The notes below the pieces were generated by a model. It had not been told where the DNA came from. It saw only the letters and a program-made list of their open reading frames with translations, and ran no database searches. Source: Folioceros fuciformis (lineage: Eukaryota). Taken from it: 50,616 bases of DNA. Position 1 is the first letter of the stretch; each line of letters starts with the position of its first letter. The position numbers were made by a program, and so were the translations under genes. Shown here in pieces: positions 1-50,616 of the stretch. Location of the stretch: positions 65,102 through 115,717 of the forward strand of contig JBNGIO010005794.1 of the NCBI GenBank assembly GCA_049999805.1, given 5' to 3'.

Positions 1-674
1 GAGGTTGCAGGGCCGTGAGCCAAGGAGGCTACCCAGCCCTAGGCCTCACCTCTGCCTTGAAGGGAAGGTTGCAAGAGGGAAGGCTGTTGTGCTCCAAATT
101 GCAGGAGAGAAGGGTTGAGTTGCAGATTTTGAAAGTGGAAGTGTTGAAGTGAGGAGTTGAGCTGAAGTGAGGGGCTGGAGGGTGAAGTGAAGTGCTGAAG
201 TGAAGGACTGAAGTGCTGAAGTGAAGGACTGAAATGCTGGGGTGAAGTGCTGAAGTGGTGGAATGAAGTGTTGAAGCTGGAGTGAGGAGCTAGCTGAAGT
301 TGAGGTTCTCGTTCAGCTGCGGAGATAGCTAGCACTAGGTGCTGAGAGTTGGAGGCCAGACTTGGGGGTGGAGCCTCCTCTTAGCATTGAAGTGATTGAT
401 ACTTGGACTTGGAAACGAGGGCTGAAGACAATGCTGGAGTTCTCATTTTGTTGAGGCTGGGGTTGGTGTTGTGGTAGGAGCCGAAGACAGGACCAAGAAT
501 TCTGACCTATTGCTGTAGCACTTGGTATATGCTAATAGATAGGGTGAGATTAGGGAGATGTAGGTAACCTTGACATTAGTTCACTCCCTTGGGAGCGAAT
601 CATAAGACTGCAACGATAATAAGGGGAAGTGTGGCCCCTTGGTGGTTCTTGGGTGTGCAAGAAATCACTCCACA
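1..674. mobile_element. Partial LTR-retrotransposon LTR (window-truncated), distantly related to the 2100-4581 and 49210+ LTRs, opposite orientation
   Basis: Ends ...CACTCCACA at 674 (TGT terminus on the - strand). The reverse complement contains ATTCGCTCCCAAGGGAGTGA and GGCCACAC, resembling ATTCGATCCCAAGGGAATGA and GGTCCACAC near the start of the other LTRs. Low-complexity GCTGAAGTG repeats at ~140-300. Confidence 0.55.
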
Positions 675-789
675 ATTTTCCGGTCACTTGATGGTTGCGT
701 ATCGGATGGTGCACCACATCGGGGTTGGTAGGCAATCCCGAAGATGATTAAACGATGCCGCCCACTGGGGGCATCGGTTAATCGCAATG

Positions 790-1164
790 GGCGAGCCGAG
801 ATGATAGCGCGCCCCTAGGCGCGCCATCATGCTGGGTGCCTTGGGCGCACCATCATGCCAGGTGCCTTAGGCGCACCATCATGCCGGGTGCCTTGGGTAC
901 ATCATCATGCTAGGTGCCTTGGGCGTGCTATCATGCCTGGCGCGCCCCTGGGTGCGCCACCATCCCGAGCACTCCCCTAGACACGCCATCATCTCGGGCG
1001 CGCCCCTAGTTGTGCCGGCATCCTTGAACTAGAGTTGGGTGTGCCCAGGTCGTTCCATAATCCCTAGCGTGATCTAGGGTGTGCCATAATACATGGCGAG
1101 CCCGGGGGCGCGCCACTAACCATGTAGTGTACATTCGCCATGTAAACTAATTGTCTTCCTAGTG
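790..1164. mobile_element. Terminal region of a CACTA(EnSpm)-like DNA transposon with subterminal repeat array
   Basis: Ends ...TGTCTTCCTAGTG at 1164 (revcomp CACTAGGAAGACA). It is preceded by ~26-27 bp tandem, degenerate repeats of CCTTGGGCGCACCATCATGCCGGGTG (~805-1110). Confidence 0.6.
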
Positions 1165-1199
1165 ACTACTTAGCTGTCTTCCAACTTTTGTACTGGTAG

Positions 1200-4100
1200 A
1201 GTCGTATGAAGACAATCTTCGTGCACATCGAGAGCATATTGGAAAGCTAGGGAAACATCAACTAAAATGTTGATAAGAATTTCTTGTCGACAAGACCGCC
1301 CAAGTCAGTATATTGGAATGGCAATAGATGGAATGGATTAGAGCAAACGGAGCTTCCACACTTTACTGGACCGCCAAAAGACTTTGCAGATGGGCTCATC
1401 CGCATCCATCTTGTAGGATGCCTTGTCTATAACATTGGAGTTCGAACAAAGGTTTTCCTCAACTTCCCAAACATTCGAAACAATGCAAACTTGACAATTC
1501 ATATTATATAGAACGTCATCTCTAAGCCTCCTGGTATATTGCTCAAGACTTTTTATTTGCAGTTAGACAACACTGCACAAGAAAACAAGAATATGCTTTT
1601 GTTTGAATATCTAAGTATGCTTGTGGAAAAAGGTATTTTCGAGAAGGTGAAGATTGGGTTTCTTTTGGTAGGGCACACGCACGATGTTGTTGATCAAATA
1701 TTCTCATGTTTTTCAAAGACTTTGAACCACAAGAAGGCCCTATCATTGGACACCATGCTGAAGCTGATCATGCATGCATACACACCCTGTCCATAGGTTC
1801 AGATGGTGATGGAGGTGGCTGACTTTCGAGCCTATGTATGCCCAAAAGGAACAGGGAAGCGAGGGCAGAACGATGCTGCAATTTGCAACTTACATAATCA
1901 TAGTTACCAGCACCAGTTCAAAATAACTCGGGAGAAGCAACGTGGAGGCCTGATTATTGTCCTTCATAGAAAGCATCTGTCCACATCACCACAATGGGAG
2001 CCATAGGAGGATCTTGAATTTTTGCACAAAATTCCCGAAACTCCCATTGTTGGCGCACCACTACTTGGCCTACAGATCCACGGAAAGGAACATGATCCTT
2101 GTGGGGGTTAAAATATGGTACCCGAGGTCCACACAAGCCCTCTATGTCATTGTAGCTCTGGGATTCGATCCCAAGGGAATGATTTGTGTTAAAACTACAC
2201 AGGTTAGCTTCTAAAGTCAGCCAACACCTAAACTCAACTGACCCACACACACGCGTCCAGTGCTCGGACCTTACCAAACCTCCTTACTTCTTCCTCCAAG
2301 CGGCTCCCCTACCACTCGGTCGCTCCAGGGACTACCTCCCCCTGGACTACTCTTGGTTGCCCACTGGGCTACCCTCCGTTCCCCAATGGACTACTACTGT
2401 TGTCTTTCGACCACCGGTAGCCGCTTCGGCTACCTCCGTGGTCTGTCAACTACCGGTAGCCGCTTCGGCTACCTCCATGGTGGATCCCACCCCAAACCCT
2501 AACTAATTATTTCCGGCGCACGCACCGCCACGGGTTTCCAGCCACGGGTTTCTGTCCTAAACCTTCCAGACTCACAGAGCTGGGTTATTCCATGCTCCTC
2601 ACACATGCAAGGGCCGATCCTTGGGGAACAAGGCCTTGCGGATCAGCCACACCTCCCCACTCACTCATGCAACACTCCACACACATACAAAACACACATA
2701 GGAGCTCTGGATCACAATTATTCTTGCAGGCCTGCCCCCAAGGGCTTCAATCTTCAGCAATGCCCACCAATCTCCAACAAATCCTTCACAACTCCCCACA
2801 ATCCCTCACAATCTCTCATGGGTCTCCATAGGCTTCCATAGCCGCTCACAAACACCTCGAAATCTCGTAGCAACTCTCCAGATTTCGCATCCAATCTTCA
2901 GCATTCCTCCTCCATTCTCCTGCAATCTTCTCAGCCGTTTTGTCCAGCTCTTCAACAATGCCTCCAGCAATCTTACAGCAACATTAGTAGCCTTCCACAG
3001 TCCTCCACAAACATCCAAGGATTCCTAAGAAAATCCCCAGCAATCTTGTCCAAACCTCAGCAAACAATCACCCAGCAATTTCTCAACGATTTCTCAACAA
3101 ATCTCCTCCAGCAATCTTCCACGGTTCTCTTCAGTCTTCCAGCTCTCTCTCCTCACCAGATTTAGCACGCAGCTGATGGTTCAGGGAATAAGGGAAGGAG
3201 GAAATCTCCCTCCACTCCAGCAGCGGTGGATTCGTCCCCCTCTTCTCAGCTACAGACAAAAATCAGTCCTCACTCTCTTCTTCTCAACTCACTCTAGCTC
3301 CTCAGCCTCCTTCTCGTCCTCTTCTTACTCACTCTTCTCATGCATTCTCCAACACTTCTTCTTCTCCACACACTCTCTTCAACTCCAGATTAAAAATGCA
3401 GTTAACCAACTCAGGGAATAAGGGAAGGAGAAGCTCTCCCTCCACTCCAGCAACGGTGGATTCGTCCCCCTCACTTTCAGCTATGGAGCAAAAAATCCTC
3501 AACTACCCCTAGGAGCGTCTCGCACTCACTGCCTCACCCAGACCTCTCTAGTCTCGCCATGGACAGCGCAGGGGATCTCAACCGGGAGGAGTCTCAAACT
3601 TTTGCTAATCAGCGAGGCACCAATAGGCCCCTTTTGTACAGAGTTTCCAAGAGCGGGAGCCACAGCCCGTCATAAAGTCTAGCTCTAAAATAGTCAACTT
3701 TTAAAAAAGTGCTCTTAATGGCAAGCGGCACCAGGTCAGAATAGCATCTTACCAAATCTTATCTAAATACTATTTTCAGATGCAACCACTCTTGGCTTAC
3801 CTCAACGCCACTCTCTCTCCTCTTATTTATTCTTCTGGCCTACCTTCCCCTGCCACACAAAATCTTCAGGCTCTCCCTCCTTTGCTGCTGATTGGGCAAA
3901 TCCTTCCTCACTCCTACTGCTGGCTGACCCATCCTGGTTGTCCACTCTCTGCCCTCCAAGGATGCTGGTTGCCTCCTGTCACTCTTGCTGCAATTATTGC
4001 TATTCCAGGCCTCCTGGTGCAGGTAGGGTTTCAGCAACCGTCGTCTCCCTTCGGCAATTGGCGTTGTCCCTTCGACTACAGGTAGCCCCTTCGAGTACCG

Positions 4101-5300
4101 GCGTTGTCCTTCGAGTACCGGCGTTGTCCTTCGACTACCGGTAGCCCCTTCGGCTACCGGCGTTGTCCCTTCGACTACCGGCGTTGTCCCTTCGACTACC
4201 GGCGTTGTCCTTCGGTGATCGTCGTCGAACTTCAGCTACCTGCTGTCGCCGAGTCACAGCATCCCTATTTTCCAGCCTAAGTCCACCACTACCTTCTCCT
4301 AGGCCCCTTTCTTATTTCTTATTTTTAAGAGGGGGGGGTGCATATATAGACCTCCTGGTACCCCCCCCTCTCCGCCAAAGGCCAAGGACAACCAACCACC
4401 CCCAGACACTTGGTCTGGCCACCGATTCGCCCAAAGTACCAAAGCCCAAGGAGACTTTGGGTATAAATACCTCGGTTTTATTCTCAACCCAAGCCGCTTT
4501 CTCCTTCACTTCACACAAAAAACCAAAATCCACCAAATCTGTCACTCAAAAAGGGGTTTGCGAATAGTTTTCCCCTCTACAATCCTAATCCTATGTGTAG
4601 TTTGGCACAGATCAGGAAGATGCTTGAAGAAATACTTAAGATGGAAAAATACTTAAGCGCTTTAGACAAGGAGTGGTGGGGAGCGTTTTGGTTGTCTCAA
4701 GAATGCATAGCCAACCGAATTGTAAGTGGAGAAGACTAGCAAATGAGTGTGCCTTGGGTATGGTATAACAGGGAGGCAGCGACATCCTTTATAATTGTGG
4801 AAGGGGAGGCGTATCCAGCTTCGGAAGGAATGGATATAGTAAACAGGCCTGCGGAGGCAAGACATATGTACGTCAGACCCTATCGGCCTACGGGAACTGC
4901 GGCAATGGAGGAAGCGAGGCTCGAAGGCAGTGTTGTTGAAATTAGGAAGGGTGATATGATCGTTGTTCCTTGTGAAGGGGATTCGCAGAATCGGCCATTT
5001 TGGGTTGCCCTAGTACAAGAGGTTGATACCACATCTATTGACTCCTACCTTCTAATACAATGGTGGATAACAGATTATGCTAATGCGTTCAAGGGTAGTA
5101 TTTACGAGAGGAGATAAACCCCTCCCAGCTAGCTGGAAGGTGGAAAACGTCCCCGAATTTGACATTCCCCAAAGTTGGATAAGTTGATTCTTTCGGAAAC
5201 ATATATATTAGCATATGCTTTTTCTCTAACTCAACATAGCACGCTCCAACTAAGGACGCAACAGCTCATGAAAACAAAGTTGTACGAGCTACAACAACAA
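1200..5300 (+). pseudogene. DUF7869-like putative DDD/E transposase pseudogene, interrupted by the solo LTR at 2100-4581
   Basis: Fragments IDGMD*SK..(fs)LPHF, YLQLDNTAQENKN and FLLVGHTHDVVDQIFS. One reading frame (positions 0 mod 3) runs from 1539 through in-frame TAG stops to 2099 and resumes in the same frame at 4587 (HDP|NPMCSLAQIR...) into the 4743-5117 ORF. Confidence 0.7.
2100..4581. mobile_element. Solo LTR (2482 bp) with 5-bp target-site duplication ATCCT
   Basis: Begins TGTGGGGG (2100) and ends CCCCTCTACA (4581). Flanked by ATCCT at 2095-2099 and 4582-4586. No gag/pol coding seen. The first ~300 bp are highly similar to 49210+. Contains an internal direct repeat (~3181-3260 vs ~3411-3485) and ~21-bp tandem repeats CCTTCGACTACCGGCGTTGTC (~4050-4215). 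Confidence 0.9.
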
Positions 5301-5641
5301 CGCTGAACGAAGAGAGTCCTGAAGACCAGGCTTTGGACGATGGTGGAGCAATGTGTGCATTAGGTAGGTGTGAACCACCGCTTGGAGAAGAAGATGTTGT
5401 GGACGACTATGAAAACACTGATCGTGTTGGCATGGCAGATGTCGATAGTCGTCGTAGATCAACATCTGGACCAATTGCGCAGAGAATGCGAGCACGATCG
5501 CACGAAACGCACATGGTGGAGGGTTCTTTCGCCACAATGTTTGATGAAAGCCCAAAGCAAATGTCGAAGAAGAAAAAAAAGAAGAAAGTACCAACATAAG
5601 CATGTAGCTCTGTTAAGGTGATTTACATGAAATTTTCCTTT

Positions 5642-5710
5642 ATTGTAGGGGAATGGCACACCCTTGGGCGCGCCATGCCCCTACAATGGCAAAATCGGTT
5701 GTTTGTAGAG
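5642..5710. repeat. 46-bp imperfect hairpin followed by a degenerate CACTA-like terminus (candidate right end of the DUF7869 element)
   Basis: ATTGTAGGGG-AATGGCACACCC-TT-GGGCGCGCCATG-CCCCTACAAT (5642-5687), then GGTTGTTTGTAGAG (revcomp CTCTACAAAC, one mismatch to CACTACAA). The core resembles the repeats at 805-1110. Confidence 0.5.
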
Positions 5711-5949
5711 AGCCTGAGACATGCTCAAATGAAACATTCTTTATCGATGCAAATACGAATTGCCATGCAAAATGCACGTGTGCATCTTGTTATCATTAAA
5801 TTGTTGTACACACACATGTGGAACCTTTGATTTCCGGGTTTGTCGATAGTAATTGAATGCAATTCATCCATCCCAAAATGTGCAAACATGCATAAACTGG
5901 GTGAAAAGGTCCATTTGTCTGGAAAGACGCGAATTATTTCAGATGGCGT

Positions 5950-7339
5950 TTTTGGATTGAAGCTATAGAAGATAGCGCTTATAGGTTTATGAAATTGTTC
6001 CCACGTCCTGTCAATGATTACCAAAATCTCAGTTGTCTTCTCATGCCCTAGAACCTAAGATAAGTCGAACACCTCTTTGCGTGCTGCCATGGTTGGATAG
6101 ATTTGCCCCATGACCTAACCTACCCCATCAACAAGCCTCAATAACTGTACATGGGCAACAAATCTAGTAGTTGCAGGCTTCAAGAGCTCTATAGTTTAAT
6201 GCGTTTGAAACATAGCCAAGGGTGCATGATGGGTAGTGATGAACTGAACCACTTGTTGAGCTCGTTGAATGATGGGGTGTATCCAATTGATGCTACTCAT
6301 TGCTTCCAGGAGTAAGTCGAGGATGTGAGTTGAGCAAGGTGTCCAAGCAATGCCAAGATATTATGCTTCAATTATCTATCCAGCGCGTTTACAATTTTGC
6401 TGTTGAGTTTGTAGCCACATTCTTACGGCCCACCTCATCAATTGCTTGCCGAAACAGGTTTGCAAGGTACAAAGCCGTTTTTTCATGCCTGCATGTTCCT
6501 CCGCTTTAAGAAACCCATTCCCTTGTTGCGAAGCCACTAACACATTCACCAATGGCTTGTTTTCTTTGTCACTCCAACTATCGCTCAAGATTGAGCAACC
6601 AATGTCCAAGAGGCATTTTCCGTCTTCTCTTCGACAATGGCCTTTTCCTCATCTAATAGCGTAGTTTGAAAAGCATTGAAGTTTGGGGGCTTATATGAGT
6701 TATCTATGTTGGTGATTGCACTAACCATGACACTGAAGAAGGGAGACAATGCAAGGTTGAATGATAATCCATGTTCATAAAAGCACCTCGCTACAGCCAC
6801 ATCTACTAGCTTTCTTTGTGGTAGCTTCCATGCCTTCTCCACTGTGGTTTGTTGAGAACTCGAAGTGCCATATTTATGTGTTGATGCAACGCATGAAGAT
6901 ATCACCTTAAAAGCTTTTCTTTCATGATACTTGGCACTGTGGAGGTAGACTCCCACTCTAAGATGACGTCTAGCCCTTGTGCTAGTTGCTTGGAAAGACC
7001 AAGCACAAAATTTGCATATGACTTTCTTTGCTCCAGTTGCGCGAACTTCCAAGATTTGGAAGTGCTCCCACACATCTTGAGCCCGTAATCGACCCATGGT
7101 CCCTAGACAGTAAGAAGGTTTAGAGCATTGCAAGAGGAGGTGGTCAAAGACCCTTGGGAATGGGTTGTGAAAGCTTGGGTGGGAATGAGTGTACGCTAGA
7201 ACATGTTATATGGGAAAACAAAAGTTAAGGAGGACAAAAGTTAAGGGGAGGAACAGAATGAAAGTAGAGTTGGTACACAGGTACATATTATATATATATA
7301 GATACAAGCATATTTATTTATTTAAAATACAGAATCTAG
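5950..7339 (-). mobile_element. hAT-superfamily transposase remnant (BED zinc finger + DUF659-like RNase H fold), copy 1
   Basis: MGRLRAQDVWEHF...CKFC...RARRHL (BED-like), ARCFYEHGLSFN, GCSILSDSWSD..NKPLVNVLV, DRTWEQFHKPI. Multiple frameshifts and stops. Confidence 0.85.
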
Positions 7340-7341
7340 TG

Positions 7342-7612
7342 GTCCATAGGGTTGATATTTCACAGGGCAGAGTTTGTCCATAGGGTTGACATGTTTGTCC
7401 ATAGGGTTGACATTTTTGTCCATAGGGTTGATATTTCATAGGGCAGAGTTTGGGCAGAGTTTGTCCATAGGGTTGACATTTTTGTCAACCCTTGACATTT
7501 TTGTCCATAGGGTTGACATTTCATAGGGCAGAGTTTGGGCAGAGTTTGTCCATAGGGTTTAGGGCAGAGTTTGTTCATAGGGCAGAGTTTGTTCATAGGG
7601 CAGAGTTTGTCC
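7342..7612. repeat. Compound minisatellite
   Basis: Interleaved repeats of GTCCATAGGGTTGACATTT and CATAGGGCAGAGTTTG. Confidence 0.9.
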
Positions 7613-8152
7613 GTATCATATGACATCACGCGAGGTGAAACCCTAAAATGCAGAGGAATCGGTATTCCTATGTATGGGAGAAAGCCCTTGCGCGTGAAGC
7701 CAAGTGCGTACATATAATATACACATAGTACACGTCGTACATAAGGTCCAAGTGAACAACTCGTTGTGTTCACATACGATGAGTCCACCAGCTGCAGGCA
7801 GCATACTTATCTTACTTCAGCGGCCTGCTCAACTATGTACGAACTTACTTGCTCAAGTAGTACTAGAGTAGGTGCGTAGCTATAGGCTGTTTCTATCATC
7901 TCTCGGCCTGCCAGTCCGACGCAAACAGCCGTTGCGCTTCAGCCGCGGCTCCTGTCGCTAAGAGGCCATCCATGTCCACATCACTTTGCTTGCCCTCATC
8001 GCGAGAACCCGTGCTCGGGCTCGGGCGCGGCCGGCGTGGGTGCCCGAATCTGGTGAAATCTGTAGCTAGGCCCCGCGGCTTCGACTGCAATACGGGACTG
8101 CACACTGGACCAGAAATGTTCATACACCACAAACCCTAGCAAGAAAAGAAGC

Positions 8153-10876
8153 TCAGGGCTTGACATTGCTCTTCTCTACAACAGAGAAGCTGTGCACCAG
8201 GCCGTCCACATCCGTCCACCAGCTTTGGCCTGGCTGCTTCCATGCTTCAATTCTTCTTCTTCGCGCCTGCAACTCCTGTGCCTGCTCCCACATTTGGCTG
8301 CTGGTGTAAATGTTGGACATCAACACGTACGCCGCGGCATCTTTCCTGTCCAGCTTCACCGCCTCGTCGAAGGCTTGGCGCCCAATCGCCACGTTTCTCC
8401 ACTTCTGACAAGAGCCCAGTAGGGTGTGCCAAACTGCAACATCAGGTTGTCGAGGCATGGTCCTCGCTAAGGCCAGTGCCTCTTCCACTTGCCCTGCTCG
8501 GCCCAGAAGGTCCACCATGCACGTGTAGTGGTCTGTGCTTGGAGTAATGCCATACTGCTTGCTCATACCCTCGAAGTATTCTCGCCCCTTGTCCACCAGA
8601 CCAGTGTGACTACAAACTGTTAGTACGCTGAGGAACGTGACGCCGTCTGGCTGCATGCCATGCTCTCTCATTCTGTGAACCAGCTCGAACACCTCCTTAC
8701 TGTCGCCTTGACGGGTGTACCCGGCAATCAATGCGCTCCACGTGAACACATCTCGTTTTGGCAACACATCGAAGACTTGCTGTGCATCGACCATGCTTCC
8801 CGACTTGGCATACATGTTGATCAAACTGTTGCCAACGCCGGCCTCAGCGTCAAGTCCCGCATCTTCCATCTGCGCATGAATCTGTCGTCCCACCTGCAAA
8901 GCTGCCACGCTTGCACATGCCTGAAGGAGGCACACACATGTTACGGAATCGAGCTCCACAATGCCCTGGCACTGCATGGACCTGTACAGATGGAGGGCTT
9001 CCTGGCCCATGCCTTGTTGGGAATATCCTGCTATCATGGCACTCCACGTCACCACGTTCTTCTCTACAAGTCTGTCAAACACGCCCCTGGCATGCACTAG
9101 GCTGCCACACTTTGCATACATGTTCACCAGACTGCTGCCCACAACTACGTCAGCTTGCAGTCCTTGTTCTCTGATTTGTGCATGAAGCTGCATTCCCTTC
9201 TCCAAAGCTGGGCTGCCCAGACTTGCACATGCCTGCAGGAGGCACACAAATGTCACAGAGCCAGGAGCCACGATGCCTTCTTCTTGCATGGCCCTGTAAA
9301 GGAGAAGGGCCTCCCAGCCCATACCCTGCTGGGAATATCCCGCAATCATAGCATTCCAAGTCACCACACTCTTCTGTCCCACTCCATCAAACACGCGCTG
9401 AGCATCCTCCAAGCTGCCGCACTTTGCATACATGTTTACCAAGCTGTTGGCCACGAACCCATCACACTCAAGCCCTCGGTCTCTAATCTGCGCATGAAGC
9501 TGCTTCCCCGTCTCCAAAGCTTTCTTGCCGACACCTGCACATGCCTGCAAGACGGACACAAAAGTCACAGCATCAGGTGCGGCCATGCTGTCCTCCTGCA
9601 GAGCCCTGAAAAGAACAAGGGCTTCCTGCCCTATGCCCTGCTGGGCATATCCTGCTAGTATAGCATTCCATGTTATCACGTTCTTGTGAGCCAGGCCATC
9701 AAACACACTCCGGGCATTCCACACATCTCCACACTTTGCATACATGTTTACCAAACTGCTGCCTACAAACACATCCTCCGAGAGCCCTTGTGCCCTAATT
9801 TGAGCATGAAGCCGCTTTCCATCGTCCAAAGCAGGGGGGCCCAGACTTCCACATGCCTGCAGGAGGCACACAAACGTGACAGCATCAGCTGCAACGATAC
9901 CTTCCTCTTGCATGTCCCTGTACAAGCCAAGGGCTCTCTGCCCCATCCCCTGCTGGGAATATCCGGCTATCATGCAACTCCAAGTTACCACGCTTTTCCG
10001 CCCCAGACGGTCGAACACTCTTTGAGCAGCGTCCAAGCTGCCACACTTGGCATACATGTCCACCAAGCAGCTTCCAACGAACAGATCACGCTCAACGCCA
10101 GCACCCAACACATCAGCATGCACCTCCTGCCCCGACTTCAAGTCTGCTGCCCTCGCACAAGCCTGAAGAGCTGCTACAAACACATGCCCATCCGGCTTCA
10201 CACTTGTCCTGCGCATCCTGCGATACAGCTCCACAGCCTGCCTGTCTTGTCCATGCTTGACATGAGCAGAGATCATAGCAGACCATGTAAAGGCATCCGG
10301 TTTCACAACCCTTGCGAACACATCCATAGCTTCTTCTAACCTGCCATGAGAAGCATACATTCGCAGAATGTGATTACATAAGAACGTGCCCGACTCATAC
10401 CCTTTCTTTACGCTCAGACCATGAACACGGCGGCCTAGACGCAGATCCTTCTTAGCCACACACTCTTTGAGCACCCTGTAAAACACGGATTCCGAGATTG
10501 GAGAGTCTCTGTGCACCAGAACTTCCAGGGCGTCCACGGCCTCAACGAGCTGCCCCTGCCGGCACAGTTGGCTAACGGTCTCAGCCGACAGCCATCTTTC
10601 GTATCCTGCATCTCTGCCATGGCCAACATCATGCCCCACGCTCCAATTGGACGGAGACGCAGCATGCCCATCAAGGGCAGCCAGTTGTGCATCCATCCAT
10701 CCAACCGGCTGGCAGAGACTGTTCAGGGCTCTCTTGCCTATGGCTCCAACAGAACATGGAGTGCAGAAGCAAATGATGCCAGACGAGCCCGTCTCCAGCC
10801 ATCCACCTTGCTGCACGGACTGGCTTGCGTGGGAAGGTGGCGTTGCTCGAGGCTTCGTTGCTTGCCAAACCTGCAT
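8153..10876 (-). CDS. PLS-class PPR RNA-editing specificity factor with E1/E2 and a truncated DYW:WW-type C-terminus (E+-like, no HxE/CxxC)
   Basis: Intronless 907-aa ORF from ATG 10876. About 21 P-L-S motifs, P2-L2-S2, E1 (VAVWHTLLGSC) and E2 (AAAYVLMSNIY), then KQPGQSWWTDVDGLVHSFSVV and a stop. Confidence 0.92.
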   Translation of the reverse strand: MQVWQATKPRATPPSHASQSVQQGGWLETGSSGIICFCTPCSVGAIGKRALNSLCQPVGWMDAQLAALDGHAASPSNWSVGHDVGHGRDAGYERWLSAETVSQLCRQGQLVEAVDALEVLVHRDSPISESVFYRVLKECVAKKDLRLGRRVHGLSVKKGYESGTFLCNHILRMYASHGRLEEAMDVFARVVKPDAFTWSAMISAHVKHGQDRQAVELYRRMRRTSVKPDGHVFVAALQACARAADLKSGQEVHADVLGAGVERDLFVGSCLVDMYAKCGSLDAAQRVFDRLGRKSVVTWSCMIAGYSQQGMGQRALGLYRDMQEEGIVAADAVTFVCLLQACGSLGPPALDDGKRLHAQIRAQGLSEDVFVGSSLVNMYAKCGDVWNARSVFDGLAHKNVITWNAILAGYAQQGIGQEALVLFRALQEDSMAAPDAVTFVSVLQACAGVGKKALETGKQLHAQIRDRGLECDGFVANSLVNMYAKCGSLEDAQRVFDGVGQKSVVTWNAMIAGYSQQGMGWEALLLYRAMQEEGIVAPGSVTFVCLLQACASLGSPALEKGMQLHAQIREQGLQADVVVGSSLVNMYAKCGSLVHARGVFDRLVEKNVVTWSAMIAGYSQQGMGQEALHLYRSMQCQGIVELDSVTCVCLLQACASVAALQVGRQIHAQMEDAGLDAEAGVGNSLINMYAKSGSMVDAQQVFDVLPKRDVFTWSALIAGYTRQGDSKEVFELVHRMREHGMQPDGVTFLSVLTVCSHTGLVDKGREYFEGMSKQYGITPSTDHYTCMVDLLGRAGQVEEALALARTMPRQPDVAVWHTLLGSCQKWRNVAIGRQAFDEAVKLDRKDAAAYVLMSNIYTSSQMWEQAQELQARRRRIEAWKQPGQSWWTDVDGLVHSFSVVEKSNVKP

Positions 10877-11305
10877 TCTTTCACCGCATTTGAAAGGGAG
10901 CTTTCTCTCTGGAATGCCTGTTTTCTCTCAGCATTGCTGTGCCCAGAAAATTACTCAACTCAGCGTAGACTCCTCGGACGCCTGTTTGCTCCTGATAATT
11001 GGGTGAGCTATGAAAACTGTCCCAGCAACTAAAAATGTGCCCCACTCACTAGTGTATTGTGAGCTGAAGGCAGCTCGAACACGATGCGAGGAATACAGAA
11101 TTTTCCAGCCAATTTGCCTTCAAAAAACGGGGAATCGTTGTCCATGGATTCCACAAACAGCTGAAGCATGTAAGAAGAGTTCAGTCCCTTGGGACATCGG
11201 CACTAGATGCTGAGGGCGATCTTACGCTTTGTAGAAAGTGTTTGTGACAGTAAGGCAGGGGCCTGAGACTCGTTTTCAATGAGGGACATCCAATCCCTGC
11301 TTTGA

Positions 11306-11459
11306 CTGGTCTGAGCGTGAAGAAGGAATGAGTCGGGCATGTGCTTGTGAGGTCCCAGTCTGGGAATGTACGCTTCTCTAGGAACATACAGTATGTCACA
11401 AGAAGCCATGGACGTGTTTGCAGGGGTTGTGAAACCAGACGCCTTTACATGGGCTGCTC
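11306..11459 (+). pseudogene. Inverted, degenerate fragment of the N-terminal PPR motifs of the neighbouring PPR gene
   Basis: + strand encodes GLSVKK..ESG..MYASLG..QEAMDVFAGVVKPDAFTWAA, matching GLSVKKGYESG..MYASHG..EEAMDVFARVVKPDAFTWSA of the 8153-10876 gene. Confidence 0.75.
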
Positions 11460-11699
11460 TGAGTCGGTAAGAGTCGGGCACAACCACACGGGCTTCATTG
11501 ACCCTCGTCCACTGCCTGATGGGAGTTCGAAGTGGCTTTCTAGCAGAGCTTGACAAATTCTGCCCACTGAAAGCATTTCGATGCCGGTGGGCTTCAAGAG
11601 GCTCTAACAGGGAGAGCCAATCTCGTTGCTTGGTTGAGACCTTGACAGAAGTGCTTGCTCACTGAGCAGGGTCTAGACGCGAGCACTTGTGGTCTCCCC

Positions 11700-14600
11700 C
11701 CTACCCGCAACATCCTCTCTCTTTTCACCTACCAGAAATCTATGTACCTGCATGTTCACCTCAATGCTCGCCATGGTGGGTTTTCAGTTAGCTCCGGCTG
11801 CCTTTCTCAGTGTTTCAATCATGTCCACAGTGGCCCACCTGCCTGGATCTGTGCAGGCATTTGCTGATCCATGAGCACATATGGGGCTGCCTCCTAGGGC
11901 TCTCAGCCTTACAATGATTTCCAGACACCACAACGACCTCTCTAAATCCCCGTGACTTCTGCAGGCATTCAACAACGTCGTCTGTCCCACAATGTGACTT
12001 TGGCTCTCACATGACAATAGCTTCTTTAAGTGGCCTGCACGCCCAAGAAGATCAATCATGTGCAATTGTAATGTTGTCGGTAGGTCTGATGCCATGCAGT
12101 TCAGCCATGGAATCAAACAGATTGCGACCCTTGTGGAACAGTCCCTCATGACTGCATGCTGCTAGAAGGCAAGTAAAAGTAGCGTAATCAGGCTGAATAC
12201 CGGCAACTAGCATCTCATCAAAACAAGCTAGGGCTCGGTGACCATCGTCGTTAGCACCATACCCAGCTATCAGCGCATTCCATGTCACCACATCCTTTGT
12301 GGCCAGGCTGTCGAACACCCGGCGTGCAGCTTCCGGTTTGCCACATTTTGCATACATGTCCACCAGGGAGTTGCCCAACACTACATTATCCAGCAGTCCT
12401 CTTTCAACAATCTGTGAGTGCAGCCGGCTGCCCTTCTGTAAGGCACCGGTGCTCCCACAGGCTTTCAGAAGGCAAGGCAAAAGTAACATGGCTAGCCAAA
12501 AATCAGGCCCTTTTGTTCCATTTGTCCATACGAACAAGTGCCTCTTGGCCAAGTCCTTGCTGTGCATACCCAGCTATCAGGGCATTCCACATCACTACAT
12601 CCTTTGTCACCAAGCTGTCAAAAACCTGGCGTGCAACTTCCAATTCACCACATTTAGCATACATGTCCACCAGGCCGTTGCCCAACACTACATTATCTAG
12701 CAGTCTTTGTTTGACAATCTCTGAGTGCAGCTGCCTGCCCTTCTGTAAAGCACCAGTGCCTGCACGGGCCTTTAAAAGGCAAGCACATGTGACAGTCAGC
12801 CAAAACGACTACTTGTTGCTCCATTTGTTCATACAGAACAAGTGCCTCTTGGCCGCGTCCATGTTGTGCATACCCAGATATCAAGGTATTCCATGTCAGC
12901 ACATCCTTTGTGTTTATGCTGTCAAAAATCTTGAGTGCGTCTTCCAGTTCACCACATTTTGCATACATATCCACCAGGCAGTTGCCCACCACAACGTTAT
13001 CCAGCAGTCCTCGTTCAACAATCTGTGAGTGCAGCTGCTTGCCCTTTGTAAGGCACCAGTGCTTGCACAAGCCTTCAGAAGACGAGCAAAAGTCAGATGG
13101 TCGGCCAAAGTCTGGCCCTCCATCTCCATTCGCGCATACACAGCAAGCGCCTCATCTCCAAGCCCTTTCTGGGAATACCCAGTTATCAGGGCATTCCATG
13201 TCACCACATTCTTTGTGTTCAGGCTATCAAAAACCTGGCGCGCACCTTCTAATTCACCACATTTTGCATACATGTCCACTAGGCAGGTTCCCACCGTAAT
13301 GTTATCCAGCAGTCCTCTTTCCACAATCGGCGATTGCAGCTGGCCGCCCTTCTGTAAGGCACTCGTACTTGCACAGGCCTTCAGAATGCACGCAAAGGTA
13401 ACATGATTAGCCAAAATCAAGGCCTCCTGCTCCAATTGTCCATAAACAGCAAGTGCCTCTTGACCGAGTCCTTGCTGTGCATACCCAAAATATCAGGGCA
13501 TTCCCTGTCACCACATCCTTTGTGGCTAAGCTGTCAAAAACCTGGCGTGCATCTTCCAGTTCACCACATTTTGCATACATGTCCACTAGGCAGTTGCCCA
13601 AAACTCCATTCTTCTGCAGTCCTCTCTTGGCAATCTGCAAATGAAGCTGCCGGCCTTTCTGTAAGGCACCAGTGCTTGCACAGGCCTTCAGAAGGCAAGC
13701 AAACGTAACACGGTCAGCTAAAATCAAGCCCTCCTGCTCCATTTGTCCATACAGGACAAGGACCTCATGTGCAAGTCCTCGTTCGGCATACCCAGCTATC
13801 AGGGCATTCCATGTCACCACATCCTTTGTGGGCATGCTGTCAAAAACATGGAGTGCATCTTTCAGATTCCCACATTTTGCATACATATCCACCAGGCAGT
13901 TGCCAACAAACAAGTTAGCAGGCAGGCCACTGTGCAAGACATCAGCGTGCACTTTTTCTGCCAGATTCCAAGTCAGTGGCAAATGCACAAGCTTCCAGGG
14001 CAGCTACAAAGATATGACTATTAGCATTCACTCCTGACCTACGCATCTCGTGGTACAGTTGTATGGCCTCCATGGGTTTCCCACGTTTAGCATGTGCAGA
14101 GATGACGGAACCCCACATGATCGCATGTGGTTTGCCTACCCTGGTGAACACATCCATGGCCTCCTCTAGCCTACCTCCACCCGCATACATGGGCAAGAGA
14201 TGGTTCCCCAAGCATGCGTCTGACTCGTATCCAAGTTTGATACTAAGATCATGAACTCGTCGCCCTCTAACCAAATCCCTTTTAGCTGTACAAAGTTTCA
14301 GCACAGCGACAAACAGAGAAATAGCAGAGTCTTCCTGCGCTAGAGATTCCAGGGCTTCAACGGCCTCAGAAAGCTCCTGCTGACATAACGTGCTCACGGC
14401 TACAGCTGTAACGACAGCCATTTCTGATCCCGCACGCCTGCCAGGTTCAGGCTTACTCGGAGAGCTGGACTCGGAAGCAGAGGCACCATTACCCATTTGC
14501 ATATCCAAGGAAACAAGCTGCTCATCAACCCAAGCTGGCTTCAGCATGCTGTTCAACCGGACCTCGCTGGACCCTTTATGCCGGAAGTCAGGCGAACGGG

Positions 14601-14886
14601 AGCTCTTCTTATCTCGTCGGTTATCCCACCACATGGTAGGGTCCAGAAAGAATCGTTGCCACAAGTGCTCCAGCTCCTGGCAACGACCATGACCGGCGAC
14701 CCCGTCCCCACCCACAAATTTTCTCGGAACTGATGGTGCTGGGCTCCTTGCACACCTGCATCTGGACTCTCTGTTTGCCAGGAATCGACTGCCTAAGATG
14801 AGGTGAGCCGGAGTTTCTGGCATAAGCCTTGTACAGGCACCAATTTGTTGGGTCGACAACGGGTCCGGTTGCCATACTGTGGACAT
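11700..14886 (-). pseudogene. PLS-PPR DYW:KP-type pseudogene with N-terminal PDF motif (paralog of 15275-18202)
   Basis: PLS motifs are broken over several ORFs (13942-14886, 13407-13988, 12914-13435, 12693-13070, 12503-12688, 12052-12567, 11784-12149). C-terminus AAGAN*KPTMASIEV..VHRFLVGEKRED, truncated before HAE. Confidence 0.9.
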
Positions 14887-15274
14887 CCTTCAGGGACCGC
14901 TGTCGGGAGAAGATTTTAACTTTCCACAGGACATAGCAGGACATCCAGGCACGCCTTTTAGTCACATCATCTAAGTGCTGGCCATCTCGGGTGAACCCGA
15001 ACCCGGAGAACATCGTGAATACAGAAGCATGCGGGTGATGACGAAGCAAGGCAACGCATCTGACACACGCACATGAACCGTATGCACAAACAATTGGGTT
15101 TACCTTGCATTTCTTCCCCGCAACCACATAAGATTTTCGCCCGGTTTAACTCGTGCCCTACGACAGGATCGAAGACCGGGCCCGGCCAGGACGGAAATGA
15201 GCATACATACCATGAATGGATGACAGACACGGGGTGGTCACGAGCACAGAGCAAATGGTCATGGACATCATGTC

Positions 15275-18202
15275 TCAAGGTCGACCATTACAACTGCAAG
15301 CACCAGCTGCGAATCGATGCACACGGTATCCATCCCTTACAACGATGTCTCTCTTTTCAACCCTCGACATGATTTCCGTGGAACTGTGGCAGTCACTGCA
15401 CATGCGTAGATTCTTGGTTACCACCAAAGGTGTGCCACTGGGAGTGTTCAAAAGACCAAAAGCAAGGGCTAGCTTCTCAGCATGCCCACAAAGCGCATCT
15501 TCCTTTTCCTTCTCAGACAGTGGCTTCAACACCAACTGTGTGTGTGGTGTGTGGCCCCCTTCCTGCTTCAGACGTGCGTTCGTGCTCTCTGCCTTGCGCA
15601 CAATGTCATCTCTCTTTTCTCCCACTACAAATGTATGTATCTGATTCTTCACCTCAATGCCCGCCACTGCAGGTTTCTTGTTAGCTCCTGCTACCATTCT
15701 CTGTGTTTCAATCCTGTCTACATCGGCCCACCTGCCTGCATCTGCATAGGCATTGGCCATGAGCACATAAGCGGATGCACATTGAGGCTCCAGTCTAACA
15801 AGACCCTCAAAACACCGAGACGCCCTCTCTATATCTCCATGACTTTTGCAGGCATTCAGCAAAGATGTCAACCCCACAACATTACTTCGGCTCTCACATG
15901 ATCGTAACATGTTTTCTGCCTCATCTAAAAGCCCTGCACGCCCAAGAAGATCTACCATGCAATTGTAGTGCTCAACAGTAGGCCTGACGCCATGCTGTTC
16001 CGCCATGGAATCGAAGTGCCTGCGACCCTCATTCACCAGTCCCGCGTGACTGCATGCTACTAGAAGACACGTAAAAGTAGCCTCGTCAGGCTGAACACCA
16101 GCAACTAACATCTCCTCAAAACAAGCTAGTGCTTTGTGTCCTTCATCGCAAGCACCACAGCCAGCTATGAGGGCCGTCCATGTTACGCCATTCTTCGAGG
16201 GCAAGCTGTCAAAAACCCTGCGTGCATATTCCAGTTCGCCACACTTTGCATACATGTCCACCAGTGAGTTCCCTACCAGAACGTTATCTAGCAGTCCTCT
16301 TTCCACAATTTGTGAGTGCAGCTGCCTACCCTTCAGTAAGGCACCAGCGCTTGCACAGGCCTTCAACAGGCAAGCAAAAGTAACATGGTTACCCACAATC
16401 AGGCCCTCCTGCTCCATTGACTCATACAGGACAAGAGCCTCTTGACCGAGCGCATGATTTGCATACCCAGCTATCAGGGAGGTCCATGACACCACATCCT
16501 TTTTCGCCAACCCGTCAAAGATGATGCGTGCATCTTCTAGTTTGCCACACTTTGCATACATGTCCACCAGGCAGTTGGCCACCACTATGTTGCCTAGCTG
16601 TCCTTTTTCCACAATCTGTGAGTGCAGTTCCCTGCCCTTCGACAACGCACCAGTAATTCCGCAAGCTTTCAGAAGGCAAGCAAAAGTAACATGGTCAGGC
16701 ACAATCAGGCCCTCACGCTCCATTTGTGCGTACAGGACGAGCGCATCCTGACCCAGGCCTCGGTTGGCATATCCAGCTATCAGGGCATTCCATGTTACCA
16801 CATCCTTTGTGGGCAAGCTGTGAAAAACGCTGCGTGCAGCGTCTAGTTCTCCACATTTTGCGTACATGTCCACCAGGCAGTTGCACACCAGCATGTTACT
16901 TTGATGTCCTCTTTCCACAATCTGTGAGTGCAGCTGCCTTCCCTTCTGTAATGCACCAGCGCTTGCACAAGCCTTCAGGAGGCAAGCAAAAGTAATATGG
17001 TTGCTCACAATCATGCCTTCTTGCTCCATTCGTCCATGCAGAACAAGAGCCTCTTGGCTGAGCCCTTGCTGTGCATACCCAGCAATCAGTGCATTCCATG
17101 TCACCACATTTTTTGCTGTCAAACCCTCAAAAAGACGTCGTGCATCCTCCAGTTCACCACACTTTGCATACATGTCAACCAGGCAACTGCCCACAAACAA
17201 GTTTGTAGGAATCCCACTGCGCAACACATCAAAGTGGACCTTTTTGCCAGTGTCCAAGTCCTCAGCAAATGCACAAGCCTGCAGTGCTGCTACAAAGACG
17301 TGAGCATCCGGCTGTACACCGGAGATACGCATTTCATGGTACAGTCGGATAGCCTCATAAGGTTTCCCATGTTTAGCATGGGCAGATATGATGGAAAACC
17401 ACATGAAAGCATCCGGTTTTCCCACCCTGGTGAACACATCCATGGCCTCTTGCAGCCTACCTGCACCTGCATACATCCGCAAGATATGATTCCCCAAGAA
17501 TGTACTTGACTCGTACCCAAGCTTGACAGCGAGATCATGAACTCGTCGCCCGGCCACCAGATCCCTCTTAGCTACACACAGCTTTAACACAGTATAAAAG
17601 AGAGAGTGAGAGACAGGACAGTCGTTCTGCGCCAGAGATTCCAGGGCTCCAACAGCCTCCGTGAGCTTCCCCTGCTGACATAACGTGCTGACCGTTGCAG
17701 CCGTCCCTACTCCTCCCATTTTTGATCCTGCACGCCTGCCAGGCTCAGACCCACTCGGAGAGCTCGAATTGGAAGGAGAGACCCCATGGCGCATCTGCAT
17801 ATCCAAAGAAACGAGCTGCTCATCCACCCAACCTGGCTTGAACATGTTGTTCAACCAGAGGACCTCCCCGGACCCCTTGCGGCGGAAGTCAGGCCAGTGA
17901 GCACTCTTCTTACCTCTCCTGTTATCCCACCACATGGCAGGGTCCAGAAAGAATTGTTGCCACAACAGCTCCTGCTCCTGGACCAGGGCCTGGTCCTGCC
18001 GACCACTGTCGCTGGGAAATCGTGTCACATTCATCCATTCTCTCGAAACACCTGGGTCCCTCGCACTGCTGCACCTGCGGCCTTGGTTGTTTGCCAGCGA
18101 CTGACTGCTTGAGCTAAGGTGAGCGGGAGCTCCTCGAAGAATTCCTGTACACTCAGCAAATTGTTGGGTCCACAATGGATCCGGTTGCCATATTGTGGCC
18201 AT
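15275..18202 (-). CDS. Intact PLS-PPR-E1-E2-DYW:KP (GRP-ending) putative U-to-C organellar RNA-editing factor with N-terminal OSB-like PDF motif
   Basis: Intronless 975-aa ORF from ATG 18202. About 18 PLS motifs; KKPAVAGIEV box, LCGHAEKLALAFG, KNLRMCSDCH, HRFAAGACSCNGRP*. N-terminal WQQFFLDPAMWWDNRRGKKSAHWPDFRRKGSGEVLWL..PGWV. Confidence 0.95.
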   Translation of the reverse strand: MATIWQPDPLWTQQFAECTGILRGAPAHLSSSSQSLANNQGRRCSSARDPGVSREWMNVTRFPSDSGRQDQALVQEQELLWQQFFLDPAMWWDNRRGKKSAHWPDFRRKGSGEVLWLNNMFKPGWVDEQLVSLDMQMRHGVSPSNSSSPSGSEPGRRAGSKMGGVGTAATVSTLCQQGKLTEAVGALESLAQNDCPVSHSLFYTVLKLCVAKRDLVAGRRVHDLAVKLGYESSTFLGNHILRMYAGAGRLQEAMDVFTRVGKPDAFMWFSIISAHAKHGKPYEAIRLYHEMRISGVQPDAHVFVAALQACAFAEDLDTGKKVHFDVLRSGIPTNLFVGSCLVDMYAKCGELEDARRLFEGLTAKNVVTWNALIAGYAQQGLSQEALVLHGRMEQEGMIVSNHITFACLLKACASAGALQKGRQLHSQIVERGHQSNMLVCNCLVDMYAKCGELDAARSVFHSLPTKDVVTWNALIAGYANRGLGQDALVLYAQMEREGLIVPDHVTFACLLKACGITGALSKGRELHSQIVEKGQLGNIVVANCLVDMYAKCGKLEDARIIFDGLAKKDVVSWTSLIAGYANHALGQEALVLYESMEQEGLIVGNHVTFACLLKACASAGALLKGRQLHSQIVERGLLDNVLVGNSLVDMYAKCGELEYARRVFDSLPSKNGVTWTALIAGCGACDEGHKALACFEEMLVAGVQPDEATFTCLLVACSHAGLVNEGRRHFDSMAEQHGVRPTVEHYNCMVDLLGRAGLLDEAENMLRSCESRSNVVGLTSLLNACKSHGDIERASRCFEGLVRLEPQCASAYVLMANAYADAGRWADVDRIETQRMVAGANKKPAVAGIEVKNQIHTFVVGEKRDDIVRKAESTNARLKQEGGHTPHTQLVLKPLSEKEKEDALCGHAEKLALAFGLLNTPSGTPLVVTKNLRMCSDCHSSTEIMSRVEKRDIVVRDGYRVHRFAAGACSCNGRP

Positions 18203-18589
18203 CTTACAGGCAAATCTCTCGGACTGTGAGAAGCACAACGAATCGCGCAGACCGTTGTAGAATGCCTAGTTAGTGTGCATGACCATACCAACTCGGCCAG
18301 CATGGAGTCGGTCTCTCGGTTGACCGATGGCAAGGACATGAACTGCCTGTAATTTTGCAACAGCACGTCAAACCGCAGAGGATGCTTGATTATGGCCCAA
18401 AAATCAGTACCGGCCCTGCATGAAGCGAAGACTCACACGGCATTGATCTTTGCAGGACTTTACTTTGTGTATTATCTGAGTGACGATACATCCTATTTAC
18501 ATCATCTTCACGGTGATACATAGCGTATGCACAATGTCCGTGAACATGGATCATCACGCAATCGCGCTGTAGACAAAAACACTTCAGAT

Positions 18590-21120
18590 TTAGCTGGAAG
18601 TCCTACACTTTTCTCGCGGTGGACCCTCACAACTGCAAGAACCAGCTGCAAAGCGATGCACACGGTATCCATCCCTTACAACGATGTCTCTGTTCTCCAC
18701 CCTTGACATGATCTCGGTGGAACTATGGCAGTCACTGCACATTCGTACATTCTTGGTTACCACTAGGGGTGTCCCACTTGGAGTGTTCAAGAGACGAAAC
18801 GCCAGAGCTAGTTTCTCAGCATGCCCACAAAGCGCATCTTCCTTTTCCAGCTCAGAAAGTGGCTTCAATACCAAGTTAGTGTGTGGTACATGGCCCCCTT
18901 CCTGCTTAAGACGTGCATTCGTGCTCTCTACCTTCAGTGCAATATCGTTTCTCTTTCTCCCACCAGAAATGTATGTACCTGATTGCTCACCTAAAAACCT
19001 GCCATTGCAGGCTTCTTGTTAGCCCCTGCTACCATTCTCTGTTTTTCAATCCTGCCTACATCGCTCCCATCTACCAGCATCTGCATACACGTTGGCCATG
19101 AGGATGTATGCGGACGAACACTGAGGCTCTAGTCCAACGAGACTTTGGAAACACCGGGTGGCCCTCTCTATATCCCCGTGACTTTTCCAGGCATTCAGCA
19201 AGGACGTCAAGCCCAGAACATTGCTCTGGCTGTCACATGATAATAGCATGTCATCTGCCTCATCCAAATGGCCTGCACGGCCAAGGAGGTCAACCATGCG
19301 ATTGTAATGCTCAATAGCAGGTTTGACGCCATGTTGTTCAACCATGGCATCAAACAGCTGGCGACCTTCATCCACCAGTCCTTCATGACTGCACGCTCCT
19401 AAAAGGCAAGTGAAAGTGGTACTATTTGGCTGAATACCTGTGGCTAACATCTCCTCAAACCAAGCTAGTGCTTTATGACCCTCATCACAACTTCCACACC
19501 CAGCTATCAAGGCATTCCATGTCACCACATCCTTTGTGACCAAGCTGTCAAAAACCCCACGTGCATCTTCCAATTTGCCAAATTTGGCATACATGTCCAC
19601 CAGACCGTTGCCCACAAGTCCGTTATCTAACTGGCCTCCGTCCACTATCTGTAAGTGTAGCTGCCTGCCCTTCTGCAAGGCGCCAGCACTTGCACAAGCC
19701 TTCAGAAGGCGAGCAAAGGTAACATGGTCAGCCACAAGTAGGCCCTCCTGTTCCATTCTACCATGAAGAATAGGCGCCTCTTTGCCAAGGTCGTGGTTAG
19801 CATACCCAGCTATTAGGGCTGTCCATGTCACAACAGTTTTTTGTGGCCAAGCAGTCAAAAACCCTGCGTGCATCTTCCAGTTCGCCACATTTTGCATACA
19901 TGCATACTAGGCGATTGCCCACCCGTACGTTGTCTAGCTGTCCTGCTTCCACAATCTGTGTGCGCACCTGCCTGCCCTTCTTAATAGCGCCACAGCTTGC
20001 ACAGGCCTTCAGAAGGCAAGCAAACGTAACATGGTTTCCTGCAATCAGGCCCTCCTGCTTCACATCTTCGTAAACAGCCAGCGCCTCTTGGCCAAGCCCA
20101 TGATTTGTATACGCAGAAATCAGGGAATTCCATGTCACCACATCTTTTGTGGCCAAACTGTCAAAAACCCTACGTGCATCTTCCAATTCCCCACATTTTG
20201 CATACATGTCCACGAGGCAGTTGCCAACAAACAAGTTAGGAACGATGCCACTGTGCAGCACATCACAGTGCACTTGCCGGCCAGACTCCAAGCCCGCAGC
20301 CAATGCACAGGCTTGAAGGGCTGCAAGGTAGACGTGAGCATTGGCCTTGACGCCTGCACCGCGCATCTCAGAGCACAGCTTTATAGCCTCAATAGGTTGC
20401 CCATGTTTAGCATGGGCGGATACTATGGAAAATCACAAGAATCCGGCTTTCCCACCTTGGTGAACACATCCATGGCCTCCTGCAGCCTACCTCGACGAAC
20501 ATACATCCGCAAGATATGATTCCCCAAGTACGTACTTGACTCATACCCAAGTTTCACAGTGAGATCTTGAACCCGTCGTCCCAAAACCAGATCCTTCTTA
20601 TGTGCACATAGTTTCAGCACAGTGTAAAAGAGAGACCGGGAAATAGGACAGTCCTTCTGCGCCAGAGATTCCAGGGCTCCAACAGCCTCACTAAGCTTCC
20701 CCTGCTCACATAGCGTGCTCACGGTTACAGCTGTTGCACGCCCCTTGCCGTTCCTGCACTCCCCTTGCCGTTCCTGCAAGCCTGCCAGGCTCAAGTTTAT
20801 CCGGAGAGCTCAACGTGGAAAGAGACGCACCAAGACCCATCTGCAAATCCATAGAATCGAGCTGCTCATCCACCCACCCTGGCTTGATTTGTCGCCACGA
20901 CTGCTGCTGCTGCTGGTGCCCCTGCTCCTGAGGTCCACCGTTGCAGGAAACGCCATTCCCAGTCATCCATTCTCCGCGAACTGCTGATGGGTTCCTAACA
21001 ATGCTGCACCTGGAGACATTGTTGTTTTCTCGAACCTGGCCTCCAGGAGTCAGCTCAATCGGAGGTCCTCGCAGAATCCCTGTGCACTCACCAATTTGTT
21101 GAGTCCCTCCAGAGGCCATG
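18590..21120 (-). pseudogene. PLS-PPR DYW:KP pseudogene (paralog), PDF core deleted
   Basis: Frameshifted ORFs 20706-21149, 20423-20794, 19797-20366, 19046-19897 and 18590-18874. DYW:KP end HAEKLALAF..CSDCH..CSCEGPPREK with altered terminus. Confidence 0.9.
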
Positions 21121-22214
21121 GGAGAGCAGAATGTCCAGCAACTTGGCATACTACACCAACTTCAGCGAGGTCATTCCAGGCGGAATAGAGCACGTCAACG
21201 ACACCATCAAAACATGAATACTACACCCCTTCGCGCAATGGCAAGTTGATAACCCGTTCTGATATTTGCTGACCACCACGCTGACCGATAGTACTCTTAT
21301 CAAAGCTTTGTTACAAAAGATTTGGAGGATAGGCCATAGTAGCCTACTATCGGTCATTTTGGGGGATAGGCAAAAATCTGTTTGCTTGCCCTAGTGTCTG
21401 AGAATGGATTCGCACGGACATTGAAAGTGAACCAACTCGGTGAGTCAGATGCGCAAACTCACTTCTGCCTCTTGCCATTTCAGCTGCGCTTCGCATCATG
21501 ACGTCTAATAACACCCCACTGCATAGACCCATCTGCCTCTGCACCCGCCGCGTACAGTCATGGGCACGGGCCCATGCCCTCTTCTTTGGCTCGTGTTTGC
21601 CCTTCCACTACCGCTACTGCCCCTTCAGCGTTTTTAGGGTACTGTGCCTGCCGGGCGTCTGCCTGCAAGCCCCAAACAGACTGTTCGCTACCCGCCGGCC
21701 ACATTTCACTGTCTAGGGGATATGCTGAGGTCGACCACCCGGTTGTTTATAGTCTAAACTGGGGCTACAGGCTGCACCCGTGGCCGATTTCAAGCCTCGT
21801 CAGAAATGCTGGAATCGGCCGTGCGCCCACCTGCGACCGGACATGCCGAGATGCTACAATCGGTTTCCCAAAGTCGGCCTCACCGGATGGCTACCCCTCT
21901 ACTGCCCCCTCCACAACCGCGCAGTAGGTTAATTGCTCACCACGTCCATATTCCATAGGCCACACTCTCACGAGATTTTGCAAAGTGACTGATCGATTAA
22001 CCAAGCAAGTACAATTAAGAGTCGCATGATGGTGCAAGACGAACCGTCGTGACTGATTGGGTGCAAAACCCTAACCAATTAAACAAACATAAATTAATGT
22101 ATCTCAAATAATTCCATTCTAAAATGATGAGTGCGTAATCTACTTTAACACTCCCACTCGCACGAAAAGCATTAAAGTTTCTAAACATCTTCATTGTCTT
22201 GTAGACACAGTTAC

Positions 22215-24270
22215 CTATATTCCGTATTTTAAATAAATACGTTCGTATTTATATATGTAAAATACGTACCAGCGTTGTTTACACGTACATCCTTGTTGGC
22301 ATACCAACTCTACTTCCGTTTCGTTTCTCTCCTTAACTTCCTTTTTCCGTGCACATGTTCCCGCGCACACTAGTTCCCGCCCAAGCTTCCACAACCCGTT
22401 CCCAAGGGATCTTTGACCACCTGCCTCTTGCAATGCGCTTTATTTTCTTACTGTTTGGGGACCATGGGTCGATTACCGGCTCAAGACGTGTGGGAGCACT
22501 TCCAAATCTTGGAAGCTCGTACATTTGGAGCGAAGAAGGTCTTATGCAAATTTTGTGCTCGCTCTTTCTAAGCAATGAGCACAAGGGCTAGATCATCTTA
22601 CAGGTGTAGGAAGTGGAGTGGGAGCATGCTCCGCAGTGCTGAGTGTAGTGAAAGAAAAGCTTTTGAATGGAGCAAAGGCCAAGGTGATATCTTCGTGCCT
22701 TGCATCAACACACCAAGCTGGCACCTCGAGTTCTTAGCAAACCACAATGGAGAAGGCATGGGAGCTACCACGCAGAAAGCTATGGTGAGGTGTTTTTATG
22801 CACGCGGCTTATCATTCAGCCTTGCACGATCTCCCTTCTTCATTGTCATGTTTAGTGCAATAGCCAACATAGGTAACTCTTATAAAACCCCAAACTTCAA
22901 CGCTTTGCGAACTGCTCTACTAGATGAGAAAAAGGCCTCTGTCCAGAGAAGTTGGAAAACGTTAAAGCCTCTTGGACATTTGGTTGCTCGATCTTGAGCC
23001 ATGGTTGGAGTGATAGACGAAACAGGCCATTGGTGAATGTCTTAGTGGCTTCGCGGCAAGGGAATGTATTTCTTAGAGTAGAGGACACATCAGGGCATGA
23101 GAAAACGGGCTTTGTAGCAAGGGAATGTATTTCTTAGAGTAGAGGACACATCAGGGCATGAGAAAACGGCTTTGTATCGTGCAAACCTATTTCGGCAAGC
23201 AATTGATGAGGTGGGCCGTAGGAATGTGGTTCACGTGGGTACAAACTCTGCGGCAAATTGTAAACGTGCTGGACAGATGATTGAAGCACAATATCCTAGC
23301 ATTATTTGGACACCTTGCTCGGCTCACATCCTGCACTCAACTCTAGAGCTGTTGAAGCTTACTAGATTTGCTACCCATCATATATGCTTGCAGCATCTCG
23401 TTTGAGTTAAGAACGGTCTCCTGGAAACCATGGTGAGCGAATCTTGGGAAGCTTGAAGGCCTTCTGGCTCAAGAACTTTGGAGCTTAAAGGTCAAGTGAA
23501 AATGGATGGCTTAAGAGCTTTGGAGCTTAAAGGTTAAGTGAAAATGGATGGCTCAAGAGCGTTGGAGCTTAAAGGTCAAGTGCAAATGGATGTTATGGAT
23601 GATAGTATGTGGGTGGGAATAAAGGCTGTCCTTTCCATCACTGCACCCTTTGTATAGTTATTGAGGCTTGTTGTATAGTTATTGAGGCTTGTTGATGGGG
23701 CAGGTTAGGTCATGGGGAAAATCTATCCAACCATGGTGGCAGCACGTAAAGAGTTGTTCGACTTATCTCAGGTTTTGGGGCACGAGAAGACAAAGTGAGA
23801 TTTTGGCAATCATTGACAAGAAGTGGGAACAACTTCATCAACCTATCCAAGCTATCTCTTACATCTTGGATTCAAAGTATTAAGGGGATGGCCAAGAAAT
23901 AGATGCAGCAATCATGTCAAGTCTACATACATACTTGGATGCAATGATGGGTGCAGGATCTAGTGCACAACAGGTGATCCGTGAACAACTTGGCTTGTAC
24001 AAAATAAAAAAGGATTATTTGGATCAAGGGTCTATGAACCCTGCGCTATGGTGGGAGAATTATGGGGCATCAACACCTCAACTCCAAAGACTTGCCATCC
24101 GCATCTTGTCTCAGCCTTCATGTCCAGCCTTCGAGCTGAGAAGCTAGTGTATATCCATACAAATCTAAGACTACTAGCAAAGGTGGAGGCAATGTTACAA
24201 TACCTTGTTGAAGATCGCCTTGAAGGACATGAGGAGGAGGAGGTGATGGTGCAGCAGGTGCAATAGGGGC
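22215..24270 (+). mobile_element. hAT transposase remnant, copy 2 (same family as 5950-7339, opposite orientation)
   Basis: MGRLPAQDVWEHFQILE, RCFYARGLSFSLARSPFF, GCSILSHGWSDRRNRPLVNVLV, WTPCSAH, WWENYGASTPQLQRLAIRILSQ and RAEKLVYIHTNLRLL (hATC dimerisation-like). Its 5' flank matches revcomp of ~7080-7339. Confidence 0.9.
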
Positions 24271-24949
24271 AGCTATAGGGAGTGGCACTTGATCAAGAAA
24301 AAAGACATCCTCGTACAAATCCTCATCAAAAGGAAGAGAGCTAGCAGATAGTGTATCATCTTCAGACACCAAGAGGTCTTCAAGAAACTTGGCAGTGCGA
24401 GCATAAGTAAGGGTGCTTATAAGGGGATTGTAACATTTGAAACTCTTGATCCCATCTTCATAACCAAGGAAGAGAAGTTTTTCTGATATGTCAAGCTTAC
24501 TACGATTCTCCGCAAGTATCCACGCATGTGCAGCACATCCAAAGATTCGTAAGTGAGCAATTGAGGGTTTAGATCCAGTCCATAATTCATAAGGTGTGCG
24601 TACTCTACCTAGCTCCCATTTTGGATGGTAATTACTATCGCAAGGTAAAATCTTATTTTACACTTATATTTTACAGTAAAGAAAAATATAATTATATATC
24701 ATGTAATTACATCATATATTGTAAAATTATATATGTATGTAAAATAAAAATACAGTTTATGGTAATACAATTCGAGAAGCGTGCATGCAAACACACATTT
24801 TCTAGTGCACTTTCTCCAATCTCGGTAGTGCGTTCTGCCATCTTTATCTTGAATGTGCACTTTACTGCGCAGCTTTGCGCCCGAAGACACATCGCCCATC
24901 TATAAACCATGCTTGGAGTACCTATAGTGTGCAGACCAACGTGCTACTA

Positions 24950-25200
24950 TTCGCAAATTTCTTGCAGGTTTTTTTGCTGGCATGCTGTTCGCAGTTTTCT
25001 CACAGGTTTTCTCGCAGGCATGCTGTTCGCAGTTTTCTCGCAGGTTTTCTCGCATGCATGTTGTTCGCAGTTTTCTCGCAGATTTTCTCGCAAGCATGCT
25101 GTTCACAATTGTCTCGGAGGTTTCTCGCATGCATGCTGTTCTCACACAGTGCTGTTCTGCATGTTGCTAAGAGAACAACAGTCATGTTGTTCTCACACAT
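24950..25200. repeat. ~38-bp tandem repeat array
   Basis: Repeated GCATGCTGTTCGCAGTTTTCTCGCAGGTTTTCTCGCA units, degenerating rightwards. Lies upstream of a hAT-like ORF and is probably a subterminal repeat. Confidence 0.85.
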
Positions 25201-25289
25201 GCTATCTAGATGCTTTGTTTTGTGATGTTTTATCTGAAGATATCTATATGCTTTGTTTTGTGATGTGTCATGTCCAGGTTGCTAAATAT

Positions 25290-26015
25290 GGAGCATAGTA
25301 GACGACTTGCTAAAAGGGGACCTAGTGGTCTTCCACTAAGTGTTGTTTCTGGAAAAAGGCCATGTAATACCAAAAAAAAGTTGGGCTAGAGACTTGTTTC
25401 AGACAATCCAGGTTGGCAATGAAGTTAAACGACAGTGCAACCTTTGCTCCCAAGTCCTATCAATAAAAATGTTTTCTGCTTGAAGTTCCATTTACTTGGT
25501 TCATGTCCTAGTTTTTTAATAAGTGATCAAGCCCAGGAGTTACAAAATGTGGTGGTGCAGGTGAAAAATGCTATAATGAAGGTCGGTGTGCAACTAAAAT
25601 CTGAACAAGGTACTCTGATTGCTATTTCCATAGGTGCCTCCACGAGTGGGAAGAAAACAGCACCCAATGCATTTGTAAATATTATTTCAGTGAGGAAAAT
25701 ACAAAGTTATAAGTTTCTATTGCTAAAGCTTTATATGAAATGGCGTTGCCTTTTAATATTGTGGAAAGTGAGAGTTGTAAGGAGTTTTTTAAATTGTTGA
25801 GGCCTTCTTTTCAATTACCATCTTGTTGGCAATTGGCAAATACATACTTGCAGCAGATATATAAGGAAGTGTCAGCTGATGTGGAAAAGCACATGAAAGC
25901 TTGTAAGTATGTTACTCTTACTAGTGATGGGTGGTCACGCAAGAGGGGTTCTAATCATATTTTGAATTTTCAAGCTTGTTCTGTTGGTGCAAGTATCTTC
26001 TTAGAAATGGTTCTT
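25290..26015 (+). mobile_element. 5' fragment of a different hAT-like transposase (BED-like finger, DUF659-like)
   Basis: RQCNLC...KFHLLGSC; ALPFNIVESESCKEFFKLLRPSFQLPSCWQLANTYL; YVTLTSDGWS. Frameshifted and truncated. Confidence 0.75.
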
Positions 26016-26398
26016 AGAAATTTGCTGGCCAGGACGGCTGAAAAGGCTGCACCAAAAACGAATGCGCACCTGTTGAGCAGAAACCCTGATTTTTAATGCT
26101 GTCCACCTTTCTTCTGCAAGTCCACCCCACATTCACATCGACAGGAGCAAATTCGACCAGCGGCCTCGCCCGGACTCCAACTCCTACTACAGCTGCTCTG
26201 ACCAGCTGCGACTCTTCAGTGTGGATAGGCTGGTGTATGTACACTCACATTTGTTGATATATACATATATTACAAATCAACGTCTAAGGAATTAGAACGC
26301 GATGGCGCCCGCGGAGGCAACTGCAGCCTACAGCTAGCTGAGGATCTGTCGCATCCGTGCCTTGCAAGGAGCGTGACGCACGCGGTGAAAAACTAGCC

Positions 26399-29300
26399 TT
26401 AGCGTCGCTGGAAGTTGATGTGCTTGATGGAGAGAGCAAACAGAAACCAAAACAGGAATCCAAACGCGGCCAGCATCACAGCACACAAGGCCAACATGTC
26501 ATATTTGTAGCCGAAGTAGGACTCCACGAAAGCAGCAACCAGCGGTGAGCCAGGTATGTCCTCTATTGTGGTTGTCACGTCTCCCAGCTGAGATGAAACC
26601 AGACCGTGTAGTGTCCACGCCACTGGGCAGATCCAGTAGTACCAAATCCACCACCCGGGTATCCTCTACAATTGCATTCGGCCACGGCGTGTCATTAGAA
26701 AAGGTGTACATGCCCACAAGGACTTGAAAGAGCAGGTACAGAATCTCAGATTTCTTACTGGTTGTGGAATCAAAAATCCCGAAAACAGATTCCAAATGGA
26801 ATAGAATGCCGATGAGATAACTGCTGCCAGATGTTGTGAAGCTGTTAACCCAACGACCATCATGCCGAAGAACGTGAAGTACGCGAATCCCAGACCCATG
26901 AACAGCATGTGCCAAAGGAATTTTGCTGTAACCACCAGCAACAGTTCCACGAGATTGGTGCCACCTCCAATAGCTGACAATTTGAGTGCTCACTGCAAGG
27001 AAACAGGAATGCTAGGCAGAGTTCTATTCGTCACAATCCGCAACGAGCCTACAGGTGTGCACACCTGCTGTCCACTCAAACTGCATCATGGAGTACGTGA
27101 TGATGGTGTACACCACTGTCTGTAGAAATATGTATGGAATTTCTATGAGCACCTGCAATCATGAACAGTCTGACAAATTTAGGAATCTTTGCACAAGTTG
27201 CTACATCAGAAAGCGTTAGCTCCCTGCTACACTTGATAGATGTGAAGGTTTCCTAAGGAAGGAATATACCTGTGCCAATGCATATGGAAATGGCGAATAC
27301 ATGCCCGCCGCACGTTCCCTATAGAAAACCGGACGCTCAACAGCCACAATAGGTTGTACAGTCGCCGCATTACTGATTCCTAGGAAAAGTACCGCGGAAT
27401 AAAGAGCACCCACCACATTGAAAACTTCCTGCTGTGTCCCCCTGCCAACAGACACAACACAGCCATGAGACATCGGTAGGGTCCAAGAGCCGGCTGACAT
27501 ATACGGATTGAGCACAAACCAAGACATGTAACTGTGCTTCGAAGGGGTGACCGTCAAAGAACTTTGTCAAGAGACAACAAAGTACCTTTTTGATCCCAAC
27601 CCCCAAAATATTGTTCCAAACATCGCAGACCCCATCACAGTGACACCCAGCCGCACACAGTTGTAATGAGGGCTACGCCAGTACGTGCAGTGTTGCTTCC
27701 ACAGGCAGGCAGCAAGCTGGGTGACAGAACTGCGGGAGTAGGTTGTTGGAAACTGGATATCTTCCGTCCCCGGTGCCGGCACACTGAGCTTCTCAATTAG
27801 TGATTCGTTTTCCCTGCAGCACATTTCCAGGAAACAAATTCGTCCCTGAGTGTGGAACAGAAGTTGGATTGCCCGCAGAGAGCGTATGGTAAATAGAACA
27901 TACCGAAACAACTTTGAATTCCTGTAAATGTCTGCAAAGCCTTGACCAATTCGCTCCTCTGCTGCGGGTGTGGTAACCTCAAGCATCCATGTGGCTGGGT
28001 TGTACCCATCCTTGATCGGTGGGACTCCATGGATACTCTGGAAAGTGGTGGCAAATGTTACCGAAAGTCTCAATTTGCTGGCATCGGCTGAAATATTTAA
28101 AGGAAGACACTGGAAATAGAGAATCCGGGATCCACCTCAAAGTAGTGAATGAGTTGATGCGAGTGCTGTCCCAGAGGCCCAGCATATATGACTGTTCCCC
28201 CACGTTCCATCAAGAGAAGCTACAGTTTGCGCATGGAAAATGCCGAACTCAGAATTTTCAAAAAGCATCTACACGGTCCACTGTAAAGAAAATGTGAACA
28301 GACAATACCTCATCAAATGCTTCAAAGATGTCTATGCTGGGCTGGTGGATTGTGCAAACAACAGTCCGCCCTGTGTCAACAGTATTCCGCACAGTACGCA
28401 TAACAATAGCTGCTGCTCGGGCGTCCAGCCCTGAGGTAGGCTCATCCATGAAGATTATAGAAGGATTCGCAACTAGTTCGACGGCAATTGTCAGACGTTT
28501 TCTTTGCTCCGTTGACAACCCAGTGCTGCCAGGTATCCCCACGAGCGCATGTCTCAAAGGAGCCAGCTCTATCAGCTCCATAATCTCTTCAACGAATGTC
28601 TGAAGAAGAAGGAGAGCATGCATCAAGCAAACCTCATGAGAGTCAAAAAAAGATCCTTAGATCGTTAATATCAGCACTCAACCACGAACCAGACAATCGA
28701 TCTTTAACCATTCACAGCACCTTGCAGCCATTTTCAATACTTACATGACGTGTTTGTTTGTCAACGTCATCGGGAAGTCGCAACCATGAGGAATAGAGCA
28801 ACGACTCATGCACTGTGACTTGTGGGGAATGTATATCAGTCTGCTCCACATATCCTGCAACTCGAGCAAAGGTAACTTGCACCTTGGGATGTCCAGACAC
28901 CCTGATTTCTCCAGTGATACGGCCACCCGTCTTCCTTCCGGCAAGAACGTCCATCAACGTTGTCTTTCCAGCTCCACTAACACCGACCAGAGCCGTGAGC
29001 ACCCCAGGACGAAAGGCCCCACTCACGCTGTTCAAAAGCTGTAACTTGGCCCCCTTACGATCTTCTTTCATTTCCTAAACAAGCAAACCGTGATGAGCAC
29101 AAAACGTGGATGTGGCATCAACCACTCCTACTTCACATCGACTTTGGTGCTTCGGTGAGCAAAGTACTGTGAGCAAAGCACATACTGGAGGCATATCAAC
29201 GCAGTAGCAAACGTTGTGAAATGACAAAGCCAGAGGCTTAAAGGGCAATATCATCCCCCTGGATGTCTTGCCAGGCTCTGTCAACTGTTGTATGTCCACA

Positions 29301-32300
29301 TGAATTTCAGGCCTTCTGTCATTCTGCCTGGCAACGGGTCCCAATTCAATGGTTCCTGCAGATTACAGCGCCGTACGTCTAGTGTGTCAAACACACTCTG
29401 AACTGGCAAAACATGATTGAAAGATCTGTCGCCTATACCTCCTGACTCCACGCTTGATTCCACAACATGGTTTGCCCGTTCCCCATCACGTTTTAAACTC
29501 CCGCCCCCGTTTTCGGGCCCGTGGAACCGTGGCTGGTCACTAGTATCTTCAGTCTTCTCTCTGAGAGTCTCCTCTGTCACAACTGCTTGTGGCTTGCCAG
29601 TGGCTGTCACAGACACGAATTTCATAATTTAGGTTGGCCCAGACGTCTGTGTAAACTCATCAGTGGATCACATCAATCCAAACAAAGTTAAAACCACATA
29701 GAACAGGTATCAGGTCCTTACAGTCGAAATGCGACAGTGCCAGAGTCACGGTTAAGTTGAGGAACAATGTATATCCAACGAGCACAGCAACGCCTATCCA
29801 GTACCAAGATCCGTTCATTGGCATCCCTCGTGCACCAAGAATTCTTCTATACAGAGGTACTCCGGGAGCATCAGGGCTTTGCTGGAGGGACAGTCCAGAC
29901 AACATGTCAGCTCTCACACAATGCAGGACTCTGCACCAAGCTACGAACATTCTTCCCAAGCCAAGCTTAATCTTCATTTGGGAAATTAGAGAGGCCCTAT
30001 AGCAGAGCAAGCCCCTGGTTGAAGGGATAGTCCAGAGGGGGGGGAATGGCATGTCGGTTCTCACAGAAAGGAATGTACCACATACCATTTGCCATCTAGG
30101 TGCAAGAAATTCGTTGACAGAGATAGCATTCTGAGCGTACGTCAAAGGAGACACCCAATATCCCCAGACCCACCAAGGGTGCATGCTATCTGCAAGTAAC
30201 ATAACAAATCGTGTCAAGCTTGTCATGTTGTCTGCTCGCGTCCAAGTGCGTGCGTTTTGCATAGACTGTGAAGCTGAAATAATGACAGAGGAGAAAGGTT
30301 ACTTTTTGCTAAGATGAATCCACCGAGAAGGAGGAGCAGACGAATTACAAAGGATCCGACAGTGTATGCAATAACCATGGATCTCCCAGCAGCACCTATT
30401 GTCCGAAAAATCCCAACTGACACCTGATGCGTGAGGAAAAGCAGTATCGTAAATTGAGTAAACCTGGAAAAAACAGAGAATTATCAGTACAAACTGCCTC
30501 TACTCCCTAGTAGGTGAAATGTCTTCTTCAATATGCTTGGGGTCCGGTACCTGATGGCGTCAGGGGCAAATCCAACAGTGTAATACACTATAGAACTCCA
30601 AACAACAGACTCCACAGCTGAGTAGGGAATTCTGAGAATCCAGACTGGTAATGAGAACGCCCAGGCTGGATAAAACAAGTTGTCTCTCTGCTTGTAGAAC
30701 ACTTGAAGGCGCATTACGGTGAGCGACATCTCAGAAAATCCATTGAAAACCATGTGCAACAAGGAATAGAATAGACAATTCATGTACAGGTTCCCGTCGC
30801 TCTCATTCGTGGGACTCAAATCTGTCCTCACGAATAAAGTGGCTGTCAAGAATGCCACTAAACCAACCTGCCACATACAAGACAGGATAGAAGAAAAACG
30901 TCCGTTTAGTTTTGTCTTCGAATCATGAATAATCCATTGACGGTTAACATCGCTGCAATGACGTTCCCTGGCAACTGGAAGCAATAGAATGTACCTGGAC
31001 AGTGCGGAAAACATACAGAGAACTGTTGCGCTTCATTAACAACAGCTCTCGTTCCAAGCAGGCTTTGAAAAGCTTCCACTCTGACAAGGCGTACTTTGTC
31101 TTGGCCATTGCCAGGGGATGACCTTTAGAAACATCCAGTGGAGTCGCAAGGTTTCTCTTCAACTCTTTCCGCAACTCGGACTCATGAAATGCAGCTGCCA
31201 TTGCAGACACCGGTGTATATTTGTAAGGCCTGCTCTTCTCTGCCCAGTACTGCTCCTGGTCCTTCTTCGAAATAACCTGACATCACAGGGTCCCCAGTCA
31301 CAGGAAGTTGAGTGAGCTGAGATTCCATTCACAGTCAAGATTCAAAACATGAAGAAACGTTTGGAATATTTCACTTCTTGAAGAAAGTCGGCCACGCCTT
31401 TGCGGGGTGGAAGCTTGAACCCCAATGACTCAAAAAACTCGACGACTTTCTCTCGAGGCCCCAGGTACACCAGATGACCATCAGCTAGGAGCAGAATGTC
31501 ATCGAAGAGGTCAAAAGTTTCCGGAGGTGGCTGGAGGAGATCCATCAGCACGGTTGCATCATGCAGGTGAACGAAGTTACGGGTGCATTTCACAATTTGG
31601 AAGGTTGTGGAGCTGTCCAACCCTGTGGATATCTGGTCCATAAACAAAGTATTCCTGGGTCCAACGATCATCTCACCTGCAAGAGAGCAGCACTGGTCAG
31701 ATACTCCATGCAACCAGCTAAAGCAGGATAGTAAATACGAGTGCTACGTTTTCCCAGACTCGGCATATTTGTGCGAGGCAGAAACCGCAGCAAAGCAAAC
31801 CTGTCGTCACACGTCTCTTTTGGCCTCCTGAAATCCCCCTGAGCATCTGACTTCCCACAATCGTGTCTGCACAGTGTTCAAGACCGAGAATCTTGATAAT
31901 GTAGTCCGTACAAACACTGTGCTTTTCGCCCTCCACAGCTGAGGCCTGATGCACACACAGTACACCATGCCAAGAGGTGTAATGAAACCGTAGGGGAACA
32001 ACGCCCGACATCGAGTAAGTGAGAGGACTTAACTAGTCATGGCATTGCTACCTTCATATAGGCGTCAATGCTTGGGCGAGGACGAATTTGCTGTTCCTTC
32101 TCCCTCCTAGCGAGCTCAGCCATCATATCTGCAACAATTCGGCTCAATCTTAGACAGCGTGAGATAGATACAGTGTGCCTTACCGATGACCAACGAAGGG
32201 ACAAGACCCCACCGTCCACAAACCTTGTTTATAGCCTACACCTTGACACCGGGCAGCAAAGTCAAGAGTCTCTCGTACAGTAAGCTCGCCAATGTGATTT

Positions 32301-33900
32301 TCAGTCTGGCTGACGTACAGCGCTGTCCTTTGAGGTATAAATTCCCTGAGCGTCAGGCCGTTGTAAGTAATCAAGCCAGATTTCTGGTCACAAGTGCACA
32401 AACAAGGCATTTAGAGCGGTCGAGCTCCAGGGTCCAGATTAGATGTAGTCTGACTCCTGGCTTGCAAACGAAACGTATAAGAAGGAGGGGCGAGGCGAGG
32501 GGGTCGAAAAATCACACCCGCAAGCTTGAATCTAGCTTTCCCACTAGCGCCAGCAGCAACGTCGATTTACCAGAACCGGGTGGACCAAGAAGAAGGGTCA
32601 TCCTGCATGCAGCCCGAGAAATTAACGTGTGATAATCCACGTCGAAGTTAAAATTGTGTCAGCCTGCACAGGGCAGCCGGGGGAGCCAGCATTCGGAATC
32701 GGATTATCGACGATGGTACGTAACACCTCACCTCCCAGGCTTGATCACACCGCTGACGCCGTGCAGAATCTGGAGGTCATGTTTCTCCGACGGCAGCAAT
32801 CTGCAAGCAGCTAGGCTGGCCTGCAAGGCGGAGCCACATCCATCACACGCTCCAAGGCGCAACAAGATTCATGATTCAAGCAAAACCATGGAACTTGCGA
32901 CATGAGTCTAGAGCCGGTAGCTGGCAGCGAAATGAGGGACAAGCGCCCAACGGATATTTGCACATTGAATTGGAGCTACAACGCACTAAACATCTATTGT
33001 ACATGATTCTGCATTCACCTCGTTCAGTTTGAAAGTTCAAAAAATGGAACCACTGTACAGTACTATTACGTGAGCAGACGTGGGGCCCACAAACGTCACC
33101 CAAGCAATTAGCTAGCGCTGTTCTGGACTTAGCGATACATACATACTACCGTCAGATCTAGAGATCCTTGCGGAACGGAGAGGCTAGGAGTGGCATGGTT
33201 CATGGATACATGTGATGGAAGGGGACTCAGAAGCGATGGTGCCGGGCTGCCTCAGAGTGACCGTACGTCAGTCAGACGCCACAGTCTTGAATCGGCATTG
33301 TGTGCGTATTGTACATACCTCGACCATGTTCCACACAAAATTCCACAGCGACGGAAGCGCACGCCCGCCAACGTACACCTGGGCCGAGACGTGCAGGTCC
33401 TGGAAGCGGACCTCAACCTTGGGGAGCTCAATCCCGACTCTGCATGGCACAAAACACAGTCAAGATTGGAACAGGATTTGAAAGCACCATTTCCCGCGCG
33501 CAGTCGGTTTGCGAACGCACTTGTCAATGCGGTTACGGAGCGACTGCAGAAGCATTTCGTTATCCCACTCCGAGGTGCCCAGGGCCTCGGCCAGAAGCTT
33601 GGCCCGCTGCAGGCGGCTTAGCTTGCGCAGATCCACAGGCTCAGGCTGGTGCGCGCGTTCCTCATTGCCAGTGTCGACATCCAGAGACCGTCTGGCGGGG
33701 ACGGCGCTGCAAGGAGCTAGCTTCGTGAGCGCGACCCATGGCCAGCTGGTGAGAGCCTCCGGATCCGGATCTGTTTCCTCGTCTGTCTGCTGGCTCCTGG
33801 AGTGGCGAGAAAAGGGGACGCCGCGCACACCGCCGGTGTCGTCCCACACACGCGTGCCTCCCAGCTTCAAGTCGAAAGGAGGGGCAGTGGGTCCCGCCAT
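26399..33900 (-). CDS. Full-size ABCG (PDR) transporter, multi-exon (span = ATG to stop)
   Basis: Exons: [28 protein letters not shown] (Walker A1), [143 protein letters not shown] introns. The exact exon model was not fully verified. Confidence 0.93.
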
Positions 33901-36900
33901 CGCCCACCTTCGAATGATCACGTACGGTCAATTCTGCTGCTTGCAATGGATTAATCCCAGCATCCGCGCACAGCTCGTGCTTACAAATCTCGTGCATGTA
34001 TGTACAGTACGCAGCCTGGCAGCGACAAGAAGATCCGGAACGCGTCAGGGAGCTAGGAATATTGATGCATGCAGCACAACAAGAGGAGGCAGGCAGACCT
34101 GTCGTCCTGCAAATTCCTCTCACGGAAATGGGATCAGGCCAAGGCCGGCTAGTCTGCTTCCCGGTGCCGATACAGGCATTGATCAAAAGTTAGCTCATGC
34201 ATGCTTTTATACTAGGGGCACGAACTCTTCCACACCATAACAGACAGATCCGCCGTCTTCACATTGAGAGGACCGTGGTCCAAGGTATGTGCGGTCCTCT
34301 CAGATGTCTGCAGAAAGGGCGGTCCTCTCAGATGTTGGCAGTATTTGCGGTACACCACTGCAGAAGCTGGGAGTACACGAAATTTATACGACTGTGCATG
34401 CTGCGTGCACCATTCCCATGAGTCACGAGCATGACTGTGTATCTCCAGTCCCTTCTTTTCATCTCTCCCTACATAGGTAGTTGAGAATTAATGTATCCCA
34501 TCTAGCACATGGTAGCTGATATATTGATGAGAGGAATACTCTGTTTTTGATCGATGCAGCAGATGGTGGCAAGCAGATGTCATTGAGATTGTTGAAGACA
34601 CAGTACTGTGTGTGAGAACTTTACTCAGTCTATTACGATTCTGGGATTCCGTTCAGGGAGGCCACGAGACTGGAGTAAGCACCGTCACAACAGCCGGCCG
34701 GCGAGAGTTGAACTGTAAACAGTGCAGATCACTGGTAGACTAATTCAGCGCAGTCGAGAGCGGCGTAAAAGGGCTGGCCGCCGTCTTTGACCCGCTTTAC
34801 TTTACTACGGCTGTCTATCTAGTTCAGGCCACGGAGAGGTCGCAGTCTTCAAATTTCAGCTACTCCTTGCTGACGATCTAAATCATGCGCCTGTCGAAGA
34901 TACTGATTGCATGGGCTATGAGCTGGCGCCATAACACCGTCAACAAGCATCGACAGATATCCATGGAACTCCATTGCAACCGACAACGGACGCGGATCCC
35001 GCTGGATCGTGTAAAAGTGTTCTATTAGTGAATAAATTTGGCCTTCACCACAGAAAGGTGATCACATCTGACGACGGAGGAATGCTACATCGGTCGGGGA
35101 CTCAGTCAACCTACCTCCGAGCGGTCCTCTCAGTACGCGGGAAGCAGTCCGGCACATTCAGCGCTAACGTGAGGGCCCGGCGTCTGCTACTTCGAATCAG
35201 ATACACAGAGATAACTGACACTGCCGGTGCCGCTGTTGGGAGCCCTACAGGCTAGGCAGAGATTATGGTAGCCCTATATTCGGGCTGGGAACAGAACCAG
35301 TCTGAGAGACCGTCCCTCTAGGCTTGCCGATCGGTGGTAGCGCGGCCTCTCCTCACAGATTAAGCGGCTGCAGGCGAGCCTGCATGGCCAGCATTAGTTC
35401 AGCGGCCGATTCATAAGAGCAGTTCTTCGCGATCGGGAGGCGCAGAGCTGAGGAATTCGAGGAAGCATGCGTATCCAGCAATGGGCCCAGCGACACGGAT
35501 CTACCGGGACCACTATGCTCGTAAAGTTCGTCTACTCTCGTGGAAATAAATCAGTTGTTGTTGTCGCTGTAGTTGTTGGCACCCCCTCGTCCACCTTTAC
35601 ACTCAGTCCAGTACAGTAGTAGCGTCGTCCATCGGGGCAATAATTGCGGTTAGCTATAAATAAGGTACAGTCTTCGCCGCCGCACAAACTGCAGGAAGGA
35701 AACACTGCAGATTGCTGGGAGAACTAGCTACAGATGCTGATCTCCAGTTGTTCTTGGTACACCTGGTGTACAGTAAAATCGTAGAAAGCAGCATACTGTA
35801 AGAGGCAGCTGAGCAGGAAGCTTTTCCCTGCCTCCCTTAACGGTACCCGTGTGGGCCGATCAACATCCTCTTCTTGTGCTGCATCGATCGCCAGCTAGTT
35901 CTGGTTCTGATCCAGTAGTGCCAGGCTGCATCTGTATGCACGCGCATTTTGGGTACGGCCAGGGCTGCAGTTCAGCATTTGATGGATTGCTATACAGCGT
36001 CATTCGAAGGCACTGGCGACGGCGCGATCCACTGCCCCTCCGGATCCGTTCGACATGAAGCTGGGACGCAAACGCGAAGCTGTTATATCCCAGCTCTCCC
36101 CCTCTAATGAACCTGCCTGTAGAATCGTGAACAGAGATATAGCTTCATCACTTACTTAGGCCGCCTATCGATGAAGCTCAACCGTTGTCTGCATGGTTCC
36201 GCAGTGCCCAGGTGTAAAACATGATACATCTGTATGTAGATCATGAATTTCCTTCCAGGTGAGTCGGCGACTTCGCTTGGCAATGCACGCATCTTTCTGT
36301 ACATGAAGCAAGTCATGACTCGGCTCCGGTACAAAGAATCTAAAAGGAGCAGACACTCACCTCAACCTTTCCTGTATGTGACAGGCTGCTCTTGTGGCAT
36401 TCCTTGCAGCCTCTTTATGTAATCGTGATCAAGAGTACAGATTTGCATCCCACAAATGAGAACGATGGATTTTAGTACCTGCGCACTGTCGAGAATTGTC
36501 TCTTCCTTCCCTCGTGGAAGATATCTTTCAACCGCATTCCAGAGACGTCGATGACGGTAATGCGATTCGTCCAAGTGTTCTACAACCAGAGAGACCTCCA
36601 CATGTGTTGGTGCTCAATCCGCGTATGTCAGCCGCCTCTTTCACACTCGGTGCTGTTGCCACAAATTTGAGTTCCGTGTCCTTGGCAAGGAGACGTTTAC
36701 AGAACAGGAAGTTATTATTATTATTATTATTAAAATCAAAGATTATTGTATCTTCACATGACGATATACATTTTTAAAGTATATGAATCTACATAAGTTT
36801 ATGCCAATGAAAGAGAAATTCTTAGCTTTAGATAAGAACACGGATGCTCCAGTCCATGTTAGAAGATTACGCAGACATAAGACATGAGGTCTGAGGCCGG

Positions 36901-37194
36901 ACTAATGCGTTGGTAGGCCAAAGTACATCCCTCGGCCGGAGTCTTGCGACAGATTTCTCAGGCCCCTTGTACGTACCGGGTTTTGCACGAATGACCAAAT
37001 TCTCCGCCTTGTACTCAGCGTAGATGTATATCGACATTGTGGAGACTCGGCGCCTTAGGTTTTTCAGAGGGAAAGTTCGAACCAGCTATGGCCGACATGC
37101 AGTATGGGAGAAATTATGTGCAAGTAGTACCGGATTCGAGAGTTCAAAGCTTCAGCATCGAGGGTCCTTCAAAGCACCAGTGGCGGCTGCTGCC

Positions 37195-39018
37195 TCACTC
37201 ATCCCAAGTTCGGGATTGAAGAAGGGCACGGCAGAATTTCACATGCAATTGGTGACTAGCCTGCGAAACGTCAACAACGGCATGGTTAATCGATCAGTTT
37301 CCCGTGGAAGACCAGCACACCACGATCGCTCCAGACATGTTCACCTTGAATGCGACAATGTGCCCAACGGGAAGCCCCGGATGCCCGTCTTCGCCGCACA
37401 GAGCAAGGTCCCCAATCAAGTCCAGGAGCTTGTGTCTGCATGGCTCTTCTGGGAATCGAAGAGGGGGGTTTAACCACCCACCTTCCATGCTGCAACGACA
37501 AAGGAAGCCAGTCAACCACTCAGCTCCCAGGGCATTGCTTGGCGTCTCAAACCAAAGCAAAGCTTGGAACAGACTAAAGAAAGGGAAAGGGGAAAAACAA
37601 AAGCAACAGAAGAAGACCTGCACACCAGTGCATTATCCAGTGAGCCACCCTTGATAAGCCCGGATGCCCGAAGATGTTCAATCTGCATAAAATGTAAAGG
37701 CCCAGCCAGATTGGAGCCATTTATGAAGGCTGCATTTTGTACAGGCCCCGAGTAAGCAAATCACTTTATGCATGCCAGTGGGATGGATGTTCGCACAGTT
37801 GCATGATACACACCCCTGTGTCACATCCACACATTCACACACAAGATGTAAGGAGAAGACCTGCTCATAGATGCCAAATGTTCGTGCAGGAGCAACCTCC
37901 AGCTGGTAGCCTTCAGGGTGGTCAGTCGGACACCATGTAAACCACTGCTTGCCAACTGCTTTCAGCTGAACATCGCAAGACAGGGAAGGAGTAGACATGT
38001 CAGCAGCAACAGCAGCACAGCACAAACTGGCGTGTTTGCTTTCCTACAGCTACCTGTGAGAAGTCAATGCCATATGTCAAACGCGTGGACGGTGCAGGAT
38101 AAGCAGCAACGAAAGAATCTCCGTCCTGGACAACGAAAGGCTTCTGCACCACAAGAGCCTTCCTCTTCACGGGAGAAGATGAGCTGTCCTGAGCCGTGTA
38201 GAGGCCAGCTTCGTTGATTGCCCCTACCCAGTCCTTGGCAGACCCATCCAACAGAGGGACCTGTCACCGCCACGTGCCATACCATAACATGACCGCAGGT
38301 CAGACACCCCACAGCCTCACATACATCCATTCATGCATCCCTGTTGCACAACACAAGAAAGAGACCTCAAGGTAGCTATCTCACCTCATTACCACCTTCA
38401 ATCTCAATCCTGCAATTGTCCACACCCATGCCTTCCAAAGCTGACAGCAGATGTTCCACAGTCCGCACTTTGGCATTCCCTTTGCCTAAGCTTGTGCTCA
38501 GCTGGGTCTCCCTCACATACTCCACGGACGCAGGCAGCCTGATATCCTCCTTCCCTTCTGCCTTCCCGTGACCCATAGGAACGAAGTACTTGCCCTCTCC
38601 CGCAGCAGCGGGCAGCAGCCTAACCAGCGCCATCCCCCCAGAGTGAAGTCCTACGCCTGATCTCGTCACCAGCTTTGAGAGCGTATGCTGCACCTCCATG
38701 GTCTGCAAAGCTGTCCCCTGCTTCAGCCACAATGGTGACAAACCCAGCAAAAGAAGACAAGGTGGGCTGGCAACAAACGGGAAATGAGAGTACCTCTACT
38801 CTCGCCGAGAAGTCCGCCGAGCTCGCAGCTTGCCCCATAGCCGCAGACTGCAGGGCCCTACACAACCCAATCAGCTTCTTACGCTGCATGAAACAAGGAG
38901 ACCCCACGACCCCCAGCAAGCCAAAAGAGCCAGCCCTGCCGGGATGCAACTGATGACTGATAGTACCACCCTTGGAGGGAGTGGGAGTATGCGTGACCAG
39001 GCCGGTGATACAAGTCAT
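37195..39018 (-). CDS. LpxC: UDP-3-O-acyl-N-acetylglucosamine deacetylase with putative organellar transit peptide, multi-exon
   Basis: [67 protein letters not shown], last exon [17 protein letters not shown] (stop 37195-37197). Start at ATG 39018 is inferred. Confidence 0.93.
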
Positions 39019-39390
39019 GGCCACAGGCAATGGCTCCGGCTGGTCCTGCACTGCTTGCAATCGGCCTTGAGCTTGCCTCTCTTAAGCCCACTCCTCAAAG
39101 CACCCTCTACAGAAAGAGCTGAAGGATCCGGGGCAAAATTGCTGCTAACGGCCAACATCTGGCAGACTCGCGCAAGTGAAAGAACTCGGTGAGCTCGGCC
39201 CAAAATAGGAGGAAGCAGGGAAGCCGTGGATGACAAATGTGGAACGTGAAATGACTGCGATCACGGATACGAACCGGAATCCTCCCATGTATTTATATTT
39301 GCATGGTCTCGTGTGTCTATTGTTCGCAAACTTTCACGGCAGCCTTGAAATTCATCCTTGGCGAGAGTTGAAATCTCTGGGCCGTGTTGC

Positions 39391-39595
39391 GCTGGGCTGG
39401 GCTGGGCTGGGCTAGGCTGGACTGGACTGGACTGGACTGGACTGGACTGGACTGGACTGGACTNNNNNNNNNNNNNNNNNNNNNNNNNNNNNNNNNNNNN
39501 NNNNNNNNNNNNNNNNNNNNNNNNNNNNNNNNNNNNNNNNNNNNNNNNNNNNNNNNNNNNNNNGGACTGGACTGGACTGGGCTGGGCTGGCCTAG
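39391..39595. repeat. (CTGGG)n/(CTGGA)n pentanucleotide microsatellite spanning a 100-N assembly gap
   Basis: Direct reading of the repeats; Ns at 39464-39563. Confidence 0.95.
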
Positions 39596-39699
39596 GCCTG
39601 GCCTGGAGAGGCGGAATTGTTCAAGGGAGGAGGACAGAACTGAGCCAGGTGGGAATTGGCTTGCCTGTGGACATCCTGGTGGAGAGGAAGAGCAAGAAG

Positions 39700-42600
39700 A
39701 TGGCAAACGCATACGGAGCGGATGCTGTCGCCCAGGCGGTGATGATGCTGCTTGATCACCGCTCGTCTCAGCAGGCTCGCCAGTCTGCTTCAGACTTCCT
39801 GAAATCGGTGAGAGCGAGACTCCTGCGTCTCATTTGGGTGCACAGCTGTTTCGAATTTTGACGAGCAAGCCCCTACGTGTTTCAGCTGGAAACTGCTGAG
39901 GTGCATCTTGTTGCATCCACCGCGTTCGCTCTGACCAGAAGTTGCCAAGCCTTAGAAATCCGGCACCAGGGTTTCAAAATGCTCCAGGTGCGAACGGACG
40001 TAGTGCGTACGTTCGTTGCATGGGTGTGTTGAATTGTAGTATGCCAATTACAGCTCATTGATTGATTGACTGTTGTGTTACGTCACGACAGCACCTGGTT
40101 CGATGCCGTTGGGAGCAGCTGAGCATGCCGGAGAGGATGCAGTTGGGTGCAGCTGTGCTTGAAATGATGGAAGAAATGGCGAAGCCTGGGGAGCTGTGGA
40201 ATTTCAAGAGTCAATATGCTTCACTTGTTGCTGAGGTGTGCCTTCGTTCGTGGACATCCGTATTAGTCCTAACTAAGTAAAGGACCCTTGCATGTCGTTT
40301 GCGGGTTATGTTCTGCATCCGCACACAGGGTGGACTCTTGGATGGTGTGTCTGATCCTTCGCTTCTTCGTGACGGTGCCTGAAGGTGGCCAGAAAGGAGG
40401 GTACAGATATTTGGAGGAATATGTTCACGACTCTTCATTCCCTGAGCACCAGAGGTCCGGTGCATGTGAGTGGACAACACCACTCCTCTCTTTCATTGAA
40501 CTAGTGGTGAGACACCTCTCCCTCCTTCGGAAATACATGCCACTTATTTCGAAGTGTCACTGTCAATGCAGGCAGAGCTGGTTGCCCTGGTGTTGCGCTG
40601 GTTTCCGGAGGAGGTCGCTTATTTTAATGAGGAGTTGGACGGTCAGTTTGTTCTTTGATCTACGGCTTGGCGACGCACTTCTTGGTGTACAGATAGCAGG
40701 CAAAATATTTGTCTCCTGTGTAACACGAATAACTTCTCCTTGTCATGTATTTTTCAGGAATCCGTCGCAGACTCTTAATCAAGGGTCTTTCTTATAGTCT
40801 ACCTGAAACATTGGCCTTGTTGTATAAGGTGAGATAGGGTCTTCTATGTCGAATAAGAAGTATGGGCTTTTCTGCGGTGCTAAGTGGTTGCACCCGTCTC
40901 ACAGGTTCTCGAGCAGGAATGCAGGGCTGCCATGGCTTTAGTGCAGCAAAATGAGTTGGAATTAGCCAAGCAACATGGTGCTGCTGTCACAGCTTGTCTT
41001 CAAGCTGCCAAATGTTATGCTGAGTGGGCCCCCATGGAAGACTTGGCTAAGTCTGGCCTCATTGAAGCGTGAGTCCTTTTTTTGCATCAATCTTTGCTTT
41101 TTTGTCCGTAGGCTTTCTCATGTTTCTCGATTGGTCCTCACATCATTGCCATACACAACTACTTTCATGAGACCTGATCAGGAAAGTTGGTTCTGCTCAG
41201 GTGTGGGTATCTGCTTGCTGCTGCGGAGTTTTGTGTCCCTGCTTGTGAATTTATGAAGCACCTGTCATCAAGGTATGTATGCATGGAGATACGACCGAAG
41301 CACTTGTGTTGTCCAGACCTGTCTGGAATTTGAACTCAGTAGGTCCATAACCAGTGGTCATGCTTTGTGTAGCACATCAGTTCCTTGAATGGATCTTTCA
41401 CTATAATCCTTCATTAATGTAAGCTGTTGTATTGTGTACAGACGAAGGCTAGGTGATACAGGTTCTAATATTGACTCAGCCATGATTCAAGTGTTTGATG
41501 CTCTGGCCAAGGCAGCTGGGAGCGTGCTTGGCAATGTCAGTGAGATTGGGGGCAGCCAAGAAGGTAGCTCACAGAGCGAGCCAGAATACATAGATTGCCT
41601 ATGCGAAACGATGGCTGCCTTTGGTACACACCACCTTGTTTGTTTGAAGGGCAAAGACCTGAAAATCTCTACCTATTTGACCCAGGTGAGTGTCCTGAAG
41701 TTGTTGTTGACTTCATTTCTCAGCAAACAATGTATAACAGGTTTCAGTGAGTATTGAATATAACTGTACTTTTTTAATTGATGGTGGGTCTCCAATTTAT
41801 GTAGATGCTAGCCTTCATGCAACATCGCAAGTTCTCGGTTCACGCACACGCTCTACCTTTGTGGCTAGTATGTAGTGTCCACCATTGTTTCCCTTTTCTT
41901 CCTCGCAGGGTCTGTATTTTGCGAGTATCCTCTCCTTTAACATGAGTGTTCTTGCAGATGTTGTTACGTGACACTGGTGCTGGAGAGGGCAAAGATGCTA
42001 AGGCTTCTTTTGTGGGTATCTCTGAAGAATACTATGCTGTGCTGTTGGAGATAAGCTTCCAAAGGCTGTCAAAGACAAATGCTGACAGAACTAGCACAGG
42101 CAGTCTTGGTGAAGAGGTTTCACCTGAGCTATTTGCTAACCGAAATGACTATGGTCAATACCGCAGCCAACTGGTACAATGATGATGCTGCACTTGTTTT
42201 GTGTATACAGCTCACAGTCCCTTTTGGTTATCCTTGGCGTGATTGTCCGGAGCCTGTTTTCAGGTTCTTCTTGTCCGCCTTGTATCAAGTCGGTCCCCTC
42301 TTCTATCAGCCATGAAAACGGCTCAATGTGTATATAAAGTTGTAGATCACTTCTCATTGACCAGCTGGTCTGACAAGGTATGTCATGAATGAAGTGGGTA
42401 TCCATGAAGAGTTGCTTTGACCTGTGAATTGGAGTCGACATGCTGAGAGATTTTGCTGCACAGGGGTTTGCTACTATAAATGGTGTAAATAGCTTTTGGT
42501 ACTTACGCTCCGTAACCTTGTTGGCCCCGTCAGAGCTTCCATCTTTCCGGTGGATGTTAATTGTGCCTTTTGTCCTCTGCTGCCTCTTAGGATTTGGCAG

Positions 42601-45600
42601 TGCTAGAAGGTGCACAAGTGATGCTTGAAACGGTTGTCTGTTCGATTCCTGAGCCACCTACGAAATTGGCAACATCTACACTCCATGCTGATACTGGAAA
42701 GATCTTGGAAGGTCAGAAAACATTTACCACTGTGTGACCTTATTTGAAAAGCTCATGTTGGGTATAACAACAATGTCCTTGAGTATGTGCTTCCAGATTT
42801 GCTCCGAAAGCTTTTGTGCATGCGCCCAGCAGATCCACCTCTTTTGGAAATGTATGGACGTTACTTTGCAGCGATGGGGCCCTACTTGAAATACTCTCCA
42901 AACTCTACATCATCGGTTATTCAAAAGTTGTTTGAAGTGCTGATGTTAATTAGCAGTACTGTAAGTTTCGTTTGGCTTGCTTGCAGGCCTGATAAATTTA
43001 TGTTCTACGTTCTTGCATTCAAGGCTGTTCAGCACCTGGTGCCGGATGGTTGCTAACCTGTTTCATTTCAGGAGGCAGCAATGGCACGACAATACTCCCG
43101 TGTTCGCATCCGAGTCTGCACGTCCATACTTCGGTTCGCAAAGTCAGCAGGATCTGCTCTTCTGCCTCACGTGCAGGTCTTAGGACTATTGTCACCTGCT
43201 GTGGCACGTTTGCTCATGGACGTGATTCTTGGGCTTATTTTGGCTTGTTCCGTGGTCTCTTTTCATGTCCATCTGACCTTTGGAGGGGAGACTAAGTTGT
43301 ATTGCAATGCAACACAGGAGTGACTAGGAGTGACTAGGAGTGACTGCAGATTGTGACTTTATTGTGGACTTGTGCAGGCATTTGCGGGGACGATGACTAG
43401 CTTAAGACAACAGGGACTTATTAGTCGGGGCGAGCTGAACCTTCTAGGAGAAGCACTGCTTTGTGCTGGTCTCACAGCTGGGTAAATTTGTCTGACAAAA
43501 GATCTGTCTGGCACCATACGGGACCCTGTATGAGATTGATGACCATCTTTTGATGATTGACAGAATGCAAGAAGAACAGCAGGTTTTTGAATGGTTACTT
43601 GGCCCATTAAGAGAGACTTGGGTGCAACAAGAATGGCAAGAGCGTTATCTGTCCAGTCCAGCGTCCCTAGTGGAGTTGCTTTTGCAAAACGACAGGAATA
43701 AAAGTGAAGGGGAGCTTTGGTCCATCTTTCATTCCGTCAACTTCTTTGATAAAGCGTTGAGGCGCTGCACAAGCAGACGTCGAGGAGTGAAAGAGAATCT
43801 GGGAACGTCTATGTTACAGTGGATTCTGCCACCACTGCTTCAGGTAAGAGGCTGACCTGGAACAACAGATCCTCTGCTTGAAGTATTAGTACTTCGGTAT
43901 CTTCAATCGTACTGAGGTGTCGGCTATGCAGCTATTGCGTTGTGTACATGCTTTGTGGGCTCAAGACACAGACACACCGCCGTTTATCCACATTAGAGCT
44001 GCATTGGGAATGGGCGCAGCACAGCAAGCTACACTTCTGGGAGACCCTGCAGTTCAATCCTTGTCCACATCTGCATCGAGAGAAGTTGACAGCATGGAAA
44101 CCAGCAGCAGCAGCATGGAAAACAGCAGCAGCATGGAGGACACAGAAAACGAGATCAGAAACTGGTTGAGGGGTGTCCGCGAGAGTGGGTATGTCGCAAA
44201 ATGAAGCACTGGGATCGGCTGGAAGCCTAATTGACCTTTGATCTTTCCATGTAGAAGAGTTTGTTAAGGTCATAGACGTTCCCAGGAAAGCTCCTCTTCT
44301 TGGTTTTCTGTTTTTACTCTGTCCCTGGTTCTTTGGCAGGTACAACATTCTGTCGCGTGCAGCATCTCGCGTACCTATGGAATTCTTCGTTGACGCAGAT
44401 CAACGAGCTGCAGCTTTGTGTAGGGCTCTGACTGAGAACCTGGCGTATATGGAGTTCCACCATTTCCGGCAACTACTGCATACTGTCATAATTCCAATGG
44501 TTGTGGCATGTCCAAGTGCTGCATGGGACCCTTGGATGGTGACCCTTTTGCCTGCAGTCTTCTCATGCTGCCGTGCGCAGTTATCGAGGTCATGGCGGGG
44601 ATTTACTGAAACAGGGGTTATGAAAGTTCCTGGTAAATGGTTGGAAGTTGCGGCCTGTGATGGATCAGTGGACAATGCCGCGATGGAAGTGATTGCAGAG
44701 AAGATGTTGCGGGATCTGAGCAGGGAAGTTTGTGGGCTGCTAAGGGCGACAGGCATAGGGGAGCTACGTAGTCCGACAGAGGTCCCTCTTTCACCAGCAA
44801 AGGTGACAAAGGAGACTCTATTGCGGTGAGTTTGTGTGGTGTCGTTATATCGCCGTACTTTGTGTTGCTGGTATCTGGTTTGTAGCACTTTACTGGATGG
44901 GTGTTCGCCGGTGGTGGCAGCTGTATGTTGAAAAGTGGAGCAGCTGGTGCACATGATGCTCTATCCATAGGCGTGGAGGCCTTGACTTGGCCTGACCAGG
45001 ATTCGGTGAAGAGAGCGGCAGACTTCTGTTCGGAGGTTGCCCTTTCGGCAGGTATTGTGCATGGAGACTTGACAGCTATGGTGAGCGTAAACATGTTCGC
45101 CGCAGTCATTGAGAGTCTCAGCCGGGAGTCGAATGTAGCATTACATTCCAACCTTATCGGTGTAGTCAGGGATATTCTGGTCAACTATCCAAATGCAGAT
45201 TCAGGACCCTGGCAGGTAGGTACTTTCACTTCTTAAAGCGCCTGCCGTTTCTTTCCTCTGTTTTGCATTGGATACAAGGTTACGGTTGCTAAATTGACTT
45301 CTTTTCACAGATTCTTTCTACATTACCCGACTTCAAGCAGGAACGTATGGATTCGCTGAGACAGCAGCTGGCTAAAAGTCGCAGTGTGAAGGAGGACAAA
45401 ATATACATCAAGTCATTTCTAATGGCAGCGGGGGGGAGCTGCCTGAAGGCGCTACCTGTTGCTCGCAGGGGTTTAACTACAGTCTCGAATTTGTCAAGTA
45501 AGTGTGTGCGGAAGCTACATGCATGCAAACAGCACACACACCTGAGTTGTTTTCGACCGTCGTTAATGCTGTCTCCACCTTGGATGAAATCCAGGTTATC

Positions 45601-45668
45601 CAGCACATCGGGGCCTTCAGAATAAAACCGAGGAACCTGATGTCATCGGCCTTGCATCTTTCGCCTAG
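39700..45668 (+). CDS. HST: HASTY / exportin-5-like nuclear transport receptor, multi-exon
   Basis: MANAYGADAVAQAV..DHRSSQQARQSASDFL, EIRHQGFKMLQHLVR.RWEQL, WNFKSQYASLVAE, YAEWAP, FVSLL, LLPHVQ, EIRNWLRGVRESGY, MEFHHFRQLLH, EKMLRDLSREV. Last exon 45595-45668 reads ..EEPDVIGLASFA*, resembling the plant HASTY C-terminus. Confidence 0.85.
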
Positions 45669-45728
45669 TCGCCTTGCAAAACACTTGCAACCGTCTGTGT
45701 ATGGACTGGACTGAACCGGACTATCCCC

Positions 45729-47543
45729 TCAGGCAAGGGGGCTCTTGTTTGCCATCCCGTAAACCGACGTCGACATGCCTTCCTTACGGGCCTTGATCTG
45801 CAGAGCCAGAATGAGGGAGTAGAACCTGTCCTGCTGCAGATTACCACCATGGAACCACAGCCCCGGCTGCCGGGTCGGCTTCCACATGTTCCGCAGCTCA
45901 CCTTCCCACGGCCCAGGGTCCTTGGCCGTCCCGAATCCTAAACCCCAGGTTCTTCCAACTTTATCCGCCACCTCCTTCGACACCAGCTTCTCCGCCCAGC
46001 CCGTCATGGAGCCGTATCCGGTCGCGTACACCACCAGCTCCGCCGGCAAATGCTCGCCGTTCGACAATCGCACGCCATCGGGCATAAGCTGCTCCACACT
46101 CACACCACTCTTGAGCTTGATCTCCCCGTCCGCGACCAGATCTGAGGCCCCCACGTCAATGTAGTACCCTGAGCCCCGAGTGAGGTAGCCTCCGAACAGT
46201 CCTGCGCGGGTGTCCCCCGGTCCGACCAGAAACCCAACCTTCTTCAATCTCGCATAGAGGTTGGCGTCCGTGTGCGCAACCCATTCCGCGACCCCGGCCA
46301 GCGTACGCATCCAGATCGCATACGGCGTGGAGGCGAAGACGAGGTCGGCGTCCTCGACGGGGAAGGCAGATCGCTCCATATATAGCGGGGTTAAGGTTTG
46401 CAGCACCGTCGAGACGCGCACAATGTGCGTCTCGCTGCGCTGCACCATGGTCACGTCGGCGCCGGCCTCCCACAGATCCGCGCATATGTCGTGCGCGGAA
46501 GTGTTGCTTCCGATGACGACGCACTTTTTCCCGGCAAACTTCTCAGGGCCGACATAGCCGCTGCTGTGGCAGAGCACGCCCTGGAAAGAATCCGCGCCGG
46601 GGATGCTCGGAATGTTAGGAATTCCAGACATGCCGGTGGCCAGCACCAGATGCGAGGGACGGAGAATGACGGTCCCCTCTTTCTCGCCCTCTCCACCCTT
46701 CCGCAACACCTTCACCTCCCAGCGCGATTCCGCTTCGTCGTAACTCGCAGATTTGCACTCCGAATGGGTCCAGTAGTCGAGCTCCATGATTTTGGTGTAG
46801 CATTCTAGCCAGTCCGCCATCTTGTCCTTGGGGGAAAAGATAGGCCAGTTGTCCGGGAACGGAAGATAGGGCAGGTGATCGAACCAGACGGGATCGTGAA
46901 GGCAGAGCGACTTGTATCTGGAGCGCCAGGAATCTCCCGATCGAGCCTGTTTCTCCAATATGATGCAGCTCACTCCCAGGCGACGAAGGCGAGCTCCCAG
47001 CACGATCCCTGCCTGCCCCCCGCCCACGATAACGCAGTAAGGCTGCGTGCTGTAGCCGAGCCGGGCGCGCTCGGCAGCCGTCTCCTCCAGCTGTGTCTTC
47101 CGGTCTCGGTGTAGTCCCTCCGCCGCGCCCCTGGGCCGCCGGGGCCCGGCCAGCTCTTCATGACCTTTGAGCTCCGTCACGGCCGTGAGCAGAGTCTGGC
47201 ATTTCCCGGACCCCTTGCTGATCCGAACCACGCCGCGGCCCCGGGCCACGGCCGTCTCGAAGCGGATGAATGCCTGGAGGACGGGAAGGCCGTCGGAATC
47301 CGCCTCTATCGCCTCTCCGACCACCTCCCACTGCTGCGGCTTCACTCCGCGTAGGGTGGCTGTGAGCAGGGCGACGATGTCCGCGCGGGATTCCGCGGTG
47401 TAGATGTTCCAGGTGAAGGCGAGCAGATCCCTCCAATAGCATCCATTCTCCTGAAACAGCTCCGCAGCGGATTGCACTTGCAGTTCCTGCAGCGCCTCCT
47501 GGAATCGGGCCAGCCAAGCCTTTACCTGCTCAGTGGCCGCCAT
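45729..47543 (-). CDS. Bacterial-type flavin-containing monooxygenase (CzcO/YUCCA-related FMO superfamily) with N-terminal NTF2/SnoaL-like region, intronless
   Basis: 604 aa from ATG 47543. YWRDLLAFTWNI, IVGGGQAG (FAD), WRSRYKSLCLHDPVWFDHLPY, FQGVLCHSS (FxGxxxHS), VIGSNTSAHD (NADPH), GSGYYIDVGAS, ATGY, KDPGPWEGELRNMWKPT.QPGLWFHGGNL. Visibly more GC- and CpG-rich than its neighbours. Confidence 0.92.
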   Translation of the reverse strand: MAATEQVKAWLARFQEALQELQVQSAAELFQENGCYWRDLLAFTWNIYTAESRADIVALLTATLRGVKPQQWEVVGEAIEADSDGLPVLQAFIRFETAVARGRGVVRISKGSGKCQTLLTAVTELKGHEELAGPRRPRGAAEGLHRDRKTQLEETAAERARLGYSTQPYCVIVGGGQAGIVLGARLRRLGVSCIILEKQARSGDSWRSRYKSLCLHDPVWFDHLPYLPFPDNWPIFSPKDKMADWLECYTKIMELDYWTHSECKSASYDEAESRWEVKVLRKGGEGEKEGTVILRPSHLVLATGMSGIPNIPSIPGADSFQGVLCHSSGYVGPEKFAGKKCVVIGSNTSAHDICADLWEAGADVTMVQRSETHIVRVSTVLQTLTPLYMERSAFPVEDADLVFASTPYAIWMRTLAGVAEWVAHTDANLYARLKKVGFLVGPGDTRAGLFGGYLTRGSGYYIDVGASDLVADGEIKLKSGVSVEQLMPDGVRLSNGEHLPAELVVYATGYGSMTGWAEKLVSKEVADKVGRTWGLGFGTAKDPGPWEGELRNMWKPTRQPGLWFHGGNLQQDRFYSLILALQIKARKEGMSTSVYGMANKSPLA

Positions 47544-49209
47544 CGCCAACTATCTTTAGGCCTCGATCCTCGCCCTCGGCTGGAGTTGGACCGGTCCCTT
47601 GCTTTCCTCACCTGATACTTGGTTACCTCACCCTTGCAGCGGACACCGAAGATAAAAAGCCTGGTCCCAGAGCTCGGTAGGTGCCAGGTAGGTGAGGTCG
47701 GGCCGGCTGGCATCCTGGGAACTAGCAGCATCTATGCCAGCATTTCCGGATTGCACTGTCCCCAACCCATTGAGTCTCCCCAGGACACCTCGGGTAACTC
47801 TTGTTATGATATATCTAATTTGTAAGGTAAAGATTTCTAATATCCAGAGCAGACCGACGACTGAACCGTTACGGTAACGCTAGCCAATGAACAGAGGTAC
47901 ACATGTATGTAGTGTGCATTCTGTACATGACCTGGTAGAGAAGCAGACGGCCCGGGGCCCGACATGAGCTTGTACTGTACAATGATCCTGAAGATCCGGA
48001 TTTTACCCTGTCGCGGAGGTTGATGACAAAACGATGCTCGCCGACCGGTCGGTCACGGACTACCTTCCTCGTTGATCGCCACACTTCCTGGTTGAGCTGC
48101 TTTATTCCCGATCTCATCTCGCCTTCGCATTGTTGCCTGACGAGATGACGGTTTTGGATTTGCAGATCGTGCAAAAGTTCTCATGAGGGGGCCAAAAGCC
48201 GGTCACATGCCTTCTGCCTGTGTACAGTACAGGACGCTACATATTTTGGCACATGGGCCTAGGAAGATGCTTCGTGAACACGAGCCGGACGCTCGTGTCA
48301 CCAATTAATGAGCCAACAAATCAGGCGCGAGAAAAGGTGCAAAACATAACCTCCCGCTTTTTGGGGTCTCCCAGCCCATTCCGATGGGGTACATACATAT
48401 GGATGTACTCGCTTTCCCATCGATACCCGATGGCCATTAAGGCAAATACGGTCAGCAGACCCGTGCGGATGCGCAACCCGACGTACCGTGGCTTCATATC
48501 GACATACACCACATAGCAGCAACATCAGTTTGTGGTTCCCGTCGCATACTCGGGTTTTTTCACCCTCTCTCTACCTGCATTTCCATACCTGGCTTTCCAT
48601 ACCCGGGATGGAAGGATTTGAAACCCGTCGATTTGAAGTCCAGGTTTCAAATCAGCTTTTCAAAGCTGTGCACTTCTCATCGCGGGGTGAACCGATGCGA
48701 CAAGACGCCTAATCTCCTACCCAGTGCAGATGTAGTCGGCTGGCTTCCTGGCGGTTTTTGTGTCCAGGAGGAAAGTGGGTGTGCTAGTTGAGACTGAGTT
48801 TTGGGTTGCGAGGATGCGTAAGCTCAGGATCTATTTGGTGGCATCAGGGCTGTGCTGGGATTTCTATCAAGATGGCAGAACTCGCAATGGTTCTGGCCCA
48901 GGTCCTGCTCAAGGTGGTTTTGCTGGCGCACGACTTGTGGGCTCCCAAAAGCTAGAGCTATCAAGTGGTTGCGGAGCTGAGCCTGCTGGAGAAGAACTTG
49001 GAACACAACATGATGGCGCTGGGCGGCAACTAGTTTTGTCGCAGGAACACAGCAGCTTGGGCTCTTGGCATGTGTCTTGCAAGCAGCTGCGTAATTGTTT
49101 GCTCCCTCTGATACTGGTGTATGCGGTGCAGTCACTAATAAGAGTGAACTTGTGTTTGTCATTTTGTAGGGGCCTTGGAATAGGAACTTCGGCACGCAAT
49201 CAAGGATGG

Positions 49210-50616
49210 TGTGGGGTTAAAATATGGTACCCAGGGGTACCGCGAGGTCCACACAAGCCCTCTGTGTCTCTGTAGCTCTGGGATTCGATCCCAAGGGAAT
49301 GATTCGTGTTAAACTACACAGGTTAGCTTCTAAAGTCAATTAGCACCCAAACTCGACTGACCCACGCACACACGTCCCGTGCTCAGTCCTTACCTAGTCC
49401 CCTTACTTCTCCCACCAGACGACCCTCCTACCACCCAGTCGCACCAGGGACTACCTCCCCCTGGACTACTCTTGGTGGCCCACCGGACTACCCTCCGTTC
49501 CCCAATGGACTACTACTGTCGTCTTTCGGGCTACCACTCGTGGGTCCCACTCCCTCTCTCTTTCTCTCTCTAGGATTTCCTCTCTCTCCGAGTCGTCCCT
49601 ACCCGACTGTTTTCTCGCGCCTTCCCTTTTGCGCTTTCCTTCCTTGGTTCTCCGCAAAATAGCCTCTCACCCTCAGGATCAAACGCACACACATATGAAC
49701 AACGACAATCTGCCGGTCACCTTCCACCCGTGTGATTTTACACTCTAGGTACACCCTCTGTAGTCTCAAATCAACTTCCTCACAATCTCTCCATCCTCAT
49801 CGCGACTAGTCACTCATACTCACCACGTCTCGTTACACATTACTCACCTTGCTTCCAAGGTTTCTCCGGCTTCGTTCTCCACTCACCAATTCTCGTTATA
49901 CGTTCTCCTCGTCTCTGGTTACTCGCTTCTCCTCTTTCTCACACACGCGCACCCTCGTGCTTCTTCTTTATCCACTCCTCCGTCTCCTTTCTCAGCAATG
50001 CCCCTCCTGGGCTTCCATGAACATTGAGGAATGGTGAGGTACCGGAGCTAAGGGAAGAGGGACCTCTTCCACTTCGAACTCGCGGATTCGGCTCCGACAC
50101 CCACACCACCCACGTGACCACTCCGAGGATAGCTAGGGAGCTTCTCTCCCACTCGACGAGGCTCCTCCTCCCGATTCGTCCCCGGACCCAATCACGGAGC
50201 GCCCACCACCTACACCCGCACCCCAGGTTGCTACGTGCGCTCGCTTGCCTGGACCCCCTGTCCAGCAACGGCCATCGCTAGGTTTCTGCAAGGTCGACTG
50301 CTCAGCTGGTGTTTTGCTACTTCCTTAGGCCTTCAAACCGGCCTCTTGTACACGGTGATGGAGGTTTTTCCGCCATAAAGTCTGTCAGGCAAGGGGGCTG
50401 CGCTCTTAAATTCTGAGCGACTTGGGTCCAAATAAAGCACGCTAAAAAAAACTATTCTAGCCTGCATTTACTATCGCCCTGTCCTGCGCCGCTGGCGGCT
50501 TCCTCCTGGCCTTCGCACGTCACCCCTCACTGCTCTTCCTCTCGCTCTTCTGCCCCTCCGTTGATCCGGCATGTCCTCCCAGAGGATCTCCACATCACTG
50601 CTGCTGCTGCTGGGCC
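49210..50616. mobile_element. LTR of the same family as 2100-4581 (runs off the window)
   Basis: Starts TGTGGGGTTAAAATATGGTACCC. Shares GAGGTCCACACAAGCCCTCT, TAGCTCTGGGATTCGATCCCAAGGGAATGATT and CAGGGACTACCTCCCCCTGGACTACTC with 2100-2400, then diverges. Confidence 0.85.

Follow-up and report, generated by a model that had tools for sequence, protein, structure and literature searches.

An OSB-type PDF domain N-terminal of the PPR tract in a predicted U-to-C editing factor from Folioceros fuciformis

Introduction

PLS-class PPR proteins are usually drawn as a transit peptide followed by a PPR tract and E/DYW domains. Other domains can accompany the PPRs: two surveys list RRM, LAGLIDADG, SMR, NYN, CBS, and SAP domains, along with RRM, MORF, and OZ fusions, and the PDF motif is absent from the domains that they list (PMC9459714, PMC13386178).

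The PDF motif is described from the OSB proteins. It is a stretch of about 50 residues that contains Pro-Asp-Phe together with WWDNR and LW...P.WV (PMC6963530, PMC4166229). In OSB proteins it lies C-terminal, after a central OB/SSB-like domain. The PDF motif is reported to be responsible or sufficient for the binding of single-stranded DNA by OSB proteins (PMC6963530, PMC6451138, PMC4166229). Recombinant OSB1 and OSB2 prefer single-stranded DNA over double-stranded DNA or RNA (PMC4166229, citing Zaegel 2006), and AtOSB2 has been reported to be a tetramer (PMC6963530).

The GRP subtype of the DYW:KP domain was described from hornworts and, in designer form, is active in U-to-C editing (PMC9478123). 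In this subtype, the PG box is changed to KP; the active site reads HAE instead of HSE; the last residues are GRP; and the Lys partner of the terminal Asp in DYW:PG domains gives way to a Glu (PMC9478123). Further marks are Met92 and a Lys88 within a domain of 132 or 133 amino acids (PMC11845758, PMC9478123). The GRP-based designer proteins KP2 and KP3 carry out U-to-C editing in both E. coli and human cells, and the designer construct is described as an N-terminal tag, a PLS domain, and C-terminal domains, with no PDF listed (PMC9478123).

Here we analyze a stretch of 50,616 nucleotides of DNA from Folioceros fuciformis (the window). We conclude, with little room for doubt, that gene C in this window is intact and nuclear and encodes an organelle PPR editing factor of the PLS class (DYW:KP, GRP subtype), that it has one genuine OSB-homologous PDF between an extension of about 66 residues and the PPR tract, and that it is a member of a large and old PDF-PLS-PPR family (mosses, lycophytes, ferns, and the hornwort-type lineage) that is essentially monophyletic by its PDF.

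Results

Gene C lies on the minus strand at 15275..18202 and encodes 975 amino acids plus a stop codon, as determined from the list of open reading frames, the translation, and Pfam. The order of its parts is an N-terminal extension, a single PDF, a disordered linker, a PLS-type PPR tract, an E motif, and a DYW:KP domain, and all of the coordinates that follow are on the minus strand. The N-terminal extension (residues 1-66, 18005..18202) contains, judging from its composition, a putative organelle presequence: S, R, and A abound in residues 21-50, where there are four K or R and one D or E. The initial Met and the first residues are also found in a neighboring paralog (paralog B), and 21 codons before Met1 the reading frame is closed by a stop. 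The PDF domain, delimited by phmmer, BLASTP, and its AlphaFold2 fold, covers residues 67-138 (17789..18004), and the conserved motif within it covers residues 79-130 (peptide LLWQQ...VDEQL, 17813..17968). A flexible linker rich in S, P, and G (residues 139-164, 17711..17788; from AlphaFold2 and an alignment) leads from the PDF to the first PPR helix. The PLS-type PPR tract (residues 165-787, 15842..17710) is supported by matches to the Pfam families PPR, PPR_1, PPR_2, and PPR_3 and by AlphaFold2. It is followed by the E1/E2 region (residues 788-842, 15677..15841; Pfam E_motif at residues 788-850, E = 2.9e-12) and by the 133-residue DYW:KP domain of the GRP subtype (residues 843-975, 15278..15676; Pfam DYW_deaminase at residues 883-973, E = 2.9e-32). 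Thus gene C has the features of PLS-class PPR-DYW proteins, namely a PPR tract, an E motif, and a DYW domain with HAE and CSDCH. Pfam did not find an SSB/OB domain in the 975-residue protein. Gene C shares a domain with OSB proteins yet is not an OSB, as its PDF precedes a PPR tract and an SSB/OB domain is absent.

We considered whether the fusion might be an artefact of the gene model or of the assembly. This is ruled out by the single continuous genomic reading frame: tblastn places residues 1-975 in one frame at 100%, and there is no stop between the PDF motif and the PPR and DYW part of the protein. It is also ruled out by the presence of the fusion in gene models annotated in several other species and in a transcript from Pteridium. 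Thousands of short contigs from four sequencing runs of uncertain kind cover the reading frame, including the bins over the PDF, with at least 85% likeness; their source is a large paralogous family, and the coverage is no indication of expression.

The C-terminal domain has every sequence feature of the GRP subtype, as in the hornwort GRP proteins and in KP2 and KP3 (PMC9478123, PMC11845758). KP replaces PG (KKPAVAG, residues 842-848), and the active site is HAE, at positions 65-67 of the domain. Numbered from the KP box, the K of KNLRM is Lys88 and the M is Met92, and the domain has a length of 133 amino acids. There is a Glu four residues past the His of CSDCH, and the protein ends with CSCNGRP. 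A first-pass annotation of this DNA had described the gene as intact and as DYW:KP/GRP, and both descriptions hold: gene C is a single reading frame, unlike the frameshifted paralogs B and D. From the DYW:KP features we predict that the natural gene C protein is of the U-to-C editing type. Unlike the designer proteins KP2 and KP3, it has a long PPR tract of native origin, preceded by a PDF domain (PMC9478123).

The first-pass annotation had also proposed that this editor carries an OSB-type PDF motif, at 17806-17972, and had suggested checking the motif against Pfam and OSB1-4 with HMMER. We used residues 69-136 as a phmmer query against 1.84 billion representatives. The matches to the PDF included 564 proteins at E ≤ 0.001, with 132 at E ≤ 1e-10. 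Significance reached E = 1.5e-43, for a protein with four repeats that NCBI names "protein OSB3, chloroplastic/mitochondrial-like". Using BLASTP, we compared the PDF of gene C to single PDF repeats from the OSB3-like protein and from OSB2, and found 44-48% identity (pairwise E = 1e-16 and 2e-11). Because of these phmmer and BLASTP E-values, we reject chance resemblance to the PDF of OSB proteins. Furthermore, in two of the matches without PPRs (P0010 and P0089), Pfam places an SSB fold ahead of the PDFs, as in the architecture of OSB proteins. The OSB-type assignment is thus confirmed; the location that had been given is in the right place and overshoots 17813..17968 by a few bases on each side.

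Pfam had no match over the PDF motif in any of the proteins that we scanned, so the PDF-PPR fusion goes unannotated. Foldseek did not find a similar solved structure for the PDF fold either. A word-indexed search with the 68-residue motif scored none of 8 candidates, and a search of the same kind with residues 1-170 returned P0007 alone; both outcomes reflect the limits of the word index, not absence.

Like the PDFs of OSB1-4, that of gene C spans about 50 residues and shows the core W..P..WWDNR..K....PDF.HK.....LW....P.WV, and it has Pro-Asp-Phe, WWDNR, and LW...P.WV as well as similarity to named OSB proteins. The core W, P, W, D, R, K, PDF, K, LW, P, and W are common to PPR-linked and other PDFs. 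In an alignment of 42 sequences (A1), gene C keeps all 7 invariant positions and all 11 nearly invariant positions. It has PDF-R-R-K where at least 90% of the PPR-linked PDFs have a His (PDF-K-H-K), and Arg is also seen at this position in OSB repeats.

AlphaFold2 folds the 68-residue PDF piece with high confidence (pLDDT 94.7, pTM 0.80) in the order helix-strand-strand-helix. The same fold appears in the model of a 421-residue fragment, in which PDF and PPR helices alike are modeled with confidence and pLDDT falls below 50 at residues 143-157 of the protein (84-98 of the fragment); PPR helix pairs run from fragment residue 106 onward. The AlphaFold2 outputs carry no inter-domain confidence, so the placement of the PDF relative to the PPR tract is not readable from the models. 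In an alignment of 78 PDF-PPR sequences, a 49-residue stretch of the PDF contains 19 columns with conservation of 90% or more, and there is no such column in the linker that follows, nor anywhere between fragment positions 68 and 123. From this conservation alone, we infer that the PDF is kept in the mature protein after the presequence is removed.

Many other plant proteins have the same arrangement. Among the matches listed, 97 of 274 proteins have one to three N-terminal PDFs together with a PPR tract; like OSB proteins, PPR proteins carry the PDF in tandem. The first PDF is N-terminal of the PPR tract in all 97 fusions, and all of the PDFs are in 96 of the 97. (The sole exception, P0181, has one further PDF match downstream.) Across the 97 fusions, the PPR tract usually begins 15-30 residues past the last PDF. 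The fusions come from Selaginella, Diphasiastrum complanatum, Ceratopteris richardii, Adiantum capillus-veneris, three species of Sphagnum, and Pteridium aquilinum, where the transcript reading frames include one of 1374 amino acids with three PDFs and PPRs. Many PDF-PPR proteins are named "hypothetical protein" or the like. In the matches listed, a PDF fused to PPRs is seen only in seed-free plants.

Most of the PDF-PPR proteins listed do not have a DYW domain. Among the matches listed, a DYW domain is present in 28 of the 97 fusions; 27 of these end in DYW, and one has HAE...GRP. Within the 27, 26 read HSE and one is without HxE by the pattern that we used. The only other GRP-type protein among the matches listed, P0119, has substitutions at nearly invariant positions of the PDF (P to T, W to C, and PDF to RDF). 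The first-pass annotation had treated the architecture as special to a U-to-C editor. The count of fusions by DYW subtype that it had suggested does not favor this reading: among the matches listed, DYW:KP accounts for only 1 of the 28, the other 27 are of the canonical C-to-U type, and proteins with PDF and PPRs are numerous in seed-free land plants. These counts argue that whatever the PDF does is generic to PLS-class PPR proteins, with no tie to U-to-C chemistry. For the proposed link to U-to-C editing this is a sobering result, because the PDF is not specific to DYW:KP proteins. Support for the earlier interpretation is only partial, since the fusion recurs in other proteins and is not restricted to U-to-C editors.

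We also built a tree of PDF segments. Of 127 unique PPR-linked segments, 126 fall in one clade of 133 tips (support 0.966). The PPR-linked PDFs thus form essentially one clade, which points to a single origin. This clade is separate from the PDFs of OSB proteins, and its members have a loop that is two residues longer before the final P.WV. At several positions, the preferred residues of PPR-linked PDFs differ from those of other PDFs.

The window also contains the paralogs A, B, and D of gene C. Paralog A (8153..10876, minus strand; from the translation, Pfam, and an alignment) is an open PPR-E protein of 907 amino acids without a PDF. It is 50% identical to gene C over residues 117-790 and keeps only a stretch that resembles the last helix of the PDF (GWMDAQLAALD). 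It lacks a complete DYW domain, with a stop after a PG-like box. Paralog B (about 11676..14886) is broken across multiple tblastn frames. It contains the second PDF motif of the window (14515..14667, minus strand; from the translation of the reading frame and a DNA alignment), with a match to the WWDNR-coding pattern at 14618..14631. In this motif, the nearly invariant Leu-Trp pair is one residue short owing to a 3-nt deletion, so that EVLWLN becomes EVRLN. Paralog D (18617..21149, minus strand; from reading frames, a DNA alignment, and tblastn frames -3/-2/-3) is also broken. It has a 111-nt in-frame deletion of the PDF core (equivalent to residues 84-120; junction near 20888/20889), and further on there are frameshifts. 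Frameshifts break both B and D, whereas gene C is intact. A dN/dS comparison of paralog B with gene C was dropped as B is a pseudogene.

Discussion

What might the PDF do in an editing factor? We suggest that it is a tethered, sequence-independent binder of single-stranded nucleic acid that is accessory to editing, a mechanism whose chances we put just short of even. After import, the presequence would be removed, and the PDF would stay as a small autonomous fold, joined to the N-terminal end of the PPR solenoid by about 25 residues of flexible linker. This end of the solenoid corresponds to the 5' side of the bound RNA, given the polarity of PPR proteins. There the PDF would bind single-stranded nucleic acid without sequence preference, most likely the transcript, and so might add affinity, speed the capture of the target, or keep the 5' flank unstructured. 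The work would be divided, with the PPR tract providing specificity, the DYW:KP domain providing the chemistry, and the PDF serving as an accessory module outside catalysis. Indeed, the PDF appears to be accessory to catalysis because designer KP proteins of the GRP type edit, and the PDF is not listed in the description of their construct (PMC9478123). Against this mechanism, paralog A is open and has no PDF, paralog D lost the core of its PDF, and paralog B lost a residue at Leu-Trp, so the domain is dispensable in some relatives. The substitutions in the PDF of P0119 and the Arg of gene C in place of His also speak against it. Taking identity and mechanism together, our best explanation as a whole could equally well prove right or wrong.

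The partner could instead be DNA. The PDF might bind single-stranded organellar DNA (for instance the non-template strand in transcription bubbles or R-loops, or intermediates of replication or recombination) and tether the editor to the nucleoid, so that editing would be co-transcriptional. The first-pass annotation had put forward such a tether, along with RNA unwinding and an action of the deaminase fold on DNA, as possible mechanisms. OSB proteins bind ssDNA through their PDF (PMC6963530, PMC6451138, PMC4166229), and the in vitro preference of OSB1 and OSB2 for ssDNA (PMC4166229) favors a DNA tether over RNA binding. The core residues that PPR-linked PDFs share with other PDFs are also consistent with such a tether, and the flexible linker would let the protein touch DNA and nascent RNA simultaneously. 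However, the PPR-linked PDFs are a clade of their own, with a longer loop and other preferred residues, and therefore their specificity may have shifted. Furthermore, E. coli and human cells support editing by PPR-DYW factors, the GRP-type designer KP proteins among them, outside the setting of an organellar nucleoid (PMC9478123). On balance we consider the tether to DNA unlikely. A more radical proposal, that the PDF brings the deaminase-fold DYW:KP enzyme to ssDNA so that DNA rather than RNA is modified, draws on nothing but the co-occurrence of an ssDNA-binding-type domain with a deaminase-fold domain. The PPR tract is an RNA-recognition module, the relevant literature that we consulted does not report DNA editing, most of the fusions do not have a DYW domain, and 27 of the 28 that do have the canonical ending of RNA editors. 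We think that DNA editing is extremely improbable.

Two further explanations do not involve nucleic acid. The PDF might oligomerize or recruit partners such as OSB, nucleoid, or editosome proteins, and would then be a built-in counterpart of a helper factor. The tetramer of AtOSB2 (PMC6963530) fits this, but the OSB literature, as far as it was available to us, does not ascribe oligomerization to the PDF; the complementary distribution is a correlation from limited match lists; and only a subset of PLS proteins have the PDF. This makes a protein-protein role quite improbable. Slightly less probable again is that the PDF of gene C is an inherited, decaying remnant, one that served the family's ancestor and has become neutral in the GRP lineage. 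The PDF was repeatedly lost or damaged in the tandem paralogs A, B, and D; P0119 has its substitutions at nearly invariant positions; and gene C itself has the change from His to Arg. But B and D are pseudogenes throughout, so the damage to their PDFs says little, the Arg recurs in OSB repeats, and gene C keeps every invariant and nearly invariant position of A1 in a domain that AlphaFold2 models confidently. Among all of these explanations, we prefer a single-stranded nucleic-acid binder that assists editing.

As a design, gene C resembles the RRM-PPR protein PPR4 and other RRM-PPR fusions, which also have a nucleic-acid module N-terminal of the PPRs (PMC9459714, PMC13386178). This is an analogy of design, as the PDF and the RRM differ in fold and in family. 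The PDF may also be like the MORF/RIP helpers of seed-plant editosomes, in that it might raise the RNA-binding performance of PLS-type PPRs. MORF proteins are described as restricted to seed plants and as separate polypeptides, and their fold is unrelated, whereas the PDF is fused in cis. A broader and doubtful proposal is that PDF-PLS-PPR was an ancestral editosome design of land plants. An OSB-type PDF would have been captured once and, as a built-in binder of single-stranded nucleic acid without sequence preference, would have given many editing factors of hornworts, mosses, lycophytes, and ferns an extra grip on RNA (or nucleoid DNA); the fusion would have been lost toward seed plants, which later obtained such a grip in trans from MORF. 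If this were true, then adding a PDF could improve designer PPR editors, including those for U-to-C editing. More generally, the PDF may serve as a small add-on domain in engineered C-to-U and U-to-C editors.

The PDF-PPR fusion is apparently undescribed. The first-pass annotation could not confirm a prior report, and none turned up in the searchable literature: by full-text search we found no paper that connects PPR or DYW proteins with OSB proteins or with the PDF motif or domain. One review treats both the PDF motif and pentatricopeptide proteins, but separately. What emerges is a separately folding and conserved module on dozens of editing-type factors from several seed-free lineages, including hyper-editing ones. 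It raises the question of how seed-free plants, which are described as being without MORF helpers, reach efficient capture of their sites.

The known range of the PDF is also widened, beyond OSB proteins and beyond green plants: the matches include dinoflagellate proteins with 8-9 PDF repeats.

A predicted DYW:KP editor with an OSB-type PDF domain

A single 975-codon open reading frame, which we call gene C, spans 15275..18202 on the minus strand (from the ORF list and its translation). An in-frame stop codon lies 21 codons 5' of its first methionine, and the start region is also kept in a neighboring paralog (B). Besides numerous PPR repeats, Pfam identifies an E motif (residues 788-850) and a DYW_deaminase domain (residues 883-973, E = 2.9e-32). 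By its sequence, the predicted editor is intact, as the first-pass annotation had stated.

The DYW domain of gene C is 133 residues long, numbered from the KP box. It has KP where PG would be expected, HAE at 65-67, Lys88 (within KNLRM), Met92, CSDCH, a glutamate 4 residues past the histidine of CSDCH, and a C-terminal GRP. Hornworts are described as having two DYW:KP variants, "GRP" and "DRH"; HAE is given as KP-specific, Met92 is noted for DYW:KP, and GRP proteins have a glutamate in place of the lysine that pairs with the terminal aspartate (accessible text of PMC9478123). Lys88 is reported to be required for U-to-C activity (PMC11845758), and DYW:KP is reported to be confined to hornworts, lycophytes, and ferns (PMC13386178). 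Because KP, HAE, Lys88, Met92, the glutamate, and GRP all fit these descriptions, gene C is most plausibly a DYW:KP factor of the hornwort GRP type, and thus a predicted editor. By its sequence, it belongs to the PLS-PPR-DYW family and to the DYW:KP GRP subgroup, which agrees with the KP assignment made from the sequence alone.

The first-pass annotation also placed an OSB-type PDF motif at 17806-17972. The peptide that it quoted is real and forms residues 79-130 of gene C (LLWQQFF...WVDEQL; 17813..17968, minus strand). Thus the location was correct and the bounds overshot by a few bases. Pfam has no match in the N-terminal 165 residues of gene C, nor did any Pfam match cover the PDF in any protein that we scanned (gene C and homologs).

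With phmmer, residues 69-136 matched 564 of 1.84 billion representative proteins at E ≤ 0.001; 132 of them reach E ≤ 1e-10, and 15 reach E ≤ 1e-30. Many of these have multiple matched stretches, as expected because the motif is repeated. P0010, which NCBI names "protein OSB3, chloroplastic/mitochondrial-like", matched in four stretches (E = 1.5e-43), and in several angiosperms a profile search picked up further proteins called OSB2 or OSB3. Single repeats from OSB3-like and OSB2 proteins are 44-48% identical to the PDF of gene C (pairwise BLASTP). These matches to named OSB proteins bear out the proposed identity of the motif.

Reviews and a 2026 paper on OSB proteins define the PDF as about 50 residues with a P-D-F signature, present in at least one copy C-terminal of an OB-like domain (PMC6963530 and PMC4166229 among them, as far as their available text goes), and the ssDNA binding of OSB proteins is attributed to it (PMC6963530, PMC6451138, PMC4166229, likewise). 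A Pfam SSB domain precedes the PDFs in P0010 and in another match, P0089. Gene C shares the PDF with the OSB proteins but lacks their OB/SSB domain, so by its domain content it is not an OSB protein. P0089 (363 aa, SSB plus PDF, OSB-like) also has a partial, borderline Pfam match to the RNA 2'-phosphotransferase Tpt1/KptA (26.0 bits, with the cutoff at 26, over positions 5-35 of the 177-position profile), which is probably spurious.

AlphaFold2 predicts a confident structure for a 68-residue piece containing the PDF (pLDDT 94.7 and pTM 0.80, with a 42-sequence alignment): a helix (2-18), two strands (23-25 and 38-40), a bridge (46-47), and a second helix (58-67). Foldseek with this model found no match in the PDB at E ≤ 0.001, and a sequence search of the PDB with the same piece found no related chain. 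(The best match, 9fq7_4Z, "Cytochrome c oxidase subunit 31", had a non-significant E = 0.48 over query positions 11-54 and is taken as chance.) A longer model covering 421 residues (60-480; 78 sequences; pLDDT 91.1) is confident for the PDF and the PPR helices, with residues 143-157 below pLDDT 50. In the 78-sequence alignment, 19 columns within the PDF are at least 90% conserved, as against 0 in the linker. Leaving docking aside, the models picture the PDF as a compact domain that folds by itself and is flexibly tethered to the N-terminus of the PPR solenoid.

PDF-PPR fusions beyond U-to-C editors

Of the best 150 among the 564 phmmer matches, 17 are similar to the PPR region of gene C as well (again by phmmer). 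Their named sources are Selaginella, Ceratopteris richardii, Adiantum capillus-veneris, Diphasiastrum complanatum, and Sphagnum compactum. Transcript ORFs from the fern Pteridium aquilinum match as well, including one of 1374 aa with three PDFs and then PPRs in a fused frame on one transcript contig. A profile (A3) built from 18 PPR-linked PDFs found 287 proteins at E ≤ 0.001, and most of those listed (the best 120 of 287) are Diphasiastrum PPR proteins. No PDF-PPR protein with a named seed-plant source was seen among the matches listed (the best 150 of 564 and the best 120 of 287), which does not imply that seed plants lack the fusion.

We classified 274 listed matches, with some isoforms and cluster members among them, and 97 of these have 1-3 PDFs together with a PPR tract. 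In all 97, the first PDF is N-terminal to the tract, and in 96 every PDF is; the exception, P0181, has one additional PDF match downstream. The last PDF usually ends 15-30 residues before the tract. A DYW domain is present in 28 of the 97, and 27 of these 28 end in DYW (26 with HSE, and one with no HxE found by pattern). Just one, P0119 (a Logan contig, 753 aa), has HAE...GRP. The first-pass annotation was right about the motif and the intact KP editor, and its special link between the PDF and U-to-C editors does not hold: going by these sequences, the PDF-PLS-PPR architecture is not peculiar to such editors.

P0119 is the nearest relative of gene C among the matches listed; the two are 58% identical in the C-terminal 568 residues and 50% identical in an alignment that takes in the PDF. 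Three nearly invariant residues of its PDF are substituted (P to T, W to C, and PDF to RDF), and two residues are inserted. These changes suggest relaxed constraint on the PDF in part of the GRP lineage.

For a phylogeny, we collected 573 PDF segments (494 of them unique: 127 PPR-linked and 367 other) and built a midpoint-rooted tree (FastTree, LG+gamma, 108 columns). Of the 127 PPR-linked segments, 126 group in a single clade with 133 tips in all and a support of 0.966, in a sample with a short alignment, one dominant species, and some members retrieved via the PPR-linked profile. Within that sample, the PPR-linked PDFs are essentially monophyletic and appear to be of one origin. The clade's other 7 tips, short proteins of 143-217 aa, may be incomplete sequences. 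The core W, P, W, D, R, K, P-D-F, K, L-W, P, W is common to both classes; the PPR-linked PDFs have a loop before the final P.WV that is two residues longer and are more uniform at several positions.

The PDF-PLS-PPR architecture is genuine, old, and widespread, and it appears to be undescribed, going by searchable full texts. A search of main article texts found no literature linking the PDF motif to PPR proteins. In the accessible text of a review on Physcomitrium, the accessory domains of PPR proteins are RRM, LAGLIDADG, SMR, NYN, CBS, and SAP, and the PDF is not among them (PMC9459714). Nor is it among the PPR fusions that a kingdom-wide 2026 survey of 364 genomes covers (RRM, MORF, and OZ, with MORF genes given as limited to seed plants), in whose text "PDF", "OSB", and "ssDNA" occur 0 times (PMC13386178, accessible text).

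Tandem paralogs and the rest of the window

Gene C is one of four PLS-PPR paralogs in tandem at 8153..21149, all on the minus strand, and it is the only one that remains fully intact and keeps its whole PDF. Paralog A (8153..10876, 907 aa) is open, with no full DYW domain; it has a PG-like box (KQPGQSW), a stop about 28 residues further on, and an E+-like ending. Its PDF is absent except for a stretch resembling the last helix (GWMDAQLAALD). Paralog B (about 11676..14886) is a pseudogene with several frameshifts and a damaged PDF: the site encoding WWDNR is present (14618..14631), and at the Leu-Trp pair, which is nearly invariant, a 3-nt deletion costs one residue. Paralog D (18617..21149) is a frameshifted pseudogene whose PDF core was removed by a clean in-frame deletion of 111 nt.

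The rest of the window is ordinary plant nuclear DNA. It includes exons of a PDR-type ABC transporter (ABC2_membrane and PDR_assoc, 29660..31014), an ORF of 604 aa for an FMO-like/pyridine-nucleotide oxidoreductase (45729..47543), and a BED zinc-finger ORF (6585..7097) that may be transposon-derived, all on the minus strand. Thousands of short contigs from four public runs of uncertain kind match within 15217..18258, at 85-95% identity to parts of the ORF and including bins across the PDF. They indicate a very large family of paralogs in related organisms and are not evidence of expression.

Possible roles of the PDF

These analyses show what the PDF is related to, how confidently it is predicted to fold, where it lies, and that it is conserved, recurrent, and essentially monophyletic in PPR proteins. 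PPR tracts bind RNA in parallel, with the N-terminal repeats toward the 5' side, and the DYW domain acts immediately 3' of the PPR footprint. On the role of the PDF, we tentatively favor, at a little under an even chance, that after import it would lie near the RNA on the 5' side of the footprint and bind single-stranded nucleic acid regardless of sequence. Such binding would raise affinity, speed capture, or keep the flank unfolded. The GRP-based designer proteins KP2 and KP3 perform U-to-C editing and are described as a tag, a PLS domain, and C-terminal domains, with no PDF listed (PMC9478123, accessible text). This argues that the PDF would be accessory to catalysis.

The main rival is the first-pass proposal that the PDF tethers the editor to ssDNA in the nucleoid. 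The reported preference of OSB1 and OSB2 for ssDNA over RNA (PMC4166229, available text) speaks for a tether, which we consider unlikely overall. That the PDF is instead a module for protein interactions seems quite unlikely to us. There is slightly less chance that it is a decaying remnant in the gene C lineage: the PDF has been repeatedly lost or damaged among the close relatives of gene C, and in gene C it is intact. It is very improbable that the PDF directs DNA modification.

Other proteins with PDF repeats

Proteins with many PDF repeats are found in a dinoflagellate (Effrenium voratum; P0004 and cluster members) and in a green snow alga (Sanguina aurantia, P0013). P0004 (730 aa) has 8 repeats and P0005 (719 aa) has 9. 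Gene models from Coptis chinensis (P0061, 1526 aa) and Striga hermonthica (P0042, 1063 aa) combine PDF repeats with a kinesin motor domain or with the annotation "Interactor of constitutive active ROPs". A very long protein from Kingdonia uniflora (P0003, 1160 aa) has 13 PDF stretches by phmmer and 12 on re-scanning. P0061, P0042, and P0003 may result from merged gene models or represent additional architectures with PDFs. The top match to the PPR-linked PDF profile, P0174 (ENA, 705 aa, E = 9.6e-157), has unrelated precomputed Pfam labels and is presumably a long PDF array.
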